From contig JAXGQJ010000007.1 of assembly GCA_040766505.1 (NCBI GenBank), positions 21,232 to 85,231 on the forward strand: a stretch of 64,000 nt of DNA, given 5' to 3'. The stretch is from Clostridiales bacterium. GTDB taxonomy: Bacteria > Bacillota > Dehalobacteriia > UBA7702. The position numbers and the translations under genes are program-made. Below the pieces are notes generated by a model. That model had not been told where the DNA came from and did no database searches. It worked only from the letters and a program-made list of their open reading frames with translations. How positions within the stretch are numbered: position 1 is the stretch's first letter; every line of letters starts with the position of its first letter. Below, piece by piece: positions 1 to 64,000 of the stretch.

Positions 1-1
1 T

Positions 2-409
2 AAAAAGGCCTGGGCTTTGGGGGCGGTGCATACCTGTTCCGTCAATGTCAACGGCTATTCCGATAAAAAGCAGCACAGCACCGGTTATGACCTGGCGCTG
101 ATCGCCACGGAATTTATGAAACAGGAAAGGCTCGCCGCCATCGTCGCCACCGACGCCTATGAGGTGCATTGGCTAAACCGCAGCGATACGTTGGCCATCC
201 ACAATACCAACCATATGTTGGGGGACTATCGGGGCTGCAATGGCATCAAAACCGGCACCACCAGCATGGCGGGGAAATGCCTGATCGCTTCGGCGCGCCG
301 GGAAGGGCGGCTGCTGATCGCCGTCGTCCTCAACAGCTCCGATCGCTACGGCGATGCCACGGCGCTGCTCGACTGGGGCTTCGGCGAACCGTTAGAAAAG
401 GAAGAATGA
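2..409 (+). CDS. serine-type D-Ala-D-Ala carboxypeptidase (low-MW PBP, DacB-like), C-terminal part; 5' end lies outside the window
   Basis: Open frame from the window edge. Translation has a KTG box ([17 protein letters not shown]) and a tail typical of PBP5-type carboxypeptidases. TGA at 407-409. Confidence 0.8.
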
Positions 410-420
410 GGAGGACGACA

Positions 421-870
421 ATGAAGGAAGTGGAAATCTATACCGACGGCGCCTGTTCCGGCAACCCCGGCCCCGGCGGTTGGGGGGCCGTTCTCCGCTA
501 TCGCGGCCGGGAAAAGGAGATCTCCGGCTATGCCGCAGATACGACGAACCAGCGCATGGAGCTAATGGCGGCGCTGGAGGCCCTCTCCTTGCTCAAGGAA
601 GCCTGCCGCGTGCGCCTCTACAGCGATAGCGCCTATTTGGTGCGGGCTTTTCGGAACATTGGCTGGAAAAATGGGACAAGTCCGGCTGGGTCAACAGCAA
701 AAGGAGCCGGTGGCCAATGCGGATCTCTGGCAAGGCCTGCAACGGGAAGCGAACCGCCACCAAATCGACTGGATCAAAGTGAAGGGCCACGGCGACAATG
801 AAAAAAATCAAGCTGCGACGCCCTCGCCCGCGCCGCGATCAAACAAAACCAAGCCCCGCCCCAAACCTGA
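421..870 (+). CDS. rnhA: ribonuclease HI, read through two compensating frameshifts
   Basis: N-terminus [22 protein letters not shown]...[13 protein letters not shown] is in frame 1. The middle ([13 protein letters not shown]...[13 protein letters not shown]) is in frame 2. The tail ([15 protein letters not shown] 868-870) returns to frame 1. Confidence 0.8.
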
Positions 871-1131
871 CCGCCCAAAACAGCCGCCGCCCATGTGTAG
901 CCCCATACATGGGCGGCGGCATGGTTCAGTTCCCGCACCGGATTGGACAATCCGATTGGTTATGGCCTACAATAAAAATGTCACATCAGCCAAAGTTGAA
1001 AAGTTGAAAGGAAGGAATATGCGGCGTCTTTCCCGCCCCGGCGGCGGCAAAAAGGGGAGCAAGCGGTTTTGCTTGCTCCTCGTTTTTAAGTGAATCAGCC
1101 GTTTTCCTTTGTTGGTATGTTCTTCTCTCGT

Positions 1132-2216
1132 TCAGACATTGAAGCGGAAATTGACGATGTCGCCGTCTTTCATGATGTATTCCTTGCCTTCCAGCCGCAC
1201 GAGGCCCAGTTCCGGCCTTTGGCCATCGTACCGGCCCGTTTTAGATCCGCAAGGCGATCAGCTCCGCCCGGATAAAGCCCCGTTCGATATCGGAATGGAT
1301 CTTGCCCGCCGCCTTGCGGGCCACGGTGTCCTCCGTATCGTCCAAGCCCGCACCTCGTCCTCACCGGCGGTGAAGAAGATCAGGCCGGGCTTTGATAAAC
1401 TTCTTTCGCCAGCCGTTCGATGCCCGGCTCTTCGATTTTCAGATCGGCGAGAAACAGCGCCCTGTCCTCCGGTTCCAAAGGGCGATCTCCTTCGGTTTTG
1501 GCGCTCATTTCCAAAAGCGCCCGCTTTCGGCCGGCGGCATATTGGGCCAGCCATTCCTTTTGCCGGATAGACGCCGGTTTTATATTGTTCCTCGTCCAGG
1601 TTGACGAGGAGGTGATCTACCGGTTTATCGGTGAGGAAGGTGATATGGGCAAGAGCGCTCCCGATCGGCATCGTCCAAGGCCATCGCGCCGACGGGAATC
1701 TCGTCCTCCAATTGCTCTTTGACCCGCTCCAGCAGCCTCTTTTCCCTCGGGTTCTCCAGCTTCTTTTTCCCCTGGGCGGCGATGCGCTCCAGCCGTGTTT
1801 CCACCACCTGCAAATCGGCGAGCAGCAATTCCAGATCGACGGTGGCGAGATCCCGCTTGACGTCGATGCCGTCGTCAACGTGGACGATCTCGTCGTTTTC
1901 AAAGGAGCGGAGAACGTGAACGATGACGTCCGCCTCCCGGATGGCATTCAAAAGCTGTTGCCGGTGCCTTCCCCTTGCTTGCCCGAACCAGCCCGGGAAT
2001 GTCGATGACCTCCAACTGGGCATAGGTTGTCTTTTTGGGGCGATAGAGCGCCGACAAAAAATCCACCCGTTCATCGGGGATGCGGGCGATGCCGTCATTG
2101 GCTTGGGTTTTGCCGGAATAAAAGTGGCTGATCTCCATTTCCTGCCCGGTTAAAAGGTTAAAGAGGGTTGTTTTCCCGGTGAGAGGAAGCCCCACGATGC
2201 CGCAGCGCAATGCCAT
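1132..2216 (-). CDS. ychF: ribosome-binding ATPase YchF, several frameshifts in this assembly
   Basis: [23 protein letters not shown] (P-loop), ...[26 protein letters not shown]..., and a C-terminal ...DIVNFRFNV stop. The pieces lie in three minus-strand frames. Confidence 0.85.
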
Positions 2217-2397
2217 GGTTTTGTCTCCTTTTTCTAACAAATCTCCGTTACGGGCCGCATTTTAAAATAATTTTTATCCCTCCCATTATATCGCAGACCT
2301 CCTGCTTTTACAAGCATTTGGCGATGCGGCCCATCCGGTTGTCTGTGGTGCGGTAAAAATAAACCTTTACCTTTCCGCGCTTTTATTATAAAATATT

Positions 2398-3189
2398 ATG
2401 AAAAAGGCAATAAAAATGAACGACCGTTTTATGCGCCGCCTCCTGGAAGACTATAAGGCGGGAACGATAAGTGAAGACAAAATTTTATGCCATCTCCGCG
2501 GGGAGCCCTTTGAAGATTTGGGTTTTGCAAAGGTGGATCACGATCGAGAGCAAAGGAAGGGCTTTCCCGAAGTCGTGTACGGCGGTGGCAAAACGGCGGA
2601 GCAGACCGCCGCGATTCTTGAAAGCCTTTGTCAAAAAGCGAGGGGAAATATCATTGCCACCCGGGTGGAAAAGCATGTTTACGAGGCAATCCGGCAGCGG
2701 ATTCCCGCCGCCGTTTACCATCCCTTGCCAAAGATGCTGACCTTCAAGCGTCATGAAAACAAACAAGTGGGATCCATTTTGGTATTGGCCGCCGGTACTT
2801 CCGACCTGCCCGTCGCAGAGGAAGCGGCGCTTACCGCCGAAACGATGGATAACCGGGTGGCGCGCGTATATGATGTGGGTGTGGCGGGTTTACATCGCCT
2901 GATCGCCCACAAGGATAAAATGGAAGAGGCCAGGGTGCTGATTGTTGTCGCCGGAATGGAAGGAGCCTTGCCCAGCGTTGTCGCGGGCATGGTTCGAAAG
3001 CCGGTGATCGCGGTGCCCACCAGCATCGGCTATGGCGCCAGTTTTGGGGGACTGGCGGCTCTGTTGGCGATGCTGAACAGCTGTGCCTCCGGCGTCACAG
3101 TCGTCAACATCGACAATGGTTTCGGGGCGGGCTATGCGGCCTCTCTCATGAATCATGTTTGTGAGGATGATGAGGAGGAAAAAAATTGA
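2398..3189 (+). CDS. larB: nickel-pincer cofactor biosynthesis protein LarB (AIR-carboxylase-like)
   Basis: 263-aa ORF with DHDREQRKGFPEVVYGGGKT and a PurE-like C-terminal half (LVLAAGTSDLPVAEEA...VVAGMEGALPSVVAG). Confidence 0.8.
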   Translation: MKKAIKMNDRFMRRLLEDYKAGTISEDKILCHLRGEPFEDLGFAKVDHDREQRKGFPEVVYGGGKTAEQTAAILESLCQKARGNIIATRVEKHVYEAIRQRIPAAVYHPLPKMLTFKRHENKQVGSILVLAAGTSDLPVAEEAALTAETMDNRVARVYDVGVAGLHRLIAHKDKMEEARVLIVVAGMEGALPSVVAGMVRKPVIAVPTSIGYGASFGGLAALLAMLNSCASGVTVVNIDNGFGAGYAASLMNHVCEDDEEEKN

Positions 3190-4379
3190 AGAAGAGAGTA
3201 GAGGTACTGCAGGAATATTCGATTCCATTGATAGCCGGCGTCCTCTTGGCGTTGGTATGGGCGAATATTTCTCCCGAGTCTTACCATCACTTTGTGCATT
3301 TTGAAGTTTTCGGCAGCGTAACGGTTCACTTCTTGGTTCAAGATGTTTTCATGGTCTTTTTCTTCGGCACCGCCGCGGTGGAAATTGTGGAAGCGTTGCA
3401 GCCCGGCGGCGCATTGAACCCGATACGGCGCGCCATCAATCCATTGCTCGCCACCCTCGGCGGCGTTCTCGGCCCTGTTTTGGTGTTTATCCTGTTGAAT
3501 TCGCTGATCGGCGGCCCCCAATATGCCAGGGGTTGGGGGATAGCGACGGCGACGGACATTGCCATCGCCTGGCTTGTCGGCAAGCTGATTTTCGGCCAAA
3601 ACCACCCGGCCATCAAGTTTTTGCTGCTTTTGGCCATTGTCGACGATGGCATCGGCCTCGCGATCATCGCCATTTTCTATCCCGACCCCACTTCGCCGGT
3701 GATGCCGCTGTGGTTGCTGCTCTGCGTGGCGGGGATGGGCATCGCTTTCCTGCTCAACCGTTTAAAGGTCAAGAGCTATTGGCCCTATCTGCTGACCGGC
3801 GGCATTCTCAGCTGGGTCGGCTTATACAATGCCCATATTCACGCGGCGCTGGCCCTCGTTTTTATCGCGCCCTTTTTCCCCGCGCCGCCGCGGTCGGTCA
3901 ATGCCGATCTGTTCGTTTCCAGTGAGGACGATAAAAAGTTCGCCCTCACCCGCTTCATGCACGATTGGAAGCCGGTGGTCGATTTTGGCCTTTTCTTCTT
4001 TGGCCTTGCCAATGCCGGCGTTGCCTTTTCCAATATGGGCGTGCCGACCATCATGGTCATGACGGCGCTGATCGTCGGCAAAGCCATCGGCATCACCGGC
4101 TTTGGCCTTTTGGCCACCAAGGTGGGTTTCCCATTGCCCAATGGCATGGACCGGCGGGATTTGGTGGTCACCTCCTGTGTCGCCGGGATCGGCCTCACCG
4201 TCGCGCTGTTTATGTGCGGCGCGGCCTTCATCGATCCCCATATCCAGGGCGCCGCCAAAATGGGGGCCCTCTTCAGCGTCTTTTCCGCGCCGATCGCCAT
4301 CGTCGTCGCCAAGATATTGCGGGTGCGCAAATATAGGCCGGAAGAGCGCGGGTTTGTGGACAAAGGGGACGTCGTTTAA
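3186..4379 (+). CDS. nhaA: Na+/H+ antiporter NhaA
   Basis: 397-aa polytopic ORF with NhaA hallmarks (GWGIATATDIAIA..., LLLLAIVDDGIGLAIIAIFY). It overlaps the larB stop by 4 nt. Confidence 0.9.
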   Translation: MKKRVEVLQEYSIPLIAGVLLALVWANISPESYHHFVHFEVFGSVTVHFLVQDVFMVFFFGTAAVEIVEALQPGGALNPIRRAINPLLATLGGVLGPVLVFILLNSLIGGPQYARGWGIATATDIAIAWLVGKLIFGQNHPAIKFLLLLAIVDDGIGLAIIAIFYPDPTSPVMPLWLLLCVAGMGIAFLLNRLKVKSYWPYLLTGGILSWVGLYNAHIHAALALVFIAPFFPAPPRSVNADLFVSSEDDKKFALTRFMHDWKPVVDFGLFFFGLANAGVAFSNMGVPTIMVMTALIVGKAIGITGFGLLATKVGFPLPNGMDRRDLVVTSCVAGIGLTVALFMCGAAFIDPHIQGAAKMGALFSVFSAPIAIVVAKILRVRKYRPEERGFVDKGDVV

Positions 4380-4459
4380 CCGGGCTGCCGGCAGGCGCCC
4401 GCTGTCGCCGCCGTCGCCAAAACGGCGAACCTTCAAACCGTCCCTACCGAAAGGTTTAT

Positions 4460-4495
4460 GGGCAGGCAGGTGTATACCGGCCTGCCCCACTTTTT
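4460..4495 (+). terminator. rho-independent terminator after nhaA
   Basis: GGGCAGGC-loop-GCCTGCCC stem followed by a TTTTT run. Confidence 0.6.
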
Positions 4496-4543
4496 AAAAA
4501 GGGTTGAATTTGCTCCGCGATAGAGCTGGAAGGTGGTTTTTGT

Positions 4544-4568
4544 CCGCCGTCGGTACGGCGGTTTTTTT
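4544..4568 (+). terminator. second GC hairpin plus T-run
   Basis: CCGCCG-tcggta-CGGCGG followed by TTTTTTT. Confidence 0.55.
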
Positions 4569-4627
4569 GTGAGCAAAAGGCGAAGCCCCTTTTCATTTCC
4601 GCCTTTTTCGTTTATGCTATAGGCGAG

Positions 4628-5353
4628 GTGATTTTGGTGTTGACGGAAGAAATAAAGGAACGGGCGCTTTTCTATGGGGCGGATCTCTGCGGCATCGCCG
4701 ATCTTACCCCGCTGGCGGCGGAGCTTGGGGCTTTCTACGGCCCGGCTTTCGCGGGGTTTCCCCGGGCGGTCAGCGTCGCCGTTTTTCTGCCCAGCCTCGT
4801 GGTGGACGAGCTGTTGACGGCGCCAAGCCATACCTATCTCGCCTATTATGACATCGCCAATGGCCTGTTAAATGAAATTTGCCTGAAACTTAATAAAGAC
4901 CTGGAGAAAAAGGGGTATGCCGCCTATCCGATTCCCGCTTCCCAGCGCAGCGGCGCCCACCGGGAACGGGGGATCTTCAGCCACCGCCTCGCCGCCGCCG
5001 CCGCCGGCCTCGGCTGGCTCGGCAAAAACGGTTCCCTGGTTCATGAGCGGGTCGGCCCCCGGCTGCGCCTGGGCACCGTTTTGACGGACGCGCCGCTGAC
5101 AGCCGACGCCCCCGTCGCCTCCCGCTGCGGCGATTGTGTACAATGCCGGGACGCTTGCCCTCCCGGGGCCTTATTGGGCCGGGAATACCTGCCGGGAGAG
5201 CCGCTGTCCGCCCGGTTTGTTTTTCAAAAATGTGAGGATTATTTGGCGGAAACGCGGCAGGTTTTCGGCAAGCGGATCTGCGGCCGCTGCATTGCCGTTT
5301 GTCCTTGGGGAAGGAGAGGGGAAAAGATTGGAAACGACGGAAAGGCAAAATAA
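4628..5353 (+). CDS. QueG/reductive-dehalogenase-related iron-sulfur protein (two 4Fe-4S motifs)
   Basis: 241-aa ORF. It contains GIFSHRLAAAAAGLGWLGKNGSLV...GPRLRLGTVLTD, then CGDCVQCRDACP and CGRCIAVCPWG. Confidence 0.6.
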   Translation: MILVLTEEIKERALFYGADLCGIADLTPLAAELGAFYGPAFAGFPRAVSVAVFLPSLVVDELLTAPSHTYLAYYDIANGLLNEICLKLNKDLEKKGYAAYPIPASQRSGAHRERGIFSHRLAAAAAGLGWLGKNGSLVHERVGPRLRLGTVLTDAPLTADAPVASRCGDCVQCRDACPPGALLGREYLPGEPLSARFVFQKCEDYLAETRQVFGKRICGRCIAVCPWGRRGEKIGNDGKAK

Positions 5354-6074
5354 ACCGGAAACCTTGACGGAAAGCCTCAAAGAACGGGCCATTTTATGGG
5401 GGGCGAACCTTTTCGGCGTCGCCGATCTCAGCCCCCGCCGGGAACGAGATCGCGGATCTCTTCGGCGCCGAGATGGCCGCCTTTCCCCGGGGCATCAGCA
5501 TCGCCGTATTCCTGCCCGGCGCGATTCTCGACGAAGTGCTGGAAGCCCCCACCCTCACCTATGCCGCCAGCTATGGCATGGCCAATGATCTGTTAAACCA
5601 GGTGGCCTTGCCTGCTCAACGGCGTTTCTGGAACGGGCGGGCTACCGGTCTTTTCCGGTTCCCGCTTCTCAAATCGTCGGCCCGATGATGGATCGGGGCA
5701 TTTTCAGCCATCGCCTGGTGGCGCATGAGGCGGGCCTCGGCTGGATCGGCAAAAGTTGTTCGCTGGTTCATCCGGAGGTTGGCCCCCGGCTGCGGCTGGC
5801 GACGGTTCTCACCGACGCGCCCCTCATACCCGGCAAGCCGCTGAAAAGCCGCTGCGGCAGTTGCCGCCAATGCGCCGATATTTGCCCCGTCGGCGCCCTT
5901 TTGGGCCACGATTATGCGGATGGGGAGGACAGGGATTTGCGCCTGCGCTTTCACCTTTGCGACGACTATTTGCTGGAAAAGAAGAAGGTTCTCGGCGAGC
6001 AGGTTTGCGGCCTGTGCATCGCGGTTTGCCCCTATGGGCGCAAAGGGAAAACGCGCCGGGAACAACCGGTCTGA
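5328..6074 (+). CDS. tandem paralog of the preceding Fe-S protein (frameshifted in this assembly)
   Basis: Three ORF pieces give LKERAILWGANLFGVADL..., AFPRGISIAVFLPGAILDEVLEAPTLTY..., and GIFSHRLVAHEAGLGWIGKSCSLV...CGSCRQCADICP...CGLCIAVCPYG. They are collinear with 4628-5353. An RBS (GGAAGGAGAGGGG) precedes a TTG at 5328. Confidence 0.55.
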
Positions 6075-6085
6075 GAGGGGATTTC

Positions 6086-6841
6086 ATGGCCTTGTTCGGG
6101 AAAAAGGATCCGCAAGCCGCTCTTTTGCGGCGTTTGCGGAAAGAAAAACCGCTGCGGGGGCGGGAGGTCGACGGTTTGACCTTGCCGGTTTTGGAAGCGA
6201 TGCGAGGTTTCTGGCCCGGCCTCTCCCCCGCCTATCGGCAAGATGTCGCCGGGGCGATGGCCGCCGCGGGGTTGACCCGTGCCATCGCCGCCGGACTGAC
6301 GGGAAAGAGCGGCAATTGGAGCGGGGAGGATGCCGCCGCTTTGATCATCGCCTTGGACAGCCGCTACTTCCGCCGGGACATCGAGGAACTGCTCTTTTCG
6401 GAAACGCCGCTGCTCCCCGCCCGCCTCGCCGAGGTTTTGGCCGCTTCGGCTTGGTCTTTGGAATTGCTGCCGGAAATCGGCGCGCTCGATTTGCCGAAAA
6501 AGATGGCGCTGTTGCAGGCGGCGGCGATCCGGGGCGCCGTTGGCATTGCGGCTTTGGCCGCCGCGCTGTTGCCCCAAGCGCCGCCGGAATGGCGGGGAGA
6601 GATCGTCGCGCTTTTGGGGCGGACAAAGGAAGAGGCGGCCCTCGGCCCTTTGCTGGACTGCCTCGCCGCCCGGGATTGGCGGCTGCGGCTCCGGGCGGCG
6701 CAGGCCCTGGCGGATTGGGAAGATCGGCGCATCCTTCCCCACCTGGAAGCCGCCGCCGCCGCTGCCGAGGGCCCCCTGGCCTATGTCCTTGCCGCCGCCA
6801 TCGAGCGGCATAAAAATGCCGCGATAAATAAGGAGGAGTAA
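6086..6841 (+). CDS. HEAT-repeat protein
   Basis: ATG at 6086 within the longer ORF 5756-6841. The C-terminal half has PBS-type HEAT repeats (GPLLDCLAARDWRLRLRAAQALADWEDRRILPHLEAA). Confidence 0.7.
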   Translation: MALFGKKDPQAALLRRLRKEKPLRGREVDGLTLPVLEAMRGFWPGLSPAYRQDVAGAMAAAGLTRAIAAGLTGKSGNWSGEDAAALIIALDSRYFRRDIEELLFSETPLLPARLAEVLAASAWSLELLPEIGALDLPKKMALLQAAAIRGAVGIAALAAALLPQAPPEWRGEIVALLGRTKEEAALGPLLDCLAARDWRLRLRAAQALADWEDRRILPHLEAAAAAAEGPLAYVLAAAIERHKNAAINKEE

Positions 6842-6844
6842 GAT

Positions 6845-7708
6845 TTGCAGTCGCTCAATGTCTGGTTTGCCGCCCTTCGCCAGTTTTGGGAATCTTCGGT
6901 TTTTCTTGCCGTAACGGTGGAAATCATCCTGGTGCTGGTTGGCGCTTTTGTGGCCGTCAAGGGCAGCCGCGTGCTGGTGGCCCGGATTTTCTCCGGCCGT
7001 TTAAGCCAGTACGACAAATCGAACCGCATCCCCACTTTGCAGGGGCTGATCAACAGCGTCGTCTTTTATCTCGTCGGCTTCATCGTCCTCGTCATGGCAT
7101 TGAGCCGTCTCGGCGTCAATGTCGCTTCGATCCTCGCCGCCGCCGGCGTTCTCGGCTTGGCGGTGGGCTTCGGCGCCCAAACCCTGGTGAAGGACATCAT
7201 CACCGGCTTCTTCATCATTTTTGAAAACCAGTTCGCCGTCGGCGAATATGTGCTGGTCAACGACACCGAGGGCACCGTGGAAGAGATCGGCCTCAGAACG
7301 ACGAAGATCAAACGGGGGGACGGGGCGCTGTACATCGTTCCCAACGGTTCCATCGCCGAGGTGGTGAATTTCTGCCGCGACAATATCCGGGTTTTTGTCG
7401 ACATCGCCGTGGCCCACGGCACCGATGTCGACGAAGCCGAGGCGGTCTTGGGGCAGATGATGGCGGCCTTCGCCGAACGGGAACGGGAAGCGCTGGTCGA
7501 GGCCCCCTCCTTCCTGGGGGTGCAGGCCCTCGGCGAAACCTCGCTGACCCTGCGCATCAGCGCCGTCACAAAACCGATGCACCAATGGCAGCTCGGCCGC
7601 GATTTGCGCCGGGGCGCCCAGGAGGCGCTGGAAAGTGTCGGCATTAAATCCCCCTATGCCGATTGGATCGCGCCGGGGCGGCGGCCGGGAGAGGGGGGCG
7701 CGCCGTGA
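6845..7708 (+). CDS. small-conductance mechanosensitive channel (MscS family)
   Basis: 287-aa ORF with N-terminal TM helices and an MscS beta-domain signature ([43 protein letters not shown]). Confidence 0.85.
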
Positions 7709-7914
7709 TACGCTTTGCCTTGGGAGACATTGTCCGCCTTAAAAAGCCCCATCCCTGCGGCGGCCATGATTGGGAGATTCTGCGCCTCGGCGCCGATCTG
7801 CGCCTAAAATGTCTGACCTGCGGCCGCCAAGTGCTATTGCCCCGGGCCGAGGTGGAAAGGCGCACCAAAAAAGTGCTGAAAAGCGGCGAAACACCGCCCC
7901 CTGCACCACAATGA
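7705..7914 (+). CDS. DUF951 family small protein
   Basis: GTG start overlaps the mscS stop. [47 protein letters not shown] matches the DUF951 pattern. Confidence 0.75.
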
Positions 7915-7981
7915 CGGCAGCCTGCGGCGGCGATCCGCCCGGCGCGGCGCGGCAACACAATTTTTTAAAAAAGAAGGTAGG

Positions 7982-9650
7982 ATGAAAATGAAGAAAGAAT
8001 TTTGGTTTACATTGTGTGGCGGCGTTTTGCTCATGGCGCTGTTCTTCGCCCCCCCCACCGGCGGCGCCGTTTTGGCGGCCAATCCCTTCAGCGATGTGAA
8101 AGACGGCGACTGGCACGCCCCCTATATTCTCGATCTGGTGGAGCGCGGCATCGTCAATGGCCGCACCAAAACGTCTTTCCAGCCCACCGGCAAGATCACC
8201 CGGGAGGAATTCGCGAAGATGCTGGCGGAAGCCTCCGGCGCCGATCTCAGCCCCTATGTCGGCGTCAGCCCCTTCCATGATGTGGCCAAAAACCGCTGGT
8301 CTGCCCGGCATATCGCCTGGGCGGCGCAGATGGGCATCGTCGAAGGGGTCGGCGGCGGCAAGTTTAATCCCCAGGCCCGCATCACCCGGCAGCAAATCGC
8401 CGCGATGGTCGCCCGCTACGGCAAAACGGCGTCTAAAACCCCGCTGCCCGGCTGTTCGCCGCTGTGGACTTTCGGGATCGGCAGCGGATCGCCGCCTGGG
8501 CGCAAGACAGCGTCGGCGAAATTCAGCAGGCCGGCATTCTCTGCGGCTATAGCAACCGCAGCGCATGCCGCTGGCCGACGCCAGCCGGGCCGAAAGCGGC
8601 GAAAATTCTCGACCTCGCTGCTCTGGATCACGGAAGAGGGCTATGTGCCGGAGGAAACGACCTACCGGGAACCGGCATTGGATGAAGACGGCCCTTCCCC
8701 AAAGCCTATTATGAGATTTTTGAAAAACGAGTCAAATGGCCATGCCGTCGCCGGCGTTCTCCTCGACCCCGCCACCGTCAATGCCAATGTGGCCCTGGCG
8801 GATCATTTCGACATCGCCGCCCATGCCCCCCTCTCCACCTTTGTGGCGCGGCACAGCGCCAAGGTGCTGGCCAATGGCGGTTACTTCGATTCCTCGGCGT
8901 TTTCCGCCGGCCACAATCGCACTTTTTTACGCTGGTGCGCAATGGCGAGGTGATGTATATACGGAACCAGGCCACGGTTCTTTCCGTCGATGAAAACGGC
9001 GTTCCCGCCATCGGCCCCCTTAGGATCAAATTGAAAATCCAGCAGGAGGAAGGCGACGCGGTGGAAACCAACTATATCAATATCGGCACCAGCAAGGAAT
9101 ATGAGGTATTGGAAATTTTCACTTCCCGTTGGGGCAGCCTCGGCTTTGCCGCCACAAAAGCAGTAGCGGTAAACGCCGCCGCCGAAATCGTCGCCATCGC
9201 GCGGAACAGGATATGGAAATCCCGCCGGAGGGGTTCGTCCTCTGCGGCGACCATGATCCTGGGAACCTTGGCCGTCGGCGACCAGTTGACCTGGACCCCC
9301 AATACACCAATGACGGCGGCGGCCGCATCCGGCGGCGCTGGGGGCCGGCCCCGTCTTGGTGAAGGACGGCGTCCCCGGCTATGACTATGCGGGAGAGGGC
9401 TTTACCCGCTGCCGAAGGGACCCGCGCTGCGCACCGCCGTCGGCATCCGCGCCGACGGCATGATGATGGTGATCGTCACCCGGACGAAGGTACCGCTGGC
9501 GGAGTGCCCGGGCTGATGAAGGCCTGAGCTGTGTCGACGCGATGAACCTCGACAGCGGCGATTCCAGCAGTATCTCTATGCCGGCGGCAGCTACCTTTTG
9601 ACATCCGTGCACAAAGTCAACAATGTCCTCTATTTTAGCCGCCCCCCTTT
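7982..9650 (+). CDS. secreted SLH-domain protein with a C-terminal phosphodiester-glycosidase (DUF2233-like) domain; several frameshifts, 3' end uncertain
   Basis: Signal peptide MKMKKEFWFTLCGGVLLMALFFAP. Three SLH-like repeats (FSDVKDGDWHAPYI..., FHDVAKNRWSARHIAWAA..., FRDRQRIAAWAQDSV...). Then ...VLANGGYFDS..., ...PRTAVGIRADGMMMVIV..., ...DAMNLDSGDSS... in shifting frames. Confidence 0.65.
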
Positions 9651-9706
9651 CTTTGGGCAATTCAACTTGCAATTTACGCTTTGCCTTTCCCTGGCTTTTT
9701 TTGCTC

Positions 9707-9735
9707 TTGCGGGATCAGAAAAACTGTGGTATACT
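9707..9735 (+). promoter_or_regulatory. sigma-A-type promoter upstream of rpsF
   Basis: TTGCGG-N17-TATACT with an extended -10 TG (TGgTATACT), about 65 nt upstream of the rpsF ATG. Confidence 0.45.
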
Positions 9736-9799
9736 ATTATCCGTTATTCCCTGCCCTTTTTTATGAGGGCCGTTAGTCCATAGGGAGGAGGTGAATAGG

Positions 9800-10095
9800 A
9801 TGCGCAATTATGAAACCGTATATGTTCTGCGTCCCGAATTAGACGAGGAACAGGTACAGGCGGCGGTGGATCGCTTTTCCGACGTGATTACGAAAAACGG
9901 CGGCGAAGTAACCAAAGTGGATCTTTGGGGGAAGCGGCGCCTCGCCTATGAGGTAAATAAAATGCGGGAAGGCATCTACGTTTTTCGACGTTCAGGCGGA
10001 GCCGAGCCTGCCGCTGGAGCTTGAACGTAATTTTAAAATTGCCGATGAAGTCATCCGTTTCCTGGTTGTTCGGGAAGATGAATAAGAAATTCAGG
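9800..10095 (+). CDS. rpsF: 30S ribosomal protein S6 (one homopolymer frameshift)
   Basis: [18 protein letters not shown]...[20 protein letters not shown], then FDVQAEP...[10 protein letters not shown] after a T-run (5 T where 6 restore the frame). RBS GGGAGGAGG. Confidence 0.9.
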
Positions 10096-10112
10096 TGATG
10101 ATATGTTAAACA

Positions 10113-10498
10113 GAATCGTCCTGATCGGACGCTTGACAAGAGATCCGGAACTGCGTTCCACATCCAGCGGTATCCCGATTTGCGACCTTCACCCTCGCGG
10201 TGGATCGCAACTTTAAAAGCCAGTCCGGCGAGGAGAACGGATTTCGTGCCGATCGTCGTTTGGCGCAACCAGGCCGAAACCTGCGCCACCTACCTTTCCA
10301 AAGGAAAGATGGCGGCGGTGGACGGCCGTTTGCAAATCCGCACCTATGAAGCGCAGGACGGCACGAAGAGAACCGTGGCGGAAGTGGTGGCGGACAATGT
10401 TCGCTTCCTGTCGCCTAAGGACAGCGGCAACGACGCTCCACTCAATGCCGGATTTTGGCGCCGATGAAGTGGCGCCGATGGACGACGTTCCATTTTAA
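10113..10498 (+). CDS. ssb: single-stranded DNA-binding protein (frameshifted)
   Basis: MLNRIVLIGRLTRDPELRSTSSGIP..., then ...VPIVVWRNQAETCATYLSKGKMAAVDGRLQIRTYEAQDGTKRTVAEVVADNVRFL and the acidic tail ...DDDVPF stop. Confidence 0.9.
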
Positions 10499-10513
10499 GA
10501 AAGGAGACCTCAC

Positions 10514-10761
10514 ATGGCGGAAAGAAGTTCCCGTCCCAACCGTGGACGCAGGGTCAGAAGAAAAGTTTGCGCCTTCTGCGTGGACAAGATCGACCATATC
10601 GATTATAAAGACACGGCCCGCTTGAGAAAATATATCAGCGAAAGAGGCAAAATCTTGCCGAGAGAAGAATCTCCGGCAATTGCGCGAAGCATCAAAGAAC
10701 TTTGACCCTGGCGGTGAAACGGTCGAGGCAGATTGCCTTATTGCCGTATACGACGGAGTAA
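10514..10761 (+). CDS. rpsR: 30S ribosomal protein S18 (3' frameshift)
   Basis: ...[36 protein letters not shown], then a shift to ...[19 protein letters not shown] stop (TAA 10759-10761). Confidence 0.9.
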
Positions 10762-11032
10762 AATGCCAAGAACCGCAAGCCCAAGCGCCCGCGGCGCTAT
10801 AGATTGGGATGCTTGAAAGCGGGGTTCGGCCCCCTTTCAGACGATCCCTGCTGTACAATAAACAGTTTGATTTTATTTCGATGTAATGGTCGCCGATTCT
10901 TTCTAAAAACATTTTATCTAAGATATAAATTCGCCCAGGGCGACTTTGTCTACACTTTGGTATCAAGATCTTCTTGGGGCTTTTTTACATGGCGGCTGCC
11001 AGCCATACAAAGGAGGCCAGCGATGAAGGAAA

Positions 11033-12021
11033 GCCGACGTCTCTTTGCAAAAGCCGTCACCGATGCCGGGGTTTTTGCCGTCCTGTCCATCGTTCTATTG
11101 CTGATCGCCCAGTTTGTGCCGGTGATCAGTATCTTCGTTTCCCTTCGTTTGGGCGGTGCCGCTGATGATCGTCGTCCTGCGCCATCCATTGTGGAGCGGG
11201 ATTTTATGCGGCGCCATCATCGTCGGCGGCGCGATGAGCTGGCCGGTTCGCTTTGTCAGTTTTTTCGCCGGTTTCGCTTTGGTGGGCATCGGCCTGACCT
11301 ACGGTTTGTGCTTCAAGTACCGGGTTTCCCCGGCGCGAACGCTGTTTTGCGACATCGTTATCAGCGGTTTCGCCACCGCCGCCGCGCTGCTCTTCATCGG
11401 TCTTTTGGGGGATTCGCCCTTTGCCGCCATTCTGGGCCAGGTCAAACTGTCTTTGGAGGAATGGCTGAGGCCTGCTTCGATGGGGCGCCTTGGCGACGTT
11501 TTGCCCGGCGGCATGACGGAGGAGCCTATATCGCCGAAATGCTGAAGGTGTTTCAGCTTTGCTGCCCGCCGTCTTTATTTTGGGGGCGATGTCCACCGCC
11601 GCCGCCAATTATTTTGCCGCCATGTTCCGGATTTTGCGGCGCTTCCGTTTTCATCCCCGCGCTGCCGCCGTTTCCGGGAATGGCATATCCCGTGGTGGAT
11701 GGTGTGGGGCGTCATCGTCGCCCTGCTGTCGCTCTTCGCCGGCAATCGCTGGCAAATTCCGTGGCTTTTGGCCTTGGCCCGAAAACCCTGATCTATATTT
11801 ATCTGCCCATAACGGTGCTGGCGGGGGTTTCACTTCTTACCTTTTTATTCCATCAATATCGGCTTTCCCGCCGGGTACAGGTGTTAATTTGGATTTTGGC
11901 GGCGCTGTTCCTGACCTTTTCCTTCCCTTTTGCGGCCTTTTTCGGGCTTTTGGATATGATCGTCGACTATCGGAAAACTTTTGCAGGCATGAAAAAAAGC
12001 AAGGACAATCAAGATAAATAG
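11033..12021 (+). CDS. YybS-like DUF2232 membrane protein (frameshifted)
   Basis: It occupies the position between rpsR and rplI that yybS holds in Firmicutes. Polytopic pieces start at MKESRRLFAKAVTDAGVFAVLSIVLLLIAQFVPVISI... RBS AAAGGAGG. Confidence 0.6.
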
Positions 12022-12032
12022 GAGGTGTCCCA

Positions 12033-12479
12033 ATGAAAGTCATTTTAATCGCGGATGTAAAGAGTATCGGCAAAACCGGCGATGTGGTAAACGCGGCGGA
12101 CGGCCATGCCCGAAATTTTCTGCTCCCGCGCAAACTGGCCGTCGAGGCGAACACCGCCAATATGAACCGGTTGGCACGGGAAAAGGAAAAGGAAAACAGC
12201 AGAAAGGCCGATGAATTGGCCAAAGCCCAGGTTCTCGCCAGACGGATTGAAGGACATGACCTTTACGATCCTGGCCAAAGCCGGGGAGAGGCAAGCTCTT
12301 CGGTTCCGTAACCGCCAGGCATCGCCAATGCCATTGAGGAAAAGACCGGCGTCGCGCTGGACAAGCGGCATATCCAGAACCGGGGAAGCCTTAAAAACTT
12401 TGGGAACTATACGGTATCGCTGAAGCTGCATAGCGAAGTGAAGGTGAAAGTCGCCGTCGACATCGTGGCCGGCGCATAA
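12033..12479 (+). CDS. rplI: 50S ribosomal protein L9 (one frameshift)
   Basis: MKVILIADVKSIGKTGDVVNAADGHARNFLLPRKLAVEA...; the C-terminal half continues in another frame to TAA 12477-12479. Confidence 0.9.
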
Positions 12480-12490
12480 GGAAAGGGTAT

Positions 12491-14362
12491 ATGACAAACA
12501 GAGAGCAGCAGGAACAACTGCGAAAGAACATCGACGCCTTTCGCGATATTTTGAACGAGGTTTTCGGCGCCGACCAAATCGTGATCCGCGCGACGAAGCT
12601 CGGCGCCTTGGACGGCCTTTCCTCCGAGGATGTCGAGGATCAGCTGGCGGCCTTGGAGCGCATCGTCTACTATGACCCACTGTATGAAAGCGGCGGGCTT
12701 TCCGCTTCCGTCCGGCTCAACCAGTTGATGGACGAGATGGGGGATGTGATCGCCAAGCGCAATCTTGAGGACCGGCTGGAAAAATTGATCGCCGAAAAGA
12801 TGCAGGAGCGGCAGGAGGACTATTATCGGGAAATCAAGATGCAGGTCTTGAAGGAAAACGGCGGCCCGGAAAATGCCCAAACCCTGAAGAAATACGCCCA
12901 GCTGGAGGTTTTGGATCACCAGAAGCTGTCCCGTTCCGCCATGGAGATGCTGCGGCCCCGAACCTTTGCGGAGATCGTCGGCCAGGAGCGGCCGGTGAAG
13001 GCGCTGCTGGGGAAATTGGCTTCCCCTTATCCCCAGCATATCATCGTCTACGGGCCGCCGGGGGTCGGCAAAACCTCCGCCGCCCGCCTCGCTTTGGAAG
13101 CGGCGATCGGGATCGAATCTTCGGTGTTCTTCCCCGACGCTCCCTTCATCGAGATCGACGGTTCCACGCTGCGCTGGGATCCGAGAGAGGCGACGAATCC
13201 GCTGCTTGGCTCCGTTCACGATCCGATCTATCAGGGGGCGCGGCGGGATTTGGCGGAAACCGGCATCCCGGAACCCAAGCCGGGCCTCGTTACCCAGGCC
13301 CACGGCGGCGTTCTCTTCATCGATGAAATCGGCGAGATGGATCCGATGCTTTTGAGCAAGCTGTTGAAGGTGCTGGAGGACAAAAAGGTGGATTTTGAAT
13401 CCTCCTATTATGACCCCAATGACGAGCAGGTGCCGAAATATATTAAAAAGATGTTCGAGGAAGGGTTGCCGGCGGACTTTATCCTGATCGGCGCCACCAC
13501 CCGGGACGCTTCGGAATTGAGCTCCGCCCTCCGTTCCCGCTGCGGCGAGGTCTATTTCGATCCATTGGGGCCCAAGGATATCATCGGCATCTTGGAAAAC
13601 GCCGCCCAAAAGCTGAAAATCAAACTGGAACCGACGGCGGCGGAACTGATCTCCGAATATACGGTGGACGGCCGCAAGGCCGTCAATATCCTTGCCGACG
13701 CCTATGGCCTGCTCCTCTATGAACAGCGGGATCGCAAGCGCAAACGCCTCGTGATCAAAAAGCAGAACATCGCCGAGGTGATCCAAAATTCCCGCCTTGT
13801 TCCCAAAGTGCGGGACAAAGCCCTCGATACCGCCGAGGAAGGCAAAGTATTTGGCCTCGGGGTGCACGGTTTTCTCGGTTCGGTGCTGGAAATCGAGGCG
13901 ACGGTTTTTCCCGCCCGGGAACCCGGCAAGGGGCAGGTACGCTTTAACGATACCGCTGGTTCAATGGCGAAGGATTCGGTTTTCAATGTCGCTTCGGCCT
14001 TCCGGGCCCTGGGAGAGGACGATTTTAAGGATTTGGATCTGCATGTCAACGTGGTAGGGGGCGGCAATATCGACGGGCCTTCGGCGGGGGCGGCGATCTT
14101 TCTCGCCCTCTACAGCGCCATCAAAAAGAAGCCGATTCCCCAGAACATCGCCTTAACCGGCGAGCTGTCGATCCGGGGCAAGATCCGCCCCGTCGGCGGC
14201 ATCAGCGAAAAGATTTACGGCGCGCGGCAATCGGGGATGAAGAAGGTGATCATTCCCGCGGAAAATTTGGAGGATGTGCCGGCGGGCCTCGGCGGTTTGG
14301 AAGTGATCGGCGTCAAAGACAGCGGCGAATTGCTGGCCGCCGTTTTCGGCCCGGAAGCATAA
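12491..14362 (+). CDS. Lon-family ATP-dependent protease (AAA+ plus Lon proteolytic domain)
   Basis: 623-aa ORF. Walker A GPPGVGKTSAA, Walker B GVLFIDEIGEM, C-terminal Lon protease domain (DGPSAGAAIFLALYSA...TGELSIRGKIRPVGGISEKI). Confidence 0.85.
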   Translation: MTNREQQEQLRKNIDAFRDILNEVFGADQIVIRATKLGALDGLSSEDVEDQLAALERIVYYDPLYESGGLSASVRLNQLMDEMGDVIAKRNLEDRLEKLIAEKMQERQEDYYREIKMQVLKENGGPENAQTLKKYAQLEVLDHQKLSRSAMEMLRPRTFAEIVGQERPVKALLGKLASPYPQHIIVYGPPGVGKTSAARLALEAAIGIESSVFFPDAPFIEIDGSTLRWDPREATNPLLGSVHDPIYQGARRDLAETGIPEPKPGLVTQAHGGVLFIDEIGEMDPMLLSKLLKVLEDKKVDFESSYYDPNDEQVPKYIKKMFEEGLPADFILIGATTRDASELSSALRSRCGEVYFDPLGPKDIIGILENAAQKLKIKLEPTAAELISEYTVDGRKAVNILADAYGLLLYEQRDRKRKRLVIKKQNIAEVIQNSRLVPKVRDKALDTAEEGKVFGLGVHGFLGSVLEIEATVFPAREPGKGQVRFNDTAGSMAKDSVFNVASAFRALGEDDFKDLDLHVNVVGGGNIDGPSAGAAIFLALYSAIKKKPIPQNIALTGELSIRGKIRPVGGISEKIYGARQSGMKKVIIPAENLEDVPAGLGGLEVIGVKDSGELLAAVFGPEA

Positions 14363-14455
14363 AGCGGCAAAACCGGCGCGGGGCGGCAAACTTTGCCCTC
14401 TTGCCAGCCGGCAGAATCAGCGGTAGAATGATGCTAGATAAAGCTAGGTGATCGT

Positions 14456-15802
14456 ATGGCCAAGGAACCGGAGGCAATGCTTCCCCCCCACAATATCCAG
14501 GCGGAAATGGCGGTTCTCGGCTCCATCCTTTTGGATCAGGAGGCGATCTATACCGTCGCGGAATTGATCGACGCCGAGGATTTCTACAAGGACGCCCATA
14601 AGAAAATTTTTACCGCCCTCTTTCGGTTGAACGACGCCGGCAGCCGCATCGACCTGGTGACTTTCGTCGAGGCATTGCAGGTGGCGGGCATCGGCGACGA
14701 GGTGGGTGGCGTCGCCTATGTGGCGGAGCTGTACAATGCGGCGCCCACCGCCGCCAATGCGGCCTATTATGCCCGCATCGTCAAGGACAAGGCGATCAAG
14801 CGGAACCTTGTCCGCATCGGCGCCAAGATCAGCCGGGAGACGATGACCGAGGAGAAAGAAGCCGCCGACCTGCTGGAAGAAGCGGAAACGGATCTTTTCC
14901 GCCTCAGCCAGATGCGGCAGGCCAAGGGGTTGCTGCCGGTGGCCTCCTTCGTGGGGGACGCCTATGAACGCATCGGCCTCACCGAGAAGGGCGTTCCCAC
15001 CTTCAAGGAACTCGACCTGCTGTTGGGAGGGTTGAAAAAGAGCGACCTGGTGATCGTCGCCGCCCGTCCGGCGATGGGGAAAACCACGTTCTGCATCAAT
15101 ATCTCGGAAAAGGCCGCCACGGCACACGGCTTGCATGTGGCTTTTTTCAGTTTAGAAATGTCGAATGTGCAATTGGCGTCCAGGATGCTTTTTTCCCATG
15201 CCAAAGTCGACCAGACCAGGGCCCGCCGGAACCAGCTGGACGATGAGGAGTGGAGCCGCCTCGGCCTCGCGATGGAAGCGATCTCCAAGGCCCCGCTCTA
15301 TCTCGACGATACGCCGGGGATCACCGTTTCGGAGGTGCGGGGCAAGTCCCGGCGGCTGAAACGGGAAAAGGGCCTCGACCTGATCGTTATCGACTATTTG
15401 CAGTTGATGCAATCCTCCGCCGATATGCGGCGGGAAGGGCGGCAGCAGCAAATTTCAGAAATCTCCCGGCAATTAAAGGGGTTGGCCAAGGAGCTGGACG
15501 TGCCGGTGCTGGCCATCTCCCAGCTTTCCCGGGCGGCGGTGCCCAAGGGGGAGGCCCAGGCGAAGATGCCGGATTTGAGCCACCTCAGGGAAAGCGGCGC
15601 CTTGGAGCAGGACGCCGACATTGTGCTGTTCATCCATCGCCCCGCCTATTATGAAGAGGGAAAAAGCGACGACCGCGTGGCCAAGGTGCGGGTGGCGAAG
15701 CACAGAAATGGCCCCGTCGGCGATAAGGAGCTGGCCTTTTTCAATGAATGGTCCCTCTTTATGGACATCGATACCCACCATGAACCGGCGATAGAGGAAT
15801 GA
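14456..15802 (+). CDS. dnaB: replicative DNA helicase DnaB
   Basis: 448-aa ORF. PPHNIQAEMAVLGSILLDQEA..., Walker A ARPAMGKTTF, ...DYLQLMQ..., ...SQLSRA..., ...IVLFIHRPAYY. Confidence 0.95.
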   Translation: MAKEPEAMLPPHNIQAEMAVLGSILLDQEAIYTVAELIDAEDFYKDAHKKIFTALFRLNDAGSRIDLVTFVEALQVAGIGDEVGGVAYVAELYNAAPTAANAAYYARIVKDKAIKRNLVRIGAKISRETMTEEKEAADLLEEAETDLFRLSQMRQAKGLLPVASFVGDAYERIGLTEKGVPTFKELDLLLGGLKKSDLVIVAARPAMGKTTFCINISEKAATAHGLHVAFFSLEMSNVQLASRMLFSHAKVDQTRARRNQLDDEEWSRLGLAMEAISKAPLYLDDTPGITVSEVRGKSRRLKREKGLDLIVIDYLQLMQSSADMRREGRQQQISEISRQLKGLAKELDVPVLAISQLSRAAVPKGEAQAKMPDLSHLRESGALEQDADIVLFIHRPAYYEEGKSDDRVAKVRVAKHRNGPVGDKELAFFNEWSLFMDIDTHHEPAIEE

Positions 15803-15908
15803 GCGGGCCCGGGGCCGCATAGAATCGAACAGGGGTTGGCCCTCCCCGCGGCGGCCTTTCCCCAAATACAAACCGGTGGGACTGCACAAAGCCCCGCCGG
15901 GCCTCTCC

Positions 15909-15935
15909 CCGCGGCCTTTTGGCGCGGTTTTTTTT
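15909..15935 (+). terminator. rho-independent terminator after dnaB
   Basis: CCGCGGCC-TTTT-GGCGCGG stem-loop followed by an 8-T run. Confidence 0.7.
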
Positions 15936-16051
15936 GGTTTGGGCCGCGGCGGCGGGGAAGCGCAGCCCAAAGGCTTTTTTCTTCGTCCGTCGGCCCGGGC
16001 GCCTACCGTGGTAAGATTGCGCTTTTATAAAAAGAGCTCTAAAGTTTTCCA

Positions 16052-16080
16052 TTGCATAGAGAAACGAGATCATGTATGAT
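16052..16080 (+). promoter_or_regulatory. sigma-A-type promoter for the hdr cluster
   Basis: TTGCAT-N17-TATGAT about 95 nt upstream of the hdrC ATG. The 5' UTR contains the hairpin CAGGGATCGTC...GACGcTATCCCTG. Confidence 0.5.
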
Positions 16081-16175
16081 AATTGTAGCGAGCTTTTTTT
16101 GCAGGGATCGTCAGGAAGCGACGCTATCCCTGTTGAAGATATTTCCAAATTGTCAAAATTGAGGGGGAAAGACGC

Positions 16176-16748
16176 ATGGAAGACATCAATTTGACAACCA
16201 GCCTAACCAAAGCGAAAGCGCTGCGCAAAACCATCAAAAGGGAGCACGGCGCCGATATCGGCCGCTGCTACCAGTGCGGCAAATGTACGGCTGGCTGTCC
16301 CCTGGCCTGGGCGATGGACCATTCGCCGCGGGAGATCATCAATCTTCTGAGGTCGGGACTGTATGAGGAGGCGGTCAACAGCAAGTCGATCTGGATCTGT
16401 TCCACTTGCGACACTTGCTCGACCCGCTGCCCAAGGGAGGTATATCCCTCGCGGGTGATGGAAGGGCTCCGCATGGAGGCGAAACGCCAGGGGATCATCG
16501 GCGAAAAACCGCTGGACGTGTTTCACACCGCCTTTTTGCAGATCGTGGAACGCTATGGCCGCATCCATGAGCTGGAGCTGATGCTGCGCTACAATCTCTT
16601 TACCGGCAAACTGCTGAAAGACGCGCTCTATGCGCCGGTGATGCTCAGCAAAGGGAAACTGGCGATCCTGCCCCACAGAATTACGGCCCGAGACGAGATG
16701 AAGCAGATCTTCGCCCGCTGCCGGGAGCTAGGAGGTAAACAGCAATGA
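16176..16748 (+). CDS. hdrC: heterodisulfide reductase subunit C
   Basis: Two ferredoxin motifs, CYQCGKCTAGCP and CSTCDTCSTRCP. Its stop overlaps the next gene's start. Confidence 0.85.
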   Translation: MEDINLTTSLTKAKALRKTIKREHGADIGRCYQCGKCTAGCPLAWAMDHSPREIINLLRSGLYEEAVNSKSIWICSTCDTCSTRCPREVYPSRVMEGLRMEAKRQGIIGEKPLDVFHTAFLQIVERYGRIHELELMLRYNLFTGKLLKDALYAPVMLSKGKLAILPHRITARDEMKQIFARCRELGGKQQ

Positions 16749-17650
16749 AGAAATTCGGTTACTATCCCGGCTGCTCTCTTTCGGGTACCGGCCTGGAAAT
16801 GGACATTTCCACCCGGGCCGTCGCGAAGAAGCTGGGAGTCGAATTGTGGGAAGTTCCCGATTGGAACTGTTGCGGCGCCTCGTCGGCCCACTTGACCGAT
16901 CACAACCTGGCTTTGGCTTTGCCCGTCCGCAATCTCGCCATCGCCGAGGAAGCCGGGGTTGGCCTCGCCATTCCCTGCGCCGCCTGCTTCGTGCGGTGTA
17001 AAGCCTCGGAAAAAGCGGTGCGCGAATCGGCGGAGGTAAAGGAACGGATGGCGTATATCACCGGCCGCAGCTATGAGGGAAAGTTCGACGCCAAGAATAT
17101 GCTGGAGATCATCGACGAGGAAGTGGGGATCGACGGCATCAAGGAACAAGTGGTTCGCCCTTTAGAGGGGTTAAAGGCCGTCAGCTATTATGGCTGCCTA
17201 TTGGTGCGCCCGCCGGAGATCACCCAGTTCGACGATGAGGAGGACCCCCAGTCGATGGACAATATCGTCCAGGCCATCGGCGCTGAGGCCGTAAACTGGA
17301 ACTTTAAGGTGGAATGTTGCGGCGCCGCCCATCCCACGGCATTGCCCAAGGCGGGGCTGAAGATGACCGAGGTCATCTTGGACGACGCGAAAAAGCACAA
17401 TGCCGAATGCATCGTCTGCGCCTGCCCCCTTTGCGCCACCAATCTCGATATGCGGCAGGTACAGATCGGCAATGGCCGGAACGTCAAATACGATCTGCCG
17501 GTGTTTTATTTCACCGAGCTTTTGGGGCTGGCCCTCGGCCTGGACGCCAAAACCGTCGGCCTGAAGCACCATTTTGTCGATCCGCTGCCGCTGCTGGAAA
17601 AGAAGGGGCTTTTGAAAGAGCCGCTGAAAAAGGGGGTAGATGAGGCATGA
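16745..17650 (+). CDS. hdrB: heterodisulfide reductase subunit B (two CCG domains)
   Basis: CCG motifs at PDWNCCGASSAH and KVECCGAAHP. 301 aa. Confidence 0.85.
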   Translation: MKKFGYYPGCSLSGTGLEMDISTRAVAKKLGVELWEVPDWNCCGASSAHLTDHNLALALPVRNLAIAEEAGVGLAIPCAACFVRCKASEKAVRESAEVKERMAYITGRSYEGKFDAKNMLEIIDEEVGIDGIKEQVVRPLEGLKAVSYYGCLLVRPPEITQFDDEEDPQSMDNIVQAIGAEAVNWNFKVECCGAAHPTALPKAGLKMTEVILDDAKKHNAECIVCACPLCATNLDMRQVQIGNGRNVKYDLPVFYFTELLGLALGLDAKTVGLKHHFVDPLPLLEKKGLLKEPLKKGVDEA

Positions 17651-19632
17651 AGAGAACCGGCGTTTTCATTTGCCATTGCGGCACCAATATCTCCCAAACC
17701 GTAGACTGCGGCGGCGTCGCCGAGGCGGCGAAGGATTTGCCCGGCGTGGCCTATAGCACCGACTATAAATATATGTGTTCCGATCCGGGGCAGAACATGA
17801 TCATCGACGCCATCAAAGAGCACAATCTCGACCGCATCGTCGTCGCCTCCTGTTCCCCCCGTATGCACGAGCCAACCTTTAGAAAATGCATCGCCAAGGC
17901 GGGGCTGAACCCCTATATGGTGGAAATGGCCAATATCCGGGAACATTGCTCTTGGGTTCATTCGGATAAGGCCAAGGCGACGGCGAAAGCCACCGACCTT
18001 GTCCGCATGGCCACCGCCAAAGCGATGAAGAATGTGCCGCTGCAAAAATCGACGATTTCCATCCACAAGCGGGCCCTCGTCATCGGCGGCGGCATCGCCG
18101 GCATCCAGGCGGCCCTCGACATTGCCGACGCCGGCTATACCGTGGATCTGTTGGAACGGGAAGCCTCCATCGGCGGGAAGATGGCCCAGATCGACAAAAC
18201 CTTCCCCACCATGGACTGTTCCGCCTGTATCCTGACGCCGAAAATGGTCGACGCCTCCCAGCACCCGAACATCAATATCATCGCCTACAGCGAAGTGGAA
18301 AAGGTGGACGGCTATGTCGGCAATTTTGATGTGACGATCAAACGGAAGGCCACTTCCGTCGACCCGGTCAAATGCACCGGCTGCGGCGCTTGCTACAACA
18401 AATGCCCGAATAAGAAAAAGATTCCCAGCGAGTTCGAATGCGGCATGACGACGAGAACCGCGATCTATGTGCCGTTCCCCCAGGCGGTGCCGAATAAGCC
18501 CGTGATCGACCGGGAACATTGCACCTATTTTACAAAGGGCAAATGCAAAATTTGTTCCACCGTCTGCCCCACCGGGGCCATCAATTATGAAGATCAGGAC
18601 GAATTTGTGACGATCCGCTACGGCGCCATCGTCGTCGCCACCGGCTTTGATCTCTTCGACCATTCGGTTTACGGGGAATATGGCTATGGCAAATACCCCG
18701 ACGTGATCACCGGTTTGCAGTTCGAGCGTCTCGTCAATGCCTCCGGCCCCACCATGGGCCATATCCAGCGCCCCTCCGACGGGGAAGAGCCGAAAAATGT
18801 TGTTTTCATCAAATGCGTCGGCTCCCGGGATGAGAAAAAGGGCAAAAAATACTGTTCGAAGGCCTGCTGCATGTATACGGCGAAGCACGCCACCATGGTA
18901 AGGGATAAGATCAAGGATTCCAATGCCGTCATTTTCTATATGGACGTGCGCACCGCCGGCAAGGGCTATGAGGAATTTTATCTGCGGGCCAATGACGAAT
19001 ATGGCGTCGACTATGTCCGGGGCCGCGTTTCCCGTATCTATCAGGAAGGGAAGAAGCTGATCGTCAAAGGGGAGGACACATTGATGGACAAGGCCGTCAC
19101 CGTCGAAGCCGATCTGGTGGTGCTGGCCACCGCCATGGTGCCCCAGGCCGACGCCGGAGATTTGGCGCGGAAGGTCGGTTTCTCCTATGACCAGGACAAT
19201 TTCTTTACCGAAGCCCACCCCAAACTCCGCCCGGTGGATACCTTCACCGCCGGCGTATTTTTGGCCGGGGCCTGCCAGGGGCCTAAGGACATTCCCGATT
19301 CGGTTTCCCAGGCCGGGGCCGCCGCCTCCAAGGTGATCGGCCTGCTTTCCAAAGACGAGATGGACACCGAGGCCATCGTCGCCGCCGTCGATACGGATCG
19401 TTGTTCCGGCTGCGGCTTCTGCGTCAATGTCTGCCCCTACCATGCGCTGGAATTGGTGGATCTGACGGAACGCTGCGGCTGTAACAATGTGACCCGCCAG
19501 GTGGTTCAGGTAAACCGGGGCCTCTGCCAAGGCTGCGGCGCTTGCACCGTCAATTGCCGTTCCAATGCTTTGGATCTGATGGGCTATACCAATGAACAAA
19601 TCTTAGCGGAGGTGGATGCCTTATGTCTGTAA
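17647..19632 (+). CDS. hdrA: heterodisulfide reductase subunit A (FAD, multiple 4Fe-4S)
   Basis: 661 aa. VIGGGIAGIQAALDIADAG dinucleotide fold, CTGCGACYNKCP, CKICSTVCP, CSGCGFCVNVCP, CQGCGACTVNC. Confidence 0.9.
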   Translation: MKRTGVFICHCGTNISQTVDCGGVAEAAKDLPGVAYSTDYKYMCSDPGQNMIIDAIKEHNLDRIVVASCSPRMHEPTFRKCIAKAGLNPYMVEMANIREHCSWVHSDKAKATAKATDLVRMATAKAMKNVPLQKSTISIHKRALVIGGGIAGIQAALDIADAGYTVDLLEREASIGGKMAQIDKTFPTMDCSACILTPKMVDASQHPNINIIAYSEVEKVDGYVGNFDVTIKRKATSVDPVKCTGCGACYNKCPNKKKIPSEFECGMTTRTAIYVPFPQAVPNKPVIDREHCTYFTKGKCKICSTVCPTGAINYEDQDEFVTIRYGAIVVATGFDLFDHSVYGEYGYGKYPDVITGLQFERLVNASGPTMGHIQRPSDGEEPKNVVFIKCVGSRDEKKGKKYCSKACCMYTAKHATMVRDKIKDSNAVIFYMDVRTAGKGYEEFYLRANDEYGVDYVRGRVSRIYQEGKKLIVKGEDTLMDKAVTVEADLVVLATAMVPQADAGDLARKVGFSYDQDNFFTEAHPKLRPVDTFTAGVFLAGACQGPKDIPDSVSQAGAAASKVIGLLSKDEMDTEAIVAAVDTDRCSGCGFCVNVCPYHALELVDLTERCGCNNVTRQVVQVNRGLCQGCGACTVNCRSNALDLMGYTNEQILAEVDALCL

Positions 19633-20084
19633 GCGAAGAAGTCAAAACCACAACGGCGACAGAAGAGGAATGGCAGCCTAAAATCCTCGTATTCGCTTGC
19701 CAATACTGCACCTATGCCGGGGCGGATTTGGCGGGTTTAAGCCGCCTCCAGTACCCTCCCACCACCCGGGTTTTGCGGGTGCCCTGTTCCGGCCGGACGA
19801 ACCCCCAATTTGTCATCCGCGCCTTTCAAAAAGGGATCGACGGCGTGCTGGTGGCCGGCTGCCATCCCGGCGATTGCCACTTTTCCACCGGCAACTATTT
19901 CGCCCGCCGCCGCTATCTCTTGATGAAGCGGATGATGGATTTCATCGGCATCGATTCCCGCCGCTTCCATGTGCGCTGGATTTCCGGTTCCGAAGGGCCG
20001 AAATTCCAGCAGGTGGTCACCGAAATCACCGCAGAGATCAAGGCTTTGGGGCCAAACAGAAAGTGGAGGGATGAAGATGCGTGA
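19623..20084 (+). CDS. mvhD: MvhD/FlxD-type methyl-viologen-reducing hydrogenase delta-subunit-like protein
   Basis: ILVFACQYCTYAGADLAG...LRVPCSGR...LVAGCHPGDCHF matches the MvhD pattern. Confidence 0.85.
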   Translation: MSVSEEVKTTTATEEEWQPKILVFACQYCTYAGADLAGLSRLQYPPTTRVLRVPCSGRTNPQFVIRAFQKGIDGVLVAGCHPGDCHFSTGNYFARRRYLLMKRMMDFIGIDSRRFHVRWISGSEGPKFQQVVTEITAEIKALGPNRKWRDEDA

Positions 20085-20958
20085 TATCAGCCAAGACATG
20101 CGGGCCATCGCCAAAAAGCTGCTGGCCGACGGTACCGTCGGCCTCGTGCTCGGCTGGGAAAAGGGCAATCTGTGGTATAAGAGCGCCCCGGCCTTCATCT
20201 CCGATCCGGAAGATACGGGCCGCCTGGTCTTTGACGATTTCTGCTACCATAATTTAAGCAAATACCTGCTGGATCACCGGGATAGGGAGGGAAAGATCGC
20301 CGTTTTCGCCAAAGGCTGTGACAGCCGTTCCCTCGTCGGCATGATCCAGGACAATCAGATCGCCAGGGAAAAGCTGTACATCGTCGGCATTCCCTGTCCC
20401 GGCCTGAAAGAGGAGAAGGCCGCCGTCGGCAAAAAGCCCGGCGCGGAACTGCCGGAGGCGAAAAAATGCGCCCTCTGTCTCTTCCCCAATCCGGTGGTCT
20501 ATGATGAATTGATCGGCGAGGCCGTGCCGGAGCGGGAAGGAAAGCGGGATCTGATTTTGGAACAGGTGGAAGCCATGTCCCAAGACGAGAAATATGCCTT
20601 CTGGCAGGAACAGTTTTCCGCCTGCATCCGCTGTTTCGCTTGCCGCAATGTTTGCCCCGTCTGCTCCTGCCGGGAATGCTGCTTCGATTCCACGCCCCCC
20701 CAATGGCTGGGGAAAGCGGAAAATCCGGTGGAGAATTCCTTCTATCACCTCACCCGGGCCCTGCACATGGCGGGACGCTGTGTGGGCTGCGGTGAATGTG
20801 AGCGGGTCTGCCCGATGGGCCTGCCGGTGATGTTGTTGAACCGCAAGCTCAGCCAGGATTTAGAGGCGCTCTTTAAGGAATCGCCCGCCGGTACGGTGCT
20901 GGAGGATACCCCCGCCATGAACCATTTCCGGCTCGACGATCCGGAAGAATTTATGTGA
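20071..20958 (+). CDS. 4Fe-4S dicluster protein (FlxC-like)
   Basis: CIRCFACRNVCPVCSC and CVGCGECERVCP motifs. Start overlaps the mvhD stop. Confidence 0.7.
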   Translation: MKMRDISQDMRAIAKKLLADGTVGLVLGWEKGNLWYKSAPAFISDPEDTGRLVFDDFCYHNLSKYLLDHRDREGKIAVFAKGCDSRSLVGMIQDNQIAREKLYIVGIPCPGLKEEKAAVGKKPGAELPEAKKCALCLFPNPVVYDELIGEAVPEREGKRDLILEQVEAMSQDEKYAFWQEQFSACIRCFACRNVCPVCSCRECCFDSTPPQWLGKAENPVENSFYHLTRALHMAGRCVGCGECERVCPMGLPVMLLNRKLSQDLEALFKESPAGTVLEDTPAMNHFRLDDPEEFM

Positions 20959-20970
20959 GGAGGCGGCAGG

Positions 20971-21973
20971 ATGAAAGGGATTAAAAAAGATCAACTCAAT
21001 GGGCTGTTAAAAGCCATGTCCGGCGATTACCAAGTGTTCGTCCCCGCCAAAACCTCCGATGAAGTGACGAAGTTCGCTCCTTATCAGGACGGTATTGCAA
21101 TGTTTTGGCAGGAAAACACCTTTGCTTTCGCCAAAAGACATCTTCTTCCCCCAAACGGAAAAGATGTACCGTTTTAAAGCCAAAGGTTCTAAGGTAGACA
21201 TTGAAACTCTGCCGCCGGCGGATGGCCCTAAAATTCTCTTCGGCATCCGCTCCTGCGATGCCCAAAGCATCGACTGTATGGATAAGGTCTTTTTGACCCG
21301 GGGCTATGAAGACGGTTTTTATAAAGCCAGGAGGGAAAACGCCCTGCTTTTCGCTTTGGCCTGTACCAGCCATGCCGATACCTGCTTCTGCACCTCGATG
21401 GGGGTGGATCCGCAACAGGCCCCCCTCGCCGATGTACAGATGAGCGATGTGGGCGACGCCTATGCGCTGGAAGCCAAAACCCCCGCCGGAGAGGCGGCGC
21501 TGCAAAAGTACCAAAGCCATTTAACGGAATTGTCGAACCCGAAAATGCTGCCGCTGGATGAAATCCTGATCCATGTGGATATGGACGGCGTTTCCGAAAA
21601 GCTGGAAACGATGTTCGAACATCCGATCTGGGATGAGGTTTCTCCGAAATGCATCGGCTGCAGCACCTGCACCTATGTATGCCCCACTTGCTATTGCTTC
21701 GATATCGACAATCAGCTCCGGGGAGAAGAGGGGGCGAAAATCCGCTGTTGGGATTGCTGCATGTTTTCGGAATACAGCCGCATGGCCGGCGGGCACAATC
21801 CCCGCCCTTCGAAAAAGGAACGGGTGCGCAACCGCTTTATGGACAAATTGCTTTACAATAAGAAACGCCATGGCCAGATCTTCTGCGTCGGCTGCGGCCG
21901 CTGCGTGGCCAAATGCCCGGTCAATCTTGAGATTGCCACCATCATCCAAAAAGTAAAGGAGGCGGCAAACTAA
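20971..21973 (+). CDS. AsrA/FlxB-like 4Fe-4S subunit (one frameshift near 21100-21125)
   Basis: N-terminal piece 20971-21177 joins ORF 21095-21973 (...LLSPKDIFFPQTEKMYRF...CIGCSTCTYVCPTCYCF...CVGCGRCVAKCP). Confidence 0.7.
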
Positions 21974-22807
21974 ATGACGGCCGAAGAAATTAAAAAGATC
22001 AATGCCCTCGTACCCATCAAAGGGAAAATCATCAAAATCAACCAGGAAACCTCGGACACCAAGACCTATACCATCACCGCCGAAGACGGCACGAAGCCCT
22101 TTGCCCCCAAGCCCGGTCAGTTGGGGATGCTCTCCATCCCCCAGATCGGCGAGGCGATGTTCTCCATCACCCACCAGGGGGAAAACACCATCGATATGGC
22201 GATCAAAAGCGTCGGCGCGCTGACCAATGCCCTCTTCGAAGTTGAGGAAGGCCAGGAATGCGGCATCCGCGGCCCCTATGGCAACGGCTTCCCGCTGGAC
22301 AAATGCAAAGGCCGGGACATCCTTTTCATCGCCGGCGGCATCGGCCTCGCGCCGGTGCGCAGCCTGATCATGCACTGCATCGAAAACCGGGCCGATTATG
22401 GCAAGCTGACGGTGGTCTACGGCGCCCGCTCCTATGGGGATCTGGTTTTTAAAGACGATATTCTGGAAAACTGGCCCAAAGTGGAAAATATGGACGTTTT
22501 CGTTACCATCGACCGGGGCGAAGAATGCTGGAAGCAGCATGTCGGCTTCGTTCCCGCCTATGTGGAGGAGCTGAATCCGGCGCCGACGCTGACCTTCGTC
22601 TGCGGCCCGCCGATCATGATCAAATTTACCCTCCAGTCGCTGATGAAGATGGGGTATGACGAGGACGAAGTCATCACCACGATGGAAATGCGCATGAAAT
22701 GCGGGATCGGCAAATGCGGCCGCTGCAATATCGGCAGTTGCTTCGTCTGCCTCGACGGCCCGGTCTTTACGATGCGGGAAATGAACGCGCTGCCCCCGGA
22801 ATATTAA
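21974..22807 (+). CDS. AsrB/FlxA-like FAD/NAD(P)-binding oxidoreductase with a C-terminal 2Fe-2S
   Basis: 277 aa. FNR-like fold (LFIAGGIGLAPVRSL) and CGIGKCGRCNIGSCFVCLDGP. Confidence 0.75.
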   Translation: MTAEEIKKINALVPIKGKIIKINQETSDTKTYTITAEDGTKPFAPKPGQLGMLSIPQIGEAMFSITHQGENTIDMAIKSVGALTNALFEVEEGQECGIRGPYGNGFPLDKCKGRDILFIAGGIGLAPVRSLIMHCIENRADYGKLTVVYGARSYGDLVFKDDILENWPKVENMDVFVTIDRGEECWKQHVGFVPAYVEELNPAPTLTFVCGPPIMIKFTLQSLMKMGYDEDEVITTMEMRMKCGIGKCGRCNIGSCFVCLDGPVFTMREMNALPPEY

Positions 22808-22828
22808 GAACGGAATGACAGATGCAAA

Positions 22829-23574
22829 GAGGGAATGGCCGCATGGCCATTCCCTCAGATATATAAAATTCAAGTCATTCTGTAGACAAACTCCCTGCGC
22901 AGCGACCTTGGACGATCCGCAAAAGGATTTTGGGAAAGATCGGTAACCGTTACATGGAACGTGGCGTCGAAAAATTTATTGTGTAGCAGGGGATCGTCTG
23001 AAAGGGGGCCAGGCCCCGCTTTCAGGTATCTCAATTTATAGCGCCGTAGGCGCGTCAGCTTGTAGACTTTGTCTACAAGCGAGGGAATGGCCGTATGGCC
23101 ATTCCCTCAAACTGAAGAAAAACTCCCTGCGCAGCGACCTTGGACGATCCGCAAAAGGATTTTGGGAAAGATCGGTAACCGTTACATGGAACGTGGCGTC
23201 GAAAAACTTATTGTGTAGCAGGGGATCGTCTGAAAGGGGGCCAGGCCCCGCTTTCAGGTATCTCAATTTATAGCGCCGTAGGCGCGTCAGCTTCTTGACT
23301 TTGTCTACAGTCTGAGGGAATGGCCGCATGGCCATTCCCTCAAACTGTAGACAAACTCCCTGCGCAGCGACCTTGGACGATCCGCAAAAGGATTTTGGGA
23401 AGGATCGGTAACCGTTACATGGAACGTGGCGCCGAAAAACTTATTGTGTAGCAGGGGATAGTCTGAAAGGGGGCCAGGCCCCGCTTTCAGGTATCTCAAT
23501 TTATAGCGCCGTAGGCGCGTCAGCTTGTAGACTTTGTCTACAAGCTGAGGGAATGGCCGCATGGCCATTCCCTT
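22829..23574. repeat. tandem array of 3 near-identical ~232-bp non-coding units with 4 copies of a 28-nt perfect palindrome
   Basis: 170-nt cores at 22891-23060, 23123-23292 and 23356-23525 differ at only a few positions. The palindrome GAGGGAATGGCC-GCAT/GTAT-GGCCATTCCCTC lies at 22829-22856, 23081-23108, 23314-23341 and 23547-23574. A TGTAGAC-TTT-GTCTACA motif sits next to it. Confidence 0.9.
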
Positions 23575-23854
23575 TCGTGTACCATCGGAAGCCCCGGTAC
23601 GGCGCTTCGGGCCTGTTGATGCCATCGCCTATTGTGGTTTGGGCCATGCCGCCGGGGGATTTTGTTGTCTTGACGGGCGAGAGATGGTATGATAAAGGTA
23701 AAGAAATCATATGTGGCCAAGATGGCCGTGTTTCGGGGGATTTGCTTTGCCGTCGGCGGCGGCGAACCGCTTGTGGCTGGCGGCGCCAAAGAAAAAAGCG
23801 AGGCATCCGCAACATTCCACGATGGCTATGCGTATCAGTGATAGGTGGGTGTAT

Positions 23855-24745
23855 ATGAAAGACCAAAAACGGGTGGCGGACGCGCCATATTCCAATGCGA
23901 ACCGCTACAATCGACATAGATCGGGCCGGCGGGCGGCGCGCCGGAAAAGAAGGGCCGCCATCGTCGCCTTGGTTTTGGTGTTCGCCGCGCTGGTCGGGAT
24001 CGGAGCCTGGTACGCCGCGCGAAACACGGCGATGTTCGGCGGCGGTTCGACGGCCCGCTCCGGCGCATATGACAGCCCCTATGCGGCCCCGGCCAGTGCG
24101 CAGCAAATCGATGCCTTGCTTGAAAACCGGGAGGCGTATCCCGCGGAACTTAGGCAGCTGCTGGAACGCAATTCCGAAACCTTCGACTATGTAGCGGATT
24201 ATCTCAATGCCGGTGATTATCTCGGGCAGCCGTATGCATTTGAGGTTCAAAAGGGTGTGATGCCGCATTTGTTGCAGTGGGACAAGAGGTGGGGGTATGC
24301 GCAGTACGGCGATGCCATGATGGGATTAAGCGGCTGCGCGCCGACTTGCCTGGCGATGGTTTCCGCCCAGCTTACGGGCGATGCGTCCCAGGATCCGCTC
24401 ACCATAGCGAAATTGAGCGAGGCGGCGGGCTATTTTGTGTCCGGCGCCGGAACCTCTTGGGAGATGCTCCGCGTGGGATGTGAGGCCATCGGCATCAAGG
24501 CGAAGGCGCTGCCGCTGAATGAAAAAAAGATCAAGGACAGCCTCTACAGCGGACATCCCGTTATCTGCAGCGTTGGCCCCGGCGACTTTACATCGGCCGG
24601 ACATTTTATTGTTTTGTATGATGTGTCAAAAAGCGGCGAATTGATGGTAAAGGATCCGAACAGCATAAAAAACACGCTGGTCACATGGCGTTATGACAGA
24701 ATCGTAAGCCAAATCAAGGCCCTTTGGGCCTATGAGGAAAAGTGA
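23855..24745 (+). CDS. membrane-anchored C39-like (YvpB-type) cysteine peptidase
   Basis: ATG at 23855 after AGGTGG. N-terminal basic stretch plus TM (AAIVALVLVFAALVGIGAWY). Peptidase_C39-like core LLQWDKRWGYAQYGDAMMGLSGCAPTCLAMV...GHFIVLYD. Confidence 0.7.
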   Translation: MKDQKRVADAPYSNANRYNRHRSGRRAARRKRRAAIVALVLVFAALVGIGAWYAARNTAMFGGGSTARSGAYDSPYAAPASAQQIDALLENREAYPAELRQLLERNSETFDYVADYLNAGDYLGQPYAFEVQKGVMPHLLQWDKRWGYAQYGDAMMGLSGCAPTCLAMVSAQLTGDASQDPLTIAKLSEAAGYFVSGAGTSWEMLRVGCEAIGIKAKALPLNEKKIKDSLYSGHPVICSVGPGDFTSAGHFIVLYDVSKSGELMVKDPNSIKNTLVTWRYDRIVSQIKALWAYEEK

Positions 24746-25095
24746 ACCGGGCATCGCTCTGTCTGCTTTCCGAAAAAACGGTTTGGGCGGCCATTTTTTT
24801 CTTCCCTCACCCATTCATCCACGGCCGCATTTTTTTTGTGCAATACCCGTTCATATCTTCCGGCCCCGGGTTTTCCATCCGGCGGAGGAACTGCCCGCCC
24901 TTTGGCCCATATGGTTGATTGCTCCGATACCCAAGGATTCATGCGAGAAAAGATCATGGCGGGCTTGGAGATGCCGCCAAACGGCCGGGTCTGCGTCTTA
25001 TACAATGCTGCGGTGAATGGAAGGCCCAGGAAAACCGGCACAGCCTCCTCATGCGGTTTATGCCGCGCGGGGAGGCCCTTTCCTTTCCCGCCGCT

Positions 25096-25620
25096 TCATA
25101 AAAACCATTTTGTCGGCAGGAAAAAGAGATAGGGGGCGGTGCAGATGGCGAGGGATAGGGCCAACCTTTTCTTCTGTTTGGCCTCCAAGTTCAGCTTTTT
25201 AAAACTGATTTTGAGATTGAAAATGTAGACCAGCAGCCCCGCCAATGCCACGCCCAAGGCGACCCAGAGAAAGCCCGCCAGCGAAGAAAAGGGGTGAAAG
25301 AAAACCGGCGCATACAGATTGTGATAGAACCATTCGTGGGCTTTGGTCGGGGAGAGAGAATTGAGAATGAACCCGGGAAGGAAAAGCCAGACCGCGCCGA
25401 TCAGGTCGGCGAGAAAGCCTAAGCCCCAAACCTTCAAAATCGCTTTTTTGTATTTGCCCCATTTTTCCGTTATGCCCAGGCATTTCATGGCCAGAACCAG
25501 GACGAGACTGTCGATAAGGAAATTGGCCGGCAGGGAAATCAACCAAGCCGGCGGGTAAAGGAAATACAATAACCAGACCGGGAAGATGACATTGTATAGC
25601 TTCGTTTCACGCTTTTTCAT
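25096..25620 (-). CDS. small polytopic membrane protein, uncharacterised (paralog B)
   Basis: 174-aa ORF with about 4 hydrophobic helices. It shares FPxW...LPxNFLIDSLxL...KxxILKxWxLGFxADxxGAxW and a C-terminal KKRLxLxLAIxTxPYxFxLP with 25681-26223. Confidence 0.7.
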   Translation of the reverse strand: MKKRETKLYNVIFPVWLLYFLYPPAWLISLPANFLIDSLVLVLAMKCLGITEKWGKYKKAILKVWGLGFLADLIGAVWLFLPGFILNSLSPTKAHEWFYHNLYAPVFFHPFSSLAGFLWVALGVALAGLLVYIFNLKISFKKLNLEAKQKKRLALSLAICTAPYLFFLPTKWFL

Positions 25621-25680
25621 TTGCGCCTCCCTTTCTGTTTTTATGCCGTGTTTGTTTTTGCGTATTCTTTTATGGCCGCT

Positions 25681-26223
25681 TTAAAAAAACCATGTCATGG
25701 GCAGATAGAAGATATAGGGCGTGGTAAAAATCGCCAGAAACAGGGAAAGCCTTTTCTTTTGCCTCTCCGTCAAATCCAGCTTTCCTAGGCTGATTTTGCG
25801 GTTGAAGATGTAGATCAAAAACCCCGCCAGCGCTACGCCCAAGGTAACCCACAGAAAGCCCGGCAGCGTTTCAAAGGGATGGAAGCTGGTGGGATGTACC
25901 AGCTGCTCCTCCAGCCAGCGCAATGGGCCCTCGCCCAAAGGCGGCTTTATCCAGTTGACCACAAGAAAGGGAAGGGCCACCCAGGCCGCGCCGACGATAT
26001 CGGCGGCGAAGCCCAACAACCAAATTTTAAGGATCGCGTTTTTATAGACGCCTTTTTTCGCCGGTATGCCGAGGAGCTTTAAACCGATCCAGAGGGCGAG
26101 GCTGTCGATCAGAAAGTTCAACGGCAGTGTGAAGAACCAAAAATAGGGATAAAGCCACAGGAACCAAAAGGGAAAGACCGCATTGTACAGTATGGTATCC
26201 CGTTTTTCGTCTTTTATTGCCAT
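25681..26223 (-). CDS. small polytopic membrane protein, uncharacterised (paralog A)
   Basis: 180-aa ORF collinear with 25096-25620. 60-nt spacer between the two. Confidence 0.7.
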   Translation of the reverse strand: MAIKDEKRDTILYNAVFPFWFLWLYPYFWFFTLPLNFLIDSLALWIGLKLLGIPAKKGVYKNAILKIWLLGFAADIVGAAWVALPFLVVNWIKPPLGEGPLRWLEEQLVHPTSFHPFETLPGFLWVTLGVALAGFLIYIFNRKISLGKLDLTERQKKRLSLFLAIFTTPYIFYLPMTWFF

Positions 26224-26312
26224 GGTTTTCCTTTCCCGGCGTTTTTTATTGCCGCTTGCGCCGTGGGCATTGCCATCGTGTGGAAGGCGGCGTTGGAACG
26301 CAAGAAAAACGG

Positions 26313-26555
26313 CTATTTGATTTCCTGTTCCAGCCCGCGAAAGGCGTCGGTATTAAAAAAATCCGGCAGCGTGATCTCTAAGCCGTCGCATAGCTTTTTG
26401 ATCGTGACGACACCGGGATTCTGTGTTTCCCCGTTCAATATGCTTTTGATGGTGGATTGCGGCACCGCGGCGCGGTAACTTAAAGCATTGGGGGTGATGC
26501 CCCGCTCCCGGCACAGCCCGGCGATCCTGGCGGCAATGGCCTGCCTCGTGTCCAT
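26313..26555 (-). CDS. XRE-family helix-turn-helix transcriptional regulator
   Basis: 80 aa. IAARIAGLCRERGITPNALSYRAAVPQSTIKSILNGETQNPGVVTIKKLCDGL is a Cro/C1-type HTH. RBS AAGGAGG. Confidence 0.85.
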   Translation of the reverse strand: MDTRQAIAARIAGLCRERGITPNALSYRAAVPQSTIKSILNGETQNPGVVTIKKLCDGLEITLPDFFNTDAFRGLEQEIK

Positions 26556-26579
26556 AAAACGCCCCTCCTTGGTGTTGAA

Positions 26580-26635
26580 TCACTAGCAAAAGCATATACA
26601 AGGGAGGGGGATTTTGTTAGTGATATAGCACTAGC
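26580..26635. promoter_or_regulatory. candidate operator set upstream of the XRE gene
   Basis: TCACTAGCAAAA (26580-26591) and TTTTGTTAGTGA (26612-26623) form an 11/12 inverted repeat. A third GCACTAGC lies at 26628-26635. Confidence 0.45.
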
Positions 26636-26875
26636 CGATGGCTTTGTATGGCCACCGGTGGTATACCGCCGGTGGTGGAAGGATGCACTTTGCTGCCGGA
26701 TGAAAAAAATGTATTTTCAATCGGCGGCGCAGGCGGGGAACGCCGTCAAAGCCCTTCCGGCCGCCCAAAGGCAGGGGATGGGTTGAAAGGCAATGCCGGT
26801 CATTGCGTTAAAGGCCGGGGAGCCGGAAGCGGCCGGCGGCGACGAATAGGGGCCGTGACAAATATGGCCGCGCTT

Positions 26876-28608
26876 TCAGCGCCTCTGCGCGGCATACAGC
26901 CGGGCATACCGGCCGCCCTTCGCCAGCAGTTCCGCATGGCTTCCCACCTCGGCGATGCCGCCGCCTTCCAGCACGACGATGGGGTGGGCCCGGCGGATTG
27001 TCGAAAGCCGGTGGGCGATGAGCAGCGTCGTCCTATTTTTGGCGATGTCGTCCAGGGCCTCCTGTATTTCCCATTCCGTTTGCCCATCCAGAGAGGAGGT
27101 GGCCTCGTCGAGAATGAGGATCGGCGCATCCCGCAGCACCGCCCTGGCGATGGCGAGCCGCTGTTTTTGGCCGCCGGAAAGCCGCACCCCCCGCTCGCCG
27201 ATGACGGTATCATAGCCATATTCCAGGGCCGCGATGAAGCTATGGGCATTGGCGGCTTTGGCGGCGGCGACCACTTGATCGTAGGCGGCGTCTTTCCGGC
27301 CATAGGCGATGTTTTCATAAACGGTGCCGTAAAACAGAAAGGTGTCTTGCAGCACCATGCTGATATTGTCCCTAAGGCTTTGCAGCGACAGCGAACGGAT
27401 GTCGACGCCATCCAGGTAAACCGCGCCCTGCTGTGGGTCGTAAAAGCGGTTGATCAAGTTGGCGACGGTTGTTTTCCCTGCCCCTGTCGTTCCCACCAGC
27501 GCCACGGTTTCCCCTGCCCCGACGGTGAGGTTGAAACGGGACAATACCGGCGCATCGGGCCGGTAACCAAAGGTGACGTCGGCAAATTTCAATTCACCCT
27601 TGGCCCGCCCCAGAACCCGGGGATTCGCCACCTCCGCCACGTCCGGCGCTTGGTCGAGCAGATGAAACACCCGTTTACAGCCGGCCAGGGCCTTGCCGCC
27701 CATGTCGACATTGCGGGAAAGGCTGTCCAGCGGCTTATAGAACAGGGAAAGGTACATGACGGTGGCGACGATGTCGCCAATACCGGCGCTTCCCGCCGCC
27801 ACCATACGGCCCCCGGCGATGATCACCGCCACGGAGCCCAAAGCCGTCAAAAAGGCGATCAACGGATAGCTGGTTTCAAAGAAAAACCTTGCTTTAAGGT
27901 ACAGTTTGCTATGGCGCGCCGCCACTTTCGCCACCCGCTTTTCCTCATCTTCCTGCCGGTTGAAAATCTGGATCTCCTTGATCCCGGCGAGATTGTCCTG
28001 CACCGCCCCGGCGAGGATGCCCCGGGCTTCGGCGCTTTGCCGCCAGATCGGCGACAGGCGCTTTGTTTGCCAAAGGACGACGGCGAATAAAAACGGCAAT
28101 GAAACAAGGCTGATGACGGCCAACTGCCAGTGGATGACGAAAAGCAGAACGCCGACGCCGGTGAAGGTTAAAAAATTGACGGCGGTTTCCGGCAGCACCC
28201 TGCCGAGCAGCAGTTCCGCATCCATCGCATCGCTGACCACCCGCCCCGTCAATTCACCGGTGCGGCTCTGGTGAAAATAGCGCAGGCCCATCTGTTGCAG
28301 GCGGCTATATACCCTGGTTCTAAGATCCGCCACATAATGGAGGGAGGCGGAATGGTTCAGATAGCCGGCGGCGGAGGTTCCCACCGCTTTCACCGCGGTG
28401 GCGGCCAGCAATAAAAGGGCGATTCGCAGCGCTCTCGGCAGCAAAGCGATCCGGCGCTTCGATGGCGAGGTTCGTCAGCGCCCGCATCGCCCAGGGAGCA
28501 TAAAAACCGGCGGCGGTGGCGGCGACGGTGCAAAGCAAGGCCAAAGCCAGCCGGGGCCGGTAGGCTTTCGTATCCTGAAACAGGCGGCGTAATGTCGGAA
28601 TGGCGCAT
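26876..28608 (-). CDS. ABC exporter, fused permease/ATPase (MsbA/type-I exporter-like); frameshift near the 5' end, start uncertain
   Basis: Walker A GTTGAGKTT, signature LSGGQKQRLAIARA, Walker B ILILDEATSSLD. N-terminal 6-TM domain. The N-terminal ~90 codons lie in the frame of ORF 28320-28646. Confidence 0.85.
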
Positions 28609-28891
28609 CCTCCTTCGCGGCACGTTTTGCTCCCGGGGCCGCGCAAAACGGTTTTCCCCAGTATAGCATAAAACGGCAGGCGGCAAAAGCGGGGCCTGAA
28701 AAAGACCGGCGGGTTCCGTCCCTTCGCCTTCGCCCCCTCTGTTTTATGCTCTGCGCGGCGAAATCATGCGGAAAAAAGAGAAAATCCCGGCATTCCTCCG
28801 GGAAAGGCTTGTGTTTTTTCTTGTCATGCTATAAAATAAGAATATTAAGCGAAAATAAGGTTCCGGATATCCAATATAAGGAGGCACAAAA

Positions 28892-29899
28892 ATGGCGAGA
28901 ATGTATTATGACAATGACGCGGATCTTTCCTTTTTGCAGGGGAAGAAAATTGGCGTCATCGGCTACGGTTCCCAGGGCCATGCCCAATCCCAGAACTTGA
29001 AGGAAAGCGGCCTCGATGTGATCGTGGCGGAATTGCCCGGCTGTCCCAATTGGGAGCAGGCGGTTCGGGACGGAATGGCGGTGATGACCTCGGCGGAACT
29101 GGCGAAGCAGGCCGATGTGATTCAGATCCTGGCCCCCGATGAATTGCAGGCCAGAATTTATAAGGCGGATGTGGCCCCCAATCTCAAGCCCGGCATGGCC
29201 CTCGTTTTTTCTCACGGCTTCAACATTCATTTTTCCCAGATCATCCCGCCGCCGGAAATCGATGTGATCATGGTGGCGCCGAAAGGGCCCGGCCATCTTG
29301 TCCGCCGCACCTTTAGCGAGGGCAGCGGCGTGCCGGCTTTGATCGCCATCTACCAGGACGCTTCCGGCAAAGCGAAAGACGTTGCCCTGGCCTGGGCCAA
29401 AGGCATCGGCGGCACCCGGGCCGGCGTTATCGAAACCACCTTTAAGGAAGAGACGGAAACCGACCTGTTCGGTGAACAAACGGTGCTCTGCGGCGGCCTT
29501 TCCCACCTGTTGAAGGCCGGTTTCGAAACCCTGGTGGAAGCGGGATACCAGCCGGAGATCGCCTATTTTGAATGCATCCATGAAGCGAAGCTGATCATCG
29601 ACCTGATCTATGAAGGCGGCATCTCCACAATGCGCTATTCCATCAGCGATACGGCGGAATGGGGCGACCTCTCCGTCGGCCCCGACATCATCGACGCCGG
29701 CGTGAAAGAACGGATGAAAACGGCGCTCGAAAACATCCAAAATGGCAAGTTCGCCAAAGAATGGATCGCCGAAAACCAAGCGGGTAGGCCCCAATACCAT
29801 GCGCTGCGCCGCCAAGGCCAAGAGCATCAGGTTGAACAGGTTGGCGCGGAATTGCGGAAGATGATGCCGTTTATTAAGGCCACCGTAAAAATCAAATAA
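28892..29899 (+). CDS. ilvC: ketol-acid reductoisomerase
   Basis: 335 aa. [40 protein letters not shown]... Confidence 0.95.
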
Positions 29900-29928
29900 C
29901 CCCGGAGCGCCGATAAGGCGCACATAGC

Positions 29929-30135
29929 GTCGTTGTAGCCGAGGGGCCGGATCCTCACATACCCCAAGTATGGTTCGGCCCCGGCCCCCCGACTGCGCCT
30001 AGCTCTGCACACCTTCTCGGCGCTCCGGTTCCAGGTTTCCGATAGACGCCCGGCGGCGTCATTGTCAGCAAAGGCCGAGGCCCCATGTACGTCCAAAAGT
30101 ACGCATCGGGCCCCGGCCTTTGGCTTGCGCCTAGC
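29929..30135. repeat. two copies of the long-hairpin repeat family (locus A)
   Basis: A1 spans 29929-30004 and A2 spans 30035-30135. Each has CGTC(G/A)TTG, a 60-70-nt imperfect hairpin with a GGCCGG...CCGGCC core, and GCGCCTAGC. They lie between the convergent ilvC and tauE-like genes. Confidence 0.8.
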
Positions 30136-30328
30136 TCCCGAGCGCTTCTCATAACCCCGGGAGGTTGTACGGTTTGCGGGTTGGCGGCGGGTACTTTTTG
30201 CGGTTTCAATGCTTTGCGGCCCCGCCGGGTTGGGGCGGGGCCGCAAAGATTGTAAGGATATCGAAGGGGCCGGCGGCGGTTCCGGGCTTGGGGGCGGGAA
30301 TCGCCGCCGCTGGCAAATAGCGGTGGGA

Positions 30329-31273
30329 TTATTCGGCGGCGGTGGCGGCTTCCAATTTTTCCACTTTGGCTTCCGTGGCGGTTTCCGCGGCGGGGGCCGG
30401 TTTCTTTTTCAGCGCCGAATAGAACATCATGATGGAGGTATAGACCAACACGCAAACAACGATCCAGGTCAAAACGTAAAGGGGCAGTTCTTTCACGACA
30501 TAAACGGCGAGGATGACGCCGATGGTGCCGGCGATTTGGCCGACGAGATTGGCTTTAAGATCCAGCGCGCCTTCTTTCAAAAAGCGGAACCCGGCGGCGG
30601 GCATCAGGAAGGTATAACCGCCGAACATGATCGGAAATGCCGCCCGGGGGCTCATCCCCATGGCATAGCAGACCGCCATCATCGGCGCATAACAGCCGAT
30701 GCCGGCGGCGGCCAGCATACCGAAGATAAAGAAGATTATGGTGCTGGCGATCAGACGCCACCCGGCGAGGCCGATGGCTTCACCGCCGGCGGGCCAAACG
30801 CCGATTTGGCGCAATACCATCGTTGTGGCGACGATCAGAAGGCCGGTGCCGAGAATGATCTGAATCGGCTTTTCCGGAAAATGGGAAACATATTTCGCGC
30901 CGATGGCGGCGCCGGCGGCCACCGCCGCGATCAAACAAATGAGGGTGATCGGATCCACCTTCACGATGGTGACGAAAAGCAGCGTCTCCACGGTGCTGGG
31001 GATCAGCGTGCAGGTGTTTAGGGTGCCGGGGATCAATTTGTCCGGCACAAGCCGGAAGAGTTTAAAGAGCGCGGTCTGCGGCGCATTGCCGCCGATGCCC
31101 AAAGCATCGAAAAACATCGTGCCGCCGATGACGGCCCCCAACCCCGCGGTGCTGGCATTGGATATCTTATCCCGGTTTTTCTTTGCATAGCGGACGAGGG
31201 CGGTGCCGTATAATGTGGCGCAAAGAATCGCGCCGACTTGGATCATGCGAATGAGGATGGTGCCCATAATCAA
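30329..31273 (-). CDS. TauE/SafE (DUF81) family anion permease
   Basis: 314-aa polytopic ORF with the duplicated glycine-rich DUF81 pattern (GLGAVIGGTMFFDALGIGGNAPQTALF and IFGMLAAAGIGCYAPMMAV). It starts 34 nt after the mttB stop. Confidence 0.65.
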   Translation of the reverse strand: MIMGTILIRMIQVGAILCATLYGTALVRYAKKNRDKISNASTAGLGAVIGGTMFFDALGIGGNAPQTALFKLFRLVPDKLIPGTLNTCTLIPSTVETLLFVTIVKVDPITLICLIAAVAAGAAIGAKYVSHFPEKPIQIILGTGLLIVATTMVLRQIGVWPAGGEAIGLAGWRLIASTIIFFIFGMLAAAGIGCYAPMMAVCYAMGMSPRAAFPIMFGGYTFLMPAAGFRFLKEGALDLKANLVGQIAGTIGVILAVYVVKELPLYVLTWIVVCVLVYTSIMMFYSALKKKPAPAAETATEAKVEKLEAATAAE

Positions 31274-31307
31274 TTTCCCTTTCTTATGCTTTCTTCATGT
31301 TTAACCT

Positions 31308-32779
31308 TTACCGGGCGGCGTATTCTTCCTCCGCCTCGGCGATGATGTCGCTTAGGCCTTGTGCCGCCCCGTCGGGCAAAGCGGGCACCCGGTGGGTGGC
31401 CAAGATATGTTCCGCTTCCGCATAGGCCCGTTCCGCCAAATCCTTCGACCCTTCCATCACCCACGCTTCCCGCATCGAGCGGTCGAAGAGCTTCGTGGCA
31501 CTCTGTTCATGGCGGAACCGCTGGAAGGTGTGGGGATGGCTGATCAGTTCACCGCCGGGGCCGATCTCCTTGATCAGTTCAACGGCGATATTTTCATCGC
31601 TGATCTTGATGCCGTCCATCACCCGGCGGATCATCGTATAGATTTCATTGTCGATTACGAATTGGGCCAGGTCGAAAGTGATGCCAAGGTCCAACATGCC
31701 GGCGCCGTAGATCAAATTGGCGCCGCCCTGGGCCGCCAATAATGCCGTCAATGTTTTCTCGTGGGCCGCCTGTCCGTCGGGAACTTTGCTGTCCGCCTAG
31801 CCCCCCGCCACAAAGCTCGGCAGTTTGTAGAATTGGGCCAGCCTTGCCACCGAGGCGCTGATCATGCCGAGTTCCGGCGCGCCGACGGGGGCCGTCGTAT
31901 AGCGCATGTCCATAATCGTCGTCGAGCTGGCATAAATACAGGGGGCGCCTTTTTGCGTCAGTTGGCTTAAAACGATCACGCTCAGCACTTCCGCATTGTG
32001 GGTGGCGAGGGTTCCCGCCAAAGTCACCGGCGAGGTGGCCCCGGCCATCGCCATCGAGATGATATTGATCGGCACATTTTCCTTGGCCGCCAGCATCACA
32101 ACGTCGGTGCATTCGGGGATCAACTTTAACAGGCTGGTGGGGCAGACATTGAAGCTGATCAGCGGCCGCTGCCGCAGCGCTTCTTGGCCGCCGGCCACCA
32201 GGGCCGCCATACGGATCAGTTTTTTGGCATTGTCGATGCCGTCGGCGCCGATAAAGAAGTGTTTTGTCGTATTGGGGAAAATGGCCTCGGCATTGTGGAG
32301 GGCCTGGGCGGGGCCGGGGCAATCTTGGGATACCACCGCCCGATAGGTGATGTCCATATTGGGCAAATAATCGCTCATCCGGCTGCATTGGGCCAAATCC
32401 GCCTTGGTGCTGGGACGGTACTCTTTCGTTTTCATATCCCGCATCATGACGCCTTCGCCGAAATTGACGAAGCCAATCCTGTTTTTTTCCAGAACATAGT
32501 CCTTTTCCGGCAGCCGCCCCGACAGCCGCAAGGTGGGGGGTGCTGTACGAATGGCCTCTTCTACCATGTAGGGCGGCATTTTTACGATTTTGCTTTTCTC
32601 GTCGACGCTGGCGCCGCCGGCGGCGAAAACCTCTCTCGCTTCCGGGCTGTCGACCCGCACGCCGATATTGTGCAAAATATCCAGCGTCGCAACGTGGATG
32701 GTCTCCAGTTCATCCTGGGAATAGCCGACGATGCCAAAGCTGCCGAGCCCCGGAAAACTGCCTGTGTGTTCCTGGTCAT
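31308..32779 (-). CDS. mttB: trimethylamine:corrinoid methyltransferase family protein MttB with one in-frame UAG (putative pyrrolysine); 1-nt frameshift near the 5' end
   Basis: ORFs 31797-33050 and 31308-31751 share one frame and are joined by a single TAG. Translation: ...YSQDELETIHVATLDILHNIGVRV...[47 protein letters not shown]... The ATG at 32779 follows AAGGAGG but lies in the +1 frame relative to the body. Confidence 0.8.
31797..31799 (-). other. in-frame amber codon (candidate pyrrolysine site)
   Basis: Plus-strand CTA equals minus-strand TAG. It is flanked by conserved MttB sequence in the same frame on both sides. Confidence 0.7.
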
Positions 32780-32831
32780 TCTGATCTTGCCTCCTTAATC
32801 GATGTATGGAATACTCCTGCCCCTTTCTATA

Positions 32832-32847
32832 GCAAATTCCGTGCCAT
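32832..32847 (-). promoter_or_regulatory. sigma-54 (-24/-12) promoter of the Pyl-mttB operon
   Basis: The minus strand reads TGGCAC-GGAAT-TTGCT, an exact TGGCAC-N5-TTGCW match, about 53 nt upstream of the ATG. Confidence 0.8.
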
Positions 32848-33030
32848 TTGGCGCGGCGGTTTGAAAAAGAAAACGCAAAGGCGAAAAAAACGGCGTGTTC
32901 CCGCCGTTTTTCACGTAAAAGATCCGGGCCACCGGCTTTTTTCTTTGCCGATGGCCCGCCAGTTTTTTGTTTGCCCGCCTTTTGCCGCGGATCGGATGCA
33001 AAATAGGGGAAGAACGCCTTCGGCTTCCCG

Positions 33031-33060
33031 CCCTTCATGCATTTTTGCATGAACGAATGC
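33031..33060. promoter_or_regulatory. candidate enhancer (UAS) for the sigma-54 activator
   Basis: CCCTTCATGCAT-ttt-TGCATG-aa-CGAATGC, about 190 nt upstream of the -24/-12 element. The same motif occurs at 36829-36872. Confidence 0.55.
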
Positions 33061-33070
33061 CGTTGGCCCT

Positions 33071-34845
33071 CTATTTCGATTTGTTTAAAATGCGGATCAC
33101 GGTGCTTTGGTTGACCCCCAAAGCCTCGGCGGCCCGGTAGGAATTGCCGTATTGCTGGTAGGCATTTTTAACGAGGAGGGCTTCCAATTCCGCTTTGGCG
33201 GCCTTTAAGGGCAGCAGCGCCGTGCAGATTACCTGGCCCCGGGGGTCATATTCTCGGAAAAGATTTCATTGAACTGGTCGATGGTGATCAAATCCCCGTC
33301 GCTGGCGACGATCAGCCGTTCAACGGAATTCATCAGCTCCCGCACATTGCCGGGCCAGGAATAATTTAGGAAAAAGCGAACCACTTCGGCGCTGAAACGT
33401 TTTTTCGTCTGGTGCCGGTGGTTAAAGCTCTTAATGAATTGGTTTGTCAGCGGGACAATGTCCTCCCGCCGGTTCATGAGGGGCATCAGCGCAATGGGCA
33501 TAACTTTCAACCGGTAATACAGGTCATTGCGGAAGCTCCCTTCCTCTACCATCGCTTTCAGATCCCGGTTGGTGGCGGCGACGATCCGCACATCCAGCGG
33601 AATGCGTTTCGTGCCGCCGACCCGGACGATTTCCCGATCCTGCATGAATTCCAGCAGCTTCACCTGGAGGGCCAGATCCATTTCGCCGATCTCGTCAAAG
33701 AAAACGGTGCCGCCATTGGCGGTTTCCAATTTGCCGATTTTGCCCTTTTTGGCGGCGCCGGTGAAGGCCCCGGCTTCATAGCCGAACAGCTCCGATTCCA
33801 GCAAATCCTTGGGGATGAGGCCGCAATTGATCTTGACGAAGGGCTTGGCGTTTCGCTTGCTTAAACGGTAAACCAGATCGGCGACCACTTCTTTGCCGGT
33901 GCCGGATTCCCCTCGATGAGAACGGAAACATCGGTGGGGGCGATCTTGGCGACGAGGCTTTGCACCTGCTTCATCGGGGGCTTTCAAAATATAGCCTTCC
34001 TGCTGGATGATATGTTGTTGCAGGGCCTTGATCTCCTCTTTGCTGGAATTCAGTTCCCGCGAGATTTTATCCACCTGGGAATTGATGCCGGCGATGTCCT
34101 TGGAGGTGCTCAAAACGTGGATCATATTGCCCGCCCCGTCAAAAATCGGTTGGGCGGTGGCGAGGATATGGCAGCCGGAGGAAAGCTCCACGATTTCCGC
34201 CACCTTATCGCCGGTGCGCAAAACCTCCAGGGTGACGCTTTTCGACACGACGGCGTCCTTTTCGAAATCGCTGACATGGCGGCCCACATAGTCTTCCAGC
34301 CGGATGCGGCAAAGGCTTTCGCCCCGGGGATTGGTGTATTGGATGAAGCCCTGGCCGTCGGTGATGAAAACATCGTCCTCCATCGCGTCGAAAATGCGTT
34401 TGTAGAATGCGATCTGTTTTTCCATCTGCCAGGTCAGCCGCTCTTTTTCCAAGAGCATGTCCTTATAGAGGTCTATCTGCTCCAATATGCCGATGATCTC
34501 GCCGTCGTCCTTTAAAACCAGCGCCAATTTGGGGGTGGTTTTTAATTGCGGCGGTAAGAAATGGGTTTCGGCGGCGCCGACGCTTTCCTCCCGGATTTGG
34601 GCGGCAAAATCCCCCCTCAGGGTCAGATGGGGCAGGGGCAGCAGCGCCGGGTCGTCGACGGCGACGGCGTCCCCTTTCTCCGCCGCCAGTAGCCCCAGGC
34701 AAAGCTGGGCCGTGCCGAACAATTTATAGGGCGCGTCGCCGCAAACGACATAGTCCGCCCCGCTTTGGCTAAGTTCCCGGGGGGTCAGAACGGCATCGGC
34801 GGCGCGCAGGATAAAATTGCGGTTGATATAGCGATGGAGGTTCAT
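33071..34845 (-). CDS. sigma-54-dependent transcriptional activator (PAS-AAA+-Fis HTH); frameshifts near 33235 and 33900-33960
   Basis: Walker A GESGTGKE, ESELFGYEAGAFTGA (GAFTGA loop), RIVAATNRDL, WPGNVRELMN. C-terminal HTH ...YGNSYRAAEALGVNQSTVIRILNKSK stop (TAG 33071-33073). Confidence 0.85.
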
Positions 34846-34901
34846 CTTTTTCTCCTTTCCGGGGTTCGCCCCCGGCCCGGCCGGGGTGGCGGAAGGGCAC
34901 C

Positions 34902-34954
34902 AAAACCCCAGAACCCGTCGGTGCGAAACCGTGCCGAGGGGTCTGGGGTTTTTT
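34902..34954. terminator. bidirectional rho-independent terminator after the non-Pyl mttB homolog
   Basis: CCCCAGAACCCGTCGGTGCG-aaa-CCGTGCCGAGGGGTCTGGGG, flanked by AAAA upstream and TTTTTT downstream. Confidence 0.65.
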
Positions 34955-34988
34955 ATGCGGGCAACATGCTGTGTTTGCCATGGCCACC

Positions 34989-35036
34989 GGCTTTCATGCC
35001 GCGGCTTTTGGGCGGAAGCGCCGCGGCATGAAAGCC
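34989..35036. other. 17-bp perfect hairpin
   Basis: GGCTTTCATGCCGCGGC - 14-nt loop - GCCGCGGCATGAAAGCC. Confidence 0.6.
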
Positions 35037-35101
35037 GTAAAGAACCGCCGCGCCTCGCGGGAACCGCTCCGGTTTTTAGCGGCGGTTGACCGGCCCGGGG
35101 T

Positions 35102-36513
35102 TTATTTCCCTTGGATGGCGGCCTGCAAGGCTTCTTCCACCGCCTGGTCCGCCTCGGGAGACAGCGCCAGGTTCACATGGTTCTTGTGGAGGTCTTTCGC
35201 TTTTTCCAGGGCGCGCTGGCCATAGGTCGTCTTATGTTGTCTCCAGCCGTCATGGTTGTTGCGTTCGCAGAGGATGGGATTCCACAGTTCGCTGCGAAGA
35301 TGCTGCAAGGTGTGCATGTGGCCGAGGAAGTTCCGCTCCCCGTTGACGACTTCATGGGTCACGTCGACGGCCAAGGTGTCCTCATTGACCACATTGCCCT
35401 GGATGATTCTCTTGATCATAGAGGAAATTTCATTGTCCATAACGATGGTGGGATAGTCGGCGATCAGGGCATTGTCGGTGGAACCGCCGGTGCCGAGGAT
35501 GTCGGCGCCTACCATGGCGGGAACGAGGGCGTTCATCATCCGCTCAAAGCCGCTCTGCTCGTCCAATACCTTCGAGGAACCGGAGAAGCCCGTCGGTTCG
35601 CTGGGAACGCCATAATAGGCCGCCAGCTGGGCGGAGCAGGTGCCGGCCAAGCCCATTTCCGGTGCGGTCCAAAGGCCGACGGCGGTGCGCATATCGATGG
35701 AGGTCACCCGGGGGGAGAAGATCGTGGGATGTCCCGGCTTCATCAACTGGGCGATCACAAGGCCCGCCAGCATTTCCGCATTGTGCATCGTAACGGAACC
35801 GATCAGCGTCATCGGGCCGGTAGCCCCCAGCATCGGGCAGGGGATGATGCCCAGCGGCAAATTGGCTTCCACGGTGTCCAACAGGCCGTTGGCGGGGCCT
35901 TCGGCATAATCCAATGGGCTGATGGGGGAAACCTGCAAATAGGCGATGGGCTTTTTCACGAGATTGTCCATGCCGCCGACGGCTGCCGCCAGCACTTGGG
36001 GGATATATTTCATTTCATGGTCGGATTCAATGCAGATGTGCAGAGGCTTGGCGGTGTTCCGCACCATCGCGACGGTTTCCGCGGTCACCGCGGCATGTTC
36101 CGGAATGTCTTTGGGGAAGATGGCGGAAATGATGTCGATATAATCCAGCCCATCACAAACCCGGATAAAATCGCACAGGTCTTTATAGCGGACGAGGCGC
36201 CGTTCACCGGTTTCAAGGTCATTGATAAAGGGGAACCGATGCAGGTTTGGGCAAAGACCTTGCCTTCGCCGAAGGTCACATTGCGGCTTTCGTCGCGGCC
36301 ATAGAGGGTGAAGGAACGGGGCGCTGTTTTGATCGCCTTTTCCACCAGATCCCGGGGGAAATAGACGGTGCCGTCCTGAACGGTCAGTCCCAATGCGGCG
36401 CATTTTTTCAAGAAGCGATCCGATTGACTGCGAACGCCGGTCTTTTCCAGAATTTTCAGCGTCGCTTCATGGATCATTTCCACATCTTGTTTGCTGAGAT
36501 ACGAAAAGTTCAT
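35102..36513 (-). CDS. MttB-superfamily methyltransferase without an internal stop (non-Pyl type); one frameshift near 36240
   Basis: MNFSYLSKQDVEMIHEATLKILEKTGVRS...TAPRSFTLYGRDESRNVTFGEGKVF joins ...INDLETGERRLVRYKDL...GFSGSSKVLDEQSGFERMMNAL...; RBS GGAGG. Confidence 0.8.
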
Positions 36514-36567
36514 GATAAGCCTCCCTATACTTTTATTTAAATTTTTGGTATTCTGGTCATATATAAA

Positions 36568-36583
36568 AGCAAGAACCATGCCA
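36568..36583 (-). promoter_or_regulatory. sigma-54 (-24/-12) promoter of the non-Pyl mttB homolog
   Basis: The minus strand reads TGGCAT-GGTTC-TTGCT, about 55 nt upstream of the ATG. Confidence 0.75.
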
Positions 36584-36828
36584 ACCGTGAAACACCCTGT
36601 CAAGTTTTCAGAAAATTCCCGAAAAAGGGGAGGCGGGGGCCTGTAAAGCCCGCAACATTCCGGCGGAGCGTCGCCTTCGCCCCGGGCTGCGGGGCCGCGC
36701 TATAAAATCGCCCCAAGCAGGGGATACGGGCCGGAACGGCGCCCAAAACGTGCTGCGGCGGCAAAGCCTTTAGCTGCCCTTGGCGCAAAAAAGCGATAAA
36801 AATTCACCCCGGAACAAGATTCCCCCGG

Positions 36829-36872
36829 CCCTTCATGCATAGATGCATGGGGCGAATGCATTTGTGCATTCT
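36829..36872. promoter_or_regulatory. candidate enhancer (UAS), second copy
   Basis: CCCTTCATGCAT-aga-TGCATG-ggg-CGAATGCATTTGTGCATTC, about 250 nt upstream of the -24/-12 element. Confidence 0.55.
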
Positions 36873-37296
36873 TGTCCCGGGCCGCCGGTTTTCCCGCCCA
36901 AAACAGGGGCTTTTGGCGGAATTGCGGGCGAGGGTGAACCGTAGCCGCATCGTGCCGCTGGCCCGCATGGCCGCTATATTTAGCGCATTGCCCCCACGCC
37001 GCCAGGGGGCATGATGCATATGCGAATCCGCCGCATTCCCCGGCAATGGCTGTGACCCGCCTTTTTTGGTTCCGGCGGGGAAATATGCGAACCGGTAACG
37101 ATTCGTTTTTGGGCCAAAGGGGCCGCCGGTGCCTGCCGCCGCAAAAATTTCACATGTTTGCCATGATGAAAAATGGAAACGGCGCGGCGGGCCGGTCTTG
37201 CGGCCAAATTTTCCCAAAAGGGTGTGCCGAAATAAGCCGGGGCAATCGCCGCCGGAGCGCCGTCAATTTTCAGGTGGCGAAAAAGGAGGAAATACG

Positions 37297-37830
37297 ATGA
37301 AACCGTGGCCGGATTTTGCGGGAGACGGGGCGCTGTTGGCCGAATTTTCCGCACAGATTTCTTCGATGCTGGCCTTTGCCGACGGGCTGGAGCCCGAAAC
37401 GGCGCTGGCGGCATCCCGGGCCGCCGCTACGGCGGAACGGCGTTTTGCCGCCGGGGGCCATACGGCCCACCGGGGGTTTTATTGCCCGTCGCTGGTCTAT
37501 GATTGGGTTGCCGACGGCGCCGACCGCGGCCGCCTTTTGGCAAATGAAAAAGAAGAGGAAGCGGATTTCCGCTATTCCTTTGCCGCCGACGGGCGGCTGC
37601 TTCTGGTGGAAAACCGTTCCTTTTTTGGGGCGGGTTTTGGCCGCGAATACCTTTTCTATAAGGAAAATCAGGTATATGGCGTTTTTTATGACAGCGACGG
37701 CGAACGAACCGCCGTGTCCCGGGAAATATACCGGGACGGCAAACTGGAATCCTATGCTCGCACCCTTTGCCACCGGCGGGAAGAGGCCGATCTTTACTGG
37801 GAGCTTTGCCGCCATCAGGGGAAAAGCTAA
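37297..37830 (+). CDS. hypothetical protein (may continue to ~37987 in another frame)
   Basis: ATG follows AAAAGGAGG. 177 codons with no recognisable motif. The downstream frame continues ...YDEAGRVRHITE... to a stop at 37987. Confidence 0.4.
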   Translation: MKPWPDFAGDGALLAEFSAQISSMLAFADGLEPETALAASRAAATAERRFAAGGHTAHRGFYCPSLVYDWVADGADRGRLLANEKEEEADFRYSFAADGRLLLVENRSFFGAGFGREYLFYKENQVYGVFYDSDGERTAVSREIYRDGKLESYARTLCHRREEADLYWELCRHQGKS

Positions 37831-38126
37831 AAGGGTCACCCTTTATCTTGGCGTCGCCCGGATCTCGGCATCTATGATGAATGCCGCTATCTTTTCCACT
37901 ATGACGAAGCGGGAAGGGTGCGGCATATCACCGAAAGAAGGATGGTGATGGGAGAAGAGATCGTAACCGAAATCCCGGTAGAACGGTAAGGGGCGGCTTT
38001 TGGCCTCCGATGGCCGTCCCGCACCCACACCCCGCTTTCTGTCGGAAGAAAGGGGCGGCCTTTCGACATTGAGGGCGCTTTTTCTTTCCGCGTATGGACT
38101 ATAATAGTAGTCTGGGAGGAAGGGCC

Positions 38127-38345
38127 ATGGTGTATTTTTTTTGCCCCCATTGCCGGGCGGCGCTCTATATCCCGCTGGAATGGGGCCGGATGGAATGCCC
38201 TTTCTGCGGCGGCGCCATCGTTTTTTCCGATACGGTGGTTTTGGAGTGGCGCGGCGGCGGGCAGGAGAACGCGGCGGCGGGGCGAAACTTTAAAAAGAAG
38301 AAAAGCAAGCATTGGACTTGCCCGGAACGGGGGAAGGGGAGATGA
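38127..38345 (+). CDS. small zinc-ribbon protein (CPHC...CPFC)
   Basis: MVYFFCPHCRAALYIPLEWGRMECPFCGG. Its stop overlaps the comFC start (ATGA). Confidence 0.4.
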   Translation: MVYFFCPHCRAALYIPLEWGRMECPFCGGAIVFSDTVVLEWRGGGQENAAAGRNFKKKKSKHWTCPERGKGR

Positions 38346-39061
38346 ACGTCGCCAAGGGTTTGCTGGGTTGTTTTTTCCCTGCGCTGCACTGCCGAATCTG
38401 CGGCGGCGCCTCGTCCCGCAGTTGGCCGGGGCTATGCCTTTCTTGCCGTGAAGCGCTGGGGGCGGAAAGGGAAAAGGTGGCCTTTTGTTCCCGCTGCGCG
38501 CTGTTCTATGCCGCCGCCTGTCGCCATTGCCCCCACTGCTTGGGCCGGGGCCGCCGTTCCTACTTTCGCGATGCCCGGGCGGCCTTTCCTTTTACCGCTC
38601 CCGCCCGCCGCCTGGTTCACGATTTAAAATACCGCAATGGCCGTTTTTTGGCGGAAACCATGGCGGCGCTGATGGTCGAGGATTTCGGCGGCGCGGCGCT
38701 GCTGAAAGGGTACGACGCTTTTGTGCCGGTGCCCCTTGCGGACAAGCGCCGGCGGGAACGCGGCTATAACCAGGCGCAACTCCTCGCCGCCGCCCTTTCC
38801 CGGCAAACGGGGCTGCCCGTCGACGATAAGCTGCTGCGGCGGGTGCGGGACACCGGCAGCCAAACGGCGTTAAAGGGGCGGGAACGCCGGGAAAATTTGC
38901 AGGGGGCTTTCCGCGCCGCCCCGGCAGCGGCCCGGCGGAACCTGGTTTTGGTCGACGATGTGATCACCACCGGCGCCACGATGGCCGAATGCGCAAAAAC
39001 CTTGCGGCAGGCCGGCGCGGGCCAAATTTTTCTGCTGGCATTTTCCGCAAGCATCCGCTGA
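38342..39061 (+). CDS. comFC: ComF-family phosphoribosyltransferase (ComFC)
   Basis: N-terminal Cys-rich region. FPFTAPARRLVHDLKYRNGRFLAE..., ...RERGYNQAQLLA..., and PRTase loop LVLVDDVITTGATMAECA. Confidence 0.85.
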   Translation: MNVAKGLLGCFFPALHCRICGGASSRSWPGLCLSCREALGAEREKVAFCSRCALFYAAACRHCPHCLGRGRRSYFRDARAAFPFTAPARRLVHDLKYRNGRFLAETMAALMVEDFGGAALLKGYDAFVPVPLADKRRRERGYNQAQLLAAALSRQTGLPVDDKLLRRVRDTGSQTALKGRERRENLQGAFRAAPAAARRNLVLVDDVITTGATMAECAKTLRQAGAGQIFLLAFSASIR

Positions 39062-39256
39062 AAATGGCGGTAAATCGACAAGGTTTTTCCGCTCTTCACG
39101 AAATTAAGCACAAAATCATTTCGTTTTTAACTTGTTATAAACAAACTTGTCCATGCTATCCACAAAAAAGCCGGAAACAATGGCCGCTTTTTCGCCAAAA
39201 AAGAACGGCGGCGGCGGAAAATTTTTGGTTTCCTTGCCGGAAAGGAACAGGGATTT

Positions 39257-39284
39257 TTGATTTCGGCGGGAATTACTATAAAAT
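39257..39284 (+). promoter_or_regulatory. sigma-A-type promoter upstream of hpf
   Basis: TTGATT-N16-TAAAAT about 30 nt upstream of the hpf ATG. Confidence 0.4.
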
Positions 39285-39314
39285 AGTAACCTGATAATGG
39301 AAGGAGTGTTTGGA

Positions 39315-39836
39315 ATGAATATCTTAATCAAAGGAAGAAACATCGATGTAACCCCGGCTTTGCGCGAGTATATCGAAAAGAAATTGTCGCGGTTGGAAAA
39401 ATTCATGGACATCAATGATGTCAATGTCACTTTGGCGGTGGAGAAAAATATGCACCGCATCGAGGTGACGCTCCAGCTGAACGGCTATATTCTCCGGGGC
39501 GAAGAGGTTTCCGGCAATATGTATGGCTCCGTGGATCTGGTTGCTGACAAATTGGAAACGCAGATGGTGCGCTATAAGGAAAAAATCCAAAAACGGAACA
39601 AGCGGAAAAAGGTTTTGGCGGAGGTCGCTTTTGCCGAGGAGGCGCCGGTTCCCGATGATGAGTTGGTGCGGGTCAAACGTTTCCCGATCAAGCCGATGAC
39701 ATTGGAGGAGGCGGTGATGCAGATGAATATGCTGGGCCACAGCTTCTTCGTCTTTACCAACAGCGAAACGGAAATGGTCAATGTGGTCTATACCCGAAAA
39801 GATGGAAAATATGGCCTTTTAGAGCCGGAATATTGA
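39315..39836 (+). CDS. hpf: ribosome hibernation promoting factor (long HPF)
   Basis: MNILIKGRNIDVTPALREYIEKKLSRLEKF... plus the C-terminal dimerisation domain ...VKRFPIKPMTLEEAVMQMNMLGHSFFVFTN. Confidence 0.9.
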   Translation: MNILIKGRNIDVTPALREYIEKKLSRLEKFMDINDVNVTLAVEKNMHRIEVTLQLNGYILRGEEVSGNMYGSVDLVADKLETQMVRYKEKIQKRNKRKKVLAEVAFAEEAPVPDDELVRVKRFPIKPMTLEEAVMQMNMLGHSFFVFTNSETEMVNVVYTRKDGKYGLLEPEY

Positions 39837-39975
39837 GCCGCCGCCGCCGGGGGAAAGGTCATCAAATGAACACAGTATGCGTCCTGGAAAGCAATTTGCC
39901 TGTATGATATAATGAAAGGAATCTATCGCCGGGAAGGGCCATGGATTCCTTTCCTGCTTTGGTTGGGAGGCCATC

Positions 39976-42590
39976 ATGTTAAAAGCATTCAAAAACCTGT
40001 TTGACGACAATGCGAAGGACATCAAGAAATACGAGAAAAGGGCGGAGGAGGTCAATGGTTGGGAAGCGGAGATCGCCGCCTTGAGCGATGCGGAACTAAA
40101 GGGGAAAACCGCCTATTTTAAAGCGAAGCTGGAGGCGGGGGCCACCCTCGACCATATTTTACCGGAAGCCTTTGCCGTGGTGCGGGAAACGTCGAAACGG
40201 GTGCTCGCCATGCGCCATTTCGATGTGCAGTTGATCGGCGGCATGGTTTTGCACGACGGGCGCATCGCCGAGATGAAAACCGGGGAAGGGAAAACCCTGG
40301 TGGCGACTTTGCCCGCCTATCTGAACGCCCTCACCGGCAAAGGGGTTCACATCGTCACCGTCAACGACTATCTCGCCAAACGGGACAGCGAATGGATGGG
40401 CCGGATCTACCGCTTTCTCGGTCTGGAGGTGGGGCTGAATGTCCACGGCCTCAATCCCGACGAAAAGCTTGCCGCCTACAGCGCCGACATCACCTATGGC
40501 ACCAACAATGAATTCGGCTTCGACTATCTGCGGGACAATATGGCGGTACGCTCCGAAGCCGTCGTGCAGAAGCACCTCTATTATGCGATCATCGACGAAG
40601 TGGACAGCATCCTCATCGACGAAGCGCGGACGCCGCTGATCATCTCCGGCCAGGCGGAAAAGCCGACGGAGCACTACTATACCGTCGCGAAGCTGATCCC
40701 CCGGCTGAAACCGGAGGAAGATTTCAATGTCGACGAGAAGATGAAGGCCGCCACCCTCACGGAAGAGGGGATCAGCAAGATGGAAAAGTATCTCGGCCTA
40801 GAAAATTTGTACGACGATGAGAATACGGAATGGAGTCATCTGGTGTCCCAGGCCTTAAAAGCCAGAACCCTGTTCCGCCGGGATCGGGACTATGTGGTGA
40901 AGGACGGCGAGGTGATCATCGTCGATGAGTTCACCGGCCGCCTGATGTTCGGCCGCCGCTATAGCGATGGGCTTCACCAGGCCCTGGAAGCCAAAGAAGG
41001 GTGAAGATCGAACGGGAAAGCCAGACCCTTGCCACCATTACCTTTCAGAATTATTTCCGCATGTATGAAAAACTGTCGGGAATGACCGGTACCGCCAAAA
41101 CCGAGGAATCGGAATTCACAAAGATCTATCGCGTCGATGTGGTGCAGGTGCCGCCGAACCGGGAGATGGTTCGGGTGGACATGCCCGATGTGATCTACCG
41201 CACGATGAACGGCAAACAGGCCGCCATCGTCGAAGAGATCGTCGCCGCCCATGCCCAGGGCCAACCGGTGCTGGTGGGCACCGTGTCCATCGAAAAATCT
41301 GAGATCCTGAGCCGGGAACTGAAGCGGCGGGGCGTCCGCCACAGCGTGCTGAACGCCAAATTCCATGAGATGGAGGCGCAAATCATCGCCCAGGCCGGGG
41401 CCTTGGCCGCCGTCACCATCGCCACGAATATGGCGGGCCGCGGCACCGACATCCTGCTGGGCGGCAATCCGGAGTTTTTGGCCCGGGATCGGCTGCGCCA
41501 GATCGAGGAAAATGGCCAGGAAGGGGATTATGAGCCCTCCTGGCCGAATACAAAACCAAGTGCGACAGGAGAAGGAAGAAATCGTCGCCGCCGGCGGCCT
41601 CTATGTTCTCGGCACCGAACGCCATGAAAGCCGCCGCATCGACAACCAGCTTAGGGGCCGCAGCGGCCGCCAGGGAGATCCGGGCAAAAGCCGCTTTTTC
41701 CTCCTCGATGGAGGACGATCTGATGCCTTCTTCGGTTCCGCCAATATGGCGGCGGTGATGGACAAATTCGGCATCGACGATACGATGCCCATCGATTCGG
41801 CGATGGTGTCCAAAAGCCTGGAAAATGCCCAGAAAAGGTGGAAAACAACAATTTCGATATGCGGAAGCATGTGCTGGAATATGACGATGTCATGAACAAT
41901 CAGCGGGAGGTGATCTATGGCCAGCGCCGGGAGGTGCTGCTGAAGGAAAACATCCGGGAACAGGTGCTGCGCATCCTGCATAAGGCGATGGATCGGGTTT
42001 TGGAGAATCATACCAATGACAGCCAGCATCCGGAAGAGTGGGATTTGGAAACCATCGCCGAAGAGGCGAGGGTTCTGCTGCCCCACCATACCCATACCGC
42101 CGCGTCCCTGTCTCTGCTTTCGGCCCAGGAGATCGGGGAGCGGCTTCACGCCGATGTCGACGCTGCCTTTGCCGCCCGGGAAGAGGAGCTGGGCCGGGAA
42201 AATATGGAAAACCTCGCCCGTTTCATCATTTTGCGGGTGGTGGACCAGCAATGGATGGACCATCTGGACGCAATGGACCAGCTGCGCCAAGGCATCGGTT
42301 TAAGGGCCTATGGCCAAAAGGATCCGTTGGTGGAATATAAATTTGAAGCCTTTGACATGTTCCAGGAAATGGTTTACAATATCCAACGGGAAGTCTCCCG
42401 CTATGTGATGCGGGTCAATGTGGTGGAACGGCCCAAAGAGGCCAAGATCACCGCGGAAAACCGTTCCGGCGAAGAAGCCCAGGGGAAAAAGCCGGTGCGC
42501 AAGGAGAAAACCGTCGGCCGCAACGATCCCTGTCCCTGTGGCAGCGGCAAAAAATACAAAAAATGTTGCGGTCAGAACAATAAGGGGTGA
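39976..42590 (+). CDS. secA: preprotein translocase ATPase SecA (at least three homopolymer frameshifts)
   Basis: [21 protein letters not shown]...[41 protein letters not shown]...; C-terminal zinc motif [19 protein letters not shown]. The junction at 41000 has GGG where GGGG restores ...EAKEGVKIERE... Confidence 0.95.
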
Positions 42591-42594
42591 TTTG

Positions 42595-43702
42595 ATGCTA
42601 TCCGACCTTAAACAGGATTTACAGGTGATTAAACGCAGATTGGCAGATCTGAGGGATGCACTTTGACGTCGATGGCTTAACGGAAACCATCGACGGTTTG
42701 GAGCGGGAAAGCGCCGGCGACGGCTTCTGGCTCGACCAGCAGGCGGCCCAAAAGGTGCTGCAAACGATTACCGTGCTGAAAAGCCAACGGGAAACCTATC
42801 GGAAGGTGGAACGGGTTTTCGACGATGTCTATGCCTACTGGGAACTGGCGACGGAAGAGGGAGAGGAAAGCCTCGCCGAGGAGATCGCCGCCCAGATCAA
42901 AAAAAGCGAGAAAGAAGTCGACCGTCTGGAATTGAATACGCTGCTGAGCGGCAAATATGACGGCCATCATGCGATCTTATCGCTCCATGCCGGCAGCGGC
43001 GGTGTGGAAGCCCAGGACTGGACAGGGATGCTCTACCGCATGTATATGCGCTACTGTGAGAAACAGGGTTATAAAACGGAACTGATCGACATGCTTCCCG
43101 GTGAAGAGGCCGGTACGAAAAGCGTCACCTTCGGGGTGGAGGGCCACAATGCCTTCGGCTATCTGAAATGCGAGAAAGGCGTCCACCGCCTGGTGCGCAT
43201 CTCTCCCTTCGATTCCAATCGCCGCCGCCATACCTCCTTCGCCTCCCTCGACGTTATCCCCCAGGTGGCGGACGACGATGAGATCGAAATCCATGAGGAC
43301 GATCTCAGGATCGACACCTACCGTTCCGGCGGCGCCGGCGGCCAGCATGTCAATAAAACCGATTCCGCCGTGCGCATCACCCATATCCCCACCGGCATTG
43401 TCACCCAATGCCAGGACGAGCGCTCCCAGCACGCCAATAAAGACAAGGCGATGAAGATTTTAAAGGCCAAGCTGCTCGATAAAAAACGGATCGAACAGGA
43501 AAGCGAACTGGCGGGCATCCGCGGCGAACAGCAGGAGATCGGCTGGGGCAGCCAGATCCGCTCCTATGTCTTTCATCCCTATAAAATGGTGAAAGACCAT
43601 CGAACCGGCGTGGAGGTCGGCAATGTCGACGCGGTGATGGACGGCGAGCTGGACGATTTTATTTTCGGCTATCTGAAAGAATTCGTAAAGAAAAACAAAT
43701 AA
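42595..43702 (+). CDS. prfB: peptide chain release factor 2 with the programmed +1 frameshift
   Basis: MLSDLKQDLQVIKRRLADLRDAL-(CTT TGA C) continues in +1 as DVDGLTETIDGLE...; SPF and GGQ motifs (RISPFDS, SGGAGGQHVNKTDSAVRITH). Confidence 0.95.
42651..42667 (+). other. prfB programmed +1 frameshift site
   Basis: SD-like GAGGG, a 5-nt spacer, then CTT TGA C (TGA at 42664-42666). Confidence 0.9.
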
Positions 43703-43718
43703 ACCGGCCATACTAGAA

Positions 43719-43745
43719 GGGAAAGCGCGGCGCTTTCCCTTTTCC
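43719..43745 (+). terminator. rho-independent terminator after prfB
   Basis: GGGAAAGCG-cgg-CGCTTTCCC followed by TTTTCC. Confidence 0.65.
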
Positions 43746-43820
43746 GTGTACCGGCCTTCCCGCGGCGGGGAAAAGGCGTTCGATTTTGGCGGCGCCGCCG
43801 CGGCAACAAGGGAGGTAAAC

Positions 43821-44663
43821 ATGGTACGCTGGTTGAGACGGTATCTGCTTTTGGCTTTGGGAAGCCTCACGGTTTCCTTCGGTTTGGCCGCCTTTCTCGT
43901 TCCCCATAAGATCGTCGCCGGCGGCACCACCGGCCTTGCCACGATCCTCTATCACCTGACGGGCTTTCCCATCGGCCTGCTCGTCCTCGGCCTCGATGTT
44001 CCGCTGCTGCTTTGGGCCATCCGTGAGATGGGCTGGCATATCGGGGCCAATACCCTTTATTCCACGGCGCTGGTGGCGATATTTCTGCAAACGTTCCAGG
44101 CCTTGTTTCCCCAAGCCCTGACCGCCGATCCGCTGCTCGCTACCTTATACGGCGGCGGCCTCTGCGGCCTCGGCCTCGGGCTGACCTTTCGCCTAAAGGG
44201 CACCACCGGCGGCACCGATCTCCTCGCCGCCATCATCAACCACCGTTCCGGCCTCGGCCTCGGTTCCAGCCTCTTCATCGTCGACGGCATCGTCATCGCC
44301 CTTTCCGGCCTGATCTTCGATTTTTCGCTGATGCTCTATGGCCTGATCGCGATCTTTCTCTCCAGCCAGGCCATCGACTGGGTGCAATCGGGGCTCAGCC
44401 GGGCCAAGGCGGTTTTCATCGTCTGCGGCGATCCGGAAAGGCTGCGGGAAAAAATCCTCGCGGATCTGGGCCGCGGCGTCACCCTGTTGCAGGGGGAAGG
44501 GGGGTACAGCCGCGCCCCGAAACCGGTTCTGCTCACCGTTGTCGGCCAGGGGGAAATTAGCGCGCTGAAATCCATCGTGCAAAATGCGGACGCCAATGCC
44601 TTTGTTATCGTCAGCCCCGCGGCGGAGGTTTTGGGGGAAGGTTTCAAAGCCGGCGCCGATTGA
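43821..44663 (+). CDS. YitT-family membrane protein with a C-terminal DUF2179 domain
   Basis: LGSLTVSFGLAAFLVPHKIVAGGTTGLATILYH..., second GGTDLLAAII repeat, and C-terminal ...VTLLQGEGGYSR...LLTVV...DANAFVIVSPAAEVLGEGF. Confidence 0.8.
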   Translation: MVRWLRRYLLLALGSLTVSFGLAAFLVPHKIVAGGTTGLATILYHLTGFPIGLLVLGLDVPLLLWAIREMGWHIGANTLYSTALVAIFLQTFQALFPQALTADPLLATLYGGGLCGLGLGLTFRLKGTTGGTDLLAAIINHRSGLGLGSSLFIVDGIVIALSGLIFDFSLMLYGLIAIFLSSQAIDWVQSGLSRAKAVFIVCGDPERLREKILADLGRGVTLLQGEGGYSRAPKPVLLTVVGQGEISALKSIVQNADANAFVIVSPAAEVLGEGFKAGAD

Positions 44664-44859
44664 ATGGGGCTTTCGCCGGGAAGGTTGTGAAAAAAGCGTG
44701 AACAAACAGGGGGAAAGCCCCGGCAAAGATAGAATTTTATGCCCCAATGACAAGATTTTTCCATGAATTTGGGGTTTCTTCCCAGAAAATCTTTGCGTAA
44801 CCCTCTTTCATGTGGTATACTCAAGTGTGTCTTAAAAAATAGAATGGAGTATTTATGAG

Positions 44860-45552
44860 ATGATCAGTCTGTTGGATGTAACGAAGGTTTACAAAAACGG
44901 ACACATGGCCCTCGATGGGATCAGCATAGAGATTGAACAAGGCGATTTTGTTTTTATATGTGGCCAGAGCGGCGCGGGGAAGAGCACATTGATCCGCCTT
45001 TTCTTCCGGGAAGAAGCGGTCACCGGCGGTGAAATCATTATCAACAACCGAAGTCTCGTCCGCATCCGCCGCCGGGATCTGCTCAAGCACCGGCGGGAAA
45101 TGGGGATGGTGTTTCAGGATTATCGGCTTTTGCCCAAGAAAAATGTTTTTGAAAACGTGGCCTTCGCGATGGAAGCGACGGAACATAAAAAAAGTGAGAT
45201 TCTAGAGCGGGTGCCGGAAGTATTGGAAATGGTGGGCCTACAGGAAAAGATACGCAGCTTTCCTTCGCAATTGTCCGGCGGGGAGCAGCAGCGAACCGCC
45301 ATCGCCCGGGCTTTGGTCAATGACCCGAAAATCCTCATCGCCGACGAACCCACCGGCAATCTTGACCCGCAAAATTCCTTCGAACTGATGGACGTGTTCA
45401 ACCGCATCAATGAAAGCGGCACCACGGTGATTATGGCGACCCACGCCAAAGACATCGTCAATGCGATGAAAAAGCGGGTCATCATGTTGGACAAGGGCGT
45501 CATCGCTTATGATGAACGGGAAGGAGAGTACCATGAAGCTGCGATCCTTTAA
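44860..45552 (+). CDS. ftsE: cell-division ABC ATPase FtsE
   Basis: GQSGAGKSTL, LSGGEQQRTAIARAL, ILIADEPTGNLD. Confidence 0.9.
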   Translation: MISLLDVTKVYKNGHMALDGISIEIEQGDFVFICGQSGAGKSTLIRLFFREEAVTGGEIIINNRSLVRIRRRDLLKHRREMGMVFQDYRLLPKKNVFENVAFAMEATEHKKSEILERVPEVLEMVGLQEKIRSFPSQLSGGEQQRTAIARALVNDPKILIADEPTGNLDPQNSFELMDVFNRINESGTTVIMATHAKDIVNAMKKRVIMLDKGVIAYDEREGEYHEAAIL

Positions 45553-46429
45553 CCGTTTCTTTGCGGAGGCCTTTCAGTCTGTGCGCCGCAATGCGGTGAT
45601 GAGCGTCGCCTCCATCGTTACCATCGCGCTGACTTTATTTGTCTGCGGTGTTTTCGGCATCATCGTTTTGAACCTGCACCACTTTTCCAAAGACATCGAA
45701 AAAACCGTGGAAATCCAGGCTTTTCTTGACGAAACGGTGACCGCCGCCGACAGAGACGCGGTGGAAACCGAGATTATGGCTTTGCCCGGCGTCGTCAAGA
45801 TCGAATTCGTCAGCAAGGATTTGGGCCTGGAAAATATGGCGAAACGGCTGGGACAAACACCGGAGAGCTTGAAATCGAGCCTCGGCGGCAATCCTTTGCC
45901 CGATTCTTATCTGGTGCGGGTGGCCAATGCCGACGATGTGGTGCCCGTCGCCGGTTTACTGGAAAATGTCAGCCGCGTCGAGGAAGTGAACTATGGCGGC
46001 GGCGTCGTCGAGAAGATGTTTTCGGTGCTGCAATGGGTGCGCTATTTCGGCATCGGCGTCATCGCCTTTTTAATCGTCGCTTCCATCATCATCGTGGCCT
46101 TTAATATCAAGATGACGGTGGCGAACCGCAAGTGGGAAATCGTTATCATGCGCTATGTCGGGGCTTCCAACTGGTATATCCGTTGGCCCTTCTGTATCGC
46201 CGGTATGTTGATGGGGCTTTTCGGCGCTTTGATCGCCGTCGGAATTCTTTATGTTTCCTATGGCTTCGCCATCAATTATGTCAATGAGGTTTTGGTGTTT
46301 AGCAATTTGGTTTCCGGTACCGTCACCTTGACCTATATGTATATCGGGATGCTGGTTTTGGGTTTGGTTTTGGGTTCCGCGGGCAGTTTGCTTTCGCTCA
46401 ATGTCTATCTGCGGGAACGAAGCTGTTGA
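45533..46429 (+). CDS. ftsX: cell-division permease FtsX
   Basis: MKLRSFNRFFAEAFQSVRRNAVMSVASIVTIALTLF..., a periplasmic loop, then 3 C-terminal TM helices. It overlaps the ftsE end. Confidence 0.85.
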   Translation: MKLRSFNRFFAEAFQSVRRNAVMSVASIVTIALTLFVCGVFGIIVLNLHHFSKDIEKTVEIQAFLDETVTAADRDAVETEIMALPGVVKIEFVSKDLGLENMAKRLGQTPESLKSSLGGNPLPDSYLVRVANADDVVPVAGLLENVSRVEEVNYGGGVVEKMFSVLQWVRYFGIGVIAFLIVASIIIVAFNIKMTVANRKWEIVIMRYVGASNWYIRWPFCIAGMLMGLFGALIAVGILYVSYGFAINYVNEVLVFSNLVSGTVTLTYMYIGMLVLGLVLGSAGSLLSLNVYLRERSC

Positions 46430-46459
46430 CCGTAAAAAAATTGGGAGGTTGCTTTTGTC

Positions 46460-47589
46460 ATGGGAAAGAAACATCTATTTCGGTTTGGCCTCGTTCTTCT
46501 TTTAATTTTTGTTTGCAGCGCCGGTGCTTTCGCCGCCAATGTCGGCGACCTGAAGGAAAAGAAGAGCGATGTCGACAGTAAAATCAACCATACGCAAAAG
46601 AAAATCGATGAAGTGAAGGAAAATCAAAAGACCGCTTTGCAGCAATTGGCGGATTTGGAGGACAAGATCGGCGCTCTGGAAGGGGAAATCGCCCAGTTGG
46701 AGAACGACCTTGTAAAGGCCAAGGCCGATTTGGAAAAGCAGGAAGCGGAATTGAAGGTTCTCGAAGATAAGCTGGAGAAATCACAAGCCGCCATGCAAGG
46801 CCGGGTCAAGGGCATTTATGTCAATGGCGATATTTCCTATCTCGACGTTTTGTTCAGCGCCAACTCCATCGACGAATTTTTGTCCAGCTTCGTATTCTTC
46901 GAGAAGATCATGGAACAGGACAAGACCACCATCGCCGCGATTCAGGAAAACAAGCGGCTGGCCAAGGAAAAGTTGGAGGAACTCCAGGCCACAAAAAGCA
47001 AAATCGAGGGACTAAAGGGCAATAAAGAAGCCCAGGAAGCGGAATTCAGCCTTCAGAAGGATGAGAAAGACCAGGTAATTACCGCGCTGGAAGCGAGGCC
47101 GCGGCCTTGGAAGAAGCGTTGAAGGAATTTGAGGCGATGTCGAACGAGATCGCGTCGAAGATCGCCGCCGCGGCGGGCAGCGGCATCGCCTATACCGGCA
47201 ATGGCCAATTCGGTTGGCCGGTACCGGCCAGCCATTCCATCTCCTCGCCATTTGGTTACCGCACCCACCCGATCACCGGCAAGCAATCCTTCCACACCGG
47301 CATCGACATTCCGGCCCCTACGGGTTCGGCGGTGGTGGCGGCGGAGAGCGGCACCGTGATCTATGTCGGCGCATTAAGCGTATACGGCAATACCGTTCTC
47401 ATCAATCACGGCGGCGGTTACAGCACCTTTTATGCGCACCTCTCCTCCTATGCGGTGGGCAATGGCCAAAGCGTTTCCCGCGGCCAACAGGTCGGCGGTG
47501 TCGGCAGTACGGGTTGGAGCACAGGCCCCCATCTTCATTTTGAAGTACGGGTCAACGGTTCGCCCCAGAACCCCGCCTCCTATGTATAA
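46460..47589 (+). CDS. coiled-coil M23 metalloendopeptidase (EnvC/PcsB-like), one frameshift near 47100
   Basis: Signal peptide, long coiled coil, then M23 motifs [14 protein letters not shown] and [19 protein letters not shown]. Confidence 0.85.
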
Positions 47590-47652
47590 CCCGTACCTTT
47601 TGGGGCGGCCCCGGTTTTGGAGAGGAAAACAGACAAAGAGAGGTATCAAAAC

Positions 47653-48861
47653 GTGAACATTCGCAGAATCCTTCCGGTCGGCATCATGCTATTGGTCTTG
47701 TTCTGCTTTGCCGGCGGCGTCGCGGCGGACAATTCCGTCGGCGATCTGCAATCGGAAAAGAGCCAGGTTCAAGATAAGATCGACACGAAGAAGCAGGAGC
47801 TCAAAGGCGTGCAGCAGAAAAAAGAGGCGACGCTGGAGGATCTCGACGCTCTGGAGACGGAGATCGCCACCGTCGGCGCGGAAATTGAACGTTTGAGCAA
47901 AGAGCTGGCCGATGCCCGGGCGAACCTCGCCAAGCAGGAAGAGGAGCTAAAAATTCTCGAAGAGAAATTGGCCGAATCCCAGGCCAGTATGAAGGACAGG
48001 GTAAAGAGCATCTACATCAACGGCGACATCTCCTATCTGGAAGTGATCTTCAATGCCAGCAGCATCAATGAATTCCTGTCGAACTTTATCTTCGTGGAAA
48101 AAATCGTCGAGCAGGACAAGTCCATCATCTTCACCATCGAGGAAAACAAGCGGCTGGCCAAGGAAAAGTACGATGAACTTCAGGCGACGAAAAGCAAGAT
48201 CGAAGGCTTGAAAACCAATAAAGAATCGGAAGAGGCGGTATATACCGCCCAGGAAAAGGAAAAGGCGGCGATGTTCGCCGCACTGGAACAGGACGAGGCC
48301 AGCTTAAAGCAGATCATCAGCGAATTCCAGCAGGAATCCGCCGCCATTGAAGCGGAAATTAAGGCCATCTATGCCCAACAGGAAGCGGCCAAAGCCGCCA
48401 AAGCGAAGCAACAACAGGCCGCCAACGGCGGCGAAGGGGAGGAAGGTTCCGCCGCCGATGGCGATACCGGCCCCACATACAGCGGCAATGGCCAATTTGC
48501 CCATCCTCTCGGCGGCAAAGGCTCCTATAGCTCTCCTTATGGCTATCGCGGTTCCGAATTCCATACCGGCCTGGACATCGCCGCGCCCCATGGCACCCCG
48601 GTGCTGGCGGCGGAAAGCGGCCGGGTGATCTTGGTGAAACGGCTCACCACTTCCTATGGCCAATATGTCGTTGTCGACCATGGCGGCGGTTACAGCACGC
48701 TGTATGCCCATATGTCGGCGATTTATGTCAGTGTCGGCCAGGATGTATCCAGGGGGCAGCAGATCGGCGCCGTTGGCAGCACCGGCCGGAGCACCGGCAA
48801 TCACCTCCATTTCGAGGTGCGGATCAATGGCTCGACGGTAAACCCCAAGTCCTATATTTAA
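47653..48861 (+). CDS. coiled-coil M23 metalloendopeptidase, tandem paralog
   Basis: Same architecture. FHTGLDIAAPHGTPV and GSTGRSTGNHLHFEVRING. Confidence 0.85.
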   Translation: MNIRRILPVGIMLLVLFCFAGGVAADNSVGDLQSEKSQVQDKIDTKKQELKGVQQKKEATLEDLDALETEIATVGAEIERLSKELADARANLAKQEEELKILEEKLAESQASMKDRVKSIYINGDISYLEVIFNASSINEFLSNFIFVEKIVEQDKSIIFTIEENKRLAKEKYDELQATKSKIEGLKTNKESEEAVYTAQEKEKAAMFAALEQDEASLKQIISEFQQESAAIEAEIKAIYAQQEAAKAAKAKQQQAANGGEGEEGSAADGDTGPTYSGNGQFAHPLGGKGSYSSPYGYRGSEFHTGLDIAAPHGTPVLAAESGRVILVKRLTTSYGQYVVVDHGGGYSTLYAHMSAIYVSVGQDVSRGQQIGAVGSTGRSTGNHLHFEVRINGSTVNPKSYI

Positions 48862-48896
48862 TCTCCGCTAAAATTCTTTTGCAAGTGGAAATATTT

Positions 48897-48928
48897 GAGG
48901 GTTTGCGCCGCGCAAGCCCTCTTCTTTT
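48897..48928 (+). terminator. rho-independent terminator
   Basis: GAGGGTTTGCG-ccg-CGCAAGCCCTC followed by TTCTTTT. Confidence 0.6.
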
Positions 48929-49185
48929 GCGGCCCGTTCCGAATCCTGGCGGAGAAAACCGGCGCCCGGGGGAAAAATCCCTGCTGAAAGTGGGGCGGGC
49001 CGAAAAAAGCCCGCCAGCGCCGCATCCCTTCCGGCGGCTTGCGCCCCGCCGCCGCCATATTGACCGCCATTGCATAATAAGATAAGATGTGACATATAAC
49101 AAAAGGGAACGATCCCCGGCAGGGCGTATTGTTCCCCGGCCGGCGGCGAGGATCGGCGCCGCCGCAAGGGCCGGGAGAAATGGAG

Positions 49186-50370
49186 ATGAGCGTTTTGAAG
49201 CAAAGGCGCGGTTTTATCAAGGGCCTCTTGGCCGGCATCCTGCTGCCATTGGCGGTGCTTTTTCTTTTTATTCTTTTCAATGTGGCGGGGATCGGCAACT
49301 TTTTTCAGTCTCTGGTTCTGATCAATACCCGAAGCCTCCATTCTCTCACCATGTCTCAGCAGGTAGAAGGGGGAATCAGCGGCATCATCGGCCAATTGGA
49401 GGATCCCTATTCCACCTTTTTGGACGCGGCGGCCTTTCATGAATTGCAGGAGGAAATCAACGGCACCTATGTGGGCATCGGCGTCTATCTGAACCAAGCC
49501 GACGAGAGCGGTTATGTGACGGTGATGGCGCCGATTAAAGGCTCCCCCGCCTTTGGAGGCGGGACTTTTGGCCGGTGATAAAATCATCTCCCTCGACGGT
49601 AAAGACCTGAAAGGCGTCGATACCGCGTCGGTAGCCGCCCGGATCAAGCAGGGGATGCCGATACCGTGGCGCTCGTGATCGAGCGGGAAGGCGAAAAGCT
49701 GGAATTTTCCGTGGAACGCCGGGGCATCGAGATTCCCACGGTGGAAGGGGAAATCCTGGACGCGGCGGAGAAGATCGGCTATATCAGCATCTCGATGTTC
49801 AGTTCTTTAACGGCCCAGGATTTCATCGGTACCTATAATGAATTGAGCGGCGAATCGCCGTTAAACGGCCTCATCGTCGATGTGCGCAACAATCCCGGCG
49901 GCAGCGTTCCGGCGGTGGTTTCCGTCGCCGAGCAATTCCTCGGCCTCGGCGAAAAGATCGTTTGGATGCAAAGCCGCGGCGGCGAAAGCTTCTTGGCTTC
50001 CGAGAACAGCAATCCCATCGCCATTCCCGTGGTGCTGCTGCTCAATGAGAACAGCGCCAGTGCCTCGGAAATTCTGGCGGGGGCATTAAAGGACCACGAT
50101 GTCGCCACTTTGGTCGGCGTTAAGAGCTTTGGCAAGGGCATCGTTCAATCGATCTTCGCTTTGCGGGGCGGCGCGGCGGTAAAACTGACCACCGCCCGCT
50201 ATCTGACACCGAACCGCGTCGACATTCACCAAAAAGGCGTCGAACCCCATGTGGAGGTGCCGCTGGCCGGGGACGACATCACCGTCATCTACACGCTGGA
50301 TCCGGCGAAAGACAATCAGCTGGCAAAGGCCCTGGAGATTCTGGGGCAAGCCGGTGCGCCCATTGATTGA
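49186..50370 (+). CDS. C-terminal processing peptidase (S41, CtpA-like), two frameshifts
   Basis: MSVLKQRRGF... TM segment, PDZ region (GDKIISLDGKDLKG), and S41 core (LIVDVRNNPGGS, SASASEILAGALKD, KSFGKGIVQ). Confidence 0.8.
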
Positions 50371-50465
50371 AGTGATTGAATCGATTATAGGGATACGAAG
50401 CGCACCGGCCCTTGGCGATCCGCCCCTTTTGGCGCCGCCCACCTAAACGGGAGGAGACGAAACGC

Positions 50466-52919
50466 GTGGAACAGTATATTTTACCCCTTGAAGATATTAA
50501 AATCCGCCACCAGGTGGAATTCGGCAGCAAGGCGGCGAACCTCGGCGTCATCGCCCGGGAGATGACGACCCCCCGGGGTTTCGCCATTTCCTCTAAAGTG
50601 TATATCGAGGCGCTGAACGCCAACTGCCTACAGCAGGAAATTACCGCGATGGCCCGAGAGGTGGAGGACAAGCCGATCCAGCAGATCGAACCGGTGGCGG
50701 CGGCGATCGCCGCCAAGATCACCGGGCTGGAGCTTTCCCCTAAGCTGGAAGCGATGCTGCGCGACGCTTATGAGAAAACCTGGCCCAAGGACAAGCCGGC
50801 GGTGGCGGTGCGTTCCTCCGCCACCGCCGAAGATTTGCCATCCGCCTCCTTTGCCGGCCAATTGGAGAGCTTCCTCCACATCGAAGGGGCCGGGGCCTAT
50901 CTGGAGGCGGTGAAGGAGTGCTGGGCTTCGCTCTGGACGCCCCGGGCCATCCACTACCGGCGCCAAAAGGGCATCGGCCAGAAGAACATCGCCATGGCCG
51001 TCATCGTCCAGGAGATGGTGGCGGCGTCGGCGGCGGGGGTGATGTTCACCGCCAATCCCGTCACCAATTCCCGGCAGGAGATCTATATCGAGGCCGTTCG
51101 CGGTCTCGGGGATCGCCTGGTTTTGGGGGAAACCAATGCCGATGTCTATCTGGTTCGGAAGGAGCGGCTTTCACCTCTTCCTGCGGCTGGAAGAGGAACG
51201 GTCTCTGCTGACGGAATACCAGCTGAAGGTATTGGCCGCCGCCGGAAAAAGCTGGAATTCCTTTACGATCAAGAGCAGGACGTGGAGTGGGCGCTGTGTC
51301 AGGGGGAAATCTATATCCTGCAAACCCGCCCCATCACCACCCTGGATGAGGAGGATATGCCGCTGCCGGATCCCGCCGAGATGACCGAAATCCAGCGGGA
51401 AGTCTGGATCAATGTCAACGAGCGTTTTCCCGACCCGGTGCTGCCCATCGACGGCATCATCGCCAAGATATACTATCAAAGCCTGTTTTCCGCGTATAAA
51501 AGCCTGGATTTCCAGGTGCCCTATGTGGATTGGAAACGGGTGGAAGAGGGGTTTTTCCCGGAATATTTCCAGCCCCCGGCCATTACACGGCGGCCCTGGC
51601 GCAGGGTGAAGCTGCGGAATGTCGACCGGCTCGACATCGAAAAGGAATGGCGGGACAATGAAAATGCCTTCAACCGCTATCTCGCTTTGCTGCAAAACCC
51701 CGATTTGCCCGGCTATCCGCTGGAAACGGTGATGGAATACCTGGAAGATGCCTTGAAGGACTTTCAGCGGGCGCTGTATCTGCGCTATCTTCTTTATATC
51801 CGCTATAATATGAAATACAATGCCCTCGTCGCCGCTGTGGAGAAGAAATTTGGCCAAGAGGGCAGAACGGCGCTGGACAGCGCCATCGCTGGCGAACCCC
51901 AGATCACGATGGAACTGAACGACGCATTGCGCCGCCTCGCCATTGAAGCGGGAGAGGATCCGCACCTCGCCAAAATCCTCCTCGGCGGCGACCTGCTCCG
52001 AATCGAAGAGGTGTTTCGGGAAAGCCTGGGGGATCACCCGTTCCTCGGCCGCTACCACGCTTTTATGGCGAAATATGGCGACCGGGAAATCAGCCAGGGC
52101 CTGGGGGGCCTCGCCGCCGCCCTTTGGCGGGACGAGCCGGCGGTGGTTTGGGGCATGATTCGCGGCCTGCTCAAAGCCGATACGGCCGGAACGGCGCCGG
52201 AAAAGGAACCGGCCCGGGAAGCGATCCGGCAACGCCTCAAGCAGGATCGCCGTTTGGCGGCGAAAATTCGGGACGCCCGGCGCTACAATGCCTTCCGAGA
52301 AAACAGCCATTTCTATCTCACCCGGGCGATGACGGTCTTTTCCTCCCTCTTCCTGCAAATTGGCGACCGGCTGGAAAAGAAAGGCCTGTTGGACGACGGC
52401 AAAGACATCGTCTATTTCACCTATTTTGAAATCAAAGACATCATTTTCAATCTCCATAGCATGCAGAAGATCAGCCGTTTGGAGCTGGCGGAAACCATTG
52501 CCGACCGGAAGGCCCGGCAGAAGCGGCGGGAACGGCGCTGGTTGAGCCGGAAATCCGGGGATCGGCTCAGCTATGGCGATGTGATCCGGGGTGTGGCGGC
52601 TTCCGGCGGCCTGGTGCAAGGCCCCTGCCGGATCATCAAGAGCCCCCAGGAATTCCACCGGCTGGAGCCCGGCGATATCATGGTGGCGGAATATACAAAT
52701 CCTTCCTGGACGCCGGTGTTCTCCTTCATCGGCGGCCTGGTGGTGGAATATGGCAGCGCCGTTTCCCACGCGGCGATCATCGCCAGGGAATACGGCATCC
52801 CCGCCGTTTTCGGCATCGACGGCATCGTCGGGACTTTGGTGGACGGGGAAGAGGTGATCATAGATGGGAGCCGCGGCATCATCCACCGCACCCCCAGGCT
52901 TCCGATAGATACCCGATAA
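50466..52919 (+). CDS. PEP-utilising enzyme with rifampicin-phosphotransferase-like three-domain layout; compensating frameshifts near 51150-51250
   Basis: GTG after GGGAGGAG. N-terminal PPDK_N/ATP-grasp (FGSKAANLG...VAVRSSATAEDLPSASFAGQ...WASLWTPRAIHYR), a long helical middle, and a C-terminal swivel domain (...NPSWTPVFSFIGGLVVEYGSAVSHAAIIAREYGIPAV). Confidence 0.8.
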   Translation: MEQYILPLEDIKIRHQVEFGSKAANLGVIAREMTTPRGFAISSKVYIEALNANCLQQEITAMAREVEDKPIQQIEPVAAAIAAKITGLELSPKLEAMLRDAYEKTWPKDKPAVAVRSSATAEDLPSASFAGQLESFLHIEGAGAYLEAVKECWASLWTPRAIHYRRQKGIGQKNIAMAVIVQEMVAASAAGVMFTANPVTNSRQEIYIEAVRGLGDRLVLGETNADVYLVRKERLSPLPAAGRGTVSADGIPAEGIGRRRKKLEFLYDQEQDVEWALCQGEIYILQTRPITTLDEEDMPLPDPAEMTEIQREVWINVNERFPDPVLPIDGIIAKIYYQSLFSAYKSLDFQVPYVDWKRVEEGFFPEYFQPPAITRRPWRRVKLRNVDRLDIEKEWRDNENAFNRYLALLQNPDLPGYPLETVMEYLEDALKDFQRALYLRYLLYIRYNMKYNALVAAVEKKFGQEGRTALDSAIAGEPQITMELNDALRRLAIEAGEDPHLAKILLGGDLLRIEEVFRESLGDHPFLGRYHAFMAKYGDREISQGLGGLAAALWRDEPAVVWGMIRGLLKADTAGTAPEKEPAREAIRQRLKQDRRLAAKIRDARRYNAFRENSHFYLTRAMTVFSSLFLQIGDRLEKKGLLDDGKDIVYFTYFEIKDIIFNLHSMQKISRLELAETIADRKARQKRRERRWLSRKSGDRLSYGDVIRGVAASGGLVQGPCRIIKSPQEFHRLEPGDIMVAEYTNPSWTPVFSFIGGLVVEYGSAVSHAAIIAREYGIPAVFGIDGIVGTLVDGEEVIIDGSRGIIHRTPRLPIDTR

Positions 52920-53237
52920 CGTCGTTGTCACCACAGGGCCGGATCCTCACATACCTGTAAGTATTGTTCGGCCCCGGCCCTGTGGTTCCGCCTAGCTCTC
53001 GGGCATCTCTCGAAAGCCTGCCCGGGCTTCGCCTCGCGGCTGATCGCGTCGTTGCGGCCAAGGGGCCGGATCCTCACATACCTGTAAGTATTGTTCGGCC
53101 CCGGCCCCTTGGCCGCGCCTAGCGCTAAGCCGCGATGCTGTGCCTGCCAGGCTTCCGATAGATACCCGATAACGTCGTTGTCACCAAAAGGCCAGACCCT
53201 CATGTACGTCTGAGCACACGTCGGGACTGGCGCTAGG
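52895..53237. repeat. three copies of the long-hairpin repeat family (locus B)
   Basis: B1 spans 52895-52996, B2 spans 53047-53123, and B3 spans 53148-53237 (truncated). A 39-nt exact direct repeat, CAGGCTTCCGATAGATACCCGATAACGTCGTTGTCACCA, occurs at 52895-52933 and 53148-53186. Confidence 0.85.
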
Positions 53238-53423
53238 GGTGTTTTTCCGGCTTGGGGTATATGGGATAATAAAAAGGTCGGGCTTTGTGTGCGTCTGCGG
53301 AGACATGAAGCCGGCCTTTTGATCGTAATGGCGCGATTGCGCGTTTTGAAACAGAGATTGCGGGTGGAGGGCGGATATCTTTATCTGGGGCAGCGTTTTG
53401 GGATGGTGGCGGGGTTTTATCGT

Positions 53424-53828
53424 TTACCGTCTGGATTTTGGGGGGTGGGGCGGCGCTTCCCCGTCGCGGCAAAATTCCGGGGGGACGGAGGGCGGGCTTT
53501 CCGGCCGGATGTCGACGGTAGCCGGGGAGGGGACAGGGATGCGGGGCTGTGTCAGGGTTTCAATGCCGCGGCGGCTGTGCAGCCATTCCCATTTTCCCAG
53601 GGTATAGCCGGTGAGAAAGGCTTCCTGCATATAGGCGAGCAGGGCCCCCTCATCGGGTTGCCCATCCTCTTTGGCGGCTTTGGCCGAGGGGTTTTCCCGC
53701 TTAGGCAGCGGATGGGCGGCTTGATAGGCGGGCCAGAAAGCCAGCGCTTCCCGGCGAAAGAGATGCTCCAGTCGGTCGGCGGCGCTTTCATAATCCGTGA
53801 GGATGGGGTCTTGCTGTTTCCGTTCCAT
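53424..53828 (-). CDS. hypothetical protein
   Basis: ATG preceded by AAGGAGG. 134 codons (MERKQQDPILTDYESAADRLEHLF...). No recognisable family. Confidence 0.45.
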   Translation of the reverse strand: MERKQQDPILTDYESAADRLEHLFRREALAFWPAYQAAHPLPKRENPSAKAAKEDGQPDEGALLAYMQEAFLTGYTLGKWEWLHSRRGIETLTQPRIPVPSPATVDIRPESPPSVPPEFCRDGEAPPHPPKSRR

Positions 53829-54245
53829 TTTGCCCTCCTTGGGGAACCGGTGGCGAGAGGCCGCGGACGGGTTGGTGGCCGGTATGAGAAATATACGCCC
53901 GCGCCCGCGCCCCGGTTTCCATGTCGAGAGAAGCAAAAACGCTGTGCCTGGGTTGCCCCACACACAGCGTCAAATCTCGCGATCTGAATACACACAAACA
54001 ACGCAACCGGTTCCGCCGCCGCTCTCAGTGGAAACCCCCCTTGTGAAAAATCACAAGATGAGTTATAATGAGGAACGGTACGGTGTGGCCGGATGGCCAT
54101 TGTGTAGGTGTGTGGACACCTCGCAGTCCGTCGGTGGTCTAACACCGGCGGATGCCGTACTTCTTACTTCTCTCGCCAACAGTATACCCCATCCGCTAAA
54201 ATTTGGCAATCTTTATTTACCGTTTCGACAAAGGAGGATGTATTG

Positions 54246-54668
54246 ATGAAAAAGAAAACCGTTTTTGTCGCGCTTTTACTGGCTGTTGCGGTATTGTGTT
54301 TTGCCGGTTGTAACCGGAGCAAGCCTTCTGATGAGGACAAATCCTATTTGGATGAGAATGGCGAGTACTATTTCGGGGAATGGGCATTTGAAATGAACGG
54401 GCCGGAAGGCACCGCGGCCCTGTATGATTTAAGCGATGCGGAATTTGAAAAATGGCTGGATAAAAACGGCTACATCCAAGCGGGGGTGACGGTGGAATCC
54501 GCGCGGAGAGACTATACCGGCAGCGTAATGTTCATAGCGAAGATGAGCGACGATGAGATCAAGGCAACCTTTTTTATGAGCGATGAAGAAATCCGCATAT
54601 TTCGGGACTATGTCGCGGATGTATTTGGCGACCCCGACGACTATAATCTTGAGGATTATGAGCATTAA
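54246..54668 (+). CDS. small lipoprotein
   Basis: MKKKTVFVALLLAVAVLCFAGC lipobox. 140 aa. More AT-rich than its surroundings. Confidence 0.75.
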   Translation: MKKKTVFVALLLAVAVLCFAGCNRSKPSDEDKSYLDENGEYYFGEWAFEMNGPEGTAALYDLSDAEFEKWLDKNGYIQAGVTVESARRDYTGSVMFIAKMSDDEIKATFFMSDEEIRIFRDYVADVFGDPDDYNLEDYEH

Positions 54669-55584
54669 GGCCCTTGCGCTTCAAGCATAAAAATCCGTAT
54701 GGCCGGGGGAAGGAAGGGCGGCGCAGTTTTTTGAAAGCGCCGGGCCTTCCTTTTCCCTTGTGTTTTGGGCGGGTTTTGGCGTATAATGAAGGGGAAAAAA
54801 GTGTTCGGGAGGAAGCTATGAAACTTTGGGGCGGCCGCTTTGCCAAAAACAGCGATCGGAGGATGGACGATTTTCATTCCTCCATCCGTTTCGACCGGAG
54901 ATTGTACCGGGAGGACATCGAGGGTTCCCTGGCCCACGTCGCCAAGCTGGGGAAAACCGGCGTGATTTGGATGAGAATGGCGAGTACTATTTCGGGGAAT
55001 GGGCATTTGAAATGAACGGGCCGGAAGGCACCGCGGCCCTGTATGATTTAAGCCGATGCGGAATTTGAAAAATGGCTGGATAAAACGGCTACATCCAAGC
55101 GGGGTGACGGTGGAATCCGCGCGGAGAGACTATACCGGCAGCGTAATGTTCATAGCGAAGATGAGCGACGATGAGATCAAGGCAACCTTTTTTATGAGCG
55201 ATGAAGAAATCCGCATATTTCAAAATTATGTCGCGGATGGATGGCGACCCCGACGACTATAATCTTGAGGATTATGAGCATTAAGGCCCTCGCGCTTCAA
55301 GCATAAAAATCCGTATGGCCGGGGAAGGAAGGGCGGCGCAGTTTTTTGAAAGCGCCGGGCCTTCCTTTTTCCCTTGTGTTTTGGGCGGGTTTTGGCGTAT
55401 AATGAAGGGGAAAAAAAGGCGTTCGGGAGGAAGCTATGAAACTTTGGGGCGGCCGCTTTGCTAAAAACAGCGATCGGAGGATGGACGATTTTCATTCCTC
55501 CTATCCGTTTCGACCGGAGATTGTACCGGGAGGACATCGAGGGTTCCCTGGCCCACGTCGCCATGCTGGGAAACCGGCGTGATT
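54346..55584. repeat. ~0.62-kb direct tandem duplication (two copies)
   Basis: Copy 1 (54346-54964) and copy 2 (54965-55584) each hold the lipoprotein 3' part, the intergenic region and the first ~49 codons of argH. They differ by a few substitutions and homopolymer indels. The junction shares GATT/ATTTGG microhomology. Confidence 0.85.
54818..54964 (+). pseudogene. argH: truncated 5' fragment of argH created by the duplication
   Basis: [50 protein letters not shown], then an abrupt switch into the repeated lipoprotein sequence. Confidence 0.75.
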
Positions 55585-56791
55585 CCCGAGGAGGATGCTG
55601 TATGATCCGCGCCGGGCTACGGGAGATTCTGGCGGAAATCGCTGGGCGGGTGGAATTCGACGCCGCCGCCGAGGACATTCATATGAACATCGAAACCCTG
55701 CTGATCGAAAAATCGGCGCAGCGGGGAAAAAGCTCCATACCGCCCGCAGCCGCAATGACCAGGTGGCCCTCGACATCCGGCTCTATCTGCGGCGGGAGAT
55801 CGGGGAAATCCAGGCGCTGGCGCGGCCCTCGCCGAAACGCTGCTCGATCTCGCGGCGGAACACGCGGAAACGATCAGCGCCCGGCCATACCCACCTGCAT
55901 GCCCAGCCGGTTTCCTTCGGCCATCATCTGTTGGCCTATTTTGGAAATGCTGCTGCGGGATATGGGCCGCTTCCGGGACGCCGCCCGGCGCATGAATGTG
56001 CTGCCGCTGGGGGCCGGGGCCCTGGCCGGCACCGTTTTCCCCCTCGACCGGGAGATGGTCAAAGAAGATCTGGGCTTCGGCGCCGTCAGCGCCAATAGCC
56101 TTGACGCTGGCGGATCGCGACTTCGCGCTGTCCTCGCCGCCGCCATTTTGATGATGCATCTGTCCCGTTTTTCCGAGGAGATCATCGTCTGGTCCTCCGG
56201 CGAATTCGGCTTTCTCGGCCTGGACGACGGCTACAGCACCGCCTCGATCATGCCGCAGAAAAAAATCCCGATGTGGCGGAATTGGTTCGGGCAAACCGGC
56301 CGGGTGTACGGCGATTTGATGGCGCTACTGACGGTGTGATGAAGGGCCTGCCCCTCGCTTACAATAAGGACATGCAGGAGGATAAGGAGGGCCTTTTTGA
56401 CGCCGTAGACACCGTGAAGCAATGCCCGCCATCTTCCGGCCGATGGTGGCGACGAAGGTGAACAAAGAGCGGATGCGGGCTGAGCAAGGAACGGGCTTTA
56501 CTGTCGCCACCGACGCCGCCGATTATCTCGCCGCCAAGGTGCCCTTCCGGGAGTACCATATCGGGTCGTCGGCGCCATCGTCCTCCACTGTGAAGGAGAG
56601 GGGAAGCGCCTGGCCGATCTGACCCTGGCGGATTGGCGGCGCTTCTCCCGCTTTCGACGAGGACATTTTCACCTTCATCCAAATCGAAACAGCCTGGCCC
56701 GCCGCAAAAGTTCAGGGCGGCCCCGCCTTCGAACGGGCCAGGGAAGCGATCGCGGCGGGACGGGAACGCCCTCAAAGCGCTGTTGGATTGA
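55436..56791 (+). CDS. argH: argininosuccinate lyase (many frameshifts in this assembly)
   Basis: [19 protein letters not shown]..., ...[21 protein letters not shown]..., ...PGYTHLQ-like..., ...SSIMPQKKNPD-like (IMPQKKIPM)..., ...[18 protein letters not shown]...; pieces lie in all three frames. Confidence 0.85.
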
Positions 56792-56815
56792 ACCCTTTCC
56801 CGCCGCCGTGAAAAA

Positions 56816-56859
56816 CCCCGGCGGAGCATGGCCGCCGCCGCCGCTCCGCCGGGGTTTTT
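56816..56859 (+). terminator. rho-independent terminator after argH
   Basis: CCCCGGCGGAGC - loop - GCTCCGCCGGGG followed by TTTTT. Confidence 0.7.
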
Positions 56860-57176
56860 GCGTTTCCAGCGCCGCGTGTTACGGCTGTTTTTGGGCTGTT
56901 ATGCCAAGTGAAAACAGCTTTCCTTCAAAAAGAAAATGTCCGCTTGATAGGCCGCCGCGTTCTTTGGTTCCACGCCAAATCTTGCCCATATCCCGCCGCC
57001 GGCAGCAAGGTAAGGTCGGCGCGGAACGCATAAAGATATTGGCTGGCCGTTTCATTTGCCAGCCGCTGAGAGGGAGGGCCGATTTTTTCCCGCACCGCTT
57101 CCTCCGTTGCCAGGAAGCCGATTTCTCCCGCCCATTCCCAGTCGCAGGCCAGCGCCTGAAAGAAATCGCCGGCGCT

Positions 57177-57640
57177 TTATTCCGCGGCTTCGGCGTCGGC
57201 TTTCGTCTCCGGAAACCGCCCCAGGGTGCTCCGCGGCGCGTAAAGGGAGTACAGTTTGAGGGGCCCTTCGCCGACATTGGTCAGATTGTGCCAGGTACCG
57301 GCGGGTATGATGATGGCGGTGTCGTCGAAACGAGCTGCCGCAGGGTGGTGCAGTTTCTGCGTTTTCCCATTTCGATTGATGCCCTTGCCCGCCCGATGCG
57401 CAGGAACTGGTCGACGTCGGGGTGCATTTCCAAGCCGATGTCTTCCCCAATTTCCAGGCGCATTAGGTGAGCTGAAAGCGGCAGCCGGTCCACAGTGCGG
57501 CGTGAAATAAGGGTTTTCCAGCGTGGCTTTGTTGATGTCGACGATGAAGGGATGGGGCCAAAATCCGTCGCCGCCGGTGGTGGGTAGTAAGTGTGTGGCA
57601 AGGATAGGCGCTTATTGTCGGTTCGTCCCCATCCTTTCGG
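57177..57640 (-). CDS. cupin-domain protein (frameshifted; 5' end uncertain)
   Basis: ...LMRLEIGEDIGLEMHPDVDQFLRI... and ...DDTAIIIPAGTWHNLTNVGEGPLKLYSLYAP... in adjacent minus-strand frames. TAA at 57177-57179. Confidence 0.55.
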
Positions 57641-57766
57641 TTGCGATTGTACATATCAGTTTCCAACTCCTTTTTTGTATTCCTCACATCATATGATTTT
57701 CCGCTGCGTGGGGTTACTGAAATGGCGAAAAGGACAGAGCGTTCGGCTTGCAGGGCAAAGTCAAGA

Positions 57767-57936
57767 AGCCGATCAGCCTACGGCGCTACAGATTGAGATG
57801 CCTGAAAGCGTACTCGGCCCCCTTTTAGACGATCCCCTGCTATACAATAATTTTTTCGACGCCGCGTTCCATGTAACGGTTGCCGTATCCTTTTCCTGAA
57901 TCCTTTTGCGGATCGTCCAAGGTCGCTGCGCAGAGG
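57767..57936. repeat. solo, diverged, inverted copy of the 170-nt core of the 22829-23574 array
   Basis: The plus strand here aligns to the reverse complement of the array core. The central part (GACGATCCCCTGCTA...TTCGACGCC.CGTTCCATGTAACGGTT...ATCCTTTTGCGGATCGTCCAAGGTCGCTGCGCAG) is nearly identical. The GC hairpin part has decayed. Confidence 0.85.
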
Positions 57937-57940
57937 AAGC

Positions 57941-58330
57941 TTAGGTTTGAGAGCGTTTTCTCCGTCCTTTCCATGTAAACATCTGTCGGCCGTTTCTTGG
58001 CAGCGGGGTTGGGGAGGGGCTGCAAAAAATTTGGGGCTGGACAAAAGAGGCCGGGTTCTCTATAAGGCGATACTGTAGGTAACTGTGTACCGCGTCGCAT
58101 GGAACCGTTTCGTAGGATGGAAGGATGGTGGGAAATGGCGATTTGGCTTTCTGTTTGCGCGCCGCCGCTCTTTTTCGAGCAGCCGGCGGATAAAGCGGGG
58201 GGAAAGCGAAACGCCCGACGCCGCCCGGCGAAACCCGGAATCCGGCCGTTTGGTCAACGCATCGCGGCGGTGCAGCGATTTTCCGCCATCTCGCGGGCCG
58301 GGCCGGAAATGAAAATTTAGGGCTTGGTTT
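57941..58330 (-). pseudogene. tentative AraC-family HTH regulator remnant
   Basis: Weak evidence. The minus-strand pieces ...AASGVSLSPRFIRRLLEKE... and ...SYLQYRLIENPA... resemble the two AraC HTH helices (G.S..Y..R.F.KE / YL...RI..A) but sit in different frames. Confidence 0.25.
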
Positions 58331-58441
58331 TTCTATTTTTTGGAGCGGGCCGGGCGGTCCGCCTGCCGGCCCATTCAACCATTGCCTGAACCGCAGGAAC
58401 GCGGCTGCGCCGGGAAAAAGGAGCAAAGCGAGATGATGAAG

Positions 58442-59739
58442 ATGATATGGCGCTCCCGAATTTGAATGTATGACCTGAACAAAATGAACGTCCCGTACTC
58501 GAGCGGCTAGCCAGCTCCTCCAACGGGTATACGACAAAATTCCCGCAACAGGTGGTAAAAAAGTTTTACGGGCGGGGGTAAAACCGTCGGACTGTAAAAG
58601 CCTGAAAGACCTGGCGAAATTTCCCTTCACCACCAAGGCCGATCTTAGGGACAATTATCCTTTCGGCCTCTTTGCCGTTCCGAAAAAGGACATTGTCCGG
58701 CTTCACGCTTCTTCCGGCACGAGGAAGCCCATCGTCGTCGGCTATACCGCCTATGATATGGAAGCCTGGACCGATTGCGTCGCCCGGATGGCTTCCGCCG
58801 CCGGGGTAACGAAATACGATACGGCGCAAATCTGTTTCAGCTATGGCCTTTTTACCGGGGGTTTCGGCCTCCACTATGGCCTGAGCGGCTGGGAGCCACG
58901 GTGATTCCCATTTCCGGCGGCAATACGGAAAAGCAATTGATGATCATGCAGGATTTCGGCACCACCACATTGATTTCCACCCCTCCTATTCCCTCTATAT
59001 CGGCGAAGTGGCAGAAAAACTCGGCCCTCGATATGGAGAAGATGAAGCTCAGGTCGGCCTTTTCGGCGGCGAGCCCTGGAGCGAAGGGATGCGGAAGGAG
59101 ATTGAAAAGCGCCTTGCCATCCTGGCCACCGACAATTACGGTTTCAGTGAAGTGATGGGGCCCGGCGTTTCCGGGGAATGCGTCTATGCCGTCGGCCATC
59201 ACATCGCCGAGGATCAGGTGCTGGTGGAAACGATCGACCCCCATACCGGGGAGGTATTGCCCCCGGGCGAGAAGGGGGAACTCGTTTTCACCTCTTTAAA
59301 CCGGGACGCTTGCCCCGTCGTCCGCTACCGCAGCAAGGACATTTCCCGGATCATCCAGGAACCTTGCGCCTGCGGCCGCACCAATGCCAGAATGGAACGG
59401 GTGACCGGCCGTACCGACGATATGATGATCATCCGCGGCGTCAATGTTTTCCCCTCTCAGATTGAGGAGGTGTTGCTGAGCGTCGACGGCATCGGCCCCG
59501 ATTATCAGATCAATGTCTACCGCAAAAATTATCTCGACAGCCTCGAAGTGATGGTGGAATTGCGGGACGGTTCGCTGCTGGAAAAATTCAGCGAGCTGGA
59601 AAATCTGGAGCGCTCCATCGTCGCCAAGCTTCACAATGTGCTGTCCATTCATGTGAAAGTCCGCCTGGTGGAACCCCATACCTTCGAACGGTCGCCAGGG
59701 AAGGCCAAGCGGGTCAACGATTTAAGAGAGAAAGAATAA
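58442..59739 (+). CDS. paaK: phenylacetate-CoA ligase (frameshifted)
   Basis: MIW...FECMT..., ...[40 protein letters not shown]..., ...[17 protein letters not shown]..., and the intact C-terminal ORF 59008-59739 (...[38 protein letters not shown]...). Confidence 0.85.
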
Positions 59740-59769
59740 AGCGCGTCAAGCGAAATGGGAAGGGATCTT

Positions 59770-61496
59770 ATGAACGTTTTAATGACGGGGAATGAAGCCG
59801 TCGCCAGGGGCGCTTGGGAAGCCGGCGTCCGGGTGGTCGCCGCCTATCCCGGCACCCCCAGCACGGAAATTACGGAGAATGCCGCCAAATATAAAGAACT
59901 CTATGCCGAATGGGCCCCCAATGAAAAGGTGGCGCTGGAGGTGGCCATCGGCGCTTCCGTCGCTGGGGCGCGGGCCTTGGCCTGCATGAAGCATGTCGGC
60001 GTCAATGTGGCGGCGGATCCATTGCTGACGGTGGCTTTCACCGGCGTCCGGGGCGGCCTGGTTCTCGTCACCGCCGACGATCCGGGGATGCACAGCTCCC
60101 AAAATGAGCAGGACAACCGGCAATATGGCCGCCTGGCGAAAATTCCGGTATTGGAACCCGCCGACAGCGCCGAGGCCCTGGCCTTCACAAAGCTGGCCTT
60201 CGAGCTGAGCGAAACCTTCGATACCCCGGTGCTGCTTAGGCTGACCACCCGGGTGTCCCATTCCCAGTCCCTGGTGGCTTTGGGGGAACGGGAGGATGTG
60301 GAGTTAAAAGCCTATGAGAAGGATCCGGCGAAATTCGTGATGATCCCGGCCCATGCCCGGCCCCGCCATGCCATCGCCGAACGGCGGCTGGAAAAACTGC
60401 GGGCTTACGGCGAAAGCGCCGCAATCAACCGGGCGGAACTGGCCGATGAAGAAAAGGCGGAAATCGGCGTCATCGCTTCCGGCATCGTCTATCAATATGT
60501 GAAGGAGGCGCTGCCCCAGGCTTCCGTATTCAAATTGGGGATGACCCATCCGCTGCCGAAGGAAGCGCCGTTGGCTTTCGCCTAAAAGGTGAAACGGGTC
60601 TTCGTCATCGAGGAATCGATCCTTTCATTGAAGAGTATTGCCGTATTCTGGTATCCCCGTGATCGGCAAAGAACTGTTCCCGATGGAAGGGAGATTTTCC
60701 CGGAGATCGCCGCAAAGGTGCTGGGGGAAAAGGAAGCCGCTTTGCTTCGCGAGGGGCCGGTGCCGGGCCGGCCGCCGGTGCTCATGCCGGGTTGCTCTAC
60801 CGGGCGGTCTTTTATGTGCTGCGGCGCTTGAAGCTCCGCGTCATGGGCGACATTGGCTGCTATACCCTGGCCGCCTGCCGCCGCTTTCCCGCCATCGACA
60901 CCACGATCTGTGGCTGGGGGCCAGCATCGGCATGGCCCTGGGAGCGGAAAAGGCCTGGGAGATTTCGCCGCCAAAACCGTGGCGGTGCTGGGGATTCCAC
61001 TGTTCATTCCGGCATCACGCCGCTGATCGATACGGTCTACAATGGCGGCCTCCACCACCACGCTGATTTTGACAATCGCATCACCGCAATGACCGGCCAC
61101 CAGGAAAATCCCACCACCGGCAAGCGGGTCAATGGCGAGGCGACGAAAGCCCTCTCCCTGGAATTGCTGGTTAAAGGCTGCGGCGTGGAGCGGATCCGCA
61201 TTGTCGATCCCTTCGATGTGAACGCTTTGGAGGAGATGCTGAAGGAGGAACTGGCGGCAAAAGAGCCCTCGGTGATCATCTGCCGCCGCCCCTGCGCTTT
61301 GCTGGACAAAAGCAAACAGGAGCCCTATTATATCGAGGACGAACGCTGCCTGCGCTGCAAGCGCTGTTTGAAGATCGGTTGCCCCGCCATCGTCAAAACC
61401 GATGCGGCCCCCTATATCAATGCGGCCCAATGCGTCGGCTGCGGCCTCTGCGCCGCCATTTGCCCCCACGGGGTCATCGTGGAGGGGAATGCATGA
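59770..61496 (+). CDS. iorA: indolepyruvate:ferredoxin oxidoreductase alpha subunit (frameshifted)
   Basis: MNVLMTGNEAVARGAWEAGVRVVAAYPGTPSTEI...HSSQNEQDNR...; C-terminal CLRCKRCLKIGCP and CVGCGLCAAICP. Confidence 0.85.
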
Positions 61497-62067
61497 TGGA
61501 GACGACGAATGTTTTGATCGCCGGCGTCGGCGTCAGGGGACGATCCTGGCCAGCCGGGTTCTGTCCCAGCTTTTGATCGCCCGGGAATATGACGTCAAGG
61601 TATCGGAAATCCACGGCATGTCCCAGCGCGGCGGCAATGTCGTCACCCAGGTGCGCTTCGTACAAGGTTTGTTCGCCGATCATTGCTTTGGGGAGAGCGA
61701 TTATATTCGGCCTTTGAAAAGCTGGATAAGGATCCGGGTTCTTCCCTATCTGAAGGAGGGGGCTGCCTGATCGTCAATGACCAGACCATCGACCCAATGC
61801 CTGTCGTCATCGGCGCGGCGCAATATCCCCGCATATCGATGCCTTTTTGCAAGAACGGGGCATCCGCCACCGGCTGCTAACGCTTCCGGCCTCGCTCTCG
61901 CTGGAACAAAAGGCCGTCAATATGGTGCTGCTGGGGGCTTGGGCCGGCCTTTAAAAATTTCGACTTGGCGGAAGGTGAAAAGACCGACGATGTACTGGTG
62001 CCGCCGAAATTTCTGCTGCTAACTTGAAGGGCTTCGCCTCGGCTATGAAGCGGCCCAAAAGGCCTGA
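61493..62067 (+). CDS. iorB: indolepyruvate:ferredoxin oxidoreductase beta subunit (frameshifted)
   Basis: MMETTNVLIAGVGG-like start. ...GTILASRVLSQLLIAREYDVKVSEIHGMSQRGGNVVTQVRF... ATGA overlap with iorA. Confidence 0.75.
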
Positions 62068-62499
62068 GATCAACAGGGCGATTCTACCCGCCGCGATCGC
62101 TTTATTTCGCCGGAGGAAAAGATACGAAAGGCGATTGTGGCATTATTAACGGAATGAACGGCTGCTCCCGCTGTTTCGGCAACCGTACTGGATCCGAAGC
62201 TACGGTGCGGAAGAGCGGGCTTTTTGTTCACCGCCTCTTGCCGGTCAGTACGCGCGCTTGATCCGCTGGATTCGCTGCCGGGAAGGTTCCCTTTGGGCCG
62301 GAAAAGAACGAAAAGAACCGGAAGAGGGCTTCACTGCTGTGCCTTTGTCACGGCGAGGCGGTGCTGCGGCTGCCCTGAATCCCACCCTACGGCGCAACTC
62401 TTAAAGTTCTTTGTGAAAATCATGGAGAAACCGTTGGTTTTTTACGAAAAATACACTCTTAATATATATCGCACTAAAATATAATTATCTCCGGGGAGA

Positions 62500-63022
62500 A
62501 TGTTCATGCGAAAAGGAGACGTCTATTCTGTTTTTGCTCTTCTCTTGCGGCGGGCTGCGGTTCCGGGGAGGAAGAAGCGCGCCAGGCCGTACCGATCGCC
62601 CATCGACGGTGCCGATTTTTACTGCGACGATTTTGAGCGTTGATAAAGTTGGAAAACATTTGGCCTGTCCCATGTGAACCTCCCCGTTCCGACGGAGAAG
62701 GAGATCATCGAGAAAATCGTCGTCAATGAGCTGCGGCGGCGGGAAGGAAAGGGGGGCTTTCGGTTTCCGAAGCGGAGATCGCGGCGGATGCCGCGGCACG
62801 AAGGCTATCTATCAAAGCGAAGCGAACTGGCCTATTCGTCGGCGCTGCTCCGCTATCTCGGCGACACCGAGGAAGGGTTTTGGCAAAAGAGGGAAGCGTA
62901 CTACCGGGAAGGCGCTTCCATGGCCAAAGCTGAAAAGGCAGATGCAGGCGCAATATGAAGCGATGCTGTCTATGTGCCTTTGGGCAATAAATTTGATGCC
63001 TTTTTGGGATTGGCATGGTTGA
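62500..63022 (+). CDS. tentative frameshifted lipoprotein-like gene
   Basis: ATG after GGGGAG. A lipobox-like SSLAAGCGSGEEE appears only in a shifted frame, and downstream pieces lie in several frames. No family recognised. Confidence 0.25.
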
Positions 63023-63098
63023 GCTTTTAAAAATATACAAGGTGGAAATCATCGTCCCGGCGGGTGAAAATTCCGGTACAACCTGCTATGGGTTTTCC

Positions 63099-63152
63099 TT
63101 GACAAAATGCGCGAAAGGGCTAAATTATCCTTAGATGAGGATAATTTAGCCC
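63099..63152 (+). promoter_or_regulatory. promoter (TTGACA-N16-TAAATT) overlapped by a 14-bp-arm perfect palindrome
   Basis: TTGACA at 63099-63104 and TAAATT at 63121-63126. GGGCTAAATTATCC-ttagatga-GGATAATTTAGCCC at 63117-63152, followed by TTT. It could be an operator or the terminator of the upstream gene. Confidence 0.45.
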
Positions 63153-63189
63153 TTTAAAATTTCCCGGCCCGCAAAAGGAGGGTTTCGCT

Positions 63190-63530
63190 TTGGAGGAAGA
63201 ACTGAGAGAACATCTTAAAAATCGTCATGGTGGGGAATTCTGCTGTAAAAAGTGAACTGACGCTGTCGATCATCGGCGGGAAATGGAAGTCCGCCATCGT
63301 CTATCATCTCGGCAAAAGGGACATTGCGTTATGGGGAGCTGAAACGCTGTCTCGACGGCGCCGTCAGCCACCGGGTATTACGCTGGTGCTGGTGAGCTGA
63401 ACAGATGGCATCATCGCCAGAAAATCCTATGGCCGGTGCCGCCTCGGTGGAATATTCCGTTACCGAGCTGGCCGGACTCTATTGCCGCTGTTGAACGAAC
63501 TGCTCGACGAAGTGCAAGCCCATACTGAGT
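63190..63530 (+). CDS. HxlR-type winged-helix regulator (frameshifted, 3' end uncertain)
   Basis: TTG after AAGGAGG. ...ELTLSIIGGKWKSAIVYHLGK..., ...LRYGELKRCLDGAVSHRVL..., ...DGIIARKSYGRVPPRVEYSVTELGRTLLPLLNEL... in shifting frames. Confidence 0.6.
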
Positions 63531-63545
63531 ACTATCGTGGCGGCT

Positions 63546-64000
63546 TTAGGCGAGGATATTTTTCAGCACGACGGTCTTGGATCCGTGAATTCATCCAGCG
63601 TGACCATGATGCCCTCATTGCCGATGCCGCTCATCTTATGGCCGCCGAAGGGAGTTTCCAAAGCCCGGAAATCGCTGCCATTGACGACGACGCCACTGCA
63701 TCCAGATGCTTGCACGCATAGGCCACATTCTGCATATTGCCGGTGATGATCGCCGAGGAGAGGCCCATAGATGGAATTGTTGGCGAGGGCGACGGCCTCT
63801 TCCAGCGTATCGGGGTGGGCGATGATCGGCACCACGGGGCCGAAACTTCCAGATTCGGCGATGGTCTGGCGTCGCCGGTAACGCTGGTCAGGATCGTCGG
63901 CTCATAGGAAGCGCCGTGGCGCTTGCCGACGATTTTCGCGCCTGGGCCACTGCCGTCGACCTGTTCTTCCGACGGCTTTTGGTCACTTTTCATTGATCAG
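63546..64000 (-). CDS. aldehyde dehydrogenase, C-terminal part (frameshifted); 5' end outside the window
   Basis: ...FGPVVPIIAHPDTLEEAVALANNSIYGLSSAIITGN... and ...ETPFGGHKMSGIGNEGIMVTLDEFT...KNILA stop. Confidence 0.75.

Follow-up and report, generated by a model that had tools for sequence, protein, structure and literature searches.

Some insertion sequences (ISs) target palindromes: IS1397 and ISKpn1 enter the loops of REP sequences, and elements of the IS110/IS1111 type enter REP or attC. These ISs are autonomous, carrying their own transposase, and their targets are genome-wide REP families, whose hairpins are split with duplications of 0-4 bp. Remnants derived from IS200/IS605 elements have neither terminal inverted repeats (TIRs) nor a target duplication; they carry subterminal hairpins and are inserted 3' of a fixed tetra- or pentanucleotide. 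Prokaryotic MITEs are typically AT-rich and AT-targeting, and a review lists their transcripts as known sources of small RNAs (PMC10969869). Elements of the ISL3 type make 8-bp duplications (PMC5559704).

The locus reported here lies in a 64-kb window (the whole stretch of DNA analysed, 64,000 nucleotides) and consists of three head-to-tail repeat units. We read it, with a probability of roughly 0.6, as three copies of a non-coding, non-autonomous MITE-like element of ~207 bp (hereafter M) that was moved in trans and locally amplified at the flx terminator. On the best reading of its distribution, M would be lineage-specific and would land at terminator hairpins. M belongs to an ordinary class of bacterial selfish DNA, arranged here in an unusual way; it is new as an undescribed, apparently lineage-restricted small mobile repeat in an uncultured, pyrrolysine-encoding Peptococcaceae-like anaerobe.

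Compared with Correia/NEMIS (Neisseria), RUP (S. pneumoniae), bcr1 (Bacillus cereus), MITEAba12 and the QMITEs (Coxiella), M shares a length of ~200 bp, the absence of coding capacity, terminal or subterminal inverted repeats and strong folding. Further common features are intergenic copies scattered in both orientations, presence in one genome and absence from its relatives, and a flanking direct repeat at a well-preserved copy, with repeats and TIRs decayed in older copies. Unlike these MITEs, M has its TIR motif 5-6 nt inside the tips, and its cognate IS was not found in the window; the loci are terminator hairpins in three of three cases, one of them holding three head-to-tail copies separated by a complete target hairpin. 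M is also G+C-rich, in contrast to the typical AT-rich, AT-targeting MITE (PMC10969869). With the palindrome-targeting ISs it has in common insertion in or beside extragenic hairpins at gene 3' ends, but it is non-autonomous, occupies individual gene terminators, and is accompanied by a duplication of 8 bp at one dispersed copy (c4, below) and of the whole 26-28-nt hairpin in the array.

TRF delimited the array at 22880-23573, with a period of 233, 3.0 copies, 96% matches and no indels, and a repeat search of the window gave a unit spacing of 232/233, in agreement with the three tandem units of ~232 bp described in the first-pass annotation. The 170-nt core named there does repeat three times, but the repeated unit is longer than this, and the mobile unit measures ~207 bp. 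Homology and motif searches and alignment of the units place the copies, all on the + strand, at 22876-23081 (u1), 23108-23314 (u2) and 23341-23547 (u3). The tips of M read 5'-CAAAC...AAGCYG-3', and 13-nt inverted repeats (TGTAGACAAASTC) lie just inside them, 5-6 nt from the tips. This motif occurs seven times in the window, against 0.78 expected, and at element ends only; the repeat search picked up the inverted repeats as well. The TIRs match at 12 of 13 positions in u1 (22881-22893 and 23065-23077) and u3 (23346-23358 and 23530-23542); in u2 they are mutated, the left one reading TGAAGAAAAACTC, and the right end keeps the CTTCTTGAC state common to the copy at 57.7 kb (c4).

In the unit alignment the junctions are identical at all three units (CCCT/CA...TG/AGGG). 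A comparison of u2 with u3 yielded nine substitutions and no indel, and substitutions among the array units cluster in the TIRs. Each unit also has private changes, and at the left tip of u1 a 22-nt replacement stands in place of the 'AA' of the other two, where an AT-rich stretch of 20 nt found in u1 only (22856-22875, + strand) separates the preceding palindrome from the element tip. The units form a mosaic, in which u1 matches u3 at the tips and u2 in the interior, a pattern not predicted by simple adjacent duplication. M is short and non-coding, and no frame is kept between its copies. The earlier statement that no frame is open across a unit has to be qualified for minus-strand ORFs (99 and 106 aa) that run across the borders of units (ORFs overlapping the units range from 43 to 106 aa); these are not credible genes, since the period is not divisible by 3 and no ORF crossing the units had a Pfam match. 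A coding reading of M itself was rejected as well: a 10-codon ORF (MERGVEKFIV) is kept in c4 and lost in c5, a second dispersed copy, indels shift the frame between copies, and Pfam gave no match.

Each unit of the array is bracketed by a whole palindrome of 26-28 nt instead of a short target duplication. Motif search bore out the earlier description of four copies of GAGGGAATGGCC-GCAT-GGCCATTCCCTC, one with a GTAT loop, where shuffled sequence gave an expectation of 0. On the + strand these are P1 (22829-22856), P2 (23081-23108, with the GTAT loop, a change private to this copy), P3 (23314-23341) and P4 (23547-23574, with one mismatch at its CCCTT end). The extension of the palindrome by TGTAGAC/GTCTACA-side arms was likewise found, in that P3 and the flanking TIRs form an extended palindrome at ~23297-23358 with 29-nt arms that are 93% complementary. 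Inverted, not direct, 8-mers flank the array units, because it is the whole palindrome that is duplicated.

The last gene of the hdr/flx cluster (21974-22807, + strand) encodes an FlxA-like NAD(P)H-flavin oxidoreductase with the Pfam domains NAD_binding_1 and DHODB_Fe-S_bind, and P1, with which the array begins, starts 22 nt past its stop codon, where flxA has its native terminator hairpin; the earlier placement of the array directly after the cluster thus stands. What had been missed is the identity of the palindrome: judged by its sequence and position, it is not part of M but most likely the stem of the flx operon's own intrinsic terminator. An orthologous hairpin, GGGGAATGGTC-TTGCATG-ACCATTCCC followed by TTTTT, stands at the same distance after flxA in four related, Peptococcaceae-like genomes (L075, L079, L080 and L082). 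The hairpin folds at about -24 kcal/mol (-24.1 kcal/mol, z -5.6, for P4). No U-tract had been noted beside any of the hairpins, which is true of P1-P3, but P4 is followed by TTTCGTGT, the only tract among the copies in the window and a weak one; a simple terminator scan of the window did not call P4, and it is the copy closest to a functional intrinsic terminator. A promoter-like site (23665-23693, + strand; promoter scan) precedes the next gene, a Peptidase_C39_2-like ORF with a likely start at 23866, so that a terminator precedes the array and the next promoter follows it.

The core of the array recurs at two unlinked intergenic sites of the window, in the orientation opposite to the array, a dispersal that had gone unnoticed. 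With one unit as query, nhmmer and blastn recovered c4 (57744-57949, - strand; 85% to the array units, E 2.8e-36), in which both TIRs are decayed, and c5 at about 10763-10958 (- strand, borders uncertain; 74%, E 9.6e-20); a profile search with the five copies confirmed both. M is thus present as five copies at three unlinked loci within 64 kb. An 8-bp direct repeat flanks c4, with its first copy (AGAGCGTT on the + strand) at 57736-57743 and an exact second copy at 57950-57957; a shared 8-mer arose in 156 of 20000 shuffles of the c4 flanks (0.8%, p about 0.008). When c4 and one copy of the repeat are deleted, a 13-bp hairpin followed by UUUUCG is restored (-20 kcal/mol, z -4.7). In c5, the left TIR is perfect and the 3' half conserved, the 5' half has diverged, and the right TIR is lost. 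This copy lies between the rpsR stop codon on one side and the 3' arm and T-tract of the rpsR terminator on the other, antisense to rpsR; M thus occurs in either orientation relative to neighbouring genes. Candidate target duplications at c5 match at just 5-6 of 8 positions in an intergenic region that has diverged from relatives, so a clean duplication is seen at one of the three loci (c4). At all three of its loci in the window, M is found at, or inside, a hairpin of the terminator type that marks a gene's 3' end.

Related genomes provide empty sites for two of these three loci. At five flxA loci, from species with FlxA 91-92% identical (orthologues in relatives range from 90 to 92%), the hairpin follows flxA without M, and in one further relative (L081, FlxA 90%) an unrelated hairpin does. 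The rpsR terminator that c5 occupies here is uninterrupted in L084 and L086. For c4, no orthologous locus was recovered, the sole relative found (L087) not being syntenic there. We found no copy of M in 123 kb of these relatives, as opposed to five in the 64 kb here. Some relatives have two copies of the same hairpin around a 56-nt insert at the orthologous flxA site. This insert is unrelated to M (score 15, shuffle mean 15) and has no repeat elsewhere, so the flxA site has on more than one occasion acquired an insert between duplicated hairpins. An exact 28-mer taken from the internal hairpin and three patterns drawn from conserved blocks (two of these degenerate) had no match in the species genomes of GTDB, the JGI metagenomes or IMG/VR, and neither did the array in blastn against plasmids and phages.

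Of the three options left by the first-pass annotation, an amplified non-autonomous mobile element is favoured over a structured non-coding RNA and a protein-binding satellite because of the dispersed copies, the TIRs, the 8-bp repeat at c4 and the empty sites. M would be mobilised by a DDE transposase acting in trans from another place in the genome and making an 8-bp target duplication. Our best guess is an ISL3-like enzyme, a weak lead. The direct repeat at c4 equals the ISL3 target duplication in length (PMC5559704). An ISL3 element in the related genome L087 has the subterminal inverted motif GTAGACTAAAG, and its stretch TTGTGACTTTAGTCTACAAG can be aligned with M at the right end, TTGTAGACTTTGTCTACAAG, with 19 of 21 columns identical and two gaps (z 6.4, 0 of 500 shuffles). 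Unlike ISL3 elements, M lacks the outer inverted repeats (GGCTC...), the similarity covers ~20 nt only, and the window holds no ISL3 transposase. From M, the ends of a parent IS would be expected to start with CAAACTGTAGACAAA and end with TTTGTCTACAAGCYG; no autonomous IS with matching ends and no transposase homologue was found within the 64-kb window.

At the flx terminator, a copy of the hairpin may have come to lie on either side of one M insertion. These direct repeats (the hairpin of 26-28 bp plus the 207 bp of M) could then have served for unequal recombination or replication slippage, expanding the structure to three hairpin-M units closed by a fourth hairpin; alternatively, M may have inserted repeatedly into a duplicated hairpin. 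Of the four palindromes P4 alone retains a U-tract, so read-through of P1-P3 and the three units, with termination at P4, is probable for flx transcripts; this would give the flx/hdr operon here an unusually long, highly structured 3' UTR. Several observations speak against this MITE-like reading. The duplication of a whole hairpin around the units is not what an ordinary 8-bp staggered cut would leave. The c4 TIRs are decayed and the right TIR of c5 is missing, with a clean duplication at one of three loci. The better-conserved 3' half of M and several changes from G-U to G-C or A-U would also fit selection on RNA or DNA structure.

One rival explanation sees M as structured non-coding RNA genes, or as 3'-UTR elements kept for function (for example mRNA 3'-end stabilisers or small RNAs), with the array a tandem gene amplification between terminator hairpins, which we regard as unlikely. 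The units fold better than shuffled sequences (z -7.9 and -8.6). M contains a conserved 60-nt hairpin, and the strong local hairpin described earlier (CTGAAAGGGGGCC-A-GGCCCCGCTTTCAG) occurs three times with no mismatch; the small GCGCC-GTA-GGCGC hairpin is present in the sequence too. In its 3' half, which contains the long and the GCGCC hairpins, M is conserved far better than in the remainder, and the 80-nt block that holds both hairpins is the best-conserved part in all copies, folding in the array units and c5 with z about -3; in c4 the hairpin is broken (z 0.26). The complementary pair GACGATCC/GGATCGTC, also proposed earlier, exists in the sequence, but we rejected it as a helix, as it is absent from the consensus fold and unsupported across copies (its first half is lost in c5 and its second mutated in u3). 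Helices 5 and 6 carry six one-sided changes that preserve pairing, mostly from G-U to G-C or A-U. Covariation had been proposed as a test, and its signal is weak: in an alignment of only about three independent sequences, double changes occur in four pairs, with an expectation of 1.6 (25 of 500 shuffles), but the covariation score does not exceed that of the shuffles (50 of 500), and in alifold the covariation term is unfavourable, at +1.6. Small RNAs from MITE transcripts offer a precedent (PMC10969869). No Rfam family matched, in line with the earlier failure to recognise a known RNA class: the whole window at gathering thresholds and permissive scans (E<=1-10) of the three loci gave only spurious matches of the miRNA-hairpin type (MIR158 at 33 bits, for which the gathering score is 67), and c4 and c5 had no match at all. 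A scan found no promoter- or terminator-like signal within the unit, the orientation to neighbouring genes varies (c5 being antisense to rpsR), and the TIRs, the 8-bp flanking repeat and the relatives' empty sites are marks of DNA insertion rather than of RNA genes. Expansion of a single hairpin-flanked unit by the assembler, or the placing of strain haplotypes next to one another, would make the copy number or the array itself an artefact of assembly, and we think this improbable. The contig does look error-prone: apparent frameshifts break argH, paaK, iorA and a DUF2232 gene, and the start of argH is present twice, in a tandem duplication of 620 bp (54346-55584) whose copies differ by 12 homopolymer-type indel columns and nine substitutions. 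For this reason the copy number of the array needs read support. The differences between the units, however, are TIR-clustered substitutions and private changes, such as the left-tip variant of u1 and the P2 loop, and not homopolymer errors; the copies at two other loci show element M to be real.

The duplicated hairpin invites two further explanations. If M or its transposase recognised extruded hairpins and, where the palindrome is perfect, cut both strands at the cruciform's base, the whole 26-nt palindrome would be the target duplication, equal to an 8-bp stagger plus the extruded stem-loop, and the terminator would be a self-renewing landing pad, each insertion recreating two intact targets so that the array grows. 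This speculative mechanism, which we also consider rather unlikely, would account for the identical CCCT/M/AGGG junctions, the mosaic of u1/u3 and u1/u2 states, and the independent hairpin-insert-hairpin arrangement in relatives, and it is under such an origin that the whole-hairpin duplication around every unit would matter. The hairpin could instead be a recombination site and the units cassettes of an integron-like or other site-specific array, with a recombinase inserting M at the palindrome each time. The site-cassette-site-cassette layout with identical junctions at three of three units and the relatives' two hairpins around an unrelated 56-nt insert would suit such cassettes, yet we hold them to be very improbable: no recombinase or integrase gene adjoins the array, which has hdr/flx genes on one side and the C39-like peptidase gene on the other, the palindrome is found nowhere else in the window, and c4 sits in a different hairpin with an ordinary 8-bp duplication. 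An integron cassette array in the strict sense was rejected on these flanks and on the palindrome arms, which lack the attC R''/L''-L'/R' cores (RYYYAAC...GTTRRRY).

For annotation, the array should not be taken for a new RNA class or for a CRISPR-like or integron-like locus. As a CRISPR array it would have 'spacers' of 205-224 nt that are copies of one another. A PATE or omega-RNA remnant derived from IS200/IS605 was rejected too, as M has TIRs and the 8-bp repeat at c4 and gave no match to the omega-RNA-type models held in Rfam. Like REP/BIME clusters and the pneumococcal BOX elements, the array consists of hairpin repeats clustered downstream of genes, forms a tandem module and is likely to influence mRNA 3' ends; unlike them, it has a palindrome confined to a single locus and a module that is a 207-bp TIR element, as opposed to a unit of 35-45 nt. 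A genome-wide REP can be set aside for GGGAATGG-N-CCATTCCC, which occurs in the window at this locus only and in relatives only after flxA; the sole palindrome match in GTDB (L001) is an unrelated terminator in another organism. The window does contain a separate family of the REP/BIME-like type (52.9 and 29.9 kb).

The non-coding array at 22829-23574 is most likely a MITE-like small mobile repeat, apparently lineage-restricted, that has been locally amplified at an operon terminator. As the first-pass annotation had placed it, it directly follows an hdrCBA/flxDCBA-type cluster (domains Fer4, CCG, Pyr_redox/Fer4, FlpD, Fer4_22 and NAD_binding_1), whose last gene has its stop at 22807. The three tandem units described there were recovered by Tandem Repeats Finder (22880-23573, period 233, 3.0 copies, 96% matches, 0 indels) as the sole array in the 64-kb window at a longest searched period of 500, and an independent repeat search returned the same three copies. 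The palindrome was likewise found in four copies of 28-29 nt (P1-P4, starting at 22829, 23081, 23314 and 23547; 0 by chance in shuffles), the second with a GTAT loop and the fourth ending in CCCTT rather than the CCCTC of the others. The extended palindrome at ~23297-23358 (29-nt arms, 93% complementarity) and the internal hairpin CTGAAAGGGGGCC-A-GGCCCCGCTTTCAG (3 copies, 0 mismatches) were also as reported.

The tandem repetition stood, but the proposed 170-nt length of the repeated unit did not: the true unit, M, is ~207 bp. Alignment of the three units (u1-u3) gave identical junctions (...CCATTCCCT|CA...TG|AGGGAATGG...), so the array is a 26-nt palindrome alternating with M. The earlier suggestion of an amplified non-autonomous mobile element gained support from terminal inverted repeats (TIRs), insertion-type signatures and two further core copies, both on the minus strand, found by nhmmer and blastn with one unit as query against the window: c4 at ~57744-57949 (85% identity, E 2.8e-36) and c5 at ~10763-10958 (74%, E 9.6e-20). 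A five-copy profile returned exactly these five copies from the window and none further. All five share an 80-nt block, TTATTGTRYAGCAGGGGATCGTCTGAAAGGGGGCC...CGCTTTCARGYATCYCAATYTRTAGCGCCGYRGGC, in which the small GCGCC hairpin accompanies the long hairpin. Outside this block, c4 keeps the 5' half of the array unit nearly unchanged. In c5 the left inverted repeat is perfect, the 5' half is strongly diverged and the right inverted repeat is missing. Seven occurrences of the motif TGTAGACAAASTC were found in the window (expected 0.78), always at element ends. M therefore has the tips 5'-CAAAC...AAGCYG-3', each with a 13-nt inverted repeat lying 5-6 nt further in.

Both dispersed copies lie at terminator-type hairpins. 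On either side of c4 stands the identical 8-bp sequence AACGCTCT (minus-strand reading; 57736-57743 and 57950-57957), in direct orientation; shuffled 40-nt flanks shared an 8-mer in 156 of 20000 trials. Removal of M and one repeat copy leaves GGAAAGGACGGAG-AAAACG-CTCTGTCCTTTTCG, predicted to form a hairpin of 13 bp (-20 kcal/mol, z -4.7) with a U-tract after it, the pattern expected if an element had entered a terminator hairpin through an 8-bp staggered cut. c5 sits between the rpsR stop codon and TCTTGGGGCTTTTTT, the 3' arm and T-tract of the rpsR terminator, which is identical in two related assemblies (loci L084 and L086). There the rpsR terminator hairpin is uninterrupted and M is absent, the spacer being 283 nt with other content in L084 and 92 nt in L086. 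Candidate target duplications at c5 match at 5-6 of 8 positions, and the exact junction is ambiguous.

The array palindrome can be traced in the closest named relatives, which are Peptococcaceae MAGs; the loci compared come from species with FlxA 91-92% identical. In these, AAAAGGGGAATGGTC-TTGCATG-ACCATTCCC-TTTTT lies ~20 nt past the stop codon of flxA; it has a proper T-tract, M is missing, and by its sequence this hairpin is clearly the same as GAGGGAATGGCC-GCAT-GGCCATTCCCTC of the window. Since it follows flxA in the relatives, and neither the window nor the relatives' loci contain the motif anywhere else, the palindrome is most likely the native flxA terminator. P1 retains the upstream context and P4 the downstream T-rich context, with (M + P) x 3 between them. 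Hairpins had been said to lack U-tracts; this fails for the fourth palindrome, which is followed by a weak U-tract, TTTCGTGT. P1-P3 have none, so flx transcripts probably extend to P4. In four relatives' loci (L079 at 6850-6970, L075, L080 and L082) the hairpin occurs twice at a distance of ~56 nt, its loops being TTGCATG and AAAAAA, while L083 (2960-3000) has a single copy that is a hybrid of the two; the flxA locus has thus seen repeated duplication or deletion of the hairpin around an insert. The 56-nt insert shows no relation to M and has no further copies. One relative (FlxA 90%) has an unrelated terminator at this site.

Taken together, the comparisons argue firmly for a dispersed ~207-bp element with TIRs and insertion-type signatures at terminator hairpins, absent from relatives (123 kb of the nearest ones available contain no copy), and for duplication of the native terminator hairpin around every array unit. 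Other identities do not fit. In a CRISPR array the 'spacers' would not be copies of one another, as they are here; an integron array is contradicted by the absence of attC cores and of an adjacent integrase, a REP family by the confinement of the palindrome to a single locus in the window, and an IS200/IS605-like element by the TIRs of M and the 8-bp flanking repeat at c4. The known RNA class that was to be sought in Rfam did not emerge, with nothing credible at the array, c4 or c5 loci. The array had no match among plasmids and phages, and the exact 28-mer of the internal hairpin and three conserved-block patterns gave 0 matches in 185,579 species-representative genomes, JGI metagenomes and IMG/VR. 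M is previously undescribed, although MITE-like small mobile repeats as such are already known; its sole odd feature is the whole terminator hairpin duplicated around each unit.

M may have been moved in trans by a DDE transposase generating 8-bp duplications. No transposase was found in the window, and the only lead to a putative enzyme is an ISL3 element in a related genome, L087 (GCA_040766525.1). The subterminal inverted motif of this element, GTAGACTAAAG, is similar to the TIR of M; together with adjacent bases it can be aligned with M's right end (z 6.4). ISL3-type elements generate 8-bp duplications (PMC5559704). Against this lead, the outer repeats of ISL3 are missing from M. The L087 copy is a complete IS (3960-5330) upstream of paaK-iorA genes, with an IS5-type transposase gene nearby (1186-2172).

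In the simplest account, the array would have grown from one hairpin-M-hairpin structure through slippage or unequal recombination between the direct repeats. The first full hairpin duplication could have arisen by cutting of both strands at the base of an extruded cruciform, in which case the palindrome itself would be the target duplication, or by quasi-palindrome template switching during repair. Internally, a single position separates u1 from u2, and three substitutions are private to u3; at the tips, u1 equals u3 and u2 deviates. The right end of u2 (CTTCTTGAC...ACAGTCT) is the same as in c4 and looks ancestral, while u1 and u3 carry a perfected palindrome, TCAGCTTGTAGAC-TTT-GTCTACAAGCTGA. 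In the left tip of u1, 'AA' is replaced by a 22-nt AT-rich stretch. This mosaic of tips and internal sequence points to within-array conversion, template switching or separate insertions, not to one simple adjacent duplication.

On either strand, units fold far more stably than their shuffles (z -7.9 and -8.6), the palindromes supplying much of the excess. The conserved 80-nt block folds in array units and c5 (z ~-3), not in c4 (z 0.26). In the five-copy alignment, 92% of cells pair, double changes occur in 4 pairs against 1.6 expected (25/500 shuffles), and the covariation score is not distinctive (50/500 shuffles; unfavourable alifold covariation term); with ~3 independent sequences, these figures are as compatible with a structure under selection as with none. 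No promoter-like or terminator-like sites were found inside a unit. Strictly, units are not free of open frames as claimed: minus-strand ORFs of 99 and 106 aa (23036-23625) start in the palindrome loop (ATGGCCATGCGGCC...), span unit borders and cross a whole unit. Neither matches a Pfam family, and both are probably spurious; the 233-bp period is not a multiple of three.

Many window genes appear frameshifted, with several conserved genes split into short ORFs (among them argH 55458-56900; paaK-like 58775-59739; iorA 59755-60585; DUF2232 11022-12021), which suggests an error-prone assembly. In the source record, too, the gene call for iorA is truncated (P0246, 271 aa). At 54346-55584 a tandem duplication of 620 bp (96.7% identity) covers the 3' end of one gene, the intergenic sequence and the initial ~150 nt of argH. 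Between its copies there are 12 homopolymer-type indel columns and 9 substitutions, and it looks like an assembly/haplotype artefact or a very recent duplication. Given these features, the copy number of the 233-bp array is as assembled, pending read-level confirmation; the units themselves differ by substitutions, not homopolymer indels, and are therefore distinct sequences.

A second structured intergenic repeat family, unrelated to M, occurs at 52894-53240 (~3 copies) and 29924-30135 (2 copies). Its unit is a ~80-nt hairpin, CGTCGTTGTCACCACAGGGCCGG...GGCCCCGGCCCTGTGGT..GCCTAGC, that resembles REP/BIME clusters and had no Rfam match at gathering thresholds. Finally, a PYLIS_3 pyrrolysine insertion element lies in mttB (31700-31799, minus strand; 81.8 bits, with the gathering threshold at 38), and the organism thus encodes a pyrrolysine-containing trimethylamine methyltransferase.

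Follow-up and report, generated by a model that had tools for sequence, protein, structure and literature searches.

We conclude that the hairpin repeats in the 64-kb stretch of DNA analysed here (the window) are very probably copies of a non-autonomous MITE, moved in trans by a hairpin-targeting DDE transposase of the IS1182 clade, whose termini are CAGACTGTAGACAAA...TTTGTCTACAATCTG; we put the probability of this reading at roughly 0.8. The repeats are small elements with terminal inverted repeats (TIRs) and target duplications, they are dispersed and variable in copy number, and a cognate IS with matching ends is found in a genome of the same family (G006). The link to the IS1182 clade is made by termini that agree at 12-14 of 15 positions and by duplication of the whole target hairpin, which was seen in 38 of 44 copies of the IS and in 13 of 26 copies of the MITE in a genome of the same genus (G001). 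The window corresponds to C44:21232-85231 of its own assembly (G000), which comprises 1.94 Mb in 46 contigs with 55% G+C and is 75% complete.

The original prediction placed five copies, A1, A2, B1, B2, and B3, in the window, and all five were found at those positions, with genuine CGTC(G/A)TTG and CGCCTAG motifs. The predicted hairpin is real, but it had been drawn too short: when eight copies were aligned with their flanks, conservation continued for about 25 nt on each side, and the true unit is an imperfect palindrome of about 127 bp, from here on referred to as M1. What had been read as single-stranded flanks is an internal loop within this longer hairpin, beyond which a further outer stem of about 25 bp pairs (e.g. 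CAGGCTTCCGATAGATACCCGATAGC with GCTCTCGGGCATCTCTCGGAAGCCTG). In this outer stem, CAGGCT(G/T)CCGA.A.A...CCGATAGC pairs with GCTCT.GG....TCTCGAAGCCTG. Inward of it lie an asymmetric internal loop that is conserved, a middle stem that varies, and an apical hairpin that is again conserved. GATAGC/GCTCTA and GTCGTTGC/GCGCCTAGC make up the conserved mismatches and internal loop, and the T4 of the consensus pairs with A4. Further, M1 (127 bp; 126-128 bp in G001) is joined to a tail of 28-48 bp, and the two are found together as a unit in several genera. The element runs from CAGGCTGCCGACAAA... to ...TTTGTCTACA, with the 5' CAGGCTGCCGACAAA complementary to the 3' arm and the tail ending in TTTGTCTACA-N-CTG, so that terminal inverted repeats are present. 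In G001 the tail of subfamily X reads CCATCTTGTCGACTTTGTCGACAATCTGA and that of subfamily Y TTGTTTTGTGAGAAAACGAGGGTTTTTCGACAATCTGA; in the window's own assembly the tail is TCAGCCTGTAGCCCAAAGCCGCC-N4-GGCGGCTTTGTCTACACTCCGG. The element has no coding frame of its own, its sole ORFs being chance frames across the repeats. The M1 copies of the window are tail-less and lie in head-to-tail arrays; together with the near-full-length palindrome, its conserved internal loop, and the separate tail module, these arrays are what is distinctive of the element.

Both loci lie, as predicted, at the 3' ends of genes, which encode KARI (ilvC) and a PPDK_N/PEP-utilizers protein. A1 (29901..30027, plus strand; 98 bits and E 1e-19 with the covariance model CM R1, and placed by alignment) starts 2 nt past the ilvC stop codon, and its outer arms, GATAAGGCGCACATAGC and GCTCTGCACACCTTCTC, are similar to those of a subfamily found in another genome (G004). 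A2 (30030..30158, plus strand; CM R1 88.3 bits), of the 'TAGACGCCCG' subfamily, follows A1 head-to-tail. At the second locus, B1 (52893..53019; CM R1 112.5 bits), B2 (53021..53146; 117.3 bits), and B3 (53146..53273; 38.2 bits, E 7e-5) all lie on the plus strand. When folded singly, A1, A2, B1, and B2 gave z scores of -3.4, -3.3, -5.7, and -6.6 against dinucleotide shuffles, and B3 folded no better than the shuffles (z -0.14); B3 is a truncated and decayed copy, in which the first 40 nt are the same as the start of B1, the inner hairpin has diverged, and the 3' arm is gone. B2 and B1 share an identical apical stretch of 45 nt (B1 52937-52981, B2 53064-53108), and the lower stem has changed on both sides with complementarity kept. 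We note that the 40 nt shared by B1 (52894-52933) and B3 (53147-53186) include the last codons and TAA of the upstream gene, that the lower stem of B1 is unlike that of both B2 and B3, with changes that are complementary, and that B1 looks chimeric. This suggests, from the sequences of the array, a recent gene conversion or unequal exchange or, as another possible origin, duplication of M1 as a 'target hairpin'. Next to A1 and A2, a GC-rich hairpin, CTTTGCGGCCCCGCC-GGGTT-GGGGCGGGGCCGCAAAG (30212..30248, no strand assigned), was read from the sequence between ilvC (plus strand) and a TauE-family gene (minus strand). It is likely to be a resident bidirectional terminator; it went undetected in a simple terminator scan, and no second copy of it survives across A1 and A2.

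The PEP-utilising enzyme gene (50412-52919) takes its last eight codons (PRLPIDTR) and its TAA stop from the 5' arm of B1. The PEP-utilizers domain of the window protein ends at residue 822 of 835, the alignment with the G001 orthologue stops at query residue 231 of 239, and the site 3' of the gene is empty of the element in G001. From these comparisons, B1 has replaced the native C-terminal tail and stop of the enzyme. We also observed that the G001 orthologue (G001:C4:2479-6159) is disrupted by frame shifts and stops, which may reflect an assembly error or a pseudogene, and that, in the C-terminal part that could be matched, it shares just 54% identity with the window protein even though both genomes are placed in one genus.

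The family extends well beyond the window. A genome-wide search of G000 with the strict pattern CGTC[GA]TTG-N40-100-CGCCTAG returned eight copies on contigs C2, C4, C36, and C44, so that M1 is not confined to the window, and an iterated nhmmer search returned 47 non-overlapping copies. With CM R1, which was built on a hand-drawn structure, 60 matches were obtained at E <= 0.01; some of these are palindromes matched a second time on the opposite strand, which leaves about 50 distinct copies on at least 25 contigs and upholds the earlier view that the repeats did not arise by one segmental or recent local duplication. Across the class, distribution is patchy, with copies in the genomes of 11 of 74 species and none in most relatives. 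The same-genus genome G001 (66% complete) has at least 66 matches; within the same family, G004 has 12, G007 has 7, G003 has 6, G013 has 5, G006 has 2, and six other genomes have 0; and 3 and 8 matches (the latter in a stricter search) were obtained in G034 and G057, respectively, each from another family. The copies in G001 form two subfamilies of near-identical sequence, X and Y, a sign of recent bursts of amplification. Between pairs of G000 copies, 37% of stem columns differ, and M1 is old and decayed in that genome. The G000 copies are intergenic, and the spacers that hold them are convergent in 19 cases, co-directional in 26, and divergent in 1, as judged by crude gene calls from a home-made codon-usage caller that covers 67% of the genome; this excess of convergent and co-directional spacers, with copies in either orientation, fits the targeting of terminators. 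At C46:63228-63600, a copy of M1 and a copy of a second, approximately 207-bp repeat family share one hairpin (AGGGAGGCGCAACCGCGCCTCCCT), and different repeat families are here stacked at one terminator.

The manner of insertion is best seen in the young copies of G001. These are laid out as a locus-specific terminator-like hairpin, one or two T, M1, a 28-36-bp tail, and the same hairpin again, and in the majority of fully read copies a T-run comes after this right-hand hairpin. The direct duplication of the locus-specific hairpin that brackets 13 of the 26 copies is 17-29 bp long, and its length tracks the size of the hairpin. At two loci (L135 and L140), the copies form stacks of the type hairpin-X-hairpin-Y-hairpin. 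In G000, a recognisable flanking duplication was detected in just 3 of 34 copies, compared with 1 of 34 when the flanks were mismatched as a control, and flanking hairpin duplications were seen in none of the five window copies, which we infer to be old insertions whose duplications have eroded. In one G001 copy (G001:C49:32947-33272), the two flanking target hairpins share a stem, but the loop of one (TTTTAGA) is the reverse complement of the other's (TCTAAAA), a flip/flop-like inversion of the duplicated hairpin.

The same footprint is left by an autonomous element with related ends. G006 contains four copies of a 1,602-bp element with the ends CAGCCTGTAGACAAAG...TTTTGTCTACAAGCTG (the right end also given as ...TTTGTCTACAAGCTG), the ORF of which scored 447 bits on the NF033551 IS1182 profile (cut-off 270) and contains the domains DUF772, DDE_Tnp_1, and DDE_Tnp_1_6. 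At three sites, it is flanked by duplications of a whole hairpin (25, 28, and about 36 bp), and at a site without a hairpin by a 6-bp duplication (TATTAC). We collected 80 loci with relatives of the G006 transposase across Bacillota, which yielded 44 distinct copies with both ends and with transposases 50-100% identical. The duplications in the 38 copies mentioned above are exact, measure 19-33 bp (median of all 44, 24 bp), abut both ends, and all fold as hairpins of 7-13 base pairs; a T-run follows the right-hand hairpin copy in 32 of the 44. Direct repeats of up to tens of base pairs are given for the IS1182 family in ISfinder, and Siguier in 2015 reportedly noted palindromic targets for it. 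We also observed that 32 of the 44 copies are co-oriented with the terminated gene (transposase on the plus strand), the upstream hairpin copy being stripped of its T-run, an arrangement in which transcription that reads through might extend into the transposase gene. In one G006 copy (G006:C3; L180 1480-3069), the transposase frame is stop-less within the IS and passes the right end (2936) into the duplicated hairpin and past it, giving 529 aa; the TnSha1 transposase is likewise reported to read through the end of its element.

The termini of the element were compared with those of the IS clade by visual inspection of the first 15 nt in consensus sequences, with CAGACTGTAGACAAA as the left end and CAGATTGTAGACAAA, the reverse complement of the clade's right end, as the right. 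The 5' end of M1 in G000 matched at 12 of 15 positions, the 5' end of G001-X at 13 of 15, and the 3' end (tail) of G001-X at 14 of 15, and the TGTAGACAAA core of the G000 tail matched exactly (10 of 10). Further, the 207-bp family, which is non-coding and of which three copies are stacked between copies of one hairpin at 22829..23574 (plus strand; read from the sequence), has the same termini as the M1 element (CTGTAGACAAAC ... CAGCTTGTAGACTTTGTCTACAAGCTGA, with TTTGTCTACAAGCTG at the 3' end) and carries the TGTAGACAAA core exactly, as found both in a genome-wide scan for TTTGTCTACA and in the comparison with the IS termini. Their ends suggest that the two families were probably mobilised by the same enzyme, and the common termini make both of them MITEs of one IS clade. 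Solo modules of 40-50 bp, of the form TIR-short hairpin-TIR (...GCGACTTTGTCTACAC...) and without an adjoining M1, occur in the window at about 10915-10965 (C44:32176) and elsewhere in the genome at C18:6136, C45:20247, C21:13788, and C8:14111; these look like minimal MITEs of the same clade.

M1's own ends, at just 12-13 of 15, agree less well with the IS consensus than the tail does, which limits the reading of M1 as a MITE and means that a smaller element could be carrying M1 as its cargo. The mobile unit would then be the 40-50-bp tail with its TIR-hairpin-TIR structure, and M1 a host hairpin or an earlier-inserted one that was targeted and carried along or duplicated. The solo tail-like modules at C18:6136, C45:20247, and C21:13788 are consistent with such a unit, as are the tail-less tandem arrays of M1 in the window, and because hairpins of any sequence are targeted, a 127-bp palindrome would be a plausible landing pad. 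We nevertheless regard this as unlikely: M1's own ends are TIR-like, the duplicated hairpins of G001 enclose M1 and the tail as one unit, and the combination recurs in several genera.

With regard to the source of the transposase in genomes that carry the repeat, a search with the NF033551 profile detected no IS1182-type transposase in G000, G001, G004, or G007, and a tblastn search of G000 with the G006 transposase returned no match. This implies that mobilisation in these genomes was historical or was carried out by an IS that is unassembled or lost, the assemblies being incomplete (75% for G000 and 66% for G001). Weak matches of G001 to the IS1182 model were traced to an IS5-family (IS5_4) element with the unrelated ends GGGCACCTCTAAAAAC, which was rejected as a partner. 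An intact IS5-family element of G001 (G001:C50; L189 1040-2300; NF033581, 269 bits), with the ends GGGCA(T/C)CTCTAAAAAC, is unrelated to the repeats. No larger element bracketed by split left and right halves of M1 was found in G000, and integration of the Cas1/casposase or IS1202 type, considered as a source of the long duplications, was set aside after an IS1182 partner whose termini are identical had come to light.

The compensatory change between the arms that had first drawn attention to the repeats was upheld. In 91 aligned rows from eight genomes (86 distinct copies and five opposite-strand matches), 83.0% of cells were paired compared with 65.4% in shuffles, with 0 of 500 shuffles reaching the observed value, and two-sided changes numbered 768 compared with 259 and occurred at all 47 pairs; these counts ignore phylogeny and come from a CM alignment fitted to the hand-drawn structure, which had replaced a plain MAFFT alignment on which RNAalifold gave a poor structure. 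When the partners were slid by 1-3 columns, pairing fell to 26-42%. Within G000 alone, two-sided differences reached 1.5-fold the expectation under independence with 80% of cells paired, a pattern that fits subfamilies born palindromic and then decaying. We infer that complementarity has been kept in this way, with either mild constraint or arm-to-arm correction accompanying the decay, and not through a function as RNA.

Strong covariation in the stems would equally be expected if M1 were a structured cis-acting RNA, a 3'-UTR stabiliser or terminator module selected as RNA and dispersed through duplication. The stability of the hairpins speaks for this, as do the location of copies at the 3' ends of genes, the A4/T4 border of the inner stem in 34 of 39 G000 copies, and the lower divergence of G000 copies in stems than in unpaired columns (0.37 versus 0.49). 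Against it, Rfam 15 at E <= 10 returned nothing above 21 bits on the element and no meaningful overlap with M1; in co-directional spacers, copies are sense to the flanking gene in 12 cases and antisense in 14, which is no bias under the crude gene calls; and G.U pairs (213) are not in excess of A.C mismatches (252), so that neither strand looks RNA-selected. A GC-rich stem-loop followed by a U-run, as an intrinsic terminator has, is not what the window copies present: the T-run is missing in A1, B1, and B2, and a simple terminator scan returned nothing in either locus. Copy number varies wildly, from 0 to 66 between close relatives, and the target duplications that flank young copies are a hallmark of DNA insertion. 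We consider the structured RNA that the original prediction had offered as one of its two readings very unlikely. By RNAfold energy, 21 of 27 copies fold better on the opposite strand, and the mismatches on the tallied strand are mostly pyrimidine-pyrimidine, which may explain the greater average stability of the opposite-strand folds.

The other reading, a REP-like element, holds in part: the repeats do form a dispersed palindromic family in which the hairpin is kept while the arms change, but at 127 bp and with no Y1/RAYT enzyme they are not REPs in the strict sense. If they were REP- or REPIN-like, a RAYT (a Y1 enzyme like that of IS200/IS605) would recognise the hairpin in single-stranded DNA, and the conserved mismatches and internal loop would suit a protein that binds the folded strand; the copies are also palindromic, intergenic, numerous, and clustered in tandem. 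The RAYT/IS200-IS605-type tnpA that this implies was not detected, as PF01797 (Y1_Tnp) had no match in G000, G001, G003, G004, G007, G013, or G034 and matched instead in several relatives free of the element. A REP unit measures 20-40 bp, and M1 is three to five times that length. To our knowledge, Y1 elements leave no target duplications, whereas hairpin-length duplications are present here. Taken together, these points make movement by a RAYT extremely improbable, more so than the RNA reading.

For the element and its IS relatives alike, insertion takes place at the foot of a stem-loop of any sequence, mostly where the stem gives way to the T-run, and leaves the entire stem-loop duplicated. 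For the MITE moved by an IS1182-clade transposase, we propose the following scheme. The full element would consist of M1, both ends of which would be inverted copies of the IS1182-type terminal repeat, and of the short 3' tail, which would end in a second copy of that repeat (...TTTGTCTACA-N-CTG). Judging from the shared termini, a transposase of the IS1182 clade would move the elements in trans and would choose its target by the shape of the DNA, presumably an extruded cruciform or hairpin and typically an intrinsic terminator. The element would be joined at the feet of the stem-loop, between the stem and the T-run, by a DDE transposase whose strand transfers, normally made with a short stagger (6 bp where there is no hairpin), would here straddle the foot of the extruded cruciform, and reabsorption and repair would then yield a duplication that spans the whole hairpin, with one copy on each side. 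Such a route over the cruciform base corresponds to pathway b of the IS1272 model by Wan et al. 2017 (PMC5678879). A DDE transposase that acts on the terminal repeats alone leaves the self-complementarity of the full 127 bp unexplained. It is conceivable, and we offer this tentatively, that the transposase reads DNA shape at the donor as well, in which case the MITE would move best with its ends joined at the foot of an extrudable cruciform, the conserved loop and mismatches would be protein contacts, and the palindromes would serve as landing pads for later insertions. If true, this would explain the head-to-tail arrays A1-A2 and B1-B2-B3 and, through arm-to-arm correction, the rapid two-sided changes in the arms.

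Several known systems resemble the element in part. Like M1, the repeats ERIC/IRU (127 bp), Correia/NEMIS, RUP, BOX, and SPRITE are imperfect palindromes of about 100-200 bp that are intergenic, often lie near gene ends, vary in copy number among relatives, and can provide stop codons or terminator-like hairpins (PMC10969869, PMC3184786); M1 has no sequence relation to them and differs in host phylum and mobilising family, and duplication of a whole target hairpin is described for none of them in a review of such repeats. REP/REPIN-RAYT systems share with M1 clustered extragenic palindromes with conserved unpaired bases, but M1 has no RAYT, a much longer unit, and target duplications. IS1182-derived MITEs are already on record, and M1 is ordinary selfish DNA rather than a new RNA: MITEPye1 of Paracoccus yeei is likewise small, ORF-less, and intergenic, forms a stable hairpin, has TIRs that match an IS1182-family IS, and presumably depends on a transposase supplied in trans (PMC11578231). 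In MITEPye1, from an alphaproteobacterium, the direct repeats are 4 bp long and each chromosome has 1-3 copies (PMC11578231), whereas the M1 element, from Bacillota, has hairpin-length duplications, 50 to at least 66 copies, and a near-full palindrome with a separate tail. For annotation, this means that about 50 intergenic hairpins in G000, and many more in relatives, are best labelled as remnants of mobile elements and not as sRNAs or riboswitch-like RNAs; lying as they do between terminator stems and T-runs, the elements may affect how transcription terminates or reads through at many operons.

The closest parallel is with IS1272 and TnSha1 of staphylococci, which also encode an IS1182-family DDE transposase, target stem-loops, many of them confirmed terminators, irrespective of primary sequence, and insert at the base of the hairpin (PMC4923244, PMC5678879); the M1 element differs from them in having no transposase gene. 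In our search of the literature for whole-hairpin duplication by IS1182 members, only IS1272/TnSha1, where the hairpin is deleted, and MITEPye1 were retrieved. IS1272 and TnSha1 delete or replace the stem-loop without a target duplication, and hairpin deletion alone was observed for them (Furi 2016, PMC4923244), with whole-hairpin duplication drawn for IS1272 as a hypothetical pathway only (PMC5678879). In the elements studied here, in contrast, the whole hairpin is duplicated. Overall, our data add, for the IS1182 clade and its MITEs, a well-replicated case of shape-directed insertion in which the length of the duplication is that of the target hairpin.

What the first reader, a model, noticed from the sequence alone, without database searches (positions are those of the whole stretch)
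31308..32779. In-frame amber codon in a full-length MttB gene: candidate pyrrolysine recoding
Two minus-strand ORFs (31797-33050 and 31308-31751) are in the same frame and are separated by one TAG (plus-strand CTA at 31797-31799). Reading through gives ...KLPSFVAGG-[TAG][35 protein letters not shown]... Both halves look like trimethylamine:corrinoid methyltransferase (MttB family). The uninterrupted paralog at 35102-36513 aligns across the same block (...GFSGSSKVLDEQSGFERMMNAL...), so the TAG sits inside a conserved segment and not at a domain boundary. Counting from the RBS-preceded ATG at 32779, the TAG is about codon 327 of about 490. That is roughly two-thirds into the gene, where the single Pyl codon lies in Methanosarcina MttB. 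The errors visible elsewhere in this assembly are homopolymer indels, not substitutions, and the frame is the same on both sides. A sequencing artefact is therefore the less likely explanation. No pylT or pylSBCD genes are in this window.
Basis: partly seen in the sequence, partly recalled or inferred. Interest (0 to 1): 0.7.

Follow-up and report, generated by a model that had tools for sequence, protein, structure and literature searches.

The report
Pyrrolysine codon in bacterial mttB
The in-frame TAG is real and sits at the exact position where trimethylamine methyltransferases carry the 22nd amino acid, pyrrolysine, so this is a correctly spotted but ordinary bacterial example of a well-known recoding event.

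Summary
On the minus strand a single TAG (31799-31797) separates two in-frame halves of one MttB gene. The TAG aligns on Pyl334 of the solved Methanosarcina barkeri MttB structure. With the TAG read through, the protein passes NCBI's equivalog model for Pyl-type MttB (683 bits, cut-off 525). It also keeps the catalytic Gly110, Met249 and Tyr364 equivalents. In 24 orthologous loci compared column by column from other genomes (43-85% identity) the codon is always TAG. Flanking codons vary synonymously, and the 155 codons after the TAG are under purifying selection. This rules out a sequencing error or a decaying pseudogene. The window holds no pylT, pylS or pylBCD and no corrinoid protein, and its source genome could not be found. 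Relatives with the same TAG gene do carry complete pyl clusters, including the closest one found, Peptococcaceae UBA7702. Two details need correcting. The ATG at 32779 is one base out of frame with the rest of the gene, through a homopolymer deletion in an indel-rich assembly. The "uninterrupted" paralogue is also frameshifted. New context: a sigma-54 promoter and an adjacent activator gene, in a four-gene module conserved in the nearest clade. Verdict: a new member of a known kind, of low to moderate interest.

The parts
31308..32779 (-). Pyl-type trimethylamine:corrinoid methyltransferase gene mttB. Once one missing base near codon 10 is restored it has 490 codons, with Pyl at codon 328 and the TAA stop at 31310-31308.
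   Evidence: Translation. PDB 7xcl/7xcm, E 1e-113 over residues 15-490. Pfam MTTB on both halves. NCBIfam TIGR02369, 683.2 bits against a cut-off of 525.
31797..31799 (-). In-frame UAG, the predicted pyrrolysine codon (residue 328, equivalent to Pyl334 of M. barkeri MttB).
   Evidence: It aligns on X334 of 7xcl, and on K in the variant chain 7xcm. It is TAG in all 24 orthologous loci, while flanking codons show 2-10 synonymous variants.
31311..31796 (-). The 162 codons downstream of the UAG, covering the C-terminal third of MttB and including the Tyr364 equivalent (Y358).
   Evidence: Pfam MTTB profile positions 341-498. dN/dS is 0.05-0.24 against orthologues, similar to the N-terminal part. 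The 15 codons between the TAG and the first possible restart (TTG 31751) are among the best-conserved residues.
32748..32757 (-). Homopolymer stretch (TTTT CC GGGG on the coding strand) where one base is missing in the assembly. The deletion puts the ATG at 32779 out of frame with the rest of mttB.
   Evidence: The orthologue L001 has GTT TTT AAC at this point.
32790..32796 (-). Ribosome-binding site AAGGAGG, 10 nt upstream of the ATG at 32779.
   Evidence: Read directly from the sequence. Orthologues have GGAGG at the same place.
32831..32846 (-). Sigma-54-type promoter TGGCAC-N5-TTGCT (-24/-12 elements), starting 66 nt upstream of the start codon.
   Evidence: Only 3 matches occur in the whole window on both strands. 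The same motif lies upstream of the orthologous gene in 13 of 17 loci.
32889..32905 (-). Terminator-like hairpin followed by a T-run, between the activator gene and the sigma-54 promoter.
   Evidence: This is a consensus scan only, and the number of such sites in the region does not exceed chance.
31700..31799 (-). Match to Rfam RF02510 PYLIS_3 ('pyrrolysine insertion sequence mttB'). Here it reflects conserved coding sequence, not a supported RNA structure.
   Evidence: 81.8 bits against a gathering score of 38. The model's 8 pairs form in 76.6% of cells against 78.0% in shuffles, with no covariation. RNAalifold gives -5.2 kcal/mol.
33071..34845 (-). Sigma-54 enhancer-binding protein with a PAS sensor, an AAA+ domain and a C-terminal HTH. 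In this assembly the frame shifts near 33211-33238. Its true stop is a TAG at 33073-33071.
   Evidence: Pfam Sigma54_activat, AAA_lid_14 and PAS. The best NCBIfam match is PrdR, below its cut-off. Frames.
35102..36513 (-). Non-Pyl paralogue of the MttB superfamily, with Ser at the Pyl column. It is frameshifted in the assembly between 36109 and 36328.
   Evidence: TIGR02369 gives only 287 + 65 bits, below the 525 cut-off. Frames, the column residue.
36568..36583 (-). Second sigma-54-type promoter, TGGCATGGTTCTTGCT, about 70 nt upstream of the paralogue's start.
30329..31267 (-). TauE/SafE-family permease gene, starting about 40 nt downstream of mttB. It is probably co-transcribed with mttB.
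   Evidence: Pfam PF01925. 82% identical to the gene that follows mttB in L001. It is found in the same position in L001-L008 and L016.

Best explanation
This is a genuine mttB gene encoding a pyrrolysine-dependent trimethylamine:corrinoid methyltransferase of a Bacillota (Peptococcia-like) bacterium.

Decoding (inferred from established Pyl biology): codon 328 (UAG) is read by an amber-suppressor tRNA-Pyl (CUA). That tRNA is charged by a split PylSc/PylSn synthetase with pyrrolysine made by PylBCD. It is delivered by the normal elongation factor in competition with release factor 1. The evidence here does not support any dedicated downstream RNA element.

Catalysis (by homology to M. barkeri MttB): the full-length ~54-kDa enzyme uses the pyrroline imine of Pyl328, helped by the conserved Tyr358 and Gly108. 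It binds and activates trimethylamine and passes one methyl group to the Co(I) corrinoid of a partner protein. From there a methyl-THF:corrinoid methyltransferase would feed the methyl group into C1 metabolism.

Regulation (inferred from sequence): transcription starts at a sigma-54 promoter and is controlled by the adjacent PAS-domain enhancer-binding protein. That protein probably also controls the neighbouring non-Pyl MttB paralogue. A TauE-family permease is co-transcribed.

Assembly issue: the frameshift near codon 10 is an assembly homopolymer error, not a mutation.

What is shown: gene identity, the position of the TAG, its conservation, selection on the downstream part, and the promoter motif.
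What is inferred: Pyl insertion in this organism, the substrate, the partner proteins (encoded outside the window) and the regulation.
For: - The TAG aligns on Pyl334 of solved MttB (7xcl), in the context [24 protein letters not shown] against lpsyvagsXsdakvpddqaghekt.
- Gly110, Met249 and Tyr364, named as key or 100% conserved in PMC9842639, are all conserved in that alignment.
- TIGR02369 gives 683 bits against a cut-off of 525.
- All 56 of the 120 best homologues that are 63-85% identical end at ...FVAGG.
- The TAG is invariant in 24 loci from independent genomes, with synonymous drift on both sides.
- dN/dS after the TAG is 0.05-0.24.
- Pyl machinery accompanies orthologues of this gene in four places. 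It is on the same 301-kb contig as a 76% orthologue. It is in Ca. Formimonas warabiya, where seven Pyl-MttB proteins are reported (PMC9768040). It is in Peptococcaceae UBA7702, which holds the 85% orthologue, as pylSc-pylD-pylT-pylB-pylC-MT2-pylSn. It is also in the MAGs behind L009, L014, L017 and L022.
- Assembly errors are homopolymer indels. secA is in four frame pieces, and the activator gene and the paralogue are also shifted.
- The sigma-54 promoter is conserved in 13 of 17 orthologous loci.
Against: - No pylT, pylS or pylBCD, no corrinoid protein and no MT2 gene lie in the 64-kb window.
- The source genome could not be found, so the organism's ability to make and insert Pyl is unverified.
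- As assembled, the start codon is out of frame. If that were real, the gene would be dead.
- The nearest relatives are only 85% identical. Their pyl genes are therefore evidence for the lineage, not for this strain.
- The substrate is assigned by homology only. The Ca. Formimonas authors themselves raise the possibility of other roles for bacterial Pyl-MttB.
Confidence: 0.9

Rival explanations
1. The gene is a relic or pseudogene. It descends from a Pyl-mttB, but in this organism it is no longer expressed as a full-length enzyme. Either the pyl genes have been lost, so UAG only terminates and gives a ~36-kDa fragment, or the frameshift near codon 10 is real.
For: The window has no pyl genes and no corrinoid partner. 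The ATG is out of frame as assembled. The adjacent paralogue and the activator gene are also frameshifted.
Against: Frameshifts also break the essential secA three times and sit at homopolymers, so they are assembly noise. Apart from that one indel, the whole 490-codon frame is intact, at 82% identity to L001 across the TAG. dN/dS is low on both sides of the TAG. The catalytic residues, RBS and sigma-54 promoter are all intact.
Confidence: 0.06
2. The TAG is a sequencing or assembly artefact of a sense codon.
For: The assembly is visibly error-prone, and a G6 run lies directly before the TAG.
Against: The errors seen are indels, not substitutions. The frame is the same on both sides of the TAG. 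All 24 orthologous loci from independent assemblies have TAG at this exact column. The solved enzyme has Pyl there.
Confidence: 0.01
3. The gene is split. The two halves are made as separate polypeptides, with termination at the TAG and re-initiation at TTG 31751, and they assemble into an enzyme without Pyl.
For: Gene callers produce 327-aa and ~146-aa products in every relative.
Against: The 15 codons between the TAG and the first start candidate encode [15 protein letters not shown], which is nearly invariant at the protein level while varying synonymously. They are therefore translated, and that requires reading through the TAG. No RBS is visible in the printed sequence before TTG 31751. 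The residue at this position is the catalytic one in the solved enzyme.
Confidence: 0.02
4. Rival on mechanism only: read-through depends on a PYLIS-like RNA structure directly downstream of the UAG, as the Rfam family name suggests.
For: There is a strong match to Rfam PYLIS_3, at 81.8 bits against a gathering score of 38, starting at the TAG.
Against: The model has only 8 base pairs, two of them non-canonical in this sequence. Across 24 orthologues the pairs form no more often than in shuffled controls (76.6% against 78.0%, with 484 of 500 shuffles at least as high), and only one double change occurs. The RNAalifold consensus is weak, at -5.2 kcal/mol. [quoted passage not shown]
Confidence: 0.08

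Closest known systems
Methanosarcina barkeri MttB (PDB 7XCL, 7XCM, 7XCN; Pyl334)
   Same: It has the same fold family across the full length (E 1e-113, residues 15-490). The UAG/Pyl falls at the identical alignment column. Gly110, Met249 and Tyr364 are conserved, and the length is similar (490 against 495 aa).
   Different: This gene is bacterial, and the Thr111 position is Glu. It is not next to an mttC corrinoid-protein gene or an mttP permease gene. It has a sigma-54 promoter. In a bacterium the methyl group would go to tetrahydrofolate rather than coenzyme M (inference).
Bacterial Pyl-MttB genes of Ca. Formimonas warabiya DCMF, Dehalobacterium, Peptococcaceae UBA7702 and Bilophila wadsworthia
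   Same: These are orthologues at 60-85% identity with the same TAG and the same [11 protein letters not shown] context. Automated annotation cuts them at the TAG in the same way (Bilophila, PMC7593587). As reported for Bilophila, mttB is not adjacent to the pyl genes.
   Different: The nearest database sequence is only 85% identical, and the window's G+C is 53-63%. In the more distant orthologues (L009, L011, L018, L032) a corrinoid-protein gene follows mttB. In the window's clade a TauE-family permease follows instead.
Non-pyrrolysine MttB superfamily members, such as glycine betaine methyltransferase MtgB of Desulfitobacterium hafniense (PDB 2QNE, 9YCE)
   Same: Same Pfam family, PF06253. 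The window's second MttB gene (35102-36513) belongs to this group.
   Different: These proteins have a sense codon at the Pyl column: Leu in MtgB, Ser in the window's paralogue. They fall below the TIGR02369 cut-off. The gene under study has TAG and passes that cut-off.

Membership tests
Pyl-dependent trimethylamine methyltransferase MttB (NCBIfam TIGR02369, Pfam PF06253) | MTTB domain covering the whole protein | tested here: met
   The N half matches profile positions 35-337 and the C half 341-498 of 500. The alignment to PDB 7xcl covers chain residues 15-490.
Pyl-dependent trimethylamine methyltransferase MttB (NCBIfam TIGR02369, Pfam PF06253) | Score above the curated equivalog cut-off, which separates true MttB from non-Pyl superfamily members | tested here: met
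   683.2 bits against a cut-off of 525. The paralogue in the same window scores 287 and 65 bits for its two pieces.
Pyl-dependent trimethylamine methyltransferase MttB (NCBIfam TIGR02369, Pfam PF06253) | A single in-frame UAG at the column of Pyl334 | tested here: met
   The query X aligns on X334 of 7xcl, and on K of the variant chain 7xcm. This is the only internal stop in the frame.
Pyl-dependent trimethylamine methyltransferase MttB (NCBIfam TIGR02369, Pfam PF06253) | Active-site residues Gly110 and Tyr364 (100% conserved in Pyl-MttBs) and Met249 | tested here: met
   FGEG, ISMAM and LIYGAG align with FGTG, LSMAM and TIYGAG of M. barkeri. The residues are named in PMC9842639.
Pyl-dependent trimethylamine methyltransferase MttB (NCBIfam TIGR02369, Pfam PF06253) | UAG conserved among orthologues, and sequence after it under purifying selection | tested here: met
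   The codon is TAG in 24 of 24 aligned loci. dN/dS over the 155 downstream codons is 0.05-0.24.
Pyl-dependent trimethylamine methyltransferase MttB (NCBIfam TIGR02369, Pfam PF06253) | pylT, pylS (pylSc + pylSn) and pylBCD present in the same genome | not testable with these tools
   They are absent from the 64-kb window, and the source genome was not found. Pyl clusters are present in relatives with the orthologous gene: pylT-Sc-B-C-Sn in L031 and L033, and all of pylT, Sc, Sn, B, C and D in L104 and L130.
Pyl-dependent trimethylamine methyltransferase MttB (NCBIfam TIGR02369, Pfam PF06253) | Cognate corrinoid protein (MttC) and a downstream methyltransferase | tested here: inconclusive
   tblastn at E<=10 finds none in the window. 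In relatives these genes lie next to the pyl cluster or next to mttB, so here they may be encoded elsewhere in the genome.
Pyl-dependent trimethylamine methyltransferase MttB (NCBIfam TIGR02369, Pfam PF06253) | Pyl actually incorporated, and TMA:corrinoid methyl transfer activity | not testable with these tools
   This needs proteomics and an enzyme assay.
PYLIS cis-acting element (Rfam RF02510 PYLIS_3) | Sequence match to the family model at the UAG | tested here: met
   81.8 bits against a gathering score of 38, model positions 1-100, starting at the TAG.
PYLIS cis-acting element (Rfam RF02510 PYLIS_3) | Conserved secondary structure supported by covariation | tested here: not met
   76.6% of cells are paired against 78.0% in shuffles, with one double change in 192 cells. 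The alifold consensus is -5.2 kcal/mol.
Non-Pyl MttB superfamily (MtgB-like quaternary-amine methyltransferases) | A sense codon at the Pyl column | tested here: not met
   The gene has TAG there. The neighbouring paralogue at 35102-36513 has Ser and does belong to this group.

The most novel reading that the evidence does not exclude
In this clade the Pyl-MttB gene belongs to a conserved four-gene module under sigma-54 control. The module consists of a non-Pyl MttB paralogue, a PAS-domain enhancer-binding protein, the Pyl-MttB and a TauE-family permease. It is unlinked from both the corrinoid protein and the pyl genes. Such a module could serve a pathway other than plain TMA catabolism. For example, the two methyltransferases could demethylate one methylated amine in two steps, or the Pyl enzyme could have a different substrate. 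Separately, TAG may be almost free of stop-codon duty in this lineage: it ends 1 of 39 likely genes in the window and 0 of 14 in L001. That would make Pyl decoding closer to a codon reassignment than to regulated suppression.
Probability: 0.12. Interest if true: 0.5.

Novelty: new member of a known kind. Interest (0 to 1): 0.25.

Why it matters
Automated gene callers cut Pyl-mttB genes at the UAG. All 56 closest database entries are such truncated calls. Recognising the recoded gene therefore corrects the annotation and assigns the organism a likely capacity to demethylate trimethylamine. That trait matters for anaerobic C1 metabolism and, in gut settings, for TMA/TMAO turnover (PMC7593587). 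It does not change what is known about pyrrolysine. Bacterial Pyl-MttB genes are documented, have a dedicated NCBIfam model, and pylSc was found in at least 566 species-representative genomes. The modest additions are the conserved sigma-54 promoter and activator, the TauE-linked module of this clade, and the lack of support for a PYLIS structure.

Tried and rejected
- Source genome. An exact 29-base pattern around the TAG found nothing in genome contigs. Exact-protein look-ups of the C-terminal ORF and of the hibernation factor found nothing. A pylT DNA pattern succeeded instead.\n- A PYLIS structure was tested and rejected as a supported element.\n- A sigma-70 promoter scan gave no site above chance upstream of mttB.\n- pylT next to the orthologous mttB loci: none was found within the fetched flanks of L001-L030.\n- Sequencing artefact, split gene and decaying pseudogene were each considered and rejected, for the reasons given under the rival explanations.\n- Structure prediction was not run, because a solved homologue aligns end to end.
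Full report
**The observation**

On the minus strand the sequence reads ...CTG CCG AGC TTT GTG GCG GGG GGC TAG GCG GAC AGC AAA GTT CCC..., with the TAG at 31799-31797. The ORF finder lists 31797..33050 (-) and 31308..31751 (-), and these share one frame. Translating 32780->31308 gives a continuous MttB-like protein with one internal stop...[24 protein letters not shown]..., ending in TAA at 31310-31308. Both halves hit Pfam MTTB: profile positions 35-337 for the first and 341-498 of 500 for the second. The stop therefore lies inside the domain, not at a boundary.

The RBS-preceded ATG at 32779 is not in this frame. It is 980 nt from the TAG, and translation from it collapses into stops. Orthologues begin MTRNTQAVF(N/H)GLGSFGIVGY. 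The window encodes MTRNTQAVF in the ATG frame and FPGLGSFGIVGY in the MttB frame, and tblastn picks up the MttB frame from residue 9. One base is therefore missing in the TTTT-CC-GGGG stretch at 32757-32748. With that base restored the gene has 490 codons and the TAG is codon 328.

The "uninterrupted" paralogue at 35102-36513 is also frameshifted, between 36109 and 36328.

These are assembly errors rather than biology, for three reasons:
- The essential gene secA (39916-42590) is split into four reading-frame pieces carrying consecutive SecA domains.
- The activator gene's C-terminus is shifted near 33211-33238.
- The junctions sit at short homopolymers. One example is GAAGGGTGAAG, where SecA needs GAAGGGGTGAAG.

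**What the gene is**

- Against all PDB sequences the best hits are M. barkeri trimethylamine methyltransferase 7xcl and 7xcm (E about 1e-113, chain residues 15-490).
- The window's stop aligns on the unknown residue X at chain position 334 of 7xcl, which is Lys in the variant chain 7xcm. The context is [24 protein letters not shown] against lpsyvagsXsdakvpddqaghekt.
- The structure paper places pyrrolysine at residue 334. It names Gly110 and Tyr364 as 100% conserved in Pyl-MttBs, and Met249 as the gating residue (PMC9842639). All three are conserved in the alignment, as FGEG, ISMAM and LIYGAG.
- The non-Pyl glycine betaine methyltransferase MtgB (2qne) has Leu at the column.
- With the stop as X, the protein scores 683.2 bits on NCBIfam TIGR02369 (trimeth_pyl, equivalog, cut-off 525). 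The neighbouring paralogue reaches only 287 and 65 bits for its two pieces and has Ser at the column.

**The TAG is selected, not accidental**

- Of the 120 best hits among 5.8 billion proteins, the 56 that are 63-85% identical are 327-330 aa long and end in ...FVAGG. In other words, they are gene calls cut at the same codon.
- I fetched the DNA of orthologues from independent genomes and metagenomes. In 24 loci (43-85% identity) the codon is TAG, and the frame continues for about 160 codons.
- In a codon-by-codon comparison the TAG column has one codon in all 25 sequences (the window plus 24 loci). Neighbouring columns carry 2-10 different codons, mostly for the same amino acid.
- The 155 codons after the TAG show near-saturated synonymous change but dN/dS of only 0.05-0.24, similar to the N-terminal part.
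- The 15 codons between the TAG and the first possible restart codon (TTG 31751) encode the almost invariant ADSKxPDxQAAHEKT. The ribosome must therefore read through the TAG.

Together these results exclude a sequencing artefact, a decaying pseudogene and a two-polypeptide split gene.

**The Pyl machinery**

The window has no tRNA gene. tblastn with PylSc, PylB, PylC, PylD and PylSn, with a cognate corrinoid protein and with the methyl-THF:corrinoid methyltransferase gave only noise at E<=10. ARAGORN does recognise bacterial tRNA-Pyl, so the negative result is meaningful.

The source genome could not be found, so Pyl competence of this organism is untested. The lineage, however, has the machinery:
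- One 301-kb metagenome contig carries a 76%-identical TAG-mttB (L032) and pylT-pylSc-pylB-pylC-pylSn followed by corrinoid-protein and MT2 genes (L031).
- Ca. Formimonas warabiya DCMF carries two orthologues (L011, L012) and the same cluster. NCBIfam confirms PylS_Cterm, PylB, PylC and PylS_Nterm, each above its cut-off. Seven Pyl-MttB proteins are reported for this organism (PMC9768040).
- Peptococcaceae bacterium UBA7702 holds the closest orthologue in the genome collection (L004, 85%). It has pylSc-pylD-pylT-pylB-pylC-MT2-pylSn on another contig (L130).
- The MAGs behind L009, L014, L017 and L022 also show pylT and pylSc.
- pylSc was found in at least 566 species-representative genomes, so bacterial Pyl use is widespread.
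- In Bilophila, too, mttB is not adjacent to the pyl genes and is truncated in public annotation (PMC7593587).

**How read-through works**

Rfam's PYLIS_3 ("pyrrolysine insertion sequence mttB") matches 31700-31799 at 81.8 bits, against a gathering score of 38. However, the model has only eight base pairs, and two of them are non-canonical here. Across 24 orthologues those pairs form in 76.6% of cells against 78.0% in shuffled controls, with a single double change. RNAalifold finds only a weak 6-pair consensus at -5.2 kcal/mol. The Rfam hit therefore reflects conserved coding sequence. The most likely mechanism is plain competition between Pyl-tRNA(CUA) and release factor 1. This is an inference from established Pyl biology and was not tested here.

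**Context and regulation**

- The sequence TGGCACGGAATTTGCT (32846-32831), starting 66 nt upstream of the ATG, matches the sigma-54 -24/-12 consensus.
- The pattern occurs only three times in the window. One of the other two matches is at 36583, about 70 nt upstream of the non-Pyl paralogue.
- The same motif lies upstream of the orthologous gene in 13 of 17 loci.
- Between the two MttB genes lies a sigma-54 enhancer-binding protein with a PAS domain.
- A TauE/SafE-family permease gene follows mttB after about 40 nt.
- The order paralogue, activator, Pyl-mttB, TauE is conserved in the nearest clade (L001-L006 and L016, with partial versions in L007, L008, L019 and L022). More distant orthologues have a corrinoid-protein gene after mttB instead.
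- No convincing sigma-70 promoter is present.

**Comparison and verdict**

This is a bona fide member of the Pyl-dependent MttB family. Every sequence-level defining feature that could be tested is met. The genome-level features (pyl genes, corrinoid partner) and the biochemical ones could not be tested. The gene differs from the archaeal archetype in its regulation and gene neighbourhood. Its nearest database relative is only 85% identical.

The phenomenon is well known, so I rate the finding as a new member of a known kind, with interest 0.25. Its frame count from the ATG and its description of the paralogue need the corrections given above.

Noticed in passing
window 39916-42590 (+), 33211-33238, 36109-36328, 32748-32757: The assembly is rich in one-base homopolymer indels. 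secA is split into four reading-frame pieces. The sigma-54 activator, the MttB paralogue and the start of mttB each carry one frameshift. Any ORF-based reading of this window must allow for this.
   Followed up: yes
window, about 39 likely genes; L001: TAG is almost unused as a terminator. It ends 1 of 39 likely genes in the window (the activator gene, 33073-33071) and 0 of 14 in the related locus L001. By comparison it ends 4 of 18 genes in L031 and 2 of 15 in L032. The sample is small, but it hints at TAG depletion in this clade.
   Followed up: partly
window 22849-23546: Three tandem copies of a 233-nt unit (87-100% identical) lie in an intergenic region. Each contains the palindrome GAGGGAATGGCCGCATGGCCATTCCCTC. 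No Rfam family matches at gathering threshold.
   Followed up: no
L313 2521-3999 and 6496-7974 (JGI Ga0326343_1000534): An MttB homologue 55% identical to the window protein has TGG (Trp) at the Pyl column, within an otherwise Pyl-type context (SFVAGG-W-ADSKVPDAQAAHEKT). It lies 2.5 kb from a TAG-containing mttB and a dimethylamine methyltransferase gene. Among the 120 best homologues, the full-length ones carry His (17), Trp (9), Leu (5) and other residues at this column.
   Followed up: partly
L130 (UBA7702); L031, L033, L034, L047: The gene order of the pyl cluster varies. UBA7702 has pylSc-pylD-pylT-pylB-pylC-MT2-pylSn. The Formimonas/Dehalobacterium-type clusters read pylT-pylSc-pylB-pylC-pylSn-corrinoid protein (followed by MT2 in L031, L033 and L047), with no pylD in the fetched stretch, so pylD must lie elsewhere or be missing.
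   Followed up: partly
window 16137-22807 (+): This is a cluster of HdrC-, HdrB- (CCG domain) and HdrA-like genes, an MvhD/FlpD gene, ferredoxin-domain genes and an NAD_binding_1/DHODB Fe-S gene. It looks like an electron-bifurcating Hdr/Flox-type module typical of anaerobic Bacillota.
   Followed up: no
window 35102-36513 (-); L001 6410-7822 and 12596-19329: The non-Pyl MttB paralogue (Ser at the Pyl column, 70% identical between the window and L001) has its own sigma-54 promoter. In L001 the module sits beside a complete glycine-cleavage gene set (GcvT, H, PA, PB, Lpd, LplA), which suggests a link to glycine-betaine-type substrates. In the window ilvC (28892-29899) lies on that side instead.
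   Followed up: partly
window 42653-43702 (+): A release factor 2 gene (PCRF + RF-1 domains) follows secA. The ORF begins about 10 residues before the PCRF domain. No in-frame upstream segment was looked for, so a programmed +1 frameshift site, if there is one, was not examined.
   Followed up: no

Follow-up and report, generated by a model that had tools for sequence, protein, structure and literature searches.

A probable local sigma-54 regulon joining two mttB-family genes to the activator gene between them in a Clostridiales bacterium

RESULTS

Two MttB-family genes flank a single activator gene

The stretch of DNA that we analyzed (64,000 nucleotides, hereafter "the window") carries on its minus strand a cassette consisting of a non-pyrrolysine methyltransferase gene (mttB2), a gene for an activator with CBS-like, PAS, AAA+, and probable HTH domains, and then a pyrrolysine (Pyl)-type methyltransferase gene (mttB1) together with a TauE-like permease gene. 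The original prediction had placed both flanking genes in the MttB family, and each indeed matches the PF06253 MTTB profile over its full length. The mttB2 product (35102..36513, minus strand, ~470 aa, PF06253 E = 2e-87) is a non-pyrrolysine member of the MttB superfamily whose best solved relative is the D. hafniense glycine betaine methyltransferase MtgB (2qne/9yce, E ~1e-67). Since mttB2 has no TAG codon and reads GFSGSSKV at the corresponding position, it falls outside the Pyl-dependent MttB subgroup. The product of mttB1 (31308..32779, minus strand, PF06253 E = 4e-100) is a pyrrolysine-type trimethylamine methyltransferase that aligns with M. barkeri MttB (7xcl/7xcm, E = 5e-114). Its in-frame TAG (31797-31799) is aligned within VAGG-X-ADSKVPD and is conserved in four orthologous loci (L001, L002, L003, and L005). 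A PYLIS_3 element (Rfam RF02510), the mttB pyrrolysine insertion element, occupies 31700..31799 on the same strand, starting at the TAG (81.8 bits; gathering score, 38; E = 4e-15). Judged by its sequence, mttB1 is a genuine Pyl enzyme.

About 40 nt past mttB1 lies a gene for a TauE/SafE-family membrane protein (30329..31273, minus strand, PF01925), which is probably co-transcribed with mttB1. A tauE-like gene likewise follows Pyl-mttB or mtbB in L001, L003, L005, L006, L202, L203, and L232, and we consider its product a candidate methylamine permease. The description of the locus as self-contained was not borne out: there is no B12-binding gene for a corrinoid protein in or beside the cassette, no tRNA gene (pylT) in the window, no pyl gene in the cassette or window, and no RpoN-box open reading frame (ORF) in the window or in any relative locus fetched. 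The pylT and pylSBCD genes and MttC would have to be located elsewhere in the genome, and the cassette, lacking a corrinoid protein, is not a complete pathway.

The gene between the two mttB genes (33071..34845, minus strand, ~591 aa after frame repair) was recognized as that of an enhancer-binding protein (EBP) from its Pfam matches, GAFTGA and Walker A motifs, and orthologues. As had been predicted, it encodes an activator with PAS and AAA+(GAFTGA) regions, followed by a probable HTH. The product comprises a divergent CBS-pair-like region (residues 1-122), a PAS domain (~147-251), an AAA+ sigma-54 interaction domain (PF00158, E = 3e-68) in which both GESGTGKE (Walker A) and GAFTGA are present once the frame is repaired, an AAA lid, and a probable C-terminal HTH. 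AF2 models (pLDDT of 84 and 79) returned PAS domains and CBS pairs as Foldseek matches. The HTH scored 24.1 bits against PF18024 (HTH_50), just below the 27-bit Pfam cut-off, which counts against a regulon; the C-terminal segment nevertheless aligns with homologues carrying PF18024 and holds the conserved NQSTVxR helix, reading NQSTVIR in this protein. No second activator gene is present in the window.

No -24/-12 element precedes the EBP gene itself. Two strong hairpins 3' of mttB2 (34901..35036, minus strand; RNA fold -81.3 kcal/mol, z = -7.3), the second followed by UUUUGG, are probable terminators separating mttB2 from the EBP gene. An intrinsic terminator with an A-tract, a stem, and U7 (32880..32908, minus strand), lying between the upstream site and the promoter of mttB1, probably ends the activator transcript, and an analogous terminator occurs at the same place in L002, L004, and L005. 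Bracketed by these structures, the EBP gene probably has a low-level expression separate from that of its neighbors.

Each mttB gene is preceded by an exact sigma-54 promoter match

Exact matches to TGGCAY-N5-TTGCW occur only twice in the window, both ahead of mttB start codons, as compared to 0.07 expected by chance; 1 of 100 shuffled sequences contained two or more. The mttB2 element, TGGCATGGTTCTTGCT (TGGCAT-GGTTC-TTGCT; 36568-36583, minus strand), lies exactly where it had been predicted, while the mttB1 element, TGGCACGGAATTTGCT (TGGCAC-GGAAT-TTGCT; 32831-32846, minus strand), is real but had been placed one base off, at 32847-32832. The GG-to-GC spacing is exactly ten bases in both, in agreement with the proposed fit to the sigma-54 consensus. 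The distance to the ATG is 51 nt for mttB1 (ATG at 32779) and 54 nt for mttB2 (ATG at 36513), so that both elements precede the start codons much as proposed (about 53-55 nt). When one mismatch was allowed, four further matches appeared in the window, and the resulting total of six is at chance level (4.4 expected). Transcription of mttB1 and mttB2 is probably sigma-54 dependent.

Palindromic sites lie upstream of both promoters

A shared motif upstream of both genes was found where it had been claimed, at 33031-33060 (mttB1) and 36829-36870 (mttB2). Its core is a perfect palindrome, CATGCA-N4-TGCATG, whose only exact copies in the window are at 33036-33051 and 36834-36849. The mttB1 copy (33036..33051, CATGCA-AAAA-TGCATG) is centered at approximately -197, counted from the T of TGGCA, 20 nt past the activator stop codon, with a degenerate half-site (GCATTCG) at 33054-33060. 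The proximal mttB2 copy (36834..36849, CATGCA-TCTA-TGCATG) is centered at about -258. An extra element had also been noted at mttB2 and is indeed present; what was taken for a half-site is a full second palindrome, since a third site, AATGCA-N4-TGCATT, occupies 36855-36870 (AATGCA-CAAA-TGCATT; center about -279 from the T of TGGCA). The mttB2 sites thus form a tandem pair, 21 bp center to center, and mttB1 has a single palindrome. For a palindrome that would serve as a dimer site and is repeated in tandem, the claim of a shared orientation has no meaning.

These palindromes are predicted upstream activating sequences (UAS). Three ATGC-N6-GCAT sites fall within the two 450-nt upstream regions of the window, a number reached in none of 5,000 dinucleotide shuffles (mean 0.034), and no clustered sites occur elsewhere in the window. 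It counts against a regulon that the predicted UAS-to-promoter distance in the window (~200-280 bp) is longer than in most orthologues and that the proximal site found in orthologues at approximately -94 is absent from the window.

The arrangement is conserved in related genomes

The cassette is present in at least seven other metagenome-assembled genomes (MAGs) of uncultured Peptococcaceae/Clostridiales. The order mttB2-EBP-mttB1-tauE is found in L001-L005 and L202, and L011, examined up to the EBP gene, shows mttB2-EBP. The housekeeping neighborhoods of these loci differ, the MttB proteins are 70-82% identical and the EBPs ~50% identical, and the intergenic DNA cannot be aligned apart from the -24/-12 elements and the palindromes. 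The -24/-12 elements are kept in L001-L005, L011, L202, and L203, including those upstream of mttB2 orthologues. Among 27 MttB1-related loci, a strict -24/-12 element was present upstream in 13, all of them among relatives at least 58% identical.

The palindromes follow the same pattern. In 167 kb of orthologous loci, 29 of the 34 ATGC-N6-GCAT palindromes lie within 450 nt upstream of 13 promoters (shuffle control: mean 0.19, maximum 3 in 1,000). Tandem pairs equivalent to that of mttB2 occur in L001-L005, L011, L202, and L203. Upstream of the mttB2 orthologues the pairs are 21-22 bp apart, at approximately -215/-194, with an additional site at about -94; upstream of the mttB1 orthologues they lie at approximately -167/-145, and the EBP-mttB1 spacer holds one to three palindromes. 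The NQSTVxR recognition helix is common to the EBP orthologues. The predicted tie between the promoters, the upstream motif, and the intervening activator is thus upheld by gene order, -24/-12 elements, and palindromes that persist among MAGs in spite of the divergence of the EBPs. The layout is almost certainly real and recurs in related uncultured bacteria.

A similar arrangement extends to the wider family. Full-length EBP homologues adjoin Pyl-mttB (P0003 and P0006) or Pyl-mtbB (P0035), and their promoters and sites are arranged in the same way; P0083 (74% query coverage) also adjoins Pyl-mttB. Paralogous activators probably control dimethylamine methyltransferase operons in a like manner.

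DISCUSSION

A local regulon is the preferred reading of the cassette

We conclude, with a probability of roughly 80%, that the cassette is a local sigma-54 regulon in which one activator gene lies between two target units, mttB2 and mttB1 plus the tauE-like gene. The alternative that comes closest, to which we give about one chance in ten, is that the palindromes are bound by some other regulator (a paralogous PAS-type activator encoded elsewhere, a repressor that is not an EBP, or a global regulator), in which case the adjacent activator would control something else or act here only in part. The same tandem sites do occur beside other PAS-type activators, 35-41% identical, whose targets are CN-hydrolase, arginase-family, permease, and 3-hydroxyacyl-CoA dehydrogenase genes, and in L008 beside a thiolase operon, so the ATGC-N6-GCAT core alone is not specific to one protein. 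This site type is common to a broader clade of PAS-type activators in Bacillota whose targets are unrelated, and the assignment of the sites to this protein consequently relies on adjacency and conservation. In every case examined, however, the sites immediately adjoin the gene of an activator from the EBP clade, and they co-vary with its recognition helix: the paralogue L006b, with the helix SQPAIIK, has sigma-54 promoters and no ATGC-N6-GCAT palindromes. Moreover, the window offers a single activator gene and no other clustered sites.

Reading all three genes requires five frameshift corrections, which counts against a functional regulon. One apparent frameshift is in mttB2 (near 36229-36232, at a C4 run), three are in the EBP gene (at C5, G4, and C5/G4 runs), and one is in mttB1 (near 32750-32762, at T4/G4 runs). 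Five frame changes in ~4.7 kb of coding sequence, together with a public record in which at least the activator ORF shows the frameshifts (P0002, 538 aa), could mean that the cassette is decaying and that its promoters and sites are left over from a regulon that no longer functions. We regard this as improbable. All five changes fall in runs of at least four identical bases, and secA, an essential gene that the window also carries, appears as three separate ORFs, pointing to systematic homopolymer errors; because the runs concerned consist of G/C or T and secA is affected as well, we attribute the changes to assembly rather than to decay. In addition, the repaired proteins can be aligned over their whole length with orthologues and solved structures, and the PYLIS element and promoter elements are intact. 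It is more improbable still that the -24/-12 matches are coincidental and that sigma-70 promoters are in use with the palindromes as operators, even though a weak sigma-70-like match (9/12) lies at 36541-36512: sigma-70-like matches in the region are at chance level (4 vs 3.5 expected), both exact -24/-12 matches are correctly placed, their equivalents are kept in orthologous loci despite divergent flanks, and a GAFTGA activator is encoded between the two mttB genes.

How the regulon might operate

In the regulon that we favor, sigma-54 RNA polymerase would form closed complexes on both TGGCAY-N5-TTGCT promoters. Activator dimers would bind the palindromes, T-[A/C]-ATGCA-N4-TGCAT-[T/G]-A, ~200-280 bp upstream and assemble into an active AAA+ ring, which DNA looping would bring to the polymerase; ATP hydrolysis, acting through the GAFTGA loop, would then open the promoter. 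The CBS-like and PAS modules at the N terminus may hold the ATPase off until a signal arrives, most likely a methylated amine (trimethylamine [TMA], for example), a quaternary-amine precursor, or a product of their metabolism. The binding of the palindromes by this activator, the looping, and the identity of the signal are all inferences from sequence and context. We also entertain, as a rather doubtful extension, that the CBS-like/PAS activator is a direct TMA sensor with paralogues sensing dimethylamine, the whole constituting a family of methylamine-responsive activators in anaerobic Bacillota. If this were true, one sensor would link the Pyl TMA enzyme and a permease to a non-Pyl MttB paralogue, presumed to demethylate a quaternary amine, and the supply of TMA precursor and the consumption of TMA would be switched on together.

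Both TMA and the quaternary amines that give rise to it are relevant to the formation of methane in sediments and digesters, as well as to TMA/TMAO in the gut, and the switching-on of pyrrolysine-dependent methylamine methyltransferases in anaerobic bacteria has barely been studied. This locus, taken with its relatives, provides a delimited group of orthologous activators, a predicted site consensus (TNATGCA-N4-TGCATNA, with tandem copies spaced by two helical turns), and promoter positions that are directly testable. Possible uses include the prediction of methylamine regulons in MAGs and the construction of a TMA-responsive reporter.

Comparison with known systems

PAS activators of the RocR/AcoR/BkdR type in Bacillus have a PAS-AAA+-HTH architecture and are encoded beside their targets; the cassette palindromes may resemble the RocR site. 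The locus leaves the general view of sigma-54 regulation unchanged, and the original view that such control was undescribed for mttB genes is outdated, the link between sigma-54 and mttB in Clostridia having been reported twice in 2025 (PMC12456013, PMC12316311). In Sporomusa sphaeroides KIAC, a dRNA-seq study mapped primary start sites with a SigL motif for the mttC-mttB and pyl operons beside the activator KIAC18_001665, with very large condition-dependent differences in expression of these operons; the activation by betaine reported there concerns a separate SigL-controlled 58-kb betaine cluster, not the mttC-mttB operon (PMC12456013). As in our cassette, a sigma-54 activator gene adjoins a trimethylamine-methyltransferase-family gene among Pyl-associated methylamine genes. 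Unlike our cassette, the Sporomusa locus pairs a corrinoid protein gene and mttB with divergent pyl genes and has no non-Pyl mttB on the other side; the host is a Negativicute, and no activator binding site or consensus was reported. The one Sporomusa homologue of the EBP that we inspected (P0091) is not beside mttB. The comparative sigma-54 survey lists MttB (COG5598) among sigma-54-regulated groups and, like our analysis, predicts sigma-54 promoters ahead of MttB-family genes in Clostridia, but it used a promoter matrix only, with no activator, UAS, or cassette, and described MttB as a cofactor-biosynthesis enzyme (PMC12316311).

The SoxR/sigma-54 system for sarcosine utilization in Bacillus thuringiensis resembles the cassette in having an activator with an inverted-repeat UAS, two sigma-54 promoters in the activator's locus, a methylated-amine substrate, and an activator gene that is itself not sigma-54 dependent; it differs in that its targets are oxidative sarcosine oxidases rather than corrinoid methyltransferases and its UAS is an 11-bp AT-rich repeat, a single site serving both promoters (PMC4941409). 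For the Clostridiales, a study of local regulons defined 39 groups of EBPs, and its PAS-AAA+-HTH activators, encoded beside their targets, with multiple UAS mostly 100-250 bp upstream of TTGGCAT-N5-TTGCT, are comparable in organization to the cassette; in contrast, that study contains no mttB, methyltransferase, betaine, or trimethylamine term (PMC6615313). Within the passages of its supplement reached by a limited substring search (ATGCAA, TTGCAT, and TGCATG), the ATGCA-N4-TGCAT palindrome does not appear. The cassette is thus a further case of a switch whose kind is known; what is new, as predicted from sequence, is the group of orthologous activators, the consensus of their binding sites, and the geometry of those sites.

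Sigma-54 promoter elements and upstream palindromes at the mttB genes

The cassette lies on the minus strand in the order mttB2, activator gene, mttB1, tauE. The sigma-54 elements that the original prediction placed before both mttB-family starts are present: only two exact matches to TGGCAY-N5-TTGCW occur in the whole 64-kb window, where chance would give 0.07, and they form the predicted promoters of mttB1 (TGGCACGGAATTTGCT, minus strand, 32831-32846) and mttB2 (TGGCATGGTTCTTGCT, minus strand, 36568-36583). When one mismatch was allowed, four extra matches appeared in the window, and the total of six was at chance level (4.4 expected). The element ends 51 nt before the mttB1 ATG (32779) and 54 nt before the mttB2 ATG (36513), both of which have a good ribosome-binding site. 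We saw no -24/-12 element for the activator gene in the window sequence.

The shared 30-nt upstream motif was also found at both places (33031-33060 and 36829-36870). The core, CATGCA-N4-TGCATG, is perfectly palindromic, with exact copies at 33036-33051 and 36834-36849 and no others in the window. What had been taken for an extra half-site proved to be a full second palindrome (AATGCA-N4-TGCATT, 36855-36870), which sits two helical turns (21 bp) from its neighbor. The three ATGC-N6-GCAT sites observed upstream of the two genes were a number reached in none of 5,000 shuffles of both regions.

The first unit thus runs from two predicted activator sites through the predicted promoter and mttB2 to two very stable hairpins (z = -7.3). 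The second consists of the activator gene, an activator site, a terminator (A-tract, stem, and U7), the predicted promoter, and mttB1-tauE, with the terminator falling between the mttB1 site and the mttB1 promoter. Housekeeping genes surround the cassette: one flank has ilvC and an ABC exporter, the other comF-like, hpf, secA, and prfB. We found neither a corrinoid protein gene nor a tRNA or rpoN in the window, and the description of the unit as self-contained was not borne out, given the missing corrinoid protein gene. The ribosome hibernation factor gene just upstream of secA-prfB (39297-39836, plus strand) is no evidence for rpoN, despite its Pfam family name, "Sigma 54 modulation protein/S30EA"; hibernation factor, secA, and prfB are in the usual gene order in Bacillota. 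Elsewhere in the window, the plus strand carries a heterodisulfide-reductase-like gene run (16176-22807) encoding a 4Fe-4S protein, a CCG-domain protein, a 661-aa FAD/4Fe-4S protein, further ferredoxin-like proteins, and an NAD-binding/DHODB-type subunit, which fits an anaerobe with electron-bifurcating complexes.

The cassette genes are very probably intact apart from homopolymer indels

Three-frame translation revealed one frame change in mttB2, three in the activator gene, and one in mttB1, all within runs of at least four identical bases (36229-36232; 33975-33985, 33905-33915, and 33228-33245; 32750-32762). Such changes could mean that the cassette is decaying into pseudogenes, a reading that we reject: the essential gene secA in the same window is itself broken into three ORFs (39976-42590, plus strand), the repaired proteins align fully, and the pyrrolysine insertion element and promoters are intact. 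Since all the changes fall in runs and secA is split too, we attribute them to homopolymer assembly errors. The assembly seems to carry systematic indels of this kind, like an unpolished long-read assembly, and ORF-based annotation of this contig will therefore be fragmented.

Repaired mttB2 encodes 470 aa (PF06253, E=2e-87) with no amber codon, and its closest solved structure is the Desulfitobacterium glycine betaine methyltransferase MtgB. Repaired mttB1 encodes 490 aa, with matches to PF06253 at E=4e-100 and to Methanosarcina barkeri MttB at E=5e-114. The in-frame TAG of mttB1 (31797-31799) falls inside the segment aligning with the pyrrolysine region of the M. barkeri protein and is kept in four orthologues, and the Rfam element PYLIS_3, the mttB pyrrolysine insertion element, begins at this codon (31700-31799, minus strand, 81.8 bits). 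On these three sequence features, we consider mttB1 to encode a genuine pyrrolysine (Pyl)-type TMA methyltransferase, and the presence of PYLIS_3 at the in-frame TAG suggests that the organism decodes UAG as pyrrolysine. The window yielded no tRNA gene, pylT included. About 40 nt downstream of mttB1 is a gene for a TauE/SafE-family membrane protein (30329-31273, minus strand). Genes of this family regularly accompany Pyl-type mttB or mtbB, in the window as well as in the compared loci L001, L003, L005, L006, L202, L203, and L232, and the protein may be a bacterial counterpart of the putative methylamine permeases in methanogen mtt/mtb operons.

The activator has an additional N-terminal module

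The domain order claimed for the PAS-AAA+(GAFTGA)-HTH activator between the two mttB genes was recovered: the protein of ~591 aa contains a PAS domain, PF00158 (in which both GESGTGKE and GAFTGA occur), an AAA lid, and, at the C terminus, a probable HTH. In AlphaFold models, for which 42 homologues were used (pLDDT 84 and 79), the PAS domain is preceded by an N-terminal module whose sole structural matches are weak ones to CBS pairs. In structure searches, the N-terminal 125 residues gave uniformly CBS-pair matches (best E=1e-3, TM ~0.5), and the full 285-residue sensor half gave PAS matches alone. Calling the module CBS-like on these weak matches is a fold assignment only and does not indicate a ligand. 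When the sensor half alone (residues 1-285) was the query, a single match was returned by the word-indexed search, which is blind to this divergent domain. Homologues from Desulfosporosinus orientis (P0067) and Sporomusa sp. (P0091) cover ~76-81% of the query, leaving the N-terminal module uncovered, and neither adjoins mttB, suggesting that the module marks a methylamine-linked activator subgroup. The ~45% identity of these two proteins over PAS-AAA+-HTH does not imply the same regulon.

The cassette and its sites recur in related genomes

When 185,579 species genomes were scanned with the activator as query, full-length matches (~50% identity) came from six loci, each in a Peptococcaceae/Clostridiales MAG. 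Five (L001-L005) have mttB2 upstream of the activator gene and Pyl-mttB1 and tauE downstream; the sixth (L011) has mttB2 upstream. Their neighborhood, cysS-mrnC-rlmB, differs from that of the window, which argues that the cassette moves as a unit. In these loci TGGCAY-N5-TTGCA lies 38-76 nt before each mttB start, and ATGC-N6-GCAT palindromes are again present upstream of the mttB genes; the rest of the intergenic DNA is unalignable. Within 167 kb, 29 of 34 such palindromes lie within 450 nt upstream of 13 promoters, a number for which the mean over 1,000 shuffles was 0.19 and the highest value 3. Their consensus is T-[A/C]-ATGCA-WWWW-TGCAT-[T/G]-A, with centers at about -215/-194 and -94 for mttB2 and about -167/-145 for mttB1, and the activator orthologues have the recognition helix NQSTVxR in common. 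In L003, an ABC uptake system (substrate-binding protein, permease, and ATPase; 8085-10972) separates the activator gene from mttB1, and despite this the predicted activator site and sigma-54 promoter still immediately precede mttB1; the transporter could hint at the substrate.

Other activator homologues have methylamine genes beside them. P0006 (48% identical) is in the same four-gene cassette, P0003 (54%) adjoins a Pyl-mttB, and P0035 (46%) is accompanied by Pyl-mtbB, a corrinoid protein gene, and tauE, and its locus carries the same kind of promoter and tandem sites. Downstream of P0083, which comes from a Dehalobacterium sample, are Pyl-mttB, tauE, a corrinoid protein gene, a gene for a pterin-binding methyltransferase, and mtbB. 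The MAG containing L001 has a second, larger methylamine island (L006, 2342-16081) with two paralogous activators. Its units are tauE-mtbB (Pyl dimethylamine methyltransferase), an mttB2-like gene, and tauE-mttB1-like-corrinoid, each with a -24/-12 element and with different upstream repeats, such as two copies of TGTGATGAAAT before tauE-mtbB. Of the 27 loci returned by an MttB1 scan, 13, all at least 58% identical, had a strict -24/-12 element upstream; among the 27, it was absent from Ca. Formimonas warabiya, Bengtsoniella, and distant Desulfobacula-type paralogues. With 13 of 27 loci carrying the element, predicted sigma-54 control of Pyl-mttB is common in this clade, not universal.

The site type is not exclusive to methylamine genes. 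A genome scan for the tandem pattern ATGCR-N4-YGCAT-N7/8-ATGCR-N4-YGCAT matched at least 119 loci, mostly in unrelated taxa among the matches listed, and was dropped as a regulon map because the pattern is too unspecific. About 14 of the listed matches directly adjoin PAS-type activators (35-41% identical), whose putative targets are CN-hydrolase, arginase-family, permease, or 3-hydroxyacyl-CoA dehydrogenase genes. At L008 (11111-11335), a 40%-identical PAS-type activator with the NQSTV helix accompanies three ATGC-N6-GCAT palindromes by a predicted sigma-54 promoter, which fronts a thiolase gene; genes for LarA and an FAD oxidase are close by. Judged by these predicted sites, the type clearly serves unrelated catabolic operons as well, and the ATGC-N6-GCAT core would be that of a wider activator clade. 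The putative assignment of the palindromes to this activator rests on adjacency and conservation. The palindromes may resemble the RocR site.

Proposed mechanism and comparison with described systems

The standard sigma-54 activator mechanism most likely applies to the cassette. At both promoters, sigma-54 polymerase would form closed complexes, activator dimers bound to the phased palindromes would build an AAA+ ring that reaches the polymerase through DNA looping, and ATP hydrolysis by the ring would open the promoter, steps proposed because they are established knowledge for GAFTGA activators. The CBS-like and PAS modules may gate activity on a signal, which we infer, from the target genes only, to be TMA, a precursor amine, or a metabolite.

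The original observation is confirmed and its interpretation was largely right, except in taking the unit to be self-contained and the arrangement to be undescribed for mttB. We found no mttB group in a 2019 reconstruction of Clostridiales sigma-54 regulons, and a limited search of its supplement gave no matching palindrome (PMC6615313). Sigma-54 has been linked to mttB elsewhere. A 2025 comparative study gives MttB (COG5598) as sigma-54-regulated in Clostridia (PMC12316311), and for Sporomusa sphaeroides KIAC, multi-omics work from the same year reports a betaine/TMA gene cluster with SigL promoters and sigma-54 regulators (PMC12456013). The KIAC data tables contain SigL-motif primary start sites for a corrinoid protein-mttB operon and a divergent pyl operon, which adjoin a sigma-54 activator gene and whose expression differs enormously between growth conditions (PMC12456013). 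For sarcosine, a formal analogue exists in SoxR of Bacillus thuringiensis (PMC4941409). The general arrangement has therefore already been described; what is new here is the activator orthologue group with its site consensus and geometry, together with the predicted joint control of the Pyl enzyme, a putative permease, and a non-Pyl paralogue, as well as the paralogous DMA modules.
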